Source of the DNA: Takakia lepidozioides
Lineage: Eukaryota > Plantae > Bryophyta
DNA: 64,000 nt
Direction: 5' to 3'
Assembly: GCA_030704615.1 (NCBI GenBank)
Contig: CM060732.1
Location: 53,134,001 to 53,198,000 of the forward strand
Positions within the stretch are counted from its first letter, which is position 1; each line of letters begins with the position of its first letter. The position numbers and the translations under genes are program-made. Shown here piece after piece: positions 1-64,000 of this stretch. Below the pieces are notes generated by a model, which worked only from the letters and a program-made list of their open reading frames with translations, searched no databases and was not told where the DNA came from.

Positions 1-1608
1 CTGTCGCCATCACTATCCACGATGAAAACAGTCACCGGCCTCCAATTATCTGCATTATCAAAGCTATGGAAGTTCCTCTCTTCCACTCATGATTTCGTCT
101 GCATCCACACTGCGGGTATCTGCACTCAACAACATCTTCTCAAGTCCCCAAAAAGTTCTCTGTGGCCATTATTTTCCAAACGCCAATTGCAACCCCCAAC
201 AACGCGCCGGCTATGTTGAAAGGATAACGAAGCAATTGAATGCATGCCAGAAGACGTCCTTGCAACAGCCACTAGGCCGCGATGAGGCAAAGAGAACAGA
301 ACTCCTCCCAGATTATCCCAGGGGATCCGCAGGTGGGCAATTTCCTGGGCGAGTCCTAGCATATTTCCTGATGCAAGCAGATGACATTATCGAATTTTCG
401 CTCACCCCTGCCGAATCTACCATCAAACTCTTCAGCTGCACTGCACTTAAGTGTCGCAGGGACGCCCGTTCTTCGGATGTTAACTGTAACAAGAGAACAT
501 TAACACACTGGAAGCTCTACTAGTGGCTGGTTAATGCTGGATAAACGGATATTACATAAATCCTGAGAAAGCATAAGGGAGTCACTCGAGCATATGAAAG
601 TCAGTATGATTGAAACATTAAGTTACAGCGCTGTACAGGGGATGGCGACTATCCCCTCGGTTCAGAAAACATAATCACATGTGTAGTGTGACGGCCACAG
701 TGACAAGCCAAGCAGTAGCTCATCACAACCGGAAGACTTGGCTCAGTACCTCAATAAATAACAAAGACGACCACGAGACCAGACCCCGATCAAAGAAAAC
801 AATATCTCGCCATATCAGCGGTTTTCGACCGCAAGGTAGCCTGCTCCCGCTCCCTTTCCAAACACAGCCACAAACCGCGTTTAAGAATCTTACTCGGTAA
901 AAGAGATTTGAAAGAGGGGAACTTGGGAAGAATTGAGTTTGAAATCTGCACTAGCTAGATCTACAACACCAAATGCGAAGTAGTGTTTAATCGATAAATC
1001 GTCCGCCACTCAAGACCTAAATTTGGAAAGAGGATGATGGCGAAACACGCAAGCGATCTGAGATCTAACCTACTACGCAAGCGTCTGCAAACCAAGAGGA
1101 TGACTCCAACTCACTTTACGGTACAGAAAAGTGCCTGAAAAGGCGAGAGAAAAGAAACAGGATTACACACGAAACTAGTTGAAACAAGAGAAAGGATTTG
1201 GACCTGCACTAGTCCAGTAGAGGACAAGGGAAGGGGAGGGGGATGACTATGGCGGAGACGCCCATGAGAGGAGAAGATGCCCAGGCCTCGGGCGCAAGAG
1301 CCACTGATCCACCGCCGGCGGCCTGATGCATTCTTACCGTCCGATCCTATATCGAACGGTCTATGTTCTGGGGATCTCGAACACGTTCACGAAGCGCGGT
1401 GTGCTTTTCGCCGCTCGCGCCTAAACCCGCACCCTCCTCACATTCTCCGTTAGATGTTACACGTGCCTCTGTTTCTTTCCGTTGGATCTCTCGCCCATAG
1501 GTACCGGGGGCACATAGCTCACTAGTAAGTTACTAACAGCCCGGCATTACCGCGGTAGTTAGTTTATACTTGGTCAGTCGCTTGTTCCTCCGTCTAGTGT
1601 GTTGGACC

Positions 1609-2871
1609 GAGGGAATTCCAAAAAGGCCTTGATGTGAAATGCATAGCAATTCACTTGATCACCCCCCTAAAAGTGCGCAATTCAATTGAATTGCAAGGCC
1701 TTGCAATTCAATTGAACTGCTAAAACTAGCTTGGCAACAACCCTAATTTGCAATTCAATTGAATTGTTGGCACACGATTCAATTGAATTGTGAATTTGCA
1801 AATCAATTGAATTGCCAATTCGCAATTCAATTGAATTGTAATCTATAATTTTTAACTTATTTTTGTATATAATATATAATATACATGTATATGTATATAT
1901 TTAAATTATACTTATACACATATAAGAGGATAAGCTAAAAATACATGTTGCTCGTCTATTCTTGCTAGCCCTCTTTCTTGTGCCCTTGAGGAAATTGTGG
2001 AGTTGTAAAGCCACCCTCAGCCTTAGCGAGAAAGGGAGAGCCAGAGACGGAGAGAGATCAGTAGCTTCCTGTGATTCACTGATAAAAGAAACATGGCTGG
2101 CTCCGAAAGAAACAAACAAAATCAAACCTGACAATTGATGAAAGGCTTCCCCTGCATAACAATGTAGTCCCTTAACACTAGTATCTGGCCTAGGACAAAG
2201 AAAACAAAAAATATGTTCATCTTGAGAATTATCAAAAATAATATTATTTCGATACCCTTACAAAGGTATCATGTTGAAGTTGGGATGTGTGTTCCATATA
2301 AGTTTAATATATCAAACTCTTACACGTTGATACTCTTACATTGGTATCATATTTGGTATATGTACATAGCCATATATTGGCACCCTATTGGCACCAACAT
2401 CCACAAAGAGAGACAATCTCGCTTTTACAAGCGCGCTTCGTGACTTCCTCTCTCTCTCTCCCTCTCTCGCTCTCCCTTAGGCTTATCTTGGGCTCAAGCC
2501 TTACCACGGGCAAAGGGTTGACAGACGGACAACAAGAATAGTCGGGCAACATGTATTTAGCTTATACATGTGTATGCGTATATGTATAATTTAAATATGT
2601 ACATATATATAATATATTTAGATTACAATTCAATTGAATTGTAGTCAGCAATTCAATTGAATTGCAAATTAGGGTTGTTTTCAAGCTAGTTTTAGCAGTT
2701 CTATTGAATTGCCCTTGCAATACAATTGAATTGCAAATTAGGGTTGTTTTCAAGCTAGTTTTAGCAGTTCAATTGAATTGCCCTTGCAATACAATTGAAT
2801 TGCGCACTTTTAGGGGGGTGATCAAGTGAATTGCAATGCATTTCACATCAAGGCCTTTTTGGAATTCCCTA
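1609..2871. mobile_element. Non-autonomous TIR element of the same family as the IS3EU-like element at 25254-38120
   Basis: Inverted ends (G/T)AGGGAATTCCAAAAAGGCCTTGATGTGAAATGCA...CACCCCCCTAAAAGTGCGC at 1609 and 2871. The imperfect TIRs are ~360 bp and hold repeated CAATTCAATTGAATTG. The subterminal region 2445-2560 resembles 37810-37950. No convincing ORF and no clean TSD. Confidence 0.85.
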
Positions 2872-3178
2872 ATTGGGGTCTTCATGAATTGAGGGGCCCC
2901 AAGCTCCCCCGCCGTCCGACGTCCAATGACCTCATTTTGATGGCTGGAATTTCTTTGTATGGGCGGCTCACAAGATTAAGTTGTCAGCCTCAATGGAAGA
3001 ATCCGGCCCGCAAAGTGTCATCCTCTCTAACTAAGAAATCCTTGGCCGGATCTGACGTGTGTACCAGTGTTGTGCGGATAAATAGATTTTTGTTTATCCT
3101 CTGGGTAAGGGTAAATAAAAATCAGAGGTTTATTTATCCTCCGAGTAAGGGTAAATTATTTATATGTCCATTTATTTA

Positions 3179-6100
3179 TGTCATGGTTTTGTTTGTGATT
3201 AGTTAGAAATAGTTATTTCTAGCTAATTAAGACATTATACATTTATATTTGTATTTTGTTGGCATTGGGACTTCATTTGGTTCCATGTGCCAAGTGAGGT
3301 GACGAATCTCACTTGGGACGTGAGGAGGTTATCTCCACGTGAGACGTAGGCAGACTCGTCTTCTTCTAGTCGAGCCTCCCGAGGCCTCTTTCGCCGCCAT
3401 AGCTCTAGTACTTGAGATAGAGAGTGGGTGAGGGCTATATGGTGGAGTCTTTTAGCAAATGTGTCATTGGCTTGACTTATATAACGTAATAGAGTGGTTT
3501 CTCCTCTTTTCACCATTTTCCGTATCACTAGAAGAAGACCTGCTTACATCTATGAGTACAAGGTGTTAGCATAGTTAGCACTTGTGTGTGGAAGAGAGCC
3601 TGATAGATAGCTCTTAAGATACAAGGTGTTGCAGGGTTTGCAAGAAGAAAGCCTTGTGGTATTTATGTACAAGAGGAGGTCTTCAAGGAGAGCCCCATTG
3701 AAAAGTTTGATAGCTTGTGAAGAAACTCTTGTTCTGCAAGTGTTGCAGGGTTTGAGGAGTTCAAGAAAAGCTCGGGTGTTAAGAAAGCAAACGGTGCATG
3801 TGTGGAGCATGGTTTCAGCTTGTGGGAGTATTCAACTTCAAGCTTAAGAAAGCTATGAGTGGAGGTAGATAAGACTATCCTTAAAGAACCTCTCAAATAA
3901 CTCTCAAGAGCCCTCAAATTATTGCCTTGAACTTCTGAAATCTGCCCTCAATCAGCCCCTCACATAGACCCACCGAGGTTCAAGAAGTTCGCAAACTTGG
4001 ACTCCAAACAGTCCACCAAAAGGCCCTAGGCGCCCGACAATTAGTGGCCTCCAAGGTCTCCAACCAGCCCTCACAATGGCTCCACAAGCCTGCCCAATAT
4101 GGCCTCCAAGGACCTCCAACAGTCCTCCAAAGAGCTCTTAGAAAGTTCCATAAGTCTGCCCAATATGGGCCTCCAAGGACCTCCAATCGTCCTCCAACCA
4201 GCCCTCACGAGGCTCCACAGGCCTGCAAAACATTGGCCTCGAATGACCTCGAATAGTCCTTCAAACAGCCCCAAGCAGGCTCCACAAACCTGCAAGATAT
4301 TGGCTTCAATAGACTCCAAATAGTCCTCAAAGCAGGCCCCAATACCTGTAAAATATTGGCCTCAATAGATCCCAAACAGTCCTCAAGTAGGCCCCAATAC
4401 CTGCAAGATATTGGCCTCAATAGACCCCAAATAGTCCTCAAAGCAGGCCCCAGAAGGCTCCAAAAATATCCATAGTCAGTCGATTTTTCATCGGTCACCG
4501 ACCAAATTTCATCCAAAACCGCGATTTCTCATCCGCAGGTCCGATACTTCATCCGCCGTGATAGTTCATCCGTCGGTGCGATATTTCATCCACTAGCGCG
4601 ATTTCATCCGCTGGCGCAGTTCCATCTGTCGCCGCGATTTTTCATCCGATGGCATGATAGTTCATCCGCTGCCACGATTTCATCCGCTGGCGCAGTTTCA
4701 TCCGTCGCCGCAATTTTTCATCCGATAGTGCGATAGTTCATCCGCTAACGAGATTTCATCCTCTGACGCAGTTTCATCCATTGCAACCGATTTTCATCCA
4801 CGGGCTTCGATGAGACAATGGTGGTCTCCCAACTTTCGGGCAATGTTCCCACAAGTTCCCATGCGTTATCACGTGTTCCCTGGAATGCCCAAAGAGTATA
4901 CACGCGTTCCCAAGCGTTCCCATGCGTTCCGAAGCTAGGGTTTGCGCCGGTTTGCGTTTGCGATTGCTGCAACGAGCTATGGCTTCTATGGAGCAACCAG
5001 AGGTGCTGTTCTTGGTTTCTTGAGCATCAATAGACCACCAAGAGTGCCTCTAACTCCCTGAGCAAGCTATTTGCCACACAACAAGCTCTCTTTCTCTATG
5101 GAACTTATTGAAACAAGCATAAAACAAGCTATTGGGCTTTCTATAACATGTCCTCTTCTAGCCATCGCATGCACTCATAGTGCTTTCTTCTATGGCCATA
5201 GTGCACTTCTTAGAGCTCATAATCCAGCCCTGCACTTGCCACTTTCATAGACATGCTCTTCCCAAGCTTGGGATTGAAACCCCAACTCAAAGCATGCTAT
5301 ACAAATACACTATTTTGCCCCAAAGAGAAATCAGATGTCTACCTCCACTCATAGCTCTTCTAAGCTTGAAGTTGAATACTCCCACAAGCTGAAACCATGC
5401 TCCACACATGCACCGCTTGCTTCCTTAACACCCGAGCTCTTCTTGAACTCCTCAAACCCTACAAAACTTGCAGAACAAGAGTTTCTTCACAAGCTATCAA
5501 ACTTTTCAATGGGTCTCCTCTTGAAGACCTCCTCTTGTACATAAACACCACAAGACTTTCTTCTTGCAAACCCTGCAACACCTTGTAACTTAAGAGCTAT
5601 CTATCAAGCTCTCTTCCACACACAAGTGCTAACTATGCTAACACATTGTACTCATAGATGTAAGCAGGTCTTCTTCTAGTAATACGGAAAATGGTGAAAA
5701 GAGGAGAAACCACTCTATCACGTTATATAAGTTAAGCCAATGGCACCTTTGCTAAAGGATTCCACCATAGAGACCTCACCCACTCTCCATCTCAAATACT
5801 AGAGCTATGGCGGCGAGAGAGGCCTTGGGAGGCTCGACTAGAAGAAGACGAGCCTGCCTACGTCTCACGTGGAGATAACCTCCCCATGCCTAAGTGAAGT
5901 TCGCCACCTCACTTGGCACTTGGAACCAAATGAAGTCCCAATGCCAACAAAATACAAATATAAATGTATAATGTCTTAATTAGCTAGAAATAACTATTTC
6001 TAACTAATCACAAACAAACCATGACATATTGGCCTCCAAGGACCTCCAATAATCCCCCAAAGAGCTCTTAGAAAGTTCCATAAGTCTGCCCAATATAGGC

Positions 6101-7021
6101 CTCCAAGGACCTCCAATCGTCCTCCAACCAGCCCTCACAAAGCTCCACAGGCCTACAAAACATTGGCCTCAAAGGACCCCAAATAGTCCTTCAAAGCAGG
6201 CCCCAATACCTGCAAGATATTGGCCTCAATAGACCCCAAATAGTCCTCAAACAAGCCCCCTGAAGGCTCCAAAAATATCCACAGTCAGTCGATTTTTCAT
6301 CCGTTACTGACCAAATTTCATCCAAACCACAATTTCTCATCCACAGGTCCGATATTTCATCCATCGCGATAGTTCATCCATTGGTTGCGATATTTCATCC
6401 GCTGGCGCGATTTCATCCGCTGGCGCAGTTTCATCCACTGCAACCGATTGTCATCTAGGAGCGCCGATTGTCATCCACTGGCTCAATAGTTCATCCAATT
6501 GGACAATGGTGGTGCTCCCAATTCTGGGGCAATGTTCCCACGAGTTCCCAATGAGTTCCCAAGGAGTTTCCAAAGCGTTCTCACGCGTTCCCTCAAGTTC
6601 TCAAGGAGTTCACACGCGTTCCCAAGCTAGGGTTTGCGCCGCTTTGCCTCTGCGATTGCTGCAACGAGCTATGGCTTTTATGGAGCATCTAGAGGTGCTG
6701 TTCTTGGTTTTTTGAGCATCAATAGACCACCAAGAGTGCCTCTATCTCCTTGAGCAAGCTATTTGTCACACAACAAGCTCTCTTTCTCTATGGAACTTAT
6801 TGAAACACGCACAGAACAAGCTATTGAGCTGTTTATGGCATACCCTCTTCTAGCCATCGCATGCACTTATAGTGCTTTCTTCTATGGCAATAATGCACCT
6901 CTTAGAGCTCCTAATCCAGCCCTGCATTTGCCACTTCCATAGACATGCTCTTCCCAAGCTTGGGATTGAAACCCCAACTCAAAGCATGCTCTACAAATAC
7001 ACTATTCTGCCCCAAAGAGAA
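3179..7021. mobile_element. Rearranged LTR-like repeat cluster (foldback plus partial duplicate)
   Basis: 3179-3869 (starts TGTCATGG) is the reverse complement of 5338-6026 (ends CCATGACA). 3870-6026 is collinear with the relative at ~8570-10941. 6027-7021 duplicates parts of ~4098-5329. Internal ~53-bp and TTTCATCC-type tandem repeats. No gag/pol seen. Confidence 0.65.
4495..4800. repeat. Degenerate ~20-bp minisatellite with TTTCATCCG core
   Basis: Many TTCATCC units at short, irregular spacing; a shorter copy lies at ~6295-6500. Confidence 0.8.
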
Positions 7022-7022
7022 G

Positions 7023-7765
7023 ATTATGCCAATGGGGCTGGAAGTAGATTTTGCATCTCTTGGGAATGATGGTTGTTTACAGGTCGAGTGTGCAATGGGG
7101 GAGATATATACGGACTCCATGATCAGGACTTCATCCACAATGGGAAAAAATTAGTAAATCCCTTGGACAGTGCATCACGGACTTTGGTGTTGGGTGATGA
7201 GGTTGCTACATTGAATCATGTGTTATTGGTCTACCATTCATTTTCAGTGGACAAGCATGGACTTCGGGAATGTGATATCAAAAGAGAAGATCGACAGAAT
7301 TGGGCAGCAGCTCATCGACTGGCATCTCGGAAGGTGCAAGCTTGTTTGAGGGAGTTACAATCAACTGTGAATCATCGAAGAGAGAGGACCAAAGGTACTG
7401 AAACTTACCTATACATCATTTCATGCTACATTGACATTTTTTTGTCTCCTCACATGTCATTGTGTGAGAGGGTACAATCTGCTGCGAAGGTATCATTTTT
7501 TTTCAGATTGTGGAAGTTGTGGCTATTCCACCACGAGGTGTATAATCTGAAATCCTTCTTCATTAGCAGGGAAGGAGGGGTCTATACGTACGATTTGACG
7601 GATAACATGATGGTTGATTTGGATTCCATTATCGCGTTAGCATGTTTAAAGTACAATGTCAAGTCAAACACATATGTTCTTGATGCAAATGACCGAAAAG
7701 TCTTTGACAACTTTATCAAAGGCAATTTTTTTTTAATTAATTTGTTAGATTTTATTATGTTTTAA
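7023..7765 (+). pseudogene. Truncated DNA-transposon transposase fragment, P-element-like
   Basis: ORF 7073-7765 has QDFIHNGKKLVNPL, DRQNWAAAHRLAS, GTETYLYIISCYIDIFLS and FFFRLWKLWL, resembling the DxxH..K..RN and downstream insertion-domain motifs of P-type transposases. In-frame stop just upstream; apparent internal deletion after FFISRE. Confidence 0.5.
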
Positions 7766-7994
7766 ATGAATAAATTCGATATAATATAAAAACATACATA
7801 TACATATTGGAGGGTTATTTTTAATGATGAAAAATGAGAATATACATACAGAAGGGGGTACTTTCCAAAAATTGTAAATTTTTGTATATTTACAGGAGGG
7901 GATTTTATAATCTTCAAAAAATATGTACAGAGGGGGTATAAATTATCCAAGGACCCGTATACATGGGGTTTTTTTATTAGGCGACGAACGCACG

Positions 7995-10941
7995 TGATAC
8001 GCACAGTTTATAAAGAGTGCACCCCCCGGGGTAACCGGGTAGAGAACCTGTTGCGGCTACTGGTTCAAGCAGTAATAATAGGTTTCTAACGTAGACTTGT
8101 ACCTGCACCTGCATTCACCGCAAGCACTCTTATGGGCTGCTGGTCATCAACCCAGCCTCACCATAAGTGAACAATGATGGTCTGACTGGTCATTACCCCA
8201 GCCTCACCATCGACAGCACGCTCTAGGATTGACCGGTGATCAAATCCGGACCAACCTTCTATGAAAACAAGCGCCCACACAAAACTACCATGACGCACAG
8301 TCAAGCATGCATGTGTGGAGGGGATCCAAGCACAAGAAAATCAAAACAGTAACTCCCCCACACCAAAAACACTCCACATTGTCGCTCCTACAAGACACTC
8401 CACATTGTCGCTCCCCAGACTGACTCTTGCCTCCACCTACGGAAAGGTTTTGGCCTACAGAGAGGGTGGAAGACTACAAGGAAGAGAGACTAAAGCAATT
8501 CCTATCACAGCATGCTTTCATCGCACTACCCTATCTCCACACTCTCTTGCTTAAGCAATACACAAGACCTTTCAAGGATCTCTCAAATAACTTTCTAAGA
8601 TCCCTCAAGATGTCTCTCAAACAATCTCACTAAGACTCCCAGAGCTTGGACAATGGTACTCCAAACAGTACACTAAGGCCCCAAGAGCTTGCCAAATCTC
8701 GGCCCTCAAGGACCCCAAACAGCCCTCCAAACAGCCTTCCAAAGGCTCCAAAAACTTGCCAAATATTGGCATTCAAAGACCCCAAATGGTCCTCCACATA
8801 GCCTTCCAAAGGCTCCAAAACTTGCCAAAACTTGGCCTTCAAAGACCACAAATAGGCCTCCAAATAGTCATCCGAATACCTCGTCAAGAGCTCTTCGAAA
8901 TGCCTTACAAAGCTCCTCAGAGTGTTTTCCAAAAGCTCCCCAAAGGACCCCAAAGATCCCCCAAACAATCCTCCAAAAGGCCCTTGAAAATCCTCCGAGA
9001 GCCCTATATTGTCTTTATATGTCACTATGTTCCCAGCCTATAGTGACCGTTCCCACACCTTGGTGACCGTTCCTAGACTACGATGACGGTTCCCAGACTA
9101 CGATGACGGTTCTCAAACTACAGTGACGGTTCCCAGACTACGGTGATCGTTCCCACACTTTGGTGATTGTTCCCATGAACCTAGGGTTTCATGTGCATCT
9201 CATGCTAGGGTTTGTGCATCCCATGCTAAGGTTTGTGTATTTTAAGCTAGGGTTTCGGCTTCCTTGAGCTTCATGCTTGCTCTCCTCAAGCATCCATGAC
9301 TTCTATGAGATACCAAGGCAAACTACCTTGATCTTCTTCACCTCAAGCCACAACCAAGCTTGATTCCATCTCACCTAGCAATGCATTTGCCACACAACAA
9401 ACTTCACTTCTCTTTGGAGCTCAAGAATCAAGCTTTTTACCTCATTCGACAAGCAACCAAGTCTTGCACTCATTCATGTGCTCTTCTATGGCCATCCACA
9501 CACATGCTCTATTCTTGGCTTCTATGTGTTGCTTCTCCAAGCATCAATACATCTCCATCTCATGCAAAGAGGAAGATTCAAGACCCTTCACTTGCTAGCT
9601 CAAGAGTCGTGCTCTCCTCAAGCTTAAGGTTGAAACCCCAACTCAAACATGTGCTCTACAAGTGCTTTTCTTTCACCTAAGTGGAAACCAGCCCTTTTCC
9701 TTTCTTCTTACTCTCCAAGGCTTGAAAATAGAAGCCTCAATGGGCTAAAAACATGCTCCACATAAGCATCACCTCATACACAAAAGAATGACTTGTTCTC
9801 TTCACCTTCTAGCTCTCTTCAAGCTTGAAGTTGGAAGCCGCACTTGGAAAGCATGCTCCACACATGCGCCACTTGCTTGGTCAACCACTTGTTTCACCTA
9901 GAGCAATCCAAGAACTCATAGACTAGCAAAAGCACTCCCTTCTAGCGCCTTAGCTTGCTTGTTTGTCAACCAAATGAAACCCCACTTAGCTTCATTTCAC
10001 CATGGATAAAACAACCACTTCTTAGCTTCTCTTGAGCTACTCAATGCTCCTCAAGCTATCCTTGTTGTACTCCTTCTATGGTGTTTCTAACCCAAGCATG
10101 TGCCGCTCTTTGGCTTCTCTTTCACACCACGAACAATTATAATTTGTTCTTGAAACCCTAGTGTTTATCTTCTCCACATACAAGACGTTTCTCTTGTGAT
10201 GCGAGAGCTCTTTTCCAAGCTCTCAAACCCTTGGTGCACAATAATGCTTCTACAAACCCTCAATGCATTCTTTTCACCATAGAAGCCACTTCCTTGGCAA
10301 ATGGTTGTCACAAGAGCTCCTTCTTCAAACCTTTGTTTCCCCACACACATGACTTTCTCCCTGCAATACTTGCAAAGTCTTGTAACTCAAGAGCTCTCTC
10401 CTTGAGCTCTCCACCTCCTTGATGCAATGCAAACACACTCTCCCTTGCAACACCTTGCAAGCCTTGTGAGATACTTGAGCTTTCCCTAGCTCTCTCACTT
10501 CTTGGTGTACATCAACACAAGTGCAAAACTATCCTTACACTCCGCACTCATAAGCTTAAGGTCATCTTCTTGTGATGATGAAAGTGAACATAATGGGAAC
10601 CCTCCACTCATGAACACTCAATCACATAAAATAAGTCAACCCAAGGGCACCCTTGCTAAGGGAATCCACCCTACAAAGCCCTCACCACACTCCCTCTCAA
10701 TACCTAGAGCTATGGAGGTGAGAGAGGCTCATGGAGGGTCAACTACAAGAAGATGAGCCTCCTCCATCCTCACAAGGGGAAAAACTATCCCCATGTCCCA
10801 AGTGAGGCTCGACGCCTCACTTGGCATGTGAGACCAAATGAAATCTCAATACACAAAATATAAATATAAATATAAATATCTAAAATGTCCTAGTTAACTA
10901 GAAGTAGGTAATTCTAGATAACTATGACTAAAACCATGACA
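7995..10941 (-). mobile_element. Solo-LTR-like element (~2.9 kb), diverged relative of the 3179-7021 repeats
   Basis: The minus strand begins TGTCATGGTTTT (10941) and plausibly ends ...GCGTATCA (7995), giving TG..CA termini. Collinear similarity to 3870-6026. Internal 21-bp repeat (GTGACGGTTCCCAGACTAC-like) at 9040-9175. No matching TSD, so the left boundary is uncertain. Confidence 0.6.
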
Positions 10942-11985
10942 GTGTCAAGGCTCCGATTGGTGTGTTTTGTTGAGTCATGCCCCTTAGTCTCACCTCCCCC
11001 TTACTTTTTGCCAATGCAGCATTGCTGTCTTAGGCTTGTTTAACCTCTTGGCATTCACATTTGGAGGTATCAGCAACAGATAGTATAGCTGTGAATTTTA
11101 CACTAGGATGCTACCTGCCACAGCTATCTCCGAACCATGTGGCACTTACCTGGTCCACACGGGATAGCCATGAGCGAGTGTGAACAATAGATATCAGATA
11201 GTGCTGCAACATAGAATATTTATAGTTATATACCTGCAAGTGTGAATGAAGCATAAGGTGATTTTCCAAAAGGGGACCTAAAGGCGTAATTTGTTCCCTG
11301 CTTTCAGTCCCACGCTCACAGGATTGCCCCTGGGCCCGGTCTTCAGCAGTCTCCACAACATTTGTAAGGGTGAACCACCTGGTGGTCGGGTGCTGGAGGA
11401 ACAGTTTGTGGATGTGCCAGACTGCTGGATTGTAGCGGGTAGTGCAGAGACCTAAGATTGTCGGGTGGGTACATTGGCTAGTCAGCGGATCCTCAAAGCG
11501 TGGAAATCCTTTGGCAGGTGCTTTTTGACAGAAGTCAAACCAAGCCTTGAGATCTCTAGCAAACTGCAATATGAAGGAACTTGAGAGGCGACACCGGTAG
11601 TACTGGCTACTACCCTATCCTCCCCCTGGCTGCTAATAAGACAAGGCTGAAGATCTTGGAAAGGTTGGAGGAAAAACAATACCATAATTAGGACCGAGGC
11701 ACAATCCAAGTTCCCATCTCTTTCAAGAAACTCTTATTACCACCTCCCCCAATGTGTCAAAAGTGAGTAGTACAGACTCACTGGTACCCACACATTCCAG
11801 GAGCAATGCAAGTACAAACTTGAACTGCATGCACCGCACCAGCAACACCGCACCCGTCCTTTTTGGCTCAATGCTATTACAAGTTTGGCCGATGATATGG
11901 AGGCAAAGGGGATAACATAAAGAAGAAATTAACAGTTTTCATTACATCAACTTTACATGTTAACAACATAAGAGAGGGATAATAG

Positions 11986-14900
11986 CTAGTGTGAAGTCGC
12001 AACCTGGGAAGCATAAGGGTTCAACAGGCCACCAGCTTGCATGGCATCAGTGGAGTCATGGGACTCCATCAGCATCCAGTCTTCCAAAATTCCCTGCAGG
12101 ATACTACTGACTTCAGCGAGTAAAAGTGTGTAAAGCTTATGGAATGTGTTTGCAGGAGGAGGAGGGTAGAGAGCACAAGAAAGAATTGTGTGAGTGACAT
12201 GGCCTAGTCCAGTAGACTTTGGCCATAAAAATTGAGTATCCTAAAACCAGTCACAATGTCTTCAGAGCAGAAACACCAATCTCAAAAACAGAAAGAAGCA
12301 CCAATCTCAAAAACAGAAAGAAGCACCAATCTCAAAAAACAGAATGATGGTGAGTAGCAGAATACAAAAAGACTGCATCCCAGACCCAGGAGATGTTGCA
12401 GATCTTGACATAGTGAAGATTAGAAACAAGAGTAGAAAGACTACTTTAGATATGAGGCTGATGAAATTGCTGATACACAGCAAGTTTGAGCCCACAGAGA
12501 TGTAGAACTGCACCTTTCCATGCCGCAACAGCACAGGCTTCTGGCCTGTCATATCCACCACTGTTGATGGATCAGCCAATCGTACCCCTCCATCAACCAC
12601 AAAGTCAACACCCTGAAAGCATTTCAACACAAACACAGTCAATTCCAAGCATTCAAGTGGCAATAAAGCTGCCAAATTCCAGAGATTGTAGGATATGATG
12701 GCCATGGATGCTTATCTTGTGTTAAAGAGGAGTATTTGCTTGACAGGGGAAAGCTACTGAGTTCAATAGAACCAACAATTTCTTGCAAATACAACCCAGC
12801 CATGAAATCCTATGCAGGCACCAATTTGACGGTATAATCTAATTTGCAAGCTATCAGAGCAGCCACAAGTTACATACATGGTCTAATTATTTACCAAGTA
12901 TGGATCCAGAAAGAGCAGACTACTGCCATAGATACTTCTCTCAGAGACAGAAAGACACTGGATTCTCCCTGGTTTTAGTTTTCCAATCTCAGGCATCTGA
13001 TTGAACATGTCAGAGTTATCCAAATAAGTACCTCTCTGCCATTAGAAGCGCCATAAGTGTCTGCAATGATAACTGGATCCAGCATCCACTCATCCTCCTT
13101 CTGCTGTTTAACACTGCAGTCACAATCAATTTAAATTCAGTTGGTTCTATCTTTGGTCCCCACCCAGCCCAGAATTATCCTTTCCTCCCTCCATATGAGC
13201 CTGCAAGTATGGAAAGCCCAGGTACACTCCGCATGCAAATGCGTTTTGACGAGAAAATTTGTTACCTGGTACACAACAAAGGTTCATCCAATTTCTCAAG
13301 AATGGCTTGACAGATAGAATCATCTGGCATCCGAATGCCCACACTTTTACGGGGTGCACAGCTAGCTGCTGCACTCCCACCAAAACTAATGCACTGCTTC
13401 GGCATTTCCTTGCTTGCCTGTAGAATGAATGTATACTGCATGACAACAGCATCAACAACAGTCCTCTCGAAATCAGCCTCAATCACTTTAACATAAGGAT
13501 CCTGATAGAGGCACAGAATAATCCATCTCATCTGCCAAAAGTCTTCTTATATAGGTGCTAATTTAGATTTGTGACCAATCCAAGTGGTGCCAATGTCAGC
13601 CAGACTGTCAACAATGCAAAACTCCGACATTAGGACTTCAACTCCCTCACTACAGGCAGGTGCTGGGAACATGGATACGTCAATCTGAAACAGGACTCAC
13701 TCCATGTCAATTTCTTAGTCCATGCACATCATGTAAGTCTACGACATGATACTGTACACTCTAATAGGGTGCACAAACGTGTTCCCATATGACGAATTTG
13801 ATGTTGTGGCATGTAACATGACATTAACACACTTATTTCTCTGCATGACATCTGTGCAAGCCAAGGGATAGCAATTGGTTTGGATATGAAAGACAGAAAG
13901 ATCGGAAACACAAGTAGATTCAAAGACGCTAAACCTCTACAAATTACTCTTTTTTCCGTCAACTATGCGCACACAGTGACAAACTGTTGATGGAGGGGCT
14001 CAGTGTAGAAGGTACCAAGATACATACTGGTCCAGGGAGGCATTGACGAGCAGCACGGAAAATGTTGGTTTGGCCATGGCTGTTTCCGCGTGGAAAACCC
14101 ATCGTATATGTGTCAACGTCTTGAAATGACCGGCACAAGATACTCAATGGCTGTCACATGACATGTACTACCATGAGTGGAATTCTCCAACAGATAACTC
14201 GAAAAAAGAAATACCAAGCTTCAAAGCTTGGACTTGAGACCTCCATTCACAGTTCTTGCATCGATCCACCAGTAACATAGAGAACAGGAAAAGAAGGTAA
14301 AAAGTAACATTGCTCTTGGTTCCAATCATGGAGCTGATGTTCACCCAGTGGACCATGCCTCAGTGATGTGCAACCAGTGGATGTTGATGAACAAGCATAG
14401 AAAAACCTAGTCCCTATGTCAGAAAATTATTGAACGAATGACCAGACATATCGAGAATCATTCAGAAGCATAAATCTAGTTTATGCACGGGATCCACCTT
14501 ATTTGTAAAAGGCCAACAAAAAAGACTGTCATCCTCTAGATAGTTCTTTTGGTTGCAGTGAAAGTCAACCTCCAGTGGCTAGACCTTCATTGCTGTGGAA
14601 CAGCATGAACCAAAATTGGTGAGATAGATCTACCTTTTTTTGGTCCATGTGTTTGATTCTGCAAAGCAACATCAAAGAGTCAGATGGAAACAAAAGCCTC
14701 TCATAAGTGAGCAACAATATGTAAACATACACAGCATGTGTTCAAAAGCAATGATACACAAATTTTTTTGAGTATAAAATACGCAAAAAGGAACTTTGTG
14801 ACATCCACGACAACCCCAAAGACCTTATGGGACATCACAGCCTCACCAAGAAACCAGGCCTCAATTGATACACAAAGAGAGAGAGAGAGAGAAAGAGAAA

Positions 14901-17076
14901 GAGAAAGAACCTATATAACATCCAGAGGGGGAGAGAAATGAGATGGTGCTCTACACCGTCCTCGGAAAGCTCAAAGAGCTTATGGGACAAGAGAGAAAGA
15001 AACAAGAAAGAGAGAGGGGCCTTCCACATGCAGGCCAAAAGCAACGATTGCTCAAGGGCTTGTCTAAGAGTCATTCCTAATCCTCGTAATGGAAGACCTC
15101 TGTGAGAGATTGGGTATCATAAAATAGACAATTGAATCTATCCCAGATCTCATAAGCAAAAGGGCAGTGAAAGAAGAAATGTTCACTATGGGAGCCCTAC
15201 CTGGACCTCCCCAATGCCCTTAGAAGAGAGGGAGATAAAGCTGCAGACAGGTAAGATTCTATCCTCACGGAGGACCAAGAATGTCTCCCAATAGAACTGC
15301 AGTTTTGTAGTAAGATTGGCTGGTTTCCATGTCTGCCTGACTTGGAGTTCCAGAAGTTCTCGTCTGATGCATCTATTGCGGTCCTGCTTGGACGCAATTT
15401 CTATCCCCTACATATTTTGAGGCAGGGCAAGGGAAGCAACGGAGAGTCCGTTCCGCTCAAGAAAGTTGGGCACCCATGCCAGGAGGTCTTCAAAACAATT
15501 TTGAGCCTGATAGATGTTGGGAGGGTCCAGGCTGTCACCCCTTTGGGTGGAAGGGCTTGTAAGAAGGATTGTAAGCCGGAAGATGGCCTTGGTTTGAAGC
15601 GGTGTGCATGCAAATTGAACACATAAAATTTGTGATGGTGTTGTACCTCTAGCTCCAACCATTCCTAGGAGGAAAGACAATTGCAGTGGTTTGCCAAGGT
15701 TGTGATTGCCCTTTCCTTGCAACAGAAAAGATAAAAGCGGAAGAAGTAAAACTTCTGAAATGTTAACACAAGAGGTGGTATGAATGTTGAAAGAAGGTGC
15801 ACACCTGTACAAGCGCTCTATGGCCGCTCTGTTCTTGAGATCACATACAATGGCATATCTGTGGTCAATATCACACAATTGATTGTTACACCTGGCCAGA
15901 ATGTATGCTTTGGTGAACATGCTTATCCCTTGAATCTCTCTTAACTCCTTTGAAAAGTAGTCCTTCCCTTTCTACTTGTGTCTCTTGGCCCCTCTGGACT
16001 TCTGGCTGATGTCATTTCTTTCTTCCTTTGGCAATGCTTATGAATAGTTAATCTGCTTACTGAGATTTCATATGAACAAAGTAGATGGTTGTTGATGTGA
16101 AATAAGCGATATCCTTGATTTCAAATCAGAATTCCCTTTCCAACCTGAGAAAAACTTCTCTCCAACTAACCTTTAGTAGTACAACTCCATCTGAAGTAGT
16201 AAAATCCAACACTTGTCCCCCTGCAATTGACTAGAGAGTGTAGGTGCTTACTAAGATGGAAGAAAGGTGAACGGAAAGAAAGAGGGTGGCATACACAGTA
16301 TCAGTCGGGATAACTCCAACAGCTCCACTCTTTATTAGCTCGACAATTTGATCCAATTTCCAAGCATCTGAGAGGGATGGATCAACTTGCACTGTCTCCA
16401 CCTCCGATTCCTGTCACCAAAGTGCCTCATCAAGTATTTCCATCATATCCCTTGCTTTCTATGTGTTTGAACTGCTACAGAACATATTAAGAAACTTCTG
16501 CACTAGAATGCTAGTTAAATTCCTCTGCTGCACTACTTATCCTCATTTGGATATTGCAGATGTCTTATTGCCAAAAAGCCTGAAGCTGGATGCCCTTCAG
16601 GTGGCAGGTCCTCATAGAAGAACAATTCCAAATCAAATAAATTTGTTTCACTGTGATTCATTGAAGGTCAGCCACATCGATGCAGATGAGTAAAACAAAT
16701 GAGTAAGGTGTTTCATCTAGCAATTGCGATAGATCAGCACCAAAAGAAGAAAGGCACGTGAGCGACATACCTTACGAGTTCCGGCACCAGAGTACTTCAA
16801 ACGCTTGGGACTCCGCTTCACCACAGCTTTTATAACCAAATCTACTTTCCGGCCATCGTCCACACTTAAATTCACTCGCTGATACGATGAAATTATGTTC
16901 GTCAGATAAAGGCCGCAGCTCATGGAGTCGCGAAAGCTGCATCTAGTAACCAGTCTGCCATCCCCCTTCAGTGAAGGAGACGAACAAGAGATGACGCAGA
17001 GAGGCCGGCCTGAAGTCGAAGGCGGAGAGCAGTACAGGCTTGAGAGAGCCATCCTACTAATAATTGCAAAAGCCAT
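11986..17076 (-). CDS. YrdC/Sua5 (YciO-like) family protein with probable plastid transit peptide; 9 exons
   Basis: GT-AG exons in consistent phase: 17076-16771, 16410-16295, 15858-15805, 14658-14634, 14150-14028, 13435-13266, 13113-13032, 12612-12514, 12093-11986. Motifs GAVGVIPTDTVYAIVCD, KPLSILC, LPGPYTFIL, RKSVGIRMPD, VVDGG..PSTVVDMT. Ser-rich N-terminus. Confidence 0.92.
14915..15725 (-). mobile_element. Degenerate LINE-related repeat in a YrdC intron
   Basis: 14930-15070 is similar to 51645-51790. The minus strand (IWDRFNCLF-like stretch) resembles the LINE 3' regions at 57660-57720 and 58110-58175. Confidence 0.45.
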
Positions 17077-20000
17077 ACACCATTCAATTCTTCCGCTTCA
17101 AAATACTCATACTCACTTTATCGCACATCTCCGTAGCAAAGCGAGGCTGATGAGACGATTTTGGAAGTAAGTGAGATTAAGCACCGGACTGTAATGGATA
17201 TGTCCCGGGCTATCCTATCACTCCAAGTATTGAACCATTTAATATCACTTTTAGTGTTGTTTTTTGACAGGTAGCCCTACCTTTTTTGTGACAGGTTAAT
17301 TTTTTTTTTGATTTTCACTTTGACAGACAACTTTCAGAAAATGCCTTTCACATGACAGGTTGACAAGATTTTGACCTTTCACACAACCATGTCATACGAA
17401 ATAAAAAATAAAAAATGAAAAGAAGTGTGTAGTTTGAAGTGTGAACTTCTTACACATCTTTGGGGGCTCAATCACTTAGACTATGTTGCTTGCTGGACCT
17501 TGGAAGACCTTGGATCATGCGCACCACACCTATGAAAGTGCAAATTGCTGGAGTCCTAATTATAAGTGCCCGTCACAATGTGTCCAACAGAGCAAGGGAC
17601 TTGGACAACCAGTCTTTACATGCAGACGAGGCTCCCAATAGCTGCATCCCCAAACTACTACTAGATCGTTGTGAACTTAAGGCCCAAGTGCCTGTTTCTT
17701 GAAGTAAATCTTGAGCGCTAGATGACTAAAGTTGCCATTTCACAACCCGGAGCAGTATATGAGAACTAGTGTTGTCTGCCTTGGCGAACCTTAAAATTTT
17801 AAAATGGAATATTTTCCATGGATGAAATCGCCAAACAGAGGATGATATAAATGGATGAAAGTACATAGGAGGATGATTCTATCCAAATTTCAATGGATGA
17901 ACAGAATATATACCTATTTCTTGTAAAACTTAATAGCCACTCGTGCTATTTTTCAAATTTAAGAAAAAAATCACCGATGAGAACGCTTCAAAGATCAAAA
18001 TCATCGAAATTTAGCTAGCTAATCTTGGGATTGTATTCTTCCAATAAACAGAAATGACGTGCTCGAGCGTGTAACCACAGCAGCTAGAGTCAAATACATA
18101 TTGCAAAACAATGGTCAGGACATCACCTGAAACGTGGGTAAGTTAGCACTGTTAAGGTTTATGATAAAGATCTACGAGCTCTACTCATGGGCTGTAGCTT
18201 TCATTGAAGGTAGAACCCAAGACCCCCTGAAGAGTAAGCCAACCTAGAGGCCTGCATGCAACACGCAACTGACAGCCCACAATTCAGGCCCTTGAGGAGG
18301 GGGAAAAATTAACCCCCTTTCATTTATGGGCCATGGAGGCACAACGGACGATACGCCACAAACAATCCCCACAGGGAGCAGGGCAGCGGCTTTGAACCTT
18401 GGACCACCAAGGCGACGCATTGTGCACTTAACTTACCAGCCGATGTGCTTGTACATTTCCTTTGTAATTTTTACCTTTCTTTTGACAGGCCATTTTCTTT
18501 TTTGCCTTTCACTGTGACAGGCAATTTTTTGTTTTTTCCTTTCTTTTGAAAAGGCCGTTTTTTTTTTTGCCTGTTTTTGCCTGTCAAATGCCTTGTGACA
18601 GGTGCAAAAATCAGCGCAAGTTGCATGGCGACGAGACTGGAAGGGGAGGAGTAACGGACATGGCGTCTTTTTGCAGCTTAGCGATACTTCCTTCCTCATC
18701 ATGGCTCTCACCCTGCCACTGCCTACCCCTTGCATCTACTCACGCAGCTACAAGCTTGTCTGCAAAGACGTCCCTGCAAACACTCCCAGGTTTGTTCGTC
18801 AGTCGCTGTTGGGCACGCATTGATTACAGAGACTTGGACGGGCCCTAAAAGTTTGAGGTTGACTTGGGAATTCATCGATGGCCAACTGTTTGTGCTCACT
18901 TCCTTCAGTCGGAGCTTTGAGTGCAAAAAAATTTAGAACTATGTAGAGGTGTGGAGTGTCTGGAGGTTGCAACTTGAGCCATGATGCCTGTGAAGGTAAT
19001 GTTGAGCAGATGCGGACAGCGAGGAGCAGGGGCGACTGCCCAAAACCATCGGTCGCCGAGTTGTGCTGTGGAGCGGATCGGTGGCAGCATTTGCATCCAC
19101 TGTTGGTAGTGGGAATGTTGCACTGGCTGATGTAAAAATTGCGCTGTCCAATATTCAGGCTGCACCTGTCCCATGCCCTGGTAAGCTTGAAGCACATGTG
19201 AGGAAAAAATACAATGTGTGAAGTCTTTGGTGAAGAATCCTGCGCTTGATCTGGAATTCCTTGCGTTGGAATTGTTCATCACTCGATCAGAGAATTTCCG
19301 GGAGGTGTTCTATGAGGTACTTGGTGAAATGCCATATTTCACAAATTTCACATAGGGCAGTAAGTATTTGGTCTTGATAGCCTGCGCATTTGCATGTGAA
19401 TCTGTGAAGTGCTGGTGTAGTTACACTCTACAGTTAACTGAGGGCATTGCCAATTTCTGCTCCGCGCGGCATTTGTATTTTTGCCCCAGTATTGATCGTG
19501 TGAAGAATTTAAGAGCAAATTCTAATCCGTACCAGCGGTTTTAGACAGCCTGAGATCATCAGATGCGACTTCATACACAATTCTCACAGGAGAAGTGTGG
19601 AAATCCTGGGGTTTTAATATTATCTCCAGGGGTTCTGCCCATGATGATTGGACCATGTTTTGCTGTGCAGCCACATGATCACCTGGGGTGCTATGACCCT
19701 ATGTGTGAGCAGATCCTGTCTAGTGTGTGGAATAGATATTGGTAGTTTGAACCAAGTATTAGGAAAAGGTATGTTGTGAGAATCCAGGTAGACCCTTAAT
19801 GTTCCCCACACTCAGTCATGGGTATCTATCTGTTCATGGAGAGGGGTTGGTTATTTTGCAGGATATATTTGGCAGGGTCTATGATGCTCAAGGGGAACCT
19901 GCTTTGGACACTGTGAGTTGCCAATCGTTTCTGGGAGAATAAAGAGATGGACACATAGGGAAGGTAGGATTTGCACATTACTTAGTTCGGTGCTCTGAGT

Positions 20001-21569
20001 TTGTTGTTTTTTACTAGCCTCTTCCTCAAAGCTTCGTACAGATAGCCAGTGGTTAGGTACTGTGGCCAAAAAGTAGATGGTAGCCATGGCTGTGGACATT
20101 GCTTACCGAATTGGGATGTAGGCAATCCAAGTCTTCAAGGGTCAAGCTGGCTCTGGCAGGTATCATTCAGCTTTCGGATAGGCACAGTTTTGATCTAAAA
20201 GTTTTCTGGTGATGGGTTTGGGGAGCACAGGTTGAAAACCTTTGAATTGACACTCTTGCTGAAGTTCCACCCGGCATAAGCAAGGTCAGAGGTTGCCCCT
20301 ATACTTGGATGCAGGAAAATGCCCCCCCTTCTCTGTTCCGTCTCTCTATAGCACACCTGCCACTAGATTAACATGCAAACTAGGGATGCCCACCTGTGCA
20401 CAATAAATGTGGCCTCTGCTGGGAGAAAGAGAACCACTACATTGCATCTGTGGGCATGATGGTGAGGACATGGAAAACATTCTGATTCCGTCTAATAAGG
20501 GCTTCAGCCACATGGAGACTTTTGAGAGATGTCTCTTTATTCAGTTTGAGAGCCTTGCGACAATGTCAAATTCTCTGGCCCTTTCTGGGTCACGTTTCTC
20601 TGAATGTGTGCATCGAAGGAGCGAGATTTTTGCAATAATCTGGGAACAACGTTCATACTAGTGAATTCCTATACTTGAATGAGCCTTCTGCGATGGTAGT
20701 GGCCCCCCATTCTGTTCTGTCCTTCCCCCATGTCCTACTCTGAACCAGGCCTGTTACCATCCTGTGCAAGCAAAGTCTGATGAGTACGTAGTTTTCATTG
20801 ATACTTGCACTTCCCACTGAGTGTTGATCAGATAGAGTAATGATTGCAAGGCATTTGCTGTGTTCAGCTTAAGCTACACGAATTACAGGTGAGGGTTGTC
20901 AGTCAACTGGAATGAGTATTATTCCACAGCATCATTGGCTCCAAGGCTACAGCTGCAATGGCAAAATATCACACTTATGAGTGCATTTGTCTGTGTCTCT
21001 CAGTCCTGGAATGGACCTTCTGAGTATGATGTAGCTAGTTATTGGTTGCCATCCGCCAGGGTCGAATGCACTCCATGCTGAGTATTATACCCTGTGGGAA
21101 ATGGTCAATGCATACATTTCTCATTGCTTTCAATCCAGAAGAGTTTCTGCAGTGCAGCACCGTTCACAGTTTCAGTTTAGAATGTGTTATGTCATAAAAA
21201 TCACTCGAGTTCCATGGCCTTGATGGACTGTAGGTGAGCTTCCAAATCACAGTGAATGAAGGCCAAGCAAAGCTGGGCCCGCTGCAGCTCAAGAATTTCA
21301 AGGCAACAGGTTACCTGGGCAAGGTCAACAACCGACAGGTCTGATTGGAATCCTTCCTGCTGTGCTTTCCTAGTGGGCAGCAACATTGTTGATCCCAGTT
21401 CCTTGCTAAATTGGTGTCATTCATCTAGCTCAACTGCTTCATGGACATCAGAACTCTGTCTACAAAACCTTCCCATGACTAAGATGATAAGAGGAAGACA
21501 TGCAGAAAAAGAGAGACTCCTGGAATGCTTGTTATGAAATGTTGCAGGAACTTTGAATTCTAGCTGCCA

Positions 21570-21766
21570 CATACAGCTCACAAATAACTTGCTGATTCCA
21601 TTCATTCCTGTAGTTCATCAACCCATATCCCTATCGGACTAACTATGTCTGATAAAGCCTGACGGGCATACAGCTCACAAATAACTTGCTGATTCCATTC
21701 ATTCCTGGAGTTCATCAACCCATATCCCTATCGGACTAGCTATGTCTGATAAAGCCTGACGGGCAT
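21570..21766. repeat. Tandem duplication, 2 x 97 bp
   Basis: CATACAGCTCACAAATAACTTGCTG...GCCTGACGGG starts at 21570 and again at 21667, nearly identical. Confidence 0.9.
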
Positions 21767-22581
21767 TGTGGACTGGTTTTGTTTCGTTTTGCAGGGGACG
21801 GGGCGTTTGGATGACATGGATTTTAGCGAGATTGATGAAGATTATGTTCCCTAGCTCCACGGTTTTGTTGCCTACCCTGCTGGATTCTTTTTGCAGCAAT
21901 ATATAACCACGTTATTTGTGCTTGGCATGAGATCCTGACCAAATCTGCAAAGACTTGCAGGGTCACTATGCCACCCAAGAGACTTTAGAAAGCACTCTCC
22001 TTGTTGTATGCAGCAACCCCCCCGGGAGCAGGATTTTATCCCAGGAGTGACACAATGGGCACTATCCAACTGAGCTACTGGCTGCTTGTAGGGCCTTTTA
22101 TTTATACCAAGGAAAACAGCATATGACGAATGGCACGTGGCGGTTGCCAATCACCCAGTGAGCCTTCTCGCACCTTTCGCCCACGCGGTCCTCTTTTGCT
22201 ATGGAGATTCCGCACATATCCCAGCTGCGAAGCTGTTGGACGTCGTACATCTCCACACCTCTGGTCCAACCCATACTAAGACAATATCGGAAGAGTTGGG
22301 TTTTTATTTTGTTACGCAAGTTCACGAAACTTGCTCGAGTACAGACCTCGCATTGGATGGATGATGCAGAGTGGAATCCCTAGATGCGGTGGTAGGATGT
22401 TCCCTGATTTCGGTGGAGGTTTGGTATTAGTACAAGGTCTGTAAGGCTCTGTGGGGAGGAGATACAATCGCAGGAATCAAAGCGTCTTCCTCAAGCACAA
22501 CTCACAGAATAACTGCAGAGGTTTGCTACTACTAGGTCTTTGGTAGACACACCTAAGATCTGCAATTCTTTGGAGAAAAGG

Positions 22582-22919
22582 ATGTCGGGCATGCTGGTGG
22601 ATTGCACTAATTGCCACACGCCGCTGCAATGCACGCCAGGGCTATTAGATGCGCTCTCTGTCAAGCAATCACACATATTAGTGAATCTCGGTCTGTGTTT
22701 CCTGCACCTGGACATCAACATAGCCTGTCCACACCGCCAAATCCTTCACAGTTCACTCCAGAACTTCCAAATTACCATGGATCCAAGAAGGCTGTGATCT
22801 GTGGCATCAATTACAGATACTCGAGCTGCTCAAAGGATGCATCAATGATGCCAACTGCATGAAATATTTGCTTACATCCAGATTCCAATTTCCTGAGGCT
22901 TCTATCCTAATGCTGACGG
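22582..22919 (+). pseudogene. Isolated, frameshifted first exon of a type I metacaspase (LSD1-type zinc finger plus start of p20 domain)
   Basis: Across shifting frames: MLVDCTNCHTPLQ / ARAIRCALCQAITHI / HGSKKAVICGINYRYS / LKGCINDANCMKYLLTSRFQFPEASILMLT, then a GTATGT donor. No downstream metacaspase exons recognised. Confidence 0.85.
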
Positions 22920-25919
22920 GTATGTCTACGTTTACATCTATATGCACTGTCCATATGGATGGTGTCAATGGCTTCAAGGCCAGTGAAAGCAAAGTCCAAA
23001 TGTCTCTTCCTGAAGGCATGTCTAGACCAACTCGTGGATCAATCTGGAAACAAAAGATCTCAAGGAAAAGTGATAAGGGCACTCCATTAGTGCTTGAGGT
23101 GGGAGCAAAGGTGGTTTAAGGGCAGAGAAGGTTGCTAACAAGGGTGTGGATTTTGCAAAAATGAGTGCAGGATGATCAAACTTTAACAGCTGTCCATCAA
23201 TGCAAAACCGGGGCTCATTATTAAGGCCAGCAGAGCTCAACGCATTGAGTTCAATACAACACAGCAGAGGATTTGGAGAGGAGAAAATTACGACGAGTGA
23301 AGTGTTCGATGAAGATTTTCTTAACCTTCAAGCGTACATAATCATTACTACTAAAAATGCGCATAAACAAAAGCTTGTGTGCCTCCAAACCATGGGTCCA
23401 CATGTGTGTCTTCTGTGCATGCCAAACATTGATACAGAAACAGAGAGCCTGAGTTAAAAAATGTAGGTTGCGTATCAAAACATGCATTGCTTCACTTTTG
23501 CTCATTAAATATGCAGGTATGCAGGCCTGAGATGGTATAACGAATTTGTTTTGAGAGAGCCATATGTACACACGGAGGAGAAAACACAAGATTCATGTGG
23601 AGCCATTCTGATCAGTATGTGATGTCGATGTCTGACCATAATGAAAATGCAGCACAGATAATTAATATATGAAGCAAGGCAGTTCGTCTGTTTTGTTTTG
23701 TAGTGTTGAGATGTCCCAAACCGCGGGGGCCCAGCCCTGGTGCTTGGTACCGTTGGAAAGCCCTCGATGAGGAGGGGTGCACCCGCTTGGTCTCATGATT
23801 TTTGGCCCAGCGGTGTGGGACATGTGGAATTTCAAGTATTTCCAATTTCCTTCTTACACCCATTCATGAGCGCCCTATCAGCTCTCGGTTGTTATTGTAG
23901 CTTTGCTGTCAAGAGTGGATGAGACATTTTGCGAAATTAGGAGCTCTAATATTCTGCAATCAATTGTAATCCCATAGTTTATGCTGTGTTCTATGGTCGT
24001 CTTGCTGTGCTTCCTTAATCATGGACATGTAGTGGACACTGCTTGTTTGACCAGCCATGGATCGGTGCGTGTGAAGGTTGCAATAGTCCATGGCTTTGTT
24101 GTGCAAGAGAAGCCTCTGAAACAGACAAACACTTGCACTTTTTTTCTGTTTGCAGGATCAACATACATATCATCCTCTCAGAGGTACACATTTATTGCCC
24201 AAGTGAGCCTTATGGGACGTTCTCCTTTGTTTGCAGAAGAGACAACTGAAATTAGATCTAACCCACAGCTCAGAGCTAGCCTCAGCTGGTCGCTTGACAT
24301 TACCTGTCATGAAAGCTCTCAGTGGTTTCTGGCCTGGCAATGTAATCTTGTCTCTGAAAAACCCTCCGAGTTGAGTGGGATTCAAATTTGACCAATGCCA
24401 TTAGGTTTTCTGGCTCCTTTGCTGAGACTAAAAGTTTGACCTCAAAGAAAACATATTAACTGCGTTGAAATAAGTACATGATAGGAAACGGCTCCTACTT
24501 AGCCTTTAATTCTCTGTTTCGTGAACAGTGAAATAATCGGATCATTACCTAGGCTGTCTCTGAAACTATCACAAGCTCACACCAAATGCTATTCTTTTTT
24601 TGATAACTACCATATCATATGTATACATATGTAACATGATTCGGCGGAGATTAATGATGATACTTGTACAGAGTTAAGTCTGAAGTCTGATTCAGTTCTC
24701 TATCTGACCCATTCCGGGTGTCCAGAAGCATCTGATTGGAGTCAGTTGTTCGCCTGTAGACTACTGGTATTTCTTTCAAATAGGTCTATGCACAACTGCA
24801 TTTCAGATGCTTGCTTTTCAGCAAAAATTGAATCACTTTGGATCCCTGCTGACGATGTCCAATATGGTCCGATATATTCAGTACATAGGATTGTAGGCAT
24901 TGTTTTAGATAAGTAGTTTTCAGCAGTTGTAACAAGAGCAGCTAGGTATTATTGCAGATAACTGGATAATACTTCATCTCTTTCAAGTTCAAATGCACTT
25001 CCCAAGCAGTTCTCAAATTCGGATTAAAGTTTCCACGCATGTACCCTGACAGGACCATGGATGGCTCAGGGAGGTTTAGAACTACTTATTAGTATCCAGC
25101 TGGAACTATAGATGTATGATAGGTAAGTGTATACATGTACAGATAGCCTCCATGGCCTACATTCGAGAAGGGACATCTCCACTGGAGCTTGGGAGAAGTC
25201 AAGAGGTTTTGCCAGGGGGCCACCAGGGTAACCGCCCAAACCCTGACAACATCTAGGGAATTCCAAATAGGCCTTGATGTGAAATGCATCGCAATTCACT
25301 TGATCACCCCCCTAAAAGTGCGCAATTCAATTGAATTGCAAAAACCAGCTTGAAAAGAACCCTAATTTGCAATTCAATTGAATTGTCGGTACACAATTGA
25401 ATTGAATTGTGAATTCACAATTCAATTGAATTGCCAATTGACAATTCAATTGAATTGCCAATTGACAATTCAATTGAATTGTCAACTCGCAATTCAATTG
25501 AATTGCAAACTATAAATTTTTACGGATTTTTGTATATAACGTATATAATATATATATATGTATATGTATATGTATATGTATATTCATCGTATATACATAC
25601 ACATATGAGAGTATAAGCTGAATATACAACTATTCCTGCTGCCCGTCCAGGAATGGGACAGGGGAATTGACAGTGCGTACTACGAATGGAGCCATGGTAT
25701 TTATTGACATATTTGAATTTGTTTCTAGAGTCTTGTGAGCAGGGAAGTGAGGACCCGGGACAGTGCAGCTGATCCAAAGTTTTCGGTGGATTCTAAAGTA
25801 GTTGTGTTTTTCTTAGTTGGTCTTAGGCTTGGATTTTGTTCGGCCTTCCGCAATTTTGATCGGAAGAAACTACTTCATTCTCGTAGCGAAATCCCCCATC
25901 ACCTTCCAAATCGGGGAGA

Positions 25920-26190
25920 CGTCACTCACTCTGCCATCGTCGGCCTCCTGACGACATTTGAAGAGAAGGAGAAGGCCATGAGGCCACGGAGATGGGACAC
26001 AATGGAGTACCGGCAGACAGGAGATGATGGTGTTTTCTTTGAGGTATTTTGCAACCCAAATGCATATGCAATTGCATTCCAAGCCAAAGTTTTGATAACT
26101 ATCAATGATGACAAGATCAAAGTTGCGTCGGAAGGTCAGCTGAACGCCCTCAAGTCTGATGTCGATCAATACGTGGATTCTCAAAGTGAG
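25920..26190 (+). pseudogene. Captured fragment of a conserved hypothetical protein resembling a cyanobacterial/algal family
   Basis: MEYRQTGDDGVFFEVFCNPNAYAIAFQAKVLITINDDKIKVASEGQLNALKSDVDQYV recalls the cyanobacterial motif F.E.FCNPN....F.AKVL.T (recognised from memory). Lies just inside the left TIR. Confidence 0.5.
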
Positions 26191-27364
26191 CCTAGGCTTT
26201 GTTCCTCGAAGCAGTTTAGGTTTTTGTAGTTTCGAACCAATGTTTCCAAAATGTCTCGAGGGCTTTGATGAGAAGCTTTTTCATCATGCCATGTATAGAA
26301 GAGGATGCAAATGGTTTACCCTAAATGTTCAATGCTGGCAAATGAGCTGCTGCCTTTGCACTACATGAACTAGGGAGAAATAGCATAAGAATGGCTACTG
26401 TCACATTTTCTAGGAAGAAGAGACTTTAAGGTGTCTTCTATGTGCTATCTTCCCAAGGAACCAGTGATGTTGGCTTCAGCTGTGTTGAAAATTTTGACAG
26501 CCCCTTCCTACACAGACACTTAGGTGAATTTTGGCTCAAGTGGTCTACACTTTTGACTCCCTTACATAATGGTAGCCAAGTAGGTTGGTCGTATTCCCTC
26601 GGACATGCTACTTATGGATTGCCATTACCTATGAGAGGACTTTAGGAAAGAATAACCATAAGAGGGGGTTGCCTCTGATCTGACTATACTATGAGATTTT
26701 TCCAATCTGTTAGGTTGGTGGTATGGTGCATAGTCACTATATATCTGTGAGGTGTGTTATCTTATCATTTCCAAAACTTAACCTGTCCAAGCTTATAAGG
26801 GATTCTAAGTTGGACTTCCCTTCCAAGTGGAAGACTTGGACAGCCCTTCGGAATTTTACTAGAGGAGATTTAGCAATATGTCCAGTATACTTAGTGGTTC
26901 AATGTGCTGCTTCACTAGGTCTAGTTGACTCTCAAAAAAATTATCTACTGAATGAGTTCGCTGGAAAATGCTAACTAGTCATGAACTTTGTCTACAATTG
27001 AAGAATCAAGCCTAAAAGTAGGAGAACCTCTCAGTAATCTTGTGTGTCTTGCATCTCTGGGTCCCCTAAACAATCAAACATTGCTCTATTATCTATAATC
27101 ACAAGTATTCCAACAAGTGAACTTATGGTTGCAGTGCTATGGACAGGCCCCTGTGCAGATCCTTGAGATTTTTGCTCCTGTCCTGCTGCTCTGAGGATGT
27201 ATTATGAGGAGAAGTAGAGTTACTTAAGCGAGCTTAAGCTTATGCTTATTGAGCTCAGACATTGCAACAACAGCAGGTGTGCAAGGTGGTGGGCTACGAG
27301 CGGCATGATCCCAACTCGAAGGGTATGTCTCTATTTCTCTTATGTTTTGAACTAAGGTCTTCTA

Positions 27365-28235
27365 CCGCAAGTTGTGGTATCATGGAGTGCAATGATTGCA
27401 GGATATGCCGCATGGTTGTGGGATGAAGGCTTGGAGACCTATGAGCAAATGGTGCTGAAAGGGGCAAATAAGTCTATGTGCTGACATTAGGAAAGCTAGG
27501 ATTGTACCAAATATTATTCTGGAAAATGCCCGAGTGGACATATATGCCAGATGTGGGAGTATCCATGATGCAAAGGGAGTCTTTGACAATATGGCTAAAC
27601 AAGATGTGGTGTCGTGGAGTGCACTGATTGCAGGATATGCCAAACATGGTTGTGGGATGGTAAGTTGTGGTTTACAACTCAGATTGTGATAGTGTAAGAC
27701 ACAAGAATATACGCTGTTGGAGGCACTACTGTTTTCTGTTGCTTGCCTTGTACTTGCTTATGGCCCCTCAGCTGAAGGTGTTAATACAAAGCTGATTTAG
27801 ACTACCAATGTCCCAAGTGTAGTCTTCATTAACAGAGCTAAGAGCTAAGATTGTGTCTCTGAGATGTGCAGGTGAGAGTACAAGAAGCCAGCAAAGACAC
27901 TCGGATTCTTGAGCTTTGCTTGGATCATCTAGGGGAGGCCGATGCCCTCCCTCTTGTTGAAACGCTGACTATGGTGGAAACCTCAAAGATTGAGGCAGTG
28001 GATGTGGTCTTTGGAGACCTATGAGCAAATGATGCTGAAAGGGATAAAGCCCAACTAGGTAACATTTGTTTGCCTTCGCAATGCATAGCAGCCGTAGAAA
28101 GGGACAAAGAGGTCTATGCTAACATCTGGAAAGTTGGGATTGTACCAAGTATCATTCTTGAAAATGCCCTTGTGGACACACATGCCAAATGTGGGGGTAT
28201 CCAGGATGCAAAATGGAGTGTTTGACAATATGGCT
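27365..28235 (+). pseudogene. Degenerate PLS-class PPR gene fragments
   Basis: VVSWSAMIAGYA, SIHDAKGVFDNMAKQDVVSWSALIAGYAKHG, and a second related copy at ~28010-28235, with frameshifts. Confidence 0.75.
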
Positions 28236-29167
28236 TGAGTCCACTGCCTTTGGCCATGAACTGTTGCATATTGAAGGTTGAGCACAGGGCAACTAGTGGG
28301 AGCTTTGCCAATGTGCAAGGACTCGAGTGGGAAACTTCGATAGGAAATATGACCCTGTCCACTGTGACTTAAACTGTTACGGATTGTGCTCCTGGGACTT
28401 CCATTGGGACCTGTGAGCCAAGCCTACAGGGCATGTGTACCTCAAGGATTTCATATTCTGACACTTGTAGAGACTGTGGCCTGCATCACTTCTCGGTAAG
28501 GCAAACACACTATAAATGTTAAATACTTTTGTAATCTGAGAAGTAGCTCTGTTGCTTTAGGATGAAGGGAACCGTTCCCGTTCTAGTGAAAAAAGACTTG
28601 TCTGGGTAAGAGTAGGTGTGAAAGTTACTTGACAAGCTTTTGTGCAAATTGTAACAATAGTCAGGGTTTATTGTGGGTACAGGGAAGCTACATGCACCAC
28701 TCGTGACAAGGTACATATCTGAATCAATCTGAGACATGCTTATTTCAGATGTGGTGCTCAGCATGGTTAACAATGTTAGGAAATGAGTTTAGGGAGCTGG
28801 TTGGCTTCATTTTGTTTCTGGTGTCATTTCCATTGGAAGGGTGTGACTTGAACCTTGATAGCCAACAACATGTGTTTGCAGTGCTTGTATTCTTTGAAGA
28901 TGTGAGCAAGAAGGCCCTAACTGGTAAACTAGTCTGTGAGCAAAACACATGAAGAACAATTGGAGTGAAGGGGTTAGTGTTTGTGTCATGGCTGGTCTGT
29001 AATGCTTGGAATTAAGTAGGTTACTGAAGAATTAAGCCAGCACACAATGGAAGACTGCTGACCGTGTGACATTTGAGCATTGGTGACAAAACTATGCCAA
29101 TTCCTCACAATGTGTAGGGAATTCCAAAAGTTCCCATTGTTTAATGGATCTCAACTCACAAATGCAC

Positions 29168-29455
29168 CAACCTCTATAGGTATACCAAAGAGGATCACTA
29201 CTACATAATGACGATACCTCTACTAGCATATATAGCTAAGTTTCTTTGTAAATCAAGCGTTATACCTCTGTTGATATACTAATAACGGCTACTACCTCAT
29301 GACAATACCTCCACATAAATATACACTGATTTAGCAAAATTTATTTGTAAATCAAACGCTATACCTCTATAGGTATACCAAACAGGGAAACTACCTCATG
29401 ATGATACCTCTACCTACATATAGACTAATTTTGACTTAGTTTCTTTGGAATGCAA
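29168..29455 (+). repeat. ~100-bp tandem repeat, 3 units, upstream of the HECT gene
   Basis: Unit contains TATACCT-ctgt-AGGTATA (hairpin) plus CTACCTCATGACGATACCTC and AGTTTCTTTGTAAATCAA. Hairpins at ~29168, 29261 and 29360. Confidence 0.9.
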
Positions 29456-29505
29456 CAGATCTCAATGGATCTCAATTCTTACTTTTTTCGCAAGTTCACA
29501 AATGC

Positions 29506-32500
29506 GTGCACGATATAGAAATGTCCAAACAAGATGAAGACTGGACGCACCACTTACAGGATATTGACCCTGGTTGTGCATCACAAAACAATGAGGATTC
29601 TTTAGTACAAAACTTGCCACAAATCCCGCGTCGAGTAAGTGCATTTGTAGGGCATATTCGACAGCAAGGTGAGCATTTTGCATATCCACCCAGATTTGGA
29701 TTTTTTTCAAGATCAAATGTACTAGCACCACCCCAAGACCAAGGTCACGACGTCCAAGGTATGGCAAATGTACCAAGTCTTTGTGGACCTACTCAAATTG
29801 GCACTGTCAATGACTTGAATGTTTCTGTTCCTCGAAACATTTGCGAGTCAAGAACACAACGAAGAAGACAGCCTCAAGCATCTTCTAATGTGCCTCCCAA
29901 AGATATTCAACGGCGCATCCATATGCTTCCAAGGTCAACAGAGTGGTCAACCTATCGTGAGGCTTTAACGCCATTGATTTCCAACTGGGTTCCAGACAAC
30001 CCAGTTGTTTTGGTCTCTCTCAAAGCAAACCTTCAGTGGGGTGGGCAAATCTATCCCGAGCCATTCTGTCTTGGAACAGTGGAGTTTCAGATTGCTGCCC
30101 ACTTTGCACAACTTGAGCCTCATCCTGCACACCACGGGATTAAACAGTGATGTCTCTTGGTTTGGATTGATGGAACAATCAAGTGGCAATATTCCGACTA
30201 GCAGCCTTGGAGATTCTGATTCAGATTTTATGAGTGAGCCGCCTCGAGGTGGATGTAGGAACGTGCAACGGGGGAATGTCCAAGGTCACTACAATCTGGC
30301 ATTACCTGCACCGCCAATCACAACAACGCATGTTGGTATGTCCTCCTCATCTAGTATGATTGTTAATGAGATGGACATGATCTCCTCAACACCCACTCAT
30401 TGTACATGGGCAACTGAAGATGAAGTTCTCAACAATATGGCAGAGACATGGATCAAACATCAAGAGGCATACTTCAAGGCATTGGGGGAACGTGATGTTA
30501 AATCTGCATATGAAGCACTTGATGTCCACAAGGATGAACAGGGATCCCAAGCTTTTTGGTCAGCTTTTGACATATTTAAAGTTGAGCTCCATACAGATTC
30601 TTTCAATGATGAAGTGTTGAGACGTATTGGTAACGAGCTCTTTAAAAGAAAAGAGCTTCGCAGGGGTTCCACTACATCTGAGGCTAATCTCAGTAGGGTT
30701 ACTATGCACCCTTCCATGAGCATGTATAATCCTGGCGATATTCGAATTCAGTTTGAGCTCATGGCGCGACCTTTTTGGAAAGATTGAGATGCATGGGATC
30801 TAGCTATCTCTAAGTCCTCGAATGTTGGTCATGTATCCCAACAGCAGAAGAGATTCTACAACACTACAGCATCAATGGAGGTTCTCTAGGTGATGAAGAT
30901 CACACCTTCAGTCAAAGAATCCATGAGACATTGAAGTTATGTGCTTTTACCAAATTTTCAAGGGCCCACCTTGAGCTTATGTGTTGCTCAGACAAAATTG
31001 AGACTCACCAAGATGAGGCGACACTTTTGCAATCAAGAGAGAAGGTTGATGAAGCCATATTGAAATACCAACGGTATTATATGAGTCAAATTGTTTTCAA
31101 GTCGTACAAAAGATGGTTGGGCTTTTCCAACATCACTATTACCAAGATTCCGGTGGGTTCATGCACTGTCATGATCGTATTTAATTTTGTAAGCTTGCTT
31201 TCACTTAGAATTAGACATTTCGAAGTTGTTGAAATTTTCGTGTTGTTTTTCAAGGTGACCCAAACGAAGGAGCTTGCTATAGACCAAAGGTTGAATTTAT
31301 TCATTCCAGCGGCATTGCTGAAAGATTGACTATCGATGAAGATGGTTTGCGTGATGCATGGCTTACAAATACTTGGAAGCAATTTTGGTCTACCTCTTTC
31401 GTAAGCAGTAAACACAAACTTTTTTCATGTCTTAAGATTATTTGTAATCTTTTGCTTTGATGCACATTTTGCATACTTAGGAATGTTTTTTGTGCTTTTT
31501 GTATTTTATGACAAACTTGAATTGTACTAGCAAAGACTGATGATTTTGTTGTTGGTTTTCAGAGCTACAATTCCATATTTGAATATCCTGATAATCTTCA
31601 AGGAAAGTTGTTGCATCCAAAATTGGATTATGAGGTCATACGCACAGACATTCAATTGGATGCGGTGAGATTTGGATTGCAAAGTCATTTGTTTTATATT
31701 GACATGCATGAATTATTTTTGAAGATACTCCCAGGACAGTCATTTCTTGTGTTTGAATGTTAGGTATAATTGTTGATTCTTACTATTTGTTTGTGTATAT
31801 TGCAGGCCAAAATGCTAGGGCATTTGATCTTCATGCTCGCATCGAACGAATTGGAAGTCTCAAGACCTTTTTCATTCGCAACTTTGGTCATGTTTTGTGA
31901 CCAAGTCCCCGAGTCCAAAAACATGCCCGTTGGTGTGAAGTCCAAAATGAAAAAGGATTTAGAACGTGATTTTCGATTGGGCTGGGCTGCAAAATGGTCA
32001 ATCTTAAATTGCCTTAGAAAATCAAGAGAGGAGGCAATGAAATTGATTCGAAGACTCCAAGAGGATGAAACACATGAAGACTTGGCTTGGACATTCTCGG
32101 ATTTCAATCTGACAGAAGAAAATTGGGAATCTGAAGTTGAGCACAAGATTGGAGCCATTGTTTGGAGTCATCTTTTCAATGGACGCAATTTGATTGTGAA
32201 GGCAATGCAAGAGGGGTTTTACATGGCTGTGGAACAAGCACCATGTGCACCCACCATAAAGGATCGAATGAAAGACAATTTGAAAGGCATATCTCCTGAT
32301 ACAATGCGTGTTGTATTCAATGGTGCCTGTGCAATTGAAGCAAATGATTTCTTGAGGAAGTGCATATTTGATGTATCTATATTGCCCCTCCAACAAGAAT
32401 GGTTTCGAGATTGTGTGGATCAAATGACCTATGAGGTCTCGATTGGCTATTTTTATCACTGGATTGGAGTACTTTGGCGGCAAAGACATCAATATACAAC

Positions 32501-32640
32501 TTCTCAATCGACACGACTATCCATGCATTCAAGCAAGCACTTGCTTTCAAGTTCTATATCTTCCCCCATACAAAGATGCCTCAATGATGATGACGAAGAT
32601 TAAATATTCTACCATGGATAGTAGTTATGGTCGTGCATGA
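29506..32640 (+). pseudogene. Spliced HECT-domain E3 ubiquitin ligase-like gene (frameshifts/stops), transposon cargo
   Basis: Exons ~31283-31400 (VEF...TIDEDGLRDAW), 31563-31664 (SIFEYPDNLQGKLLHP) and 31806-32640 (AKMLGHLI..SRPFS, KAMQEGFY, EWFRDCVDQM) join in phase 0. After a frameshift near 32430: RSRLAIFITG...QASTCFQVLYLPPYKD..MMTKIKYS..SYG. Putative catalytic Cys codon at 32542-32544. Disrupted N-terminal ORFs at 29506-31110. Confidence 0.8.
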
Positions 32641-33977
32641 CATGTGGAGGTGAAGGGTGTGAGTCATGGCTCAAACAGAGGGGTTGATTTTGTGGTATCA
32701 TAGATAATTGAAATGCTCTTGGAGTGGTACTGTGAGTGTGACATCTGGTTGAATGTTAAGTGTTACAAGTTCGCTGAGTATATGTGAGGGTAAGAATCAT
32801 GGTAAATGTGAGAATTCGAGTGCAAGTTCAAATGCAAGGGAAAGTTTGAGTGCGAAGTTGAGTTTGAGTGCGAGGTTAAAGGCAAGTTGGAATGTCAGTT
32901 CGAGTGCGAGTTCAAGTGCAAGTCTGGGTAGATTATAGAGGGTTTGAATCTGAAGATTCCATGGAGTCCGGCCAGATCCAATCGTGTGTTAGAGAATTGA
33001 CAAGTCGGGAACAAGCGTGTGTGCAACGGGTGCCTTGTGGCGAAAGGATGAGATTTTATGAACGAAGCAAATCAATAAAGTATGAGAAGGGGTTAAAGAA
33101 AAAGAAGAGATGCAAAGGAAGATGATAGAGAGATGGAGGGAACTTGTCTTCCATTGATTATGTTTGTTTATATCTGTTGAGAAGGATTGAAGTAAAGAGA
33201 GACACAATAGTGTCAAAGGGAGGGGAGGGTGGGAATATGTCTCTTTAAGTTCGTCCTGACCGAAAAGAGAGCTCAACAAAGAAGGAAAAGAAATGGGGGC
33301 AACATTGGGGCAAGTGTCGTTGGCTCCTTTTTGTTTGTGTTGGCTTTGGAGAGGTGCCATCTGGTTGTGGCCCAAGGATGGGAATCCATTTTTGTTGTCG
33401 GTTGTTATATTTCCAGCTGTTGGTGACTTTTGCACAGACGTCATCAATGGATGAGGATTTTGACAGTGAGGTATAGCTGCGGTCCCCTATCTTCTTGCAC
33501 CCATTAATGGAATGCTGCTATATTGCATATTTAATATGGTAAGTGGAGTACTCTATTATAAAATGTTTACTAGCTAGTTTTACTTTCTTATGCGCTGTAT
33601 GAAGTGCTCTAATATGTTTTAGTCTTGGGGAAGAGGGTGGGAGAGAGGCCCACCTGCCGTATGATTTCTGTAAAGCTTCAAGACATTATTACATTGTAAA
33701 TATCAAAACATGAGAAGTATCACAGTTCAAGATTGTCTTCTTTGATCAATTGGTCATGCCCTGTTGTTGTCCTTGAAAGCTAGTGAAATCTCACACATGT
33801 TTTAGGGTTTATCCAATGTCATATTAAGGTTTAGAAACATCCACAGCATTACACAACTGGCAATAAGAAAGTGGGTAAGGTAACATGTGTTCACTAATTT
33901 GGGCACTCTTATGGTCTTATGCAGATATGTCTGAGCTTTTGCTGTGCAGGAAGTCATTTTTCAGCTGCGACCAGGGG

Positions 33978-34730
33978 CATATAGACTAAATTATCTTAGG
34001 TTTCTTTGTCTTCGAGACACTATATCTCTGTAGGTAAACCAAACATGACTATTACCTCTTAACGATACCTCTACATGAATACAGCCTGATTTATCTTGAG
34101 TTTCTTTGTCTATCATGCGTTATACCTCTGTAGGTATACTAAACAGGGCAACTACCTCATAACGATACCTCAACCTGCATATAGGCTGATTTGACCAAGT
34201 TTCTTTGTAAGTCAGGCGCTATACCTCTGGTGGTATACTAAACAGGGCTACTGTCTCATGACGATACCTCCGCATAAATATAGATTAATTTGGCCAACTT
34301 TTCTTGTAAAATGAAATACTATACCTCTGTAGATATATCAAACAAGGCTACAACCTAATGACGATACCTCTACTAGTATATATAACTAAGTTTCTTTGTC
34401 AATCAAGTGTTATACCTCTATCGGTATACTAATCAGGGCTACTACCTCATGACAATATCTCTACATAAATATACACTGTTTTTGACATCAAATTTATTTG
34501 TAAATCAAACGCTATACCTCTGTAGGTATACCAAACAGGGAAACTACCTCATAACGATACCCTTACCTACATATAGTCTAGTTTTGACTAAGTTTCTTTG
34601 GAATCAAGCGATGTACCTCTGTGAGTATACCAAACAGGGCTAGTACCCAATGACGATACCTCTACCTGCATATAGACTAATTTACCAAAACTAACTAAGT
34701 TCCGTTGTAATCAAGCACTATACCGCTACA
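33978..34730 (+). repeat. ~100-bp tandem repeat, ~7.5 units, downstream of the HECT gene
   Basis: Same unit as 29168-29455. Hairpin starts at 34021, 34121, 34220, 34320, 34411, 34513, 34612 and 34719. Confidence 0.9.
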
Positions 34731-35956
34731 CCTGCGCAAAGGGCGTCCATTCAGTAGAGGTTGAAACTTGACTTGGGCATCTCAAAGTAGACTCCTAACC
34801 TATCATGCCAAGTGATACCATTCATCATCATACCTGTCATACCTATCATCATCATGCCAAGTGTAAGGTTGTTGACCACTTATGTGAGAAAAACAAATGT
34901 TACATGGAAGCAAAAAGATTATACTTTGTGGTTGTATAGGCTACAGGAGTGTTCCAGAACCTGGAGAGATAGACCTCTCGGTGGCTATGGAAGCTATACA
35001 ACAGTTGGATAAACCATGACTCCAATCAACAGAACACAAGTTATCAGATTTGAAACTCAAGCTACATGGCATATAAGAGACAAGGGTGCAGCTATAAGTC
35101 CTGGTTGAATATTCGTGTCTCCATGAGTGTATATTCAGATTTTTAATACTGTATGCAAAATTCTTAGATTATGAATAGAGGGTTCTTGAAAATGAGGCAA
35201 GTTGGTCATCATTGTCTCATATGTGGGGCAGACAAAGATTGTTGGAGATAAAAGGCGGCCTCATGAGCCTCACGCTGTGCACTTCCCAATGAAACCCAAC
35301 AATTTCACAATCCTCCAAAGATCGTGCAACCCAGGCCCTGCCCCCAAGTAGTATGGTTGGGAGATGATAATGGTTTAGGGTGTATGGTTCAATATGGACA
35401 ATGGATATGATGAAGGGAAAAGATGACATTTATTTAACATAAATCCTCAAAGTACATGACATAAAACAATTATCTTTGAATGTGATTGTCCCACTTGTTC
35501 ACTTAATCACAATTACATACAAGAGCTTGTGTAATTAAAAGTTGGAGAACTTCCCTACTTAACACGGTATTACCAATGAGGTCCAATTAATCAAAATATC
35601 TATGTTCATGCGTTGCCAAACCACAATACCGAGACATGTAGTAGTGGAGATGAAAACAATCCTTCCCAACCTTTCCAATTTCATAAGCTTGTGCACGGAC
35701 ACGAACCATGTCAGGAATGAGTTCAGCTCCTTTGGTGGGAAGGTCATGCAAACCACCTGCACATCGCCACCTTTGATTCCCACGAGGCCCCAAGCCTTGG
35801 TTACCAATGTGTTGGGGGTCTTCTCTAAATCGTGGGTCATCAATAAGGTGGCTGGTCCATCTACATGATCAAATACATCACCACATTAGAATAACATTCC
35901 AATGTAAATTGTAGCTTAACAATGAAAGTACAAACAAGAGAAAACCATGAGCTTAC

Positions 35957-37289
35957 CCATGCAAACGTTCATACTCGCGAAAGAAACGAGCATGAACATG
36001 TGATTGACGATATCGACCGTTTTCATTAATCGTGCGAACTCGATGTCCATTCCAAATCTTCACGTATTCATCAACAGCTTCTTGTACTATGGGCATATAT
36101 ACGTCAATAAAAGATTCTCGTTGCCACGGATCGTCCATATTCAATAATCCATCATTGACCATTGCTTGGAAGCAATTTTTGTAGTAGAACATTACCTTCT
36201 CCTATAGATGCCGCCAAAAGTGTTCAATCCTCTAACGTGGTGATTACACCACACAAAATATTAGAAAATATGCACAACATTACACACTCAATGATTAATA
36301 AAGATGAACCAAGAAATATGACAGAAACGTAAAGTTGATATGCAAGATAGAATTGTATAGAGCACTAATCTGATTGTGTGTGGAAGACCCAGTCAAGTAC
36401 GGATTGGGTGTTTCAGAACGTGTGGCTTCAATGTGTTGTTTTATAAGAGAGTGCTCTACTGCAAAATCAGATCGAATTCGTAAAGGTGCTCTAAACTTGG
36501 AAACTGCATCGTGATATCCTTTGAAAATGGTTTTTTCTTTCTTGTTTCTTGCAACGTTCGCCCATAAAACAAAATGAGAGGCCCCATCAATGCCAACATG
36601 TACTCGAAGACCAAACATAACCAATTTGTCATAAGCTGCACCACGAATTGCATACATGTTTTAGTCTGCCTACAATTTTGTGCGATATGTAATGCAAGAA
36701 AACGTCTTGCATGTGCATCTTCAAAGAACATTAATATGCATGAGATAAAATACTTACAGTCAATGTGCCATAGAGCCATAGGCATTGTCACATTATACTG
36801 AGTCATCCGAATTGCTTGTGCCCTTCTCCTACGCTCATAATGGTAGGGTGAGATGATTTTCAAAGCTTCCCCCACCTTCCTTCGAGGAATCCGCAAATTT
36901 GACCTCCTTAAGGCAGATTGCACTGTTCTCATTCCCCAATTTGTCCCATTCTCTTCAATAGGAAGTAACTCTTGAATCTTTTCACACAAGCGTTGGACAC
37001 TCAATTGATGATGAACTTTGAAAGGAGACCCTTGGACTTCTGATAGCAATCTTCTCAATGGTCGTACATCATCAAAAGAAAGGGCAGTGGCGATTGATTT
37101 CATTGTGGCACCCTCATTCAACATTGCTTCCACATAAAGTACTAAATCATCCACTACTTTATCACCATCCAAATGGTTGTTTTCCATGCTCACATGATCT
37201 GTCTTATCTCTAATAGCCCCAGTGTCAATGCCTTCAACCTTGCCCTTGTTGTAACTGTTTGCTGTTAATTCTGTAGTCACTGCATCCAC
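35957..37289 (-). pseudogene. IS3EU-like (IS3/IS481/integrase-core) DDE transposase, intron-containing, inactivated
   Basis: Exon ending 36758: HTH-like region, GMRTVQSALRR..IPRRKV, QYNVTMPMALWHID. Exon 36635-36370: SYDKL..GLRVHVGIDGASH..PLRIRSD..GSSTHNQ. Exon 36231-35957: RIEHFWRHL*EK...WNGHRVR. D-D-E triad in WHID / RSD / RIE. Premature TAG, and a donor reading AT instead of GT at 36369. A further exon toward 35559 is possible. Confidence 0.88.
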
Positions 37290-38164
37290 TCACACACTCC
37301 CCATATGACTTACGTCACTAAAGTTCACATAGGCTATCAAGTAGATGAACCAAATGTACTTTGAAACAACAACTGCTCTATCCTAAAATGTATTAGCAAA
37401 CCACAATACATAGTGTGGGCGGGTTGAAGACAAACCATGTGATCAAGCTCTTTCTTTCAGTGTGTGTGTTGAGGAGCGTTTGGTAGCCCACTCTACTACC
37501 CCTAAAGTTCTCTCCTCAAAGCTCATGAGTCGCCTGCACGTACACAAGAAGTACAGCTTTAGCTAAAATGATATCTTTATCAATGATTGGGAGAACTCAT
37601 GCCAGTATGGGAATGTGCTTATTCATGGGCAGATCTTGTCATTTGGTGATCCAAGAAGGCTTCCATAATACATAGCGCCACCACCGCTCCACCACCGCTC
37701 CACAAATCTCTTGTTGTTGCATTCTTCTCTCGCTACTTCTCGTCCTCCAACTGATTTGATCCTTTCACTTTTAGGACACCTCTGCCCTAAAAATTCTTCA
37801 TCACTTCATTTCTCTCTCCCTTTCCCTCGCTCTCGCTCTCTCTCTCTCATCTCTCTCCTTTAGGCTACGCGACTCATCTCGTGACTTAGGCCTTACCACA
37901 AGCAAAGGATGGACGGGCAGCAGGAATAGACGGGCAACATGTATATTCAGCTTATACTCTCGTATGTATATGTGTATATGATGAATATATATACATATAC
38001 ATGATATATGTTATATCGTAAAAATTTATAGTTTGCAATTGAATTGAATTGCGCACTTTTAGGGGGGTGATCAAGTGAATTGCGATGCATTTCACATCAA
38101 GGCCTATTTGGAATTCCCTAGGCATCACCTTCCATTTGTGATCTAAAGCCAAAGCCCTCTTTCA

Positions 38165-38312
38165 CAATAAGTAACCTCGCCACCTCTTTCAGAGTAAGTA
38201 ACCTCGCCATGAAGGCATCCAAATGGGACACCGCCCAAGGGAAGGGGGAGAAGTAGCAGGCTTTGACCCCAAGATCATCTGGGTGGCACTAACCATCTGA
38301 GTTATTGACTGT
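38165..38312 (-). repeat. tRNA-derived SINE-like repeat
   Basis: Minus-strand A-box-like TAACTCAGATGG (38304-38293) and B-box-like GGGTCAAAGCC (38269-38259). Similar to 51212-51365. Confidence 0.5.
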
Positions 38313-38759
38313 TGGTTAAGATTCTATTACAGAACTATTGTAGTTCTTATGATTAAAATAGTCCCTATACTTCAACTACACATTTGGAGCCTACTTCTTA
38401 ACTTTACATCATTTGAATGACTTTGATTGGATGGTTTGAGTTAAATATGCACTTGCTGACTATTTATTATCTTGGGAGGTTTGAGATAGTGACCTTTCCA
38501 ATCTCAAAACTTTTTGCACCAAAATCCTCCCCCTTATTTCCAATAACCGCGCCGCGTAATCAATATGAGTTTGAATACACTTTCTTGGCCAAGAATCTAT
38601 GGACAACTGAGGTAGCCATAGAAAAGATTCTTTCAATCTCTATCACAGTGCGGGGCCATGTCCAACAAGAAAAGCAACATTGGGGCCCTAGTTAAGATTA
38701 CACCAAAGGACTTGGATTTGGTTTGGGTGCATAAACCCTAACTAGTAAGCCCCGGGAGT

Positions 38760-41400
38760 CCTTCCTGACCAGCCTGGATCCCACGGAGAGCTTAGTTTAC
38801 TACACTCCGAACGACTATATCATGGAGAATTCTGAAGTTCAGGGCGGAATGCAAAACCTACGCAATGAAAGTAAAGGCAAGGAGAAGGTCATGGAGTCAG
38901 AGGAATCAGAGGAAGATACACATTTTCTTACAACTAACCATGTTGCCACTGAGGTGGATCTCTTTCAGGATGGACCAGGCAGAGCGCTGACCTTTATGGA
39001 CTTAATGGACAGAGAGACTCCTTCAGATCAGAAGAGATTCGAGGAGGTAGTGCTCACTACTATAACCCCTTTGCGGTTTTAGTACTGGAGTGAAAAAAGT
39101 ATTCTACTGTGTATTGTCTTGTTTTATGCGTGCAGATCTAGTATTTCTAGTGCTCAGGTCACCACTCGAGTCTAATTGCTACTGAACTGGATTTCCCTCA
39201 GGCTAGAATGATTTCGGAGCTGCAGCAGTTTTTCGGCTTATCGGACACAGATCTCAAATCTGCAGAGATCGGACTGCCAGGTACCCACTAAAAATGTTTT
39301 TCCATCCAGCTTGAGATGGTCATCATATCCTCTTTACAATAGTACCCTAGATACGAAAGTGTGATAGCTGATACGTACTGGCCATCGTTGTCTTCAACTC
39401 GCTCTCCAACGTTGTAGAATTTTCTCCTGTTTTCCTGACCTTTCAAAAACGACCTCATTGCCCCAGGCTACATATTGGGGTACTACATTTGGTGCACATT
39501 GATCATTCTCCTGACATGGATGCAATTTAAATTGGGTGATCAATCATGCAGAGTGACTGGGACAATGAGCAAAGGCAAAAAATAGACTGGGAAAGTGCAA
39601 AACATAAAGCAAAATTGTTGCACACCCCTATATCCAGACCTGATGGCAGCCCATGCGGCTTGTCAACGGGTTGTGACACCTGTGGATCAGACCCCATACC
39701 TTGATGAGCAGCTTGCGCAGGCTCAAGTTGAAACAATCAAGAAGTATTGTGTTCTGTACCCAGATGAGATTGATATCAGCCCAGAAGAGAAGGCCGAGCT
39801 TGATCAATTCATGGTAAGGTCGAACCCCTAATAGATAGGAGATGGGATTCCAGGACCTAGATCAGTCACCAAGGTTCCATTTATGAAAGAGTAGGCTTTA
39901 GAGTCAGTCACCTACTGGAAAGCAGCTCAACATCGTTCTTTCCTTGAAAACTACAAAGTCATGTATATATATATGGCATGAACTATATGATAGAGCCCAC
40001 TGTACCTCAAAGGGAAAGTGGGAAAGTACCCACAAGAGGACCAGGCTTGATAGGCGAACTTCGCCGTCAGGGTCATCTTTTCTCTGTGTGTACTTGGCAT
40101 AATATGGCCGAGATTTAATGCTACTCAAGAGCTAAGTTATGATTCAGTTCTCTTTACATGATCTATTCCAGCTGGTGTGTAGAGCATCTGACTTTGTTCT
40201 TGGCAGAGCTGCTATCTAGATCTATGGACAACAGCTTCATTTCAGATTCTTGCTTGTTAGCATACATTGACATCTGTCTTTATGCTGCACTTGTCGTCTG
40301 GATTTTGGATTTTGCAGGTCCACCATTTTATGCTAATCACTGCCTACTGCAAGGATCAGCTGCAGCAACGTCTTAACAGGGCTGTGAGTGAAGCTATGAT
40401 GTTTTGCTGGAACACAGAGCAGGAACTCTACAAACTGACAGGTAAGGAGAACTTGGGCTTGCATGTGGTTGTTAGTACCTACTGCAAAATAAGGTAGCCG
40501 CGGATTGGAGACACCTGATCTAGGAAATTGAGCTCAAGCCATTGTACTTCCTTTAGCCTAGCCAGAGGATGTTAAAGAGTCTAAGGGCCGAGCTGCGTTC
40601 AGAGGGCCTGGGTTATAGTTGTACAGAGGTAACTAATTTGGAAGGGCACTATGAACGTCGAGTTATCTGCAAGTTAAATACTTGGCTGCTCTTATTACAA
40701 CTGTCCTTGGAAAGTTACTTACCCGTAGAAATTAACAATGCGTGGACTCTGCAGGAGCATTCCCGGTTTATGGCAAGGGAGCAGCTACTCTCTCACGATC
40801 AAGCTCGGCCTTCTCTTCAGGGCTGATATCAAGCTGATCAAGGTCCAGAACTGAATATTTCTTGCTAACAATCGGAGCCTGCGTTAGCTGCTCATAAAGG
40901 GCTGGGATTTGAGCCACAGGTGTACCAACACGAAGGCAAGCAGCGTGGGCCGCCAGTAGGTCTGGATATAAAGGTGTGCCACAATCATTGCTGTCTGTTT
41001 TGCATTTTCACATTCTACGTTTTGCCTCTGTACATTGTCCCAGTAAGTCTGCATAATCACTCACCCGAAGGCGCCTGTGAGGAATATCTGTATACCATAT
41101 AATACTCTCCGACCCTCAGGTACCTGTCCTCGACAATTTGTCCCAAGTCGGTCCTTCCTCGGGTCCTTAGGAGGTCCTTCGCGCTCTAGTAGCTAGTACT
41201 GGCGTAGCTCCATCCTTCCTTACTGGTGCAAAGTACCCGCTGATCCATGGACGAGAATCTCCAATGTTCCTCCCGCAGCAGTTCCCTGTAAAAGCTTTTG
41301 CATCACTGTTAACGCAGATCAAGGGACGCTAGCCCCTCCTCAATCCCTGCAGGCAAACCTTCACCTCAGTCATCAACATAATCTTGAACAAACTAGAAAA
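38760..41400. mobile_element. Two degenerate, oppositely oriented copies of an unclassified coding repeat (possibly LINE ORF1)
   Basis: 39540-39700 (+) is homologous to the reverse complement of 40905-41060; both translate to TPLYPDL.AAHAAC.RV.TPV. Acidic N-terminus with KGKEKV at 38822. Many stops. Confidence 0.4.
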
Positions 41401-44299
41401 TCGAGAGAGAGGAGGAGTGACTACACTACACTTGTGCTTTGCTTCTCTCTCTCCCGCCCTCGCTCTCTCTCACCCGGCCATACATCCGTTGCCATCCCTG
41501 CGCCTGCTGCCCCTTCGTCTTCAGACGGTACTGAATACTTCTGACGGTACTTTCGCCGGATTCCGGCAGCCTGGGCTCCTCCGGCGGGGCCCTTGTCAAA
41601 TCCTCCCCACCCCGCTATGCTACTAGTTCCACCTTTGCATTTTGCACCCATTCTTGAGCTTTTCGTTTTTTGTTTTTTAAAGGAAAAAAAAGAAAAAAGA
41701 AAAGAAAAAGAAAACGGGAACAGAGCCATTCTTTTTACAGAATATTGTTCAATGCTTGTTAGATACCTATATCATTATGTATATTTTATTTGATCCCTGA
41801 AGTTGACAGTTAACCTGACATCAGCATCCAGACTGTCCTTCTTTTTAATATCTCTAACGGGTTCCCTGGGTGTCTTGTCAGCTTTGAAGTTGCCTCTCTG
41901 CCTTAAGTTTGTGGCACATAAGTCCAGATGTGCCTCGCTGTATGATGGTAAATCCCTTGTGTATTTGGAGCCACTCTCGCTCGCATTTACTTTGATCTAA
42001 TTATTCAAGGCCGGAAAATGCGGGAAATGTTGGTCTTAGCAATATGCAGATGTTCTTGAAGACATGCGTGCGGCCTTGCTCAACGCCTTTGATGGAACTT
42101 GGGCCCTTCGAGGCATCCCCTGCACCAGAGCTGGAGATAGTCCCTGCTGGGTCAATAGACCACCTGATGGCTGGAGACTCACCTAGCCCGCGGCCCTCCC
42201 TGGCAAGCAAGGACAATTTGAAAGAAATCAACTGGAAGCACCGCAAAAACGGACCCTCTAAAGTCAATCTAAAGTCAAGGCTCATCTCAACTTCGAGCAG
42301 CAAGTTTGTAGAAAGCGTTAGTTAGTTCACTGTCTCTCTCGGACACTCAGGCTAGTTGGCTTTTGGTAGTTTAGATGCAACTCTTGGACCTTCGGCTTAA
42401 TCTGTCTCGCTTTAGGCTTAGCTTGGCTGCAGACCGAGTGCAGACCCTTTCTTCTGCTGGCTAGGCCCAGCAAATGATTCAGAACATTTGTTTATCTTTC
42501 TGCTGCTGGCAGATGTTCTTTCTGGTTCAGGCAGACCTTGTGGTCTGACTTAAGATTACTCACTTCTTTGAGGCAGATTTTCTTAGCTTGCTGTCATCCA
42601 AGAGAGTGAATCTCTGCCCTTTCTAGAGCTGAATCCCCCTGGGTGGACGGGTCTGGGTGTTACCCAATCACTCTCTGATGTAAGCCTTTACTAATGGCCT
42701 CCTCTCATGGTTATTTTTTCCATGAGTTCTTAATATGACTTAAAGGGCTTCCTCCCCTTTCCTTTAAAAAAAAATTCATTCAAAAAACAAATTAACCACC
42801 CTAAGAAGAACCCGGGGAAACAGCTTTCTTTTTAGTTGTGAAGGATTTGAGCCCGGGATCACATACTAATCTCATCCAACTAGGCTACCTACAAATGTGA
42901 TAAAATTGTAATGTCTTACAAATATCTCTAGAGTATCTTTCCATGAGCCCTGTCCATTTCCGCGGACCACTAGTAGTTTGTGCAAACCCAACCACCAAAA
43001 CAAACATACATTAAAAAAACCAAGTGCAGGAAGCCCAAAGCAAAACCTGATGAGCAGGTTTGTGGCTGGACCCACCATTTGCTTTTTACCTTCCCTGCCT
43101 GCCCCTGCCCTTAGACATGACCTGCGGGCTTGTATGAGAAGAAACCATTTATAGCCATGTCCAACAAGGAAAAAATGATTTTAGATTATGCATGTCCCTT
43201 GGGCAACAAAAATCTTTGTTTCCTCATAAGTCCGGCCGGTGTGCTTTTAATGTGTTTTCATATTGAGGTGTCCGGCCCCTAGGTCATGTCCTCCTTGACA
43301 TAACCACCCAATGCTAGTTAGCACCACAAGTCCTTTGGTTGGTATCCTTGAATAATATGAGGATGCCTATGCAGCTTGTCTTATTTTTTTGTACTTGGCC
43401 TCTTTTTCTAAGGTTCTTGCTACATGTAAGTGTGCCATCCTTATCACTGGATAACATTCTAGCCAGATTTGAACCCAGGTTTCATGGGCAATGAATTGCC
43501 TGCAATTTTAAAGTCGTTCCATAAGGGTAGGATAGGTTAGAGTATTTTAGTGGTGCATCCCAATCAAGCAACCCATCCCTTGGAGTGGAAAAAATCTGTT
43601 CCTTACCTTTCGGTGACGAATAATATTTGTGGTGCCCATTATGTGGTTTGTTTTTGGGGCCTACTGGGAGTGTCATGGAATCTGGGTCCTGGTGCATGAT
43701 GTTAGCAAGGACGATTGGGATGGTCTCCTTTGCCCCTCATGTTTTGAAGGGCCCATTCTGCGGTTTGTTTTTGGGGCCTAATGGGAGTGTTATGGAATCT
43801 GGGTCCTGCCGTGTGAATAAATAAGTGCCTAAGTTGATACTTGGGTTACTTCCAGTGTTGGGCGGTTACCCGCCTGGCCCCGGGTAACCGCCGGTTCCGG
43901 TTATGTGGAACCGGACCCGCCTGTGCAGAACCGGAACCAGAACTGGAACCGGAAATTGGGGATTGCGTGGGAACCGGAACCGGCGGTTCCAGCTACGACC
44001 ACATGTGTGGGAACCGGGTTTGAGGACTCCAAAGCGGTTCCGGTTCCGGTTCCACCCATGGGCTGTAGCCCTAAGTGTCTCTACAACTCATCCAGCTCGC
44101 TCTCTCTCGCATACATCTTGCTCGCTACTCCAGTCCAGGTAAGGTTTGTGTTCCATGTCTCCATCTTCTACTTTATTGTTTGATTTCTCTCTCGCTCTCA
44201 TTTCATCTCCATCTCCATTCTCTTTCCCTCTTAGGTTGATTGATTTAATGTGTTGTTTGTTTCTTTTCTTCTCAGTTTATCGCACAAGATGGGGCTGAT

Positions 44300-46000
44300 C
44301 TCTCTTCTGCTGTTGTGGCAGGTGGTGGACACAAAGGGAGGGAGTGTGAGCAGGAGGGCCCCGCCCACCAGCCGTCGCTTCGCTTGTTGTTGGTGAACAT
44401 CCACCATGTTCTTGTTTTTTTTTAATTTTTTGGTTTAGCGGAGCTAATGGGCCCCATGCTCTTGTATTGTGGTAAGTGGCGCATTGGAGGGAGGAAGTGC
44501 CAGCAGGAGGCCCCGCGCAACCAGCCCCGTCGTCAACCAGCCCCTTGTAGGTAAGCATCCACCACTTTTGGTTATTTTACTGTTTTTAGCTTTAGTTCAC
44601 CGTGAAGCTAATCAGCTTCCTCCTTTTCTGCTATGGCATGTGGTGCAAGAGGTAGGGAGGACGAGTAAGGAGGGCCCACCTGCAACCGGGCCCCTTGGTC
44701 CATGGTAATCATTGCTCATCATTTTATTTTATTTTTCTTTATTTTTCTTTTTTTCCTGTTTTCTTTGATGATATACCAAGGGGTTGATAGCCCCTTGCTC
44801 CACTATGGTAGATTTTACATTGGAGGGAGCACAAGCAAAGAGGGGCCCACCAACCAGCCCACATTACCCACTGGTAAGTATCTTCCCTTTCTTTAAATTT
44901 TTTTAATTCTTGATACAATTGGGGGTTGATAAGATAGCCCCTGTGGCTTCTGTTATAGCAGATTCTGCATGAGAGGGAGGGAGCCCAAAGTAGGGAGGGA
45001 CCTACCAACCAGCCACCTTTACCCGCTTGTAACTCCCTTTCATTGAGCTTTATTTTTTTAGTTGTTTAAATTTTTGTTAAAAGAGGGGCTGATTAGCCCA
45101 TTGCTCTTGCGCTACGGCTGATCGTGCATGGGAGGGAAAGGAGGGCAAGTAGGAAGGTTGGCCAACCAGCCCCTCTTGCACCGCACATGTAAGCATTCCC
45201 CTTCATTTTTTTCCCCATAAAATTGGTATAGCAAGGGCTGATTAGCCGTTGCTAATGCAGATCACACACAAGAAGGACGTCCAGTGCAAGTAAAAAAGCA
45301 CGTCAACCAGCCCCTCTCATCTTGTAGTAAGCCCCCACCCTTTATCTTAGTTTTTTAATGTTATTATTTCCAATGTGTGGTACAACAAAAGGCTGATTCG
45401 CCCTTCCTCATAGTGATATGTTGCACTCGGGAAGGGAGCAGAAATAGGAGGCCTCTTGACCCGCCAACCAGCCCCCATTACCCGCGTGTACTTCCCCTTC
45501 ATTGTTCTTTATTTTCTTAATTATTTTAAGTTTGTGATATAAGAGGAGCTGATTAGCCCCTTGCTCTTTTGCTATTGTAGATCGTGCATGGGAGGGAAAG
45601 AGGGCAAGTAGGGAGGCCTGCCAACCAGCCCCCGTTCCACCACACATGTAAGCATGCCCCTAATTCAATGTTGCATATTTTTTTTTCCTAGAAAATTGGC
45701 ATAGCAAGGGGCTGATCAGCCCCCTACTCTGTTGCTATGTAGATCACACACAAGAAGGAGGAGTGCGAGTTTAGAGCCCGCTAACCAGCCCCCTAATCCT
45801 ATGGTAAGCCCCCACCCTTTAATAGCTTAGTTTTTTATTTTATTTTTTCCAATGTGTGGTACAACAGAGGGATGATTTGCTCCTCCTCTCAAAGTGAAAG
45901 TTTGAACTCGGAAAGGGGAGCACAAATATCAAGAAGGCTTGACAGCCAGCCCCTACCTCTTGTGGACAATCACCCCACTTTAAAGCTTCATAATTTTTAG
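44300..46000 (+). repeat. Degenerate ~150-170-bp tandem array (~11 units) inside the hAT 5' region
   Basis: Each unit has GGGCTGATTAGCCC-like, (G/T)AG|ATC...GGAGGG, CCAACCAGCCC and GTAAGC motifs followed by a T-rich tract. Confidence 0.75.
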
Positions 46001-46396
46001 TTATAACTCTTCATGTTGTGGTACAACAAGGACTTATTTATATGTGGTGGGGGCATTGCAGATCATCTCCCAAGGCATGAAGTAGCCAAGCTGACCACTG
46101 AAGCATAAGACTGGTCCACCCCCAACTTGCTAGGTAGTTTTTGTAATTTGAAAATGTAAATGTACATGTACTAGATAAAAAAATAACGTAGATCTAAATG
46201 TAGGCCATGTATGTAACATTCAGCTCAATATGAAATAATAAATTGAGCAGTGCGGTGTCTCTCCCCACACTTTCGTTTTGGCCAGCCATATACCATTCCA
46301 AACTTTTGTAAATATATGAGTTGTGCACAATTATTAAATGCCTTTTGGATTCTTTGTTTGCATTGTTTTTACACATGAGTTGTTCCACAAGCTTTT

Positions 46397-48752
46397 TATG
46401 GCATGGAGCCCAATATTTTCGATGAACTAGAAAGGGAAGTTGTTCCTGATGTCAATGTTGATAATGAGTGAGCTTTGGTGGAGTGCCATGTTGCGGAGGA
46501 TGCTCATCATGCAGCCTCATTTATATCAGCTCATCAAGCCTCGGCTGCAATGTCATCTTCCACAGTTTCGCCATCACACACGGTGTTGGATGTGGAGGCG
46601 CAGCTCCCAGTACTTGAAAAACAACGGGATTTTTAGAAGCCCCACAATCGCACTGCTTCGACATGGGCATTCTATGCAACAAAAGACTCTGCTCCAGTGG
46701 ACATAACAAATCCACAACAAATGAGGTGTGTTCTATGTCATCTTGTTGGTGTCACTCCTGCAAGCAAGAAGGGCATTGTGACCTATAATAAAACCAATGG
46801 TATCTCTGCCCTTCGAAAGCATGTGGATCAAGAACATGACATTGTTTTGCGTAGGTAGATTGAGAGGGAAAATGAAGGACCTGAGAAGGCCCGTAGGCCA
46901 GCAAAAAAGAGGTCCGGCCCCACTCCTGGAAACATAGCTTCTTTTTTTGGGAGCTCCACTCCATACAACCAAAATGATGATCAACAGAAGCAGTTCAATG
47001 ATGATTTAGTCTTGTTCATTGCAAAGGAGTTGGTTCCATTGTCTTTGGTAGAATCCCCTTGGCTAAGAAGGATGGTGTTGAGGCAAAATCCTCGGATTGT
47101 TTTCCCTTCTTGACGGACATTTGTGAATGAGGCCATTCCAATCTTGGCAAAGAAGACGAAATAACGCTACATGTCCCCATCTCTTCAGAGTTGTGCTACT
47201 TGCTCCGTGAGTTTTGATTTGTGGATGTCAAGAGGGGGAACTGACACTTTTGTCATCATAGAGCACTTTATATAATGAACAGTGGGAGCAATGTCATGTG
47301 ACTCTTGGCATGTTTGAGACACCTGACACATCTGGGGCTGCCATGGCACATCAAGTCAACAATCTTCTTGTGAAGTATGGCCTCAATACTCGCATTATTA
47401 CTTATTTCAAAGATGAGGGAGGTAACTTGGCCACTTTGACCAATGCTTTGAATTCGGTGGTCTCATGTGCGTGTTTGGGGTTGGATTCTCCATTTGTGGA
47501 TAGCTGTTTTGGGCATGCAATGTCCAAGTGTTGCCAGTATGCAATAAATGATGCAAAAGTATGCGCAGATATGAGATCAGTTTCTATAAAAAATGCCCAA
47601 TCAGAGTTGCAAAAAACCATTACTTGGACAAAAAAAAGTGGCAAATGGAGACAAGAATGGACAAAGGCATGTGTGGACAGCGGCATTCATCCCCACAAAC
47701 TGAAGACTCCGGTGAAGACACGGTTTGCTTCCAAGGTGATCCTCTTCCAAGAGACTTTGGAGTTTAGGCAAGCCATAATCACTTGGTACTCTAGGCAAAC
47801 CTCATTGGCACTGCAGTCTCGCATACCAAGTCCACAAGTGTGGGCCATTGCCCAATCAATTTCTACAGTTCTAGGGCCTGTGGTTCATGAGTGCATTATG
47901 AATCAATCTGGGGGATTTTGGCTGTTGTCCGATGCTCTTAATGCAGTCATTGCCACAACAATTCGCATGCGAGGAAGTAGTGCTCCCAGGGCTGCAACTG
48001 TGGATCATTACATGGGGGATTTCTCAACAGAGTTGACATTGTTGGAATGGCGAATGGCTCGAGAGGTGGTATATGTCTTGGAACCATTTTTATTTTTTTT
48101 GGAAGGGTTTCAATCGCGCAAAGCTCACAATATGCTCGCGCTTATGTTTGACCCACGTTACAAGGGGTTATCATTGGTATCACAATATGTGGGCAAAGAG
48201 CGTGCTTTGCATATTGTGTCCCAATATGATAGCATGGTGTTAGAGCCTCTTTTGATAAAGTGTTTCAAGGTCTTACATCCGGATACTCCGGCCCAATCAC
48301 AGCCCACTTCCACAATGGACGAGATGTCCTTATTTAGTGTGCATGACCACAATGAAGACATGACATTGACAGTAGTGAGAGAACAACTATCACATTTCAG
48401 AAGGACGAAGATAATTGAGGGTGAGTGCGTGGCTCCTTTGAAATGGTGGAAAGAACACGAGTATCTCTTTCTGTATGTGGGATTTTTGGCACGGCTAATC
48501 TTGGGCATAGTTGGATCTCAGATTGAAGCTGAGAGGGTTTTTAGTATTGCAGGTGTCATAACAAATTTGAGACGGTGCAGGTTAAATATTGAAAACCTTG
48601 ATATGCTTGTGAGTGTAGTCAAGAATTGGCCAAATGATGCTAGAGTTGGTTGCTTTAGTACTTCCATGAAAGAATTTTTGGATAGGGAAGAAGTCCTCTT
48701 AGATGAGAATGATGACTTGATTGCAGAGGCAAACCTTTTTGAGGTAGAATGA
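46397..48752 (+). pseudogene. hAT transposase with BED zinc finger and C-terminal dimerisation domain; N-terminal half disrupted
   Basis: WAFY...CVLC...LRKHVDQEH (BED), SVSFDLW, KTPVKTRF, FDPRYK, PLKWWKEH...SQIEAERVFSIAG. In-frame stops at ~46857-47280; open 47298-48752. Confidence 0.9.
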
Positions 48753-49571
48753 TTTGTCTTAGAGACAAATTGTTGTTCAACATATTACACTATACTCCTT
48801 TGATTGGAGTTTGTTTATTTGTCATTTTTATTGAAAATTTCAGTGACATCCCGTGTACTTAGTTTGTTGTATGCTATATTGACAAAGCATCATCCAAAAA
48901 ACACAAATTTATGTAGTGTTTTTTAGTTGTGCTTTTGCTGCACCATAAAAGGTAACCATAGAATTACACATGTTTAATTTGTTTTGTATTTTGAATTAAG
49001 ATCCTTATGTAGTTAGTTTGTTTTAGTTGTTCTTTGCTACACTATACGAAAACTTATAAAATCTCTGGTTTTCCGTTTTTAATGGAGACCATGCGTATTT
49101 ATACCATAAAAGACAATCACAAAAAACATATAAGTTTATTTACTTCTGTTTTACTAATAAATTCCCTGGTTTTAGTTGAAAATTCTCAGTATGACCAATC
49201 AGATCAGTTCATCTAATTTTCCAGAAGAATAAAAAAATTAAAAGAATTTAATATATTTTTTAAAAAGAACCGGAATCTAACCGGGAACCGGTGTTTTTTT
49301 TCCAGCAACTAACCGGTAACCGGAACCGCCCCCATGTTAAAAGGTCAGAACCTGAACCGGACCGGAACTGCCTTAATAAAAAATAACCGGATCCGGATCC
49401 GGAACCGTCTCTTCAAAAATTTGTGGAACCGGAACCGAAGGTTTCTTCACAAAGGCAAGAACCGCCCAACACTGGTTACTTCCTAATTGTGGGGTTCTTG
49501 GTAGCCCAAAGGTTAATATAGTTTATTTTGAATGAGGAAATAGTTTTGGATACACGTAAAATTCAAACAAG

Positions 49572-49604
<33 letters not shown>

Positions 49605-49607
<3 letters not shown>

Positions 49608-51060
49608 CCAAGAAAGGGGACAAATGCCCTTTTAATTAAATTAATGAAAAAAATAGTCGCATCGGTGGAAAAAATAACCATCGTAGAGGCTGTGAAGGCT
49701 TATTGTGGGGAAACTTCCCTGTGACCCTAGCTAACCAGCTAATGAAGCGGAAGGAGAGAGAGCAGAGAGCGAGTGAGTGCAGGGGGGAGTTGTAATTGCT
49801 AAGGAGATGTTATGTCAGAAGTGTGATAGATTTGCTAAGTAAGATCTACGATCTAAATGTGCAATGGTACTCCGAAGGAGATCTGAGCTGCAAGAGAGTT
49901 AAGCTTCAGGAGGCATTAAGCTATAGAGGGAGAAGTACAAAATGATGATGTCGAAGTAGGGAGCTCGATGGCTTGATTGAAGTGCTCGGGAGTTGACGAG
50001 GAAGAGCCGGTCGACTGGAGGTCCAGGTTTCAGAATCTCAGCTGAGTTCTAAACTTTGAGTCTCGAGCTCTCTTGTGATGCCAATTGAAGTCTGCCTCAT
50101 CCCCCTCATCATAGGACTTCCCATTGAGGGGGGATGGAGTCTTGCCAGGTAAAGCGCATGTTGGGAAGACTGGAGCCAAGCAGGTTCATTTTCCCCATGA
50201 CTGTTGGAAGTGTTGAAGCAGCTTCCTCCCTCGTTGTTCTGTAGTTCCTGCACATACATTAACCCACGCTTTCCTCCCCTCATTTAATAGATCATGATAT
50301 GTATGAAACAAGACTGATCTGCCTTGGGGGGGTTTCCCCTCATAAACCCAGGCACATCTGGTTTTCCACAGATTCCACAAAGTGTGGGCTCTAAGAGATG
50401 CCCATAATGGGCAGACATTCTGGGATTGACCAGGCAGAAAGTTGAGAAGCAATAGAGACGGAGAGGGACGTGGAGATGGAAATGAATCCCAATGAGAATA
50501 GAAACCAAGAACCACCCGCCAGATCCTACTTGACAGATTGCAGAACAACAAACAATGCTCAATGGACTCTGGTTCTGCAAGACAAACAGTGCAAGAAGGC
50601 TGGTCTTCATGTGTCACTTGTTTGACAGGGAGTATTCTATGTGTCAGTTTCCAGAGAAAGCCAAACACTTTTGCCGCTTGGTCTTTCCTCCAAATGTCTA
50701 AGTTCTAGATTTTATCCCATATGCCTTGAGTGAAGTGTCGGTTGCCCCATTTTGTGGACAATTTTATTGTAAAGGAACGAGGCGGGTTGATGAGAGAGTA
50801 ACCCAATTTCACCGAGTAGGCAAAGAAGGGGGATTTCTTGGTATCCATCCAAGTGCACTCCCCTGGGTCAAATTGCAAATCTGCCAGCGGGCAGGTGAGA
50901 AACCAGGTAAGAGATTGGTGGTTTGCCCATTGGATTTCCATCCCCTGTGGCGGCATTGGCTTGACATTGCCCACTCTATTCAGAACCCTTATACGGAAGA
51001 GGTTTTCTTGTCCAAGTCCAGCACACCTTGAAAATTAAGATTGCCTTCACTGTCTAGCTT
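49605..51060 (-). mobile_element. 5'-truncated L1-like LINE (zf-RVT and 3' region)
   Basis: FLWKLTHRILPV...CTVCLAEPESIEHCLLFC...WNLWKTRC (50186-50668). Ends next to a (TA)n tract at ~49575-49605. Confidence 0.75.
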
Positions 51061-51211
51061 GAAGCTCATCCCTGATGCCACCATTTGATAGAACTACTGG
51101 TTGCCCTGGGTTGAGGCCATCCAGGCAGGGGATTTTTTTTTCCTAAAATTCTTAAAAGGGAAACACCTGGGAGCGACAGGTCACAAATCAGGCCCCTTAA
51201 TAATGAGAGGA

Positions 51212-51365
51212 GAAAATAACCTCTTTCATTGTACCCGCGCCATGGAGGCGAATAAGCGGGACACCGCCCATGGGAGGGGGAGAAGTGAAAATCACACCCG
51301 TCGAGTAGCAAGATTTGACCCCATAATCATCCGGGTGGCACTCGGTGCACTTAACCGAGCTACTG
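51212..51365 (-). repeat. tRNA-derived SINE-like repeat
   Basis: Minus-strand A-box-like TAGCTCGGTTAA (51362-51351) and B-box-like GGGTCAAATCT (51321-51311). Similar to 38165-38312. Confidence 0.5.
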
Positions 51366-52506
51366 ACTGTTGGTTTCTTTTTGAAACAGGGGACAGATGC
51401 CCTGAAGAACCTTTACTGGATTTTAAAGATGTCTGAATATTCTAATGCCATAGAACTGGCTGGTATTAAAATTAAGAAAGTATCTCAATATCAAGGCCCG
51501 GTTGGTATTAGTAGAATACCTGCCCACACTGAGCCTTGACCTCTTCATTATGGAATTTTTCTATGCGCCACTTCCGAATCGAACGTTTCACAGATCTCTT
51601 GGTGTTGGGAAAACACCTCTTGATCTCAGTCAAACCAGGAAGTGGTGAGAGAAATGAAATGAAATGGTGCTTTATAATGTCCGTGGAAAGCTCATAGAGC
51701 TTATGGGACAGAATGGAAGAAAAAAACATGAGAGAGGAAACAAAACCAGAACCCAAGAGTAAGAACTAATGTTCTAGTGATTGTCTAAGGGTAAAGGCCT
51801 GGTGCAGGTAAGCTGCCAAGCATTTCTGATAAGAGAGAGAGAGCCATAAAGAGCAAGTCCGACTGATTGTCTTGCTATCGTAGACAGTATGCAGAAACTA
51901 ATACTCTAGTCCACCAAGAGGTGCACATGTTCAAATCTAATGTAATCCAAAGAGTGTTGCTTTGGATTTGAAGGATTGGACTTCAAATAGTCTTCATAAT
52001 GAGCAAGTGCCAGGCGGTGATCACCAGACACTTCAAGCAGAAGTCCATACTCCCTGGTGCCAAAATGAGGGACTGATACACCATGCATTTGAAACACCTG
52101 TTGCAACTGCCCAATATGCAAAAAAGACCTTCCAGCTAATACCACTGTTTGTCTAGTAACCAAAAATTTGACAAATCACATCTCATGCATGCAAAGGCTC
52201 ATATACTTTTGCAAATAAATCAGCATAGGGCTTATGGAATGTGCTGTCTAATTTATAGTCTAATTTATAGAAAAAAGTGCCATCCTAAGTCTTCCTGGTA
52301 TATATGACAAATGGCCACATGCAGTACAATCATATTTGCACCAGAGCAACGGGTGTCCCATTCCTTGTGAAACTTGGTTACATGTCATTTACATGAAGAT
52401 GATATCTTCATGATCCTATAGCAGGAATGTGTGTGGTTCTCATCCATCCCTGTCTGAGGATGTCGACCCTCGTAAGCTCCCTGACAGGAAAAGCTCCCCA
52501 CATCCT

Positions 52507-55500
52507 TCATAACAAACTGCCACTCAAAACATTAGCATAATAATGTTTGCTCCATGAGGGCTTGGAAATTGACGGACTCTCCTCTTTGATAAGATACTGG
52601 AGAAGCCTAGGAGTAGATGTTGTCTTGGGCTCCAACAATGTGCGCACACTCACATGACCATCCAGTTGAAGCATCTCAAGCAGCTGTCGAGCAGTCTGTC
52701 CACAAGACACACAAGAGATTGGTCACTTACACAAGGTGAGCTTGTGACTACCTTATTATACGGTAAGTGATAAGTCGGAATTACGACAATGCTACCACCA
52801 CGACAAAAGCATTGTCAAAAGGGATTCCCACACCGCATGACAATTTATATCAGAGCCCAGAGGTTCACACAGCCCCCTGTGAAGATTCAGAATGAAGAAA
52901 CTGGCATACCTGAGGGTTCAGGACATCCAATTGCTCCACTAACTGCTCCTGTTTGACACACATCAAGCAGGGAAGTCAATATATGCCAATACATTCATTG
53001 AACACAACCAGGAGAGACCTGCTTGGTCTTCTCAGATGTTCCAAAGATATTATGATCCTCATGATGTCGTTCATTGAGGCAACTAATACATGAGATAGAC
53101 ATATGCAATACTCAAAATAAGAAAGTCATGCCTACATCCTTTGTCAAACAGAACTCACTGATGTAATTTATGGAGGTACCTCTGTGACTCCAGGATTCAA
53201 CATGACAATTCCCATCACCCTCCGTGACAGGGCCGTGAGCATCACTGTGTTGCTGCCCCCCTCTGCAGTCAGCCATGGAAGCAAGGGTACAGTTTGGGCC
53301 CCATCTCCATCACAGTCCCTGTCCCTCGCAAATGGAAGCAACACTCGCCTATGTCCGCTGGTGTCGTTCAATAAGTGAGGAAGAGTAGGTGTCCCAGTCC
53401 AATGCCTAGACACAATGGCTAGTGTATTCACACTGCTCCCCTGTATGCCTCTCCTTCCACTGAAGTGCGTTGTCTCTGAGATTTCGCAGTCAAATTGCCC
53501 TCCATGAGAACCATCAGAGTAAGCGTCATCTGCAATGTTGTGCCCAACCCAATGAGATAACAGAGAATTTATAGAACGAGGACTAGCCACGGTGCACAAC
53601 AGATAATGTGCTCCTTTCTGCCCTCAAAAATCTACACATTCTCAGATTTAGATGTCCCACCTGGCTTTGTCGATGTGCATCCATCACCATCAGCTAAAGC
53701 CAACCCCCTAACACTCCCTGCCACCTTACTTGTTTCAATGAGGAGACAGCCACGAGAACTGTGAACAGCAGAAACCACTCGTACATGATCATATGCATTC
53801 ACCTGTTACAGAAAAATGCACAGTCAATGACTGGAAATCCTACAGCAGTACCCTCTCTTGGAGAGATTAAGGTCAAGGTAAGCAAGGCCATAGACAGAGG
53901 ATGAGTGAAGTTGCATGCCCTTTATGTGGGCACAAAGGCTTTGGAGTCTCCACATGGAAGGATAAGGCTACAAGGGTGGCTCAGTGTCGAAAACTTGGCG
54001 GTGAAAAGGTAGCTACCTCTTTATGGAGGATCCAACTATTTTACTTGTCTAGTCTCACATCAGTCTTCTTTTGGGCACAATGATCAGGACAAATATTCTC
54101 ATCATTTGTGAACAAACAATATGGTCACATTGGGCCTACTCTAGTCGAAACTGGTGACCTGACACAACATCTAGAATCAGGAGTCGCGATGGCAGTATCC
54201 AACAGGGAGCATGCCCTAAATCTTTACGCCATACCGAACATTTGTAGGGGTGTCACTCTCTAGTGAAAGGGCCTCAAGCCCACCACAGGAACAGTCTGCA
54301 GATTTCTCTCGCATAAAAAATTCCATTTTCTCTCTCACTGCGTCTACACACAGGACCCCCAATGACCGGTGGCATAACAATGTAACATACCTGTTTGGCA
54401 AGGCCAAAAGACTCTAGTGCACAGACATATGCCTCTGCTAGCTCTTCACTCACCTCAGAACCTGCATGTATGAACATCATCACCAGATGTCAAAATACTC
54501 TTAATACCATGTACTGCATAGATCGTTCCCCCACAATAAATTTGCATTTAACTTAAGACTATAAGGAGAGAGAAAAAGGAATCACCAGTTGCGGTCAGGC
54601 AATTAGATAGCTGTGCGATGCTCAGCCCTTCTTCACCACCCTTTTCTATCTCATGCAATGCTGCCTTGAGAAACACAGGCTGGAGCCTGGGCGCTCCATT
54701 GTCTTCCATATTTACAGTCTCCTCAGAGGCCAGGCACCAATGGCGTATACATTCTGCCAACTCTCCTGAGCCACTAACATCCATGAGCTCTGTAGGGCCT
54801 GCTGTGTCAGCATGTGCAGAGAAACTGGATATGTGCAATCCCTCAACAAGTGGCTCTCCCTGATAATTATGTTCCCAAAGAGGACGGGGATCCGAGGTGC
54901 CTTGTTGAACATTGTAATCATTACCTTCACTTTGACCTTGATGAGTTCCATTAAAGAAGCTCGATTCTTCTGTGCTGCTGGGCACCGCAACATCATCACA
55001 AATTTCAGTACAGGTAGATCTTGATTCATAGGTTGGAAGTGCAGGCTCGCCACTGCCCTCTGGACCCTCGGAGATGGCAGCTAGCAACAAACCAGGTAAA
55101 GGCTTCGCAGTGCGATGCAAGCACACCTGAATACCAGGAAACCCACGCTCGCGTCGAAACCCAGGAGAGGCAGCTTCTGCTCGCTGAATCCTGGGCTTCA
55201 CAAAGCGAACCTCCTGGCCTCCTTCCATCTTTCTCTTCACTCCAATCACCACATTCCGATTATCCTCACTCTCTCCCAGCCCATCACTCGGAAGAAAGGG
55301 AGCCATGGAGACCTCACCCTCACTTATTACTCCCAGCAGATGCAGCAGCTGCCCACACAAGTGGTCTGTGGGAAGGGGCACCCAATCCTGCTCCAGAGCA
55401 GAATCATGGAGGGCAAGCCACTGCGCAGTACTCAAGGCCTCGTCGCCAGTCCCAAATGGAAACCGTGACGCTGAAGCATTGTGGAAGAACTTGGGAGACA

Positions 55501-58500
55501 GCACAAATGGCTGGTTGTCCTGACCAACAACCTGGTAGAGAATCATACGGTAAATTGTGCGACGGTTTGATGAGAAAAAGCAGCAGGACCCCAACCAATA
55601 TTTACACACATTGTTTGTATGTAACTAATTAACATACACACACAAAAAGTGATGGGATATATGTCTCTTAGTTCAGAAACTATATATATTACTGTATGAG
55701 ATCAAGAAACTGTATAATATTTGTGGACAATTAGAGAAAAGGGACAGATGCAAAGACTGTGCCCCTCTCTGTGTATGTGGTAGGGTGAGAAGCAACAAAC
55801 AACAGATGGCTACATCTGTCCGCAGGACAGAGGACGAACTGGGGCTTTAAAAAGACTAAAATCCTCGTACCATGAAACTAGGTTTATGGGCTCAAAACAT
55901 CAAAGCCCCTCTACTAACTTGATATTGAAGGAACAGGCCACAAAAGAAACATGAAACCAATACAGAACGGACAGAAAAAGAGACCAACCACAAGCTCCTG
56001 TTCTTGAAGGAAATTGAATGCAGTAAACACGTCAGCTTCCTTGCAGGAGCGCAGAGCGTCCACCACCGGCTGGGGCACTTCTGTGGCTGCTGATGCAGTC
56101 ATCAAGACCAGCTTCACGAGCTCAACCGCATTGGCAACTCCAAGAGACTGCCGCACCAAATCTTCCGAAGTCATATCATGTAGCAATGCAGGTCTTTCTC
56201 TTCTCTTTCGTGGTTTCAGCCGGACAAACCGCGAACAACCATGTGCTGTACCCATCATGCGAGCTACAAATACAGTAAAAATTAAATCAGACTAGATAGG
56301 ATGCTTATTCCAAGCACGATCGCCATAGACTGGCTATGAAACAAATTGAATCTCTCATATTCATTATTCAATGTATAAACTTGTCTCTGGAACATTAAAC
56401 ATCTTCTACAATAATGTAGCTTTGCTTACCACTTGCCAGGGCACCACTCCGAGCTGTCTGGGCTCCATCTGGGGATTCTGCATGCTGAATGCACCCAACA
56501 GCACTTGAAAGAGCCAAAGGATCTATGTTGGTGAAGAGAGAAAGGGAGGCCCCAGATGAGCAGGAAGCCTGTCCTATGAATGTGTCGGGCATCATGCTCA
56601 TAGTAGACGAGGGTAGGGTAAATTCTGTGCTCCCAACACTATCGTTTGCGGCTGTCCCCAACCTACTTTTCCCAGGTAAAACTGGATCAGTCATTTGCTG
56701 GAGTGGCCACTTGGTAGAGATTGGCCGGAGCCCTGTCACCCGCTTGCTGTTGCAAGCTTTTGCCACGCTGCGGAGTCGCATAACCTCATTAACAGCTGCT
56801 GATATTGATGCTTCCTCAAATGAATCCCATGGCAATTCTTGCCCAGACTCCAGACCACTATGCCCACATTGGGTCAACTGTGTGAACCCAGAGCTTGAAT
56901 TGGACTGATCCCTCAAAGAATTAGGAAGGCCCCCCTGGGTTAAGCCAGACACCAAATCTAATCTGCGCTCCCGGTTTTGCTGCGCATCTTTCAGCTGGAC
57001 ATGCTTCATGTAGCGAGCAGCCAGTAGGGAGCAGAGACTCATGAGTGCTTTCCGGACAGAAGGCTCTGACTTGAGCTGGTATATGCGTCGCCGGCATGCA
57101 GCAGGGGTGGCGGGAAGCAAAGGAATCATGGCCCAGTCCACACGATGGTAGCGAGCACCTAGCATGGCCCGCTGTCGAGCATAGCAGCAGATAAGGATCC
57201 TGCATTAACAAGAGAGGTCCTTAGCCCAGCAATTTATGAATGCTGAAGACGTAAATGACATAATGTGCTCTAACTTTTCCTTTGATTTTGAACCTAAGTT
57301 ATCAGCAATACCATCAAAATTAGACTGCGTTATCAACTATAAAGTATTTTTTTTTTTTCCCCACCAAACCCACCATTTGAGCCTCCAATAAACAAGTAGT
57401 TGTCTTCTTATTCTTCTCCCTTCTCAACAAGTTCTGAGCCTCCTGTTGATGCAACCAATTTCCCTCTTCTCCTCTCCCTGCCCACTACTCTCTGCTGAAG
57501 ACAATATCCAGATCTGACACAATGTCCCGGGTATTCTCATCAGAGAGTGACCCTCTTCAGGACCATGAAGGACTTGGTCCCTGCACGACTGTTCAACAAC
57601 TTTCAAATCTCGAGGCTGAGCCTAAAGCCCTGGCCCTGTTGGGGTCAGCAGATTAATGCTTTTGTGAAGGGGATTCTAGAGGAAATCTGAAAAGCCCAAA
57701 CCAATTGTTTACACCAAGGTAGTGTCTGTTCCCTCTCGTTCCGCCCAACCTGAGCGTGGGGTCTACATCTTCTGAGAACATTCTCTCCTGCCCATTCTCT
57801 CTATCTCTCTCTCAATGGCCACAAGGCTACGGCAAACAACGTCTTATGAGTACATTCTCTCTATCTCTCTTACTTCTCCCCCCTAGAGGAAAGGGAGAGT
57901 GCAATTGCCCATTGTGTGGGCAACCTGAAGACAACAATCATTTTCTGATTCCTTGTCCGGGGTTCTCTCGCCAGAGAGATGCTCTCTTCAAATCTATCAA
58001 GGGAATTTGTGCCTGTACCTCTGTATTCCAACTTTGAAAGTCTCGATGCTGAGCCAAAAGCCCAGGCCCTTATGGGGCCTAGTAATTGGGCAAACCACAC
58101 ACAGCAGGTTGATGCTTGTGTAAACGGATTTCTAGAGGACATCTGGAAAACCTGGATCAATCGTTTATTCCAAGGTAAGTCTTACTACCGGTGTCAGCCC
58201 CTGACAAAGGTAGGTTCTGTCCCTTTGTGTTCCGCTCAAGCTGGGCGCGGGCTCAATGGCCACAAGGTTACAGCAAACAAAGTCTTATGAATACATTCTC
58301 GCCATGTTTTCATCCAATCTAGGCATGGGATCTTTGGCCACAAGGCTACGGCAACCAAAGTCTTTTGAGTACATTCTCTCTCCTCTCCCTTAGATTTAGT
58401 CGGAGAGGATGGGTCTCTCCTTTCGAATATGGCTACACGGACCATCCCTGCAGCTCCTATGGAGTGATGATCTCTGAATGTAACAAGCAGATGTCTACTG

Positions 58501-61500
58501 GTTGGGGGCAGCCCCTCCACTTGAGGTAGCCAGTTGCATGATCTGGCTTGCATGCTCGACACTTGGGCTAGGGTATGCCCTTGTGTTTATTTACCTGCTA
58601 TAAACACATCTCATTTTCCAGAAAATGCTGTACTCCGAAGGATAATTCCTGGGAGCTGTTTACTACTGCCAAAACTAGAGCTTCTTGTGTAGTTCATGAG
58701 GTGAATCCCATGTTTGACACTATGGCTGAACGAGATGTGGTGTCGTGGAGTGCGATGCTTGCAGGGTATGCACGGCAGGGATGGCAGATGTTGGACCAGT
58801 CCAAGTTAAGACCTACACCGGTGCACCACAGTATACAGGAGGGGCCATGTGCTTGTTGGCAGATCAACATCAGGACTGATCACTTCATACATGTCTAAGG
58901 GTGCTAAATTGACAGGTAGAGTCCCACAGCCAAATCATCTCAGAGAAGTTTGACCCTTGACTGGTTGGAGAGAGTTTCCAGCTCGTTTGAAGCCCTGGAA
59001 GAGGTTGACCTAATGGACTATGGATAACTAACCTAGTGGTACACCAAGCCCAAAGGTCTATGGAAGACGACCATGTCAATCCAACCTGCCTTTGCCTGCA
59101 CTGACCAATCAAGCTGTGAATGAAGGATATCACATGCTCAATGGCATGCCAATCCTCGAAGTTACACAAGGTGATCAAAGCCTGCACGCAAAGAAGCTGA
59201 CCCATTCATGCAGAATTGCAGGATGTCTAGGAGCATTCAAAAGCAACATAGACAACAGACAATTTGTATGCAAGAGGCTGGCTTGCACCTGGGCACCTTT
59301 AACCTCTGTGGGCTGACTACACAAAGGAAACAATTTGAAGTGTTACAAATTCTTCAAGCAAATGACATGCACATTTGTCCTGGGCAAGAGACAGGTCCAG
59401 GATGGTCCAGGATGCCATTGGCTATAAGTGGCCGGTAAGATGTGTGCCCTCAACTAAAGAACTTCAGTATGAACAGTCTTGTGCTGACACTGACACTGAA
59501 AGGAAGCAGGAGGGCTAAGGATTGTTGTGGGATGCGTCTACATGCCTACAGAGGGAGCCCTTAGTGTTGATGCTGATAAAGCCTTTGAGGAACTCAGCTA
59601 AGTTCCTCCCCCAAGGCCGCATGGTCTTGTTTTCGGAGACGTTAATGACCGGGTGGGTCTCCAACAGATTCCAATGGCACTTGTTTATCAATTGCCTGGA
59701 AGCGCTTCAGCTTTGACCTTGAACAATAGGTCATAAGAAGACCCATGAGAGTGGACTTGAAAAAAACCAAACTGGGGAACGGTCAATTGTAGATTATATC
59801 ATAGTGGAGAAGGAGTTGTTTCCTCAGTGTGCCAAAGTATTGGTTGACCAATTCTTGTCTGCACTTGTGAGGTCAATCCTAACACACAGATCTGTGAAAC
59901 GTTCAATTTGAAAGTGGCGAATAGAAAAATTACGGAGAGACGAGCTCAAGATAGAATATCACCCAGGCCTTGACAAAAAGGATGTCCTGCCTTCCATCCA
60001 ATTGCTCGCCTCTTGCGAAGCGAGGTCGAAAGAGCTGTGGACTCTTGGGAGAGTTTCATCACTTCTGTGGCTGACAAGATCATTGGAAGGAAACTAATAA
60101 GAGCAGTGATTTGGTGGACCCACGAGATCAAGCTTAAGATTGTCGAGAGATGGGCACTTTATAGGGACTGCTGTAACATCAAAGATGACAGAGAGCTGTG
60201 GTCTAGATACTACCAGCTAGTACGAGCTCACAAGAAAATGAATTGAAAAGAGCTGTACATTGACATTAACTTGGAGCACCATGGTGTTAATAATAACAGC
60301 TTCTGGTTGCCCTCAGAGCATTTCTACAGGCCGAAAAATGGTCAGCGGGTATATGCATTAAGGAATGACAAGGGTGCAGTGGTAGATTATATAGTTGGTG
60401 ACTTTGATGGTCATGGCCGTCTTGCCCGTGAATCTAACTCTAACAGTGAGGGGTTTCTAAAGAATGCAAGGACACAGTAGAAAGAACTGTTCCCACGATC
60501 CAAGACAGCCTGATGAACTGGAGATATCACAGAGGGATACAACATGCACGGTGGTCCTTCTGAGTTTGCTGCAGCAATAGAACATTTCAAGTACTATAAA
60601 ACCAGTGCGTGTGAGGACATTGTCAACAATCTCGTATAGTAGAGGCCTTGCCCTCCTCTGTAACCTTATTAGGAGACTGAAATGATTCCCATTCGCTGGA
60701 GAGAGCATGTCATTGTCAATCTATACAAGAACGCAGAAGAGCCCGGGAATTACCGTGGCATAGACTTCTAGCGCAGTTGGCAAGCTGTTTTGTGGGACAA
60801 TAAGCACCTTTCTGGTGTCCATCAAGGTGAGGCCGGCTTCCCAAAAATAGGGGCTGCGTCGACCATATCTTGCCGAGGACAAATCATCATTCCTAAGCAA
60901 GCCAAAGACGTTCTGAGGCACTCAAGCCACGGCATTCACACCTTAAGGCATGTTAGGGGATGGCATCCTCAGGGTACACAGCTCTTCTGGCAGTGCATCT
61001 TATCCATACATCCCTTGAATGTTGGGAAGGAATGCTGAACCGGATGACCTTACCAACGGAAGGATACAGTAGGAGGAAATTCATACAATCCAAGACAGAC
61101 CTGATGAGCTGGACTATATCACAAAGGGATACAATGTGCCCATGAGTTCTTCCGAAGCAATATAACATCTAAAGGGCAATAAAGCCGGTGGGTGTCATGG
61201 CATTGTCCACAACCTAATCAAGCATGGTGTATGGTAGAGGCCCTTCCCTCCTCTTTAACCTTATTAGGAAGACTGAAATGATTCCCATTCGCTGGAGAGA
61301 GCATGTCATTGTCAATCTATAAAAGAAGAGCCTGGGAACTACCAGGGCATAACTTCTTAGCGCAGTTGGCAAGCTGTTTTGTAGGACAATAAGCACCCGT
61401 CTCGAGGTTGACTTCGAGTCTAGAAGTGTTGTCCAGGGTGAGGCAGGCTTCCGAGAAATAGGTGCTGCGTTGACCATATCTTTACCCTAAGCCAGACTAT

Positions 61501-63368
61501 TGAGGAAGGTGTGCTGCCCTTGAGCAGTCCACGTGGTGAGTTCAAGGTCAGATGGTGGGGTCAGTTGAATCACATGGCTAATACCAGATACCCTAACTCT
61601 ATTTCTTGGAAGCAAGACCATCCTGTTAAAAGGGCTAAGTCCTGGCAGAAAAGGGTAAAGGCGTACCGGAATATTAGGCAGGAAGAACTGACCCTGCTAG
61701 ATGAAGCTCACCTGGAGATTGAAGTGTCTATGGCCAGGTCAGAAGCATGAAGAATTTCAGAACAAAATGAACTTAGGCATAAAACTTCCATGAACTTGTT
61801 TCCAGTTAGTGACATGGGTGAGGATCCTAAGAATGACCTGAAGGGCCTATCTAACCTTGGCACTTGACTGAAATTTAAACTCGGGGAGTCTACCTTTGAA
61901 CAGACACGGAGAGGAATGGGACATTGTCAATCCCCAGTGGTCGGGCGGCCTGAAGACAATATCCACTTTCTGATACAATGTGTGGGATATTCTCATAGAA
62001 ACGGGTCTAATTGCTGGGCAGGTTACACAGAGCAGATTGATGCTTGTGTGAAGGGGTTTCTAGAGGAAGTCTGGAAAGCCCGAACTAATTGTTTATTTGA
62101 TGGTATAGTCGCACGACTGGAGTGGGCATCTCACAAAGGTTGTGTTTGTTCCTTCGTGTTCCGCCTAAACTGAGCACGGGGTCTATGGCCAAAAGGCAGA
62201 CAACATCTTATGAGCACATTCCTTCACTTTGGAACTCATGCAGCTAAAATAATTTCTTTCTCATTCTTCCTTTTTTTCTCCAGAAAACATACACACAGAG
62301 GTAGAAGGAGCTCCTACTGTTTGTCCACAGACAGGTCAATGCACTTAGTCTCCGGCCACTGATACTAAGAATACTCATGCTTCCAGTGGAAATAAACAGT
62401 TTCTTCTCTTCTCAGATTAGCATACATACAAAAACACAACTACAGTGTCTCCAAGCTTTTGGATGATGACTTACTTGTCTAACCCCTCTGACCAGGGAAA
62501 CCTTTTTGATCGGGAGGGTTTCAAATTTGTCACAACACTTATATAATTGATGGGATTCTCGTCAGGACCCCTGCCTTCCTCTTCGTCTTCATCACCCTCT
62601 TCCTCCTGAAAACCATGGCTGCGGTCCTCTGCATCTCCAGTGTGAAAAGCGTCATTTTCACCTGGACAAAAGTGGAACGGCACCCTGGTGAAGAATCGAT
62701 ACCCAAAAAGGTTGATCTCAGCAAAAGCTACCATGAACAGTAAATCTTGTGAAGTCAAGACACAGCAAGGACTGTACTACAGTTTTAAGTTGCTCTTTGC
62801 ACAATCAGGTGGATGAAATACATAGGACTCGTATCAAGAGAGAAGATGGAAAGCAAGTGACCATAATAGTTCCTGGCTCATGAAACTACATAGTGAAGGG
62901 CCCTTCTGGCGACTACTGCTGAAATGGGCTGCAGCCAAAGTCTGTAATAGCTTTCTGGAGCCAAAATTGTGAAGACAGGTTGACCATTTTACTACAAGGC
63001 TCATGCAGGACAACTCCGGCAGGCTCAGATAGTCGCCGATCATTGAAACTGAGCACAATCTAGCCCCCTTGTGGATAAAAAGAGGGTGAAGAAAGAAACA
63101 TGGACAGACCTAAGGATGCCATTGTTTCCATGGACGCAGACCCAAGCTGCATTTGGCGCTGCCGTTTGTAGGCCTTCACATGGGGAGGTTCAGAGATTGC
63201 TGCAGATGCTACAGCTCGCTTCTTCGAATTAACGTTGGGATTAGGCTTAATACGGTGCCCTCGACTAACAGTAGTCTCATTATCAGTTGTGCCCACATCT
63301 TCTGTCCTTCCCTTCTGCTGAGCTTGAAGACGTGATCTTCGATTCTTCTCATATGACACCCTCAGTAC
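52507..63368 (-). CDS. TFIIIC B-block-binding subunit (GTF3C1/TFC3-like), 3' exons; 5' part lies beyond the window
   Basis: Phase-consistent exons 63368-63110, 62661-62475, 57199-56430, 56263-55989, 55531-54586, 54461-54391, 53802-53661, 53529-53180, 52948-52910, 52695-52507. Motifs RSKRFPWSEGLDK, YARQRAMLGARYHRVDW..LPATPAACRRR, SLGVANAVELVKLVL, PLLPWL, VMGIVMLNPG, KHYYAN. Confidence 0.88.
57420..58385 (+). mobile_element. Stacked LINE 3'-end fragments in a TFIIIC intron
   Basis: CPLCGQPEDNNHFLIPC zinc finger. Recurrent tail GGCCACAAGGCTACGGCAAACAACGTCTTATGAGTACATTCTCTCT, also at ~62180 and ~63755. Confidence 0.7.
58700..58790 (+). pseudogene. Single PPR motif fragment
   Basis: MFDTMAERDVVSWSAMLAGYARQG inside the intron. 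Confidence 0.6.
59283..62225 (+). mobile_element. Degenerate LINE (APE endonuclease and RT remnants, RTE/RTEX-like)
   Basis: GTFNLCGL, FGDVN, IVDYII, PGNYRGI, LLSAVGKLF, EAGFR. The RT segment appears duplicated (60460-60900 and 61060-61480). Same 3' tail as the 57420-58385 fragments. Confidence 0.7.
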
Positions 63369-64000
63369 CTGCCAAAAAAGTTCCAAGTAAACTGTTGGTG
63401 TGCAACATGGAATCATGCCATGTGAATCAAACCTCACATACACCAGGATTCGTAGATAATGCACTAAGGGGTACGAGATAGATGGAGTGATATCCTGAGT
63501 ATACAACTCAGTAGAACAAACAGGACAGCTTCCCTTACGCCCAGGAGGGAACAAAACGATAAGATCAGAGTGTTTTTGCCTATCATTCTCCTGGCAAGAA
63601 CCTTGTCTTACCCACTCAATCATCAACAGTTCATATAACTATTTTCATAGCCCACCCTCGACAGGGGAAACTACCCACAAGTAGTAGTGGTTCTTATTTA
63701 CGCTGGCTTTGGCCGGAGTCTACTCTCCCTCTCTCTCTCTACTGAGCGCAGGGTCTATGGCCACAAGGCTACGGCAAACAACGTCTTACGAATACATCTC
63801 TCTCTCCCTGTCCTCTAGGAAGCCTATTGCCATTGGGTGGACTTGATACGGGAGTACATTAATGTCTCTGTGACTAAATCTTGTGACCTCGTGTCTTTGT
63901 TTGTTTCGACCTGAAGCGCTTTGCTCCAGGTAAGGTAGTGCATTGGATTTAGTTGGAAAGCTTGGGGCCTTTCCCTCTTTAGAATATGCCTACACGGGCC

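What the first reader, a model, noticed from the sequence alone, without database searches (positions are those of the whole stretch)
25254..38120. IS3EU-like DNA transposon in a plant genome pairing a DDE integrase with a HECT E3 ubiquitin ligase
Seen in sequence: 79-bp perfect outer TIRs with TA termini, flanks AACATC/GGCATC, a minus-strand spliced integrase-type gene (WHIDSYDKL..HVGIDG, RIRSD, STHNQRIE), and a convergent plus-strand spliced HECT gene. Established knowledge, as I recall it: this motif set matches IS3EU-type eukaryotic transposases, reported with TA-starting termini, 6-bp TSDs and a second ORF, mainly from animals, fungi and stramenopiles. HECT-like second ORFs may already exist in animal members. 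Inference: this is a plant lineage of the superfamily whose cargo ligase could ubiquitinate host silencing factors or regulate the transposase. This copy is inactivated.
Basis: partly seen in the sequence, partly recalled or inferred. Interest (0 to 1): 0.9.

Follow-up and report, generated by a model that had tools for sequence, protein, structure and literature searches.

The report
Broken GingerRoot transposon with ubiquitin ligase
This is a broken copy of a jumping gene from a family already known in mosses and clubmosses; its second gene is a ubiquitin ligase that related elements also carry and keep under selection, which no paper I could search describes.

Summary
In detail: 79-bp perfect TIRs with TA ends, a spliced minus-strand DDE transposase and a convergent four-exon HECT gene. 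The transposase is a GingerRoot/IS3EU enzyme. That lineage was already described in Selaginella and mosses, so 'new plant lineage' is wrong.

The HECT gene is a standing part of the element, not a one-off capture. Eight related elements from four other samples carry it with the same transposase. One is complete, with TIRs and a perfect 6-bp TSD. Both genes are under purifying selection and their distances correlate (Mantel r 0.85). A relative's domain folds as a two-lobed HECT; the catalytic Cys is kept here and in most relatives.

This copy is dead, with at least five HECT breaks and four transposase lesions, and its TSD matches only 4 of 6. Sister copies are transcribed and spliced (transposase only seen). 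New here: three gene layouts across relatives, and captured host fragments in the left third. The substrate is unknown; anti-silencing is my best guess.

This scan already reported the same pairing at other loci of this genome.

The parts
25248..25253 (.). left flank hexamer AACATC (probable degenerate TSD)
   Evidence: 4/6 match to the right flank
25254..25649 (+). left terminal inverted repeat arm (79 bp perfect at 25254-25332; includes a 24-bp AATTG-rich array at 25370-25505)
25969..26190 (+). host-like exon fragment, unidentified; weak Atlas likeness to small cyanobacterial proteins (score 0.89, lead only)
   Evidence: no meaningful Pfam or PDB hit
27368..28235 (+). captured PPR-gene fragments, internally duplicated, broken
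   Evidence: PF01535 E 1.6e-7; duplications and a match to 58713-58771
29115..29128 (+). internal copy of the first 14 bases of the TIR, at the border between host fragments and element sequence
   Evidence: 5 matches in the window against 0.05 expected
29170..29451 (+). 99-bp repeat array upstream of the HECT gene (88% identical to 34323-34604)
29521..32640 (+). HECT E3 ligase gene, four predicted exons (introns about 31153-31254, 31401-31562, 31665-31805); unknown N-terminal region of about 550 aa plus HECT domain; catalytic Cys codon 32542-32544; at least five breaks
   Evidence: introns predicted from GT-AG signals and colinearity with relatives, not seen in RNA
33977..34727 (+). 99-bp tandem array (about 7 copies) between the two 3' ends
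35500..37187 (-). GingerRoot/IS3EU DDE transposase, about 440 aa; introns 36757-36636, 36369-36232, 35956-35861; D at about 36760, D at 36468, E at about 36224; stops at 36204 and 35589, AT instead of GT donor at 36369, 9-bp deletion at 35657
37280..37624 (-). 5' UTR intron of the transposase transcript
   Evidence: loose end of an RNA contig at 37279 continues at about 37625
37910..38120 (-). right terminal inverted repeat arm (79 bp perfect at 38042-38120)
38121..38126 (.). right flank hexamer GGCATC
1609..2871 (.). non-autonomous (MITE-like) member of the same family: both TIR arms, no ORF, no clear TSD

Best explanation
A dead copy of a two-gene GingerRoot/IS3EU cut-and-paste transposon. 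Gene 1 is the integrase-like DDE transposase. It binds the conserved end motif TAN-GGAAT(G/T)CCAAAA..GGCC and inserts with a 6-bp stagger (motif shown; 6-bp TSD shown in one relative; binding inferred). Gene 2 is the element's own HECT E3 ligase. It would take ubiquitin from host E1/E2 onto its C-lobe cysteine and pass it to a substrate recruited by an element-specific N-terminal region, probably in the nucleus, to help the element move (fold, Cys, linkage and selection shown; activity inferred). For the substrate I favour a host chromatin or silencing factor (about 0.45) over the transposase or transpososome itself (about 0.3). This copy also picked up about 3.5 kb of host gene fragments and is now broken in both genes.
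For: Linkage: the HECT relatives in L001, L005, L006, L007/L010, L017, L027, L028 and L032 all have an rva_4 transposase within about 5 kb. L002, L004 and L033 lack one in the fetched DNA but are 88-93% identical in DNA to those families; L004 and L033 keep the terminus and L002 a TIR arm. The one locus found through the transposase alone (L031) has the N-terminal part of the HECT gene downstream. L006 is complete: 1866-bp TIRs at 98.9%, TA ends, TSD TACCAT on both sides. Selection: HECT pN 0.16 against pS 0.65 for L007/L027 (omega about 0.12, same as the transposase); synonymous sites are saturated between the window and all relatives while pN is 0.32-0.47. Shared history: Mantel r 0.85, p 0.0003 (9 elements), and r 0.76, p 0.007 (7 elements); all four supported shallow clades are shared. 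Fold: the model of relative P0065 (pLDDT 78) matches HECT domains only; HECTD3 Z 14.0 over 213 residues, E6AP Z 13.7 over 220, and the best non-HECT is 5.6. The Cys of the TCF motif is kept in the window and in most relatives (replaced in L028, P0062), and an aromatic residue sits fourth from the end. A basic KKRK stretch is present in the N-terminal region of relatives. Spliced transposase RNA comes from sister copies. Precedent for counter-silencing passengers: fungal IS3EU carry TET/JBP and alpha-kinase (PMC12730594), and VANDAL elements carry VANC (PMC5735166).
Against: No ligase activity, substrate or HECT transcript was seen; the RNA run covered only the transposase. The N-terminal region has no Pfam or Atlas match and its model failed (pLDDT 40), so nothing points to a substrate. 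All but one of the loci were found through the HECT, so I cannot say what share of GingerRoot elements carry it. The transposase data reject the HECT tree (AU p 0.002), although the HECT data do not reject the transposase tree (p 0.053); the conflict lies in two long branches. Physical linkage alone would give correlated distances. The TSD here is only 4/6.
Confidence: 0.7

Rival explanations
1. The ligase acts on the element's own machinery. It ubiquitinates the transposase to strip the spent complex from DNA after integration or to limit copy number, as ClpX does for MuA (my knowledge). No host defence target is involved.
For: The HECT has stayed with one transposase lineage over saturating divergence, and its N-terminal region has no likeness to host UPL substrate modules.
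Against: Rust-fungus IS3EU carry other enzymes in this slot (PMC12730594), so the transposase does not need a HECT in general. No interaction data exist.
Confidence: 0.3
2. The HECT is a recently captured host UPL fragment (Pack-type cargo) with no role, like the PPR pieces.
For: GingerRoots capture gene fragments in 29% of copies (PMC6839031), and this copy holds such fragments.
Against: The whole gene is present, is under purifying selection, and occurs in divergent families with 19-86% identity in the N-terminal part. A full HMMER scan of 1.84 billion proteins and a profile search returned no named host UPL. One cluster has 10 members, most on long contigs.
Confidence: 0.04
3. The 12.9-kb unit is a composite. 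The real two-gene element runs 29115-38120, and a second copy of the end at 25254 mobilised it together with 3.5 kb of neighbouring host DNA.
For: An exact terminal 14-mer at 29115 (0.05 expected by chance) sits where host fragments end and element repeats begin. The left arm breaks off sharply at 25649.
Against: There is no TSD between 29115 (flank AATGTG) and 38120. The MITE shows that both family ends normally carry the long TIR, which 29115 lacks.
Confidence: 0.35
4. The HECT is a catalytically dead scaffold or decoy that binds E2 or ubiquitin.
For: It is very divergent (at most 27% identity to solved HECTs), and the His before Thr-Cys is replaced by Ser.
Against: The Cys and the terminal aromatic are conserved across families. 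From my knowledge, HECTD3 also has Ser-Thr-Cys at this motif.
Confidence: 0.08

Closest known systems
GingerRoot of Selaginella lepidophylla and mosses (PMC6839031)
   Same: Integrase-like DDE core: 54 of 115 residues identical to the Sl-GR-005 core printed in the paper, counted by eye. TA..TA ends, TIRs of 100 bp or more, size within 3.9-12.9 kb, captured gene fragments, 6-bp TSD (in relative L006).
   Different: The paper has no mention of HECT, ubiquitin or a second ORF. It found little expression, whereas spliced transposase RNA is seen here.
IS3EU of Repbase (animals, fungi; PMC10045372, PMC8232023)
   Same: Same lineage as GingerRoot. The oyster IS3EU-1_CGi core reads WHIDSYDKL..IDG, RIRTD, STHNQRIE. 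Described as encoding two proteins, with TA termini and 6-bp TSDs.
   Different: No searchable paper names the second protein as HECT. Repbase entries were not available to check.
TET+ IS3EU of rust fungi (PMC12730594)
   Same: IS3EU with extra enzyme genes inside the TIRs; TAYGG ends resemble the TAN-GG ends here; proposed to escape silencing.
   Different: The passengers are TET/JBP dioxygenase and alpha-kinase, not a ubiquitin ligase.
Cellular HECT E3 ligases (E6AP, HECTD3, NEDD4 family, plant UPL1-7)
   Same: Two-lobed fold, catalytic Cys motif, aromatic residue near the C-terminus.
   Different: At most 27% identity; none of their substrate modules; multi-copy and inside a transposon.
VANDAL/VANC anti-silencing Mutator elements (PMC5735166)
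   Same: A plant DNA transposon with a dedicated second gene and tandem repeats in its non-coding parts.
   Different: Other superfamily. VANC is a DNA-binding demethylation factor with proven function; here the function is inferred.

Membership tests
IS3EU/GingerRoot | DDE transposase of the IS3EU core type | tested here: met
   PF24764 E 1.7e-13 and 2.1e-8; motifs match published IS3EU-1_CGi and SL_GR rows; D, D, E kept
IS3EU/GingerRoot | TA..TA termini with TIRs | tested here: met
   same end motif in nine related loci
IS3EU/GingerRoot | 6-bp TSD | tested here: inconclusive
   4/6 in this copy; perfect 6 bp in L006; 4/6 in the old copy L027; none in the MITE or L005
IS3EU/GingerRoot | No gag, RT or LTRs; no HHCC upstream of the core | tested here: met
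   No such Pfam hits or long direct repeats in the element; the N-terminal exon shows no HHCC by eye
IS3EU/GingerRoot | Groups with IS3EU/GingerRoot in a transposase tree with Repbase outgroups | not testable with these tools
LTR-retrotransposon integrase | rve core within gag-pol between LTRs | tested here: not met
   rve E 0.06 only; introns present; TIRs instead of LTRs
HECT E3 ligase | Two-lobed HECT fold | tested here: met
   Model of relative P0065 (44% identical to the window N-lobe piece, 61% to the C-lobe piece): 18 HECT structures at Z 10-14.4, the next fold at 5.6
HECT E3 ligase | Catalytic Cys in the C-lobe and aromatic residue fourth from the end | tested here: met
   Cys replaced in a few copies (L028, P0062)
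HECT E3 ligase | Ubiquitin thioester formation and transfer | not testable with these tools
   needs an assay
Host UPL1-7 | Orthology and UPL N-terminal domains | tested here: not met
   No named UPL among the hits; no Pfam domain in the N-terminal region; no tree against UPLs was possible

The most novel reading that the evidence does not exclude
GingerRoot/IS3EU transposons of seed-free plants encode their own HECT ubiquitin ligase with a new substrate-binding region, and use it to destroy or rewire host silencing proteins. This would be a eukaryotic transposon that counters host defence through the ubiquitin-proteasome system, possibly across the whole superfamily.
Probability: 0.35. Interest if true: 0.82.

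Novelty: new variant of a known kind. Interest (0 to 1): 0.56.

Why it matters
Few eukaryotic DNA transposons have a second gene of known function. A selected, element-borne HECT ligase names the second protein of a poorly described superfamily in plants and gives a direct assay: E3 activity and substrate capture. It could reveal a new route by which transposons disarm silencing or control their transposase. It also warns that HECT/UPL counts in such genomes can be inflated by transposon copies.

Tried and rejected
Searches with no or little result: the transposase exon gave nothing in the word-indexed protein search, viral contigs (62), prokaryote genomes (111) or plasmids (84), and one locus in JGI metagenomes (61). 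The HECT alignment was too diverse for a locus scan (110). Polyubiquitin hits to the N-lobe (P0032, P0041; E about 1e-5 to 1e-3) were rejected as summed-repeat noise. The N-terminal region gave no Pfam or Atlas match and an unusable model, so no fold search was run on it. Literature searches pairing HECT with IS3EU, transposase/TIR, G2E3 or moss TEs found nothing relevant. Kojima's 2019 review was not held.

Rejected ideas: (1) HECT carried by a DUF7869 element in L004 and L033; those loci are GingerRoot derivatives with other DNA inserted. (2) A simple inversion through the 99-bp arrays to explain the convergent layout; the arrays are in direct orientation. (3) The 4-bp deletion at 37210 as a coding frameshift; it lies upstream of the likely start at 37187.

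Codon rows were concatenated only inside scripts for dN/dS and trees. The GingerRoot core printed in the paper has no reference here, so it was not typed into a tool.
Full report
Observation. The element runs 25254-38120. Its ends are identical for 79 bases and begin TA. Looser arm similarity reaches about 25649 and 37910. The flanks AACATC and GGCATC share four of six bases. Both differences are A/G. Against the family's contigs this copy shows an excess of A for G and T for C (46 of 83 differences in run X3), which fits methyl-cytosine decay of a 6-bp TSD but does not prove it. A 1.26-kb non-coding element with the same arms lies at 1609-2871.

Transposase. Minus strand, likely start 37187. 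Two exons match PF24764 rva_4 (E 1.7e-13, 2.1e-8); rve matches only at 0.06. Contigs of run X6, same species label, skip 36757-36636, about 36369-36232 and 35956-35861, two of them with clean GT-AG ends, and continue from 37279 to about 37625. So the gene is transcribed and spliced. The template is a sister copy: the RNA differs by a few percent and has 9 and 4 bases that this copy lacks. This copy has stops at 36204 and 35589, an AT donor at 36369 and an in-frame 9-bp loss. The core motifs match the published IS3EU-1_CGi and Selaginella SL_GR rows, and by eye 54 of 115 residues equal the Sl-GR-005 core. PMC10045372 puts IS3EU and GingerRoot in one lineage with TA..TA ends and mostly 6-bp TSDs. 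PMC6839031 reports GingerRoot from lycophytes and 18 moss data sets. A plant lineage is therefore known.

HECT gene. Plus strand, about 29521-32640, four predicted exons whose junctions restore colinearity with relatives. Only the C-lobe piece passes Pfam. The model of relative P0065 aligns over both lobes with E6AP (Z 13.7, 220 residues) and HECTD3 (Z 14.0, 213 residues); the best non-HECT scores 5.6. The catalytic Cys (32542) and an aromatic residue fourth from the end are kept. Breaks in this copy: a frameshift with a loss of about 30 codons near 30100-30150, a stop at 30785, a frameshift near 30800-30900, a deletion with frameshift near 31280, and a 5-bp deletion at 32432 that the dominant contigs of two DNA runs do not have. 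The N-terminal region of about 550 aa has conserved blocks and, in relatives, a basic KKRK stretch, but no Pfam, Atlas or structural assignment.

Relatives. HECT homologues came only from unnamed ENA, JGI and Logan contigs; no named host UPL appeared. Of eleven distinct loci with enough flank, eight have the same kind of transposase nearby: L001, L005, L006, L007/L010, L017, L027, L028 and L032, from four samples or sample sets. The other three (L002, L004, L033) are 88-93% identical in DNA to those families; L004 and L033 keep the terminus and L002 a TIR arm. A terminus of the form GGCC.TTTTGG.AT.CC.TA, close to the window's own, lies downstream of the HECT in nine loci. L006 is complete: 1866-bp TIRs, TA ends, TSD TACCAT on both sides, both genes inside. 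The single locus found through the transposase alone, L031, also has the start of the HECT gene downstream. The layout varies: tandem in most, divergent in L028, convergent here. The sample is biased toward HECT-bearing copies.

Selection and shared history. For L007/L027 omega is about 0.12 for both genes. Between the window and all relatives synonymous sites are saturated while HECT pN is 0.32-0.47. Distances of the two genes correlate (Mantel r 0.85, p 0.0003; r 0.76, p 0.007 without near-duplicates), and the supported shallow clades agree. The deep branches L028 and L032 conflict: AU p 0.002 one way, 0.053 the other. Linkage alone gives such a correlation, so this shows long residence, not co-adaptation.

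Left third. 25650-29114 holds broken PPR pieces (PF01535) and an unidentified exon-like stretch, the usual GingerRoot fragment capture (PMC6839031). At 29115 the first 14 bases of the TIR recur (5 matches against 0.05 expected), followed by a 99-bp array that recurs, in the same direction, at 33977-34727. The 12.9-kb unit may be a composite around a 9-kb core; this is unresolved.

Mechanism. Shown: ends, DDE triad, splicing, HECT fold and Cys, linkage, purifying selection. From established knowledge: integrase-type strand transfer with a staggered cut, and HECT thioester chemistry. Inferred: the ligase serves the element. I favour a host silencing or chromatin substrate (about 0.45), by analogy with TET-carrying fungal IS3EU (PMC12730594) and VANC (PMC5735166), over turnover of the transposase (about 0.3).

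Host and prior notes. PPR style and neighbouring genes indicate a land plant; organism names were coded. 'Moss' comes from earlier scan notes and was not tested. The scan had already reported the same HECT/GingerRoot pairing at other loci of this genome; those notes are not independent support.

Verdict. Real; a new variant of a known superfamily; the HECT passenger is unreported in the literature I could search, but Repbase was not checked and function is untested. Interest 0.56.

Noticed in passing
window 1609-2871: Non-autonomous element with both long TIR arms of this family (96-98% over 90 nt); left end GA instead of TA, no clear TSD.
   Followed up: partly
window 34125-34383 joined to about 37855 (loose ends): Contigs in two DNA runs join the 99-bp array directly to the right subterminal sequence, which suggests another deletion derivative; many copies also lack 32781-33345.
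   Followed up: no
joint 35858-36368: An RNA contig skips the exon holding the catalytic Glu, so an alternatively spliced, probably inactive transposase form may exist.
   Followed up: no
L001, L002, L003, L006: This sub-lineage lacks HECT introns 2 and 3, and L001 and L006 lack a transposase intron (L006 both 3' ones) found in the window and other relatives; possible intron loss through RNA.
   Followed up: partly
L005:2420-3070 and 12665-13103: Two elements abut, separated by 6 bp (GGTATG); the far flank reads as its reverse complement rather than a direct repeat.
   Followed up: no
L004:1324-3964, L033:6251-9142 and 15173-17833: DUF7869 (PF25273) genes with RNase-H-like DDE-type motifs recur inside or beside these elements; they look like another transposon family.
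   Followed up: partly
L006:6543-7616: Additional unassigned ORFs between transposase and HECT, inside 1866-bp TIRs.
   Followed up: partly
window 3179-10941: Nested long inverted repeats (549 and 130 nt), 67-, 55-, 76- and 20-bp tandem arrays and a transposase-like ORF at 7073-7765 with no Pfam hit.
   Followed up: no
window 47298-48752: 484-aa hAT transposase ORF (PF05699).
   Followed up: partly
window 39534-41066: Inverted-repeat element of about 1.5 kb, arms about 80% complementary.
   Followed up: no
window 25969-26190: Captured exon resembling small cyanobacterial proteins, perhaps from a plastid-targeted host gene; Atlas score 0.89 is a lead only.
   Followed up: partly
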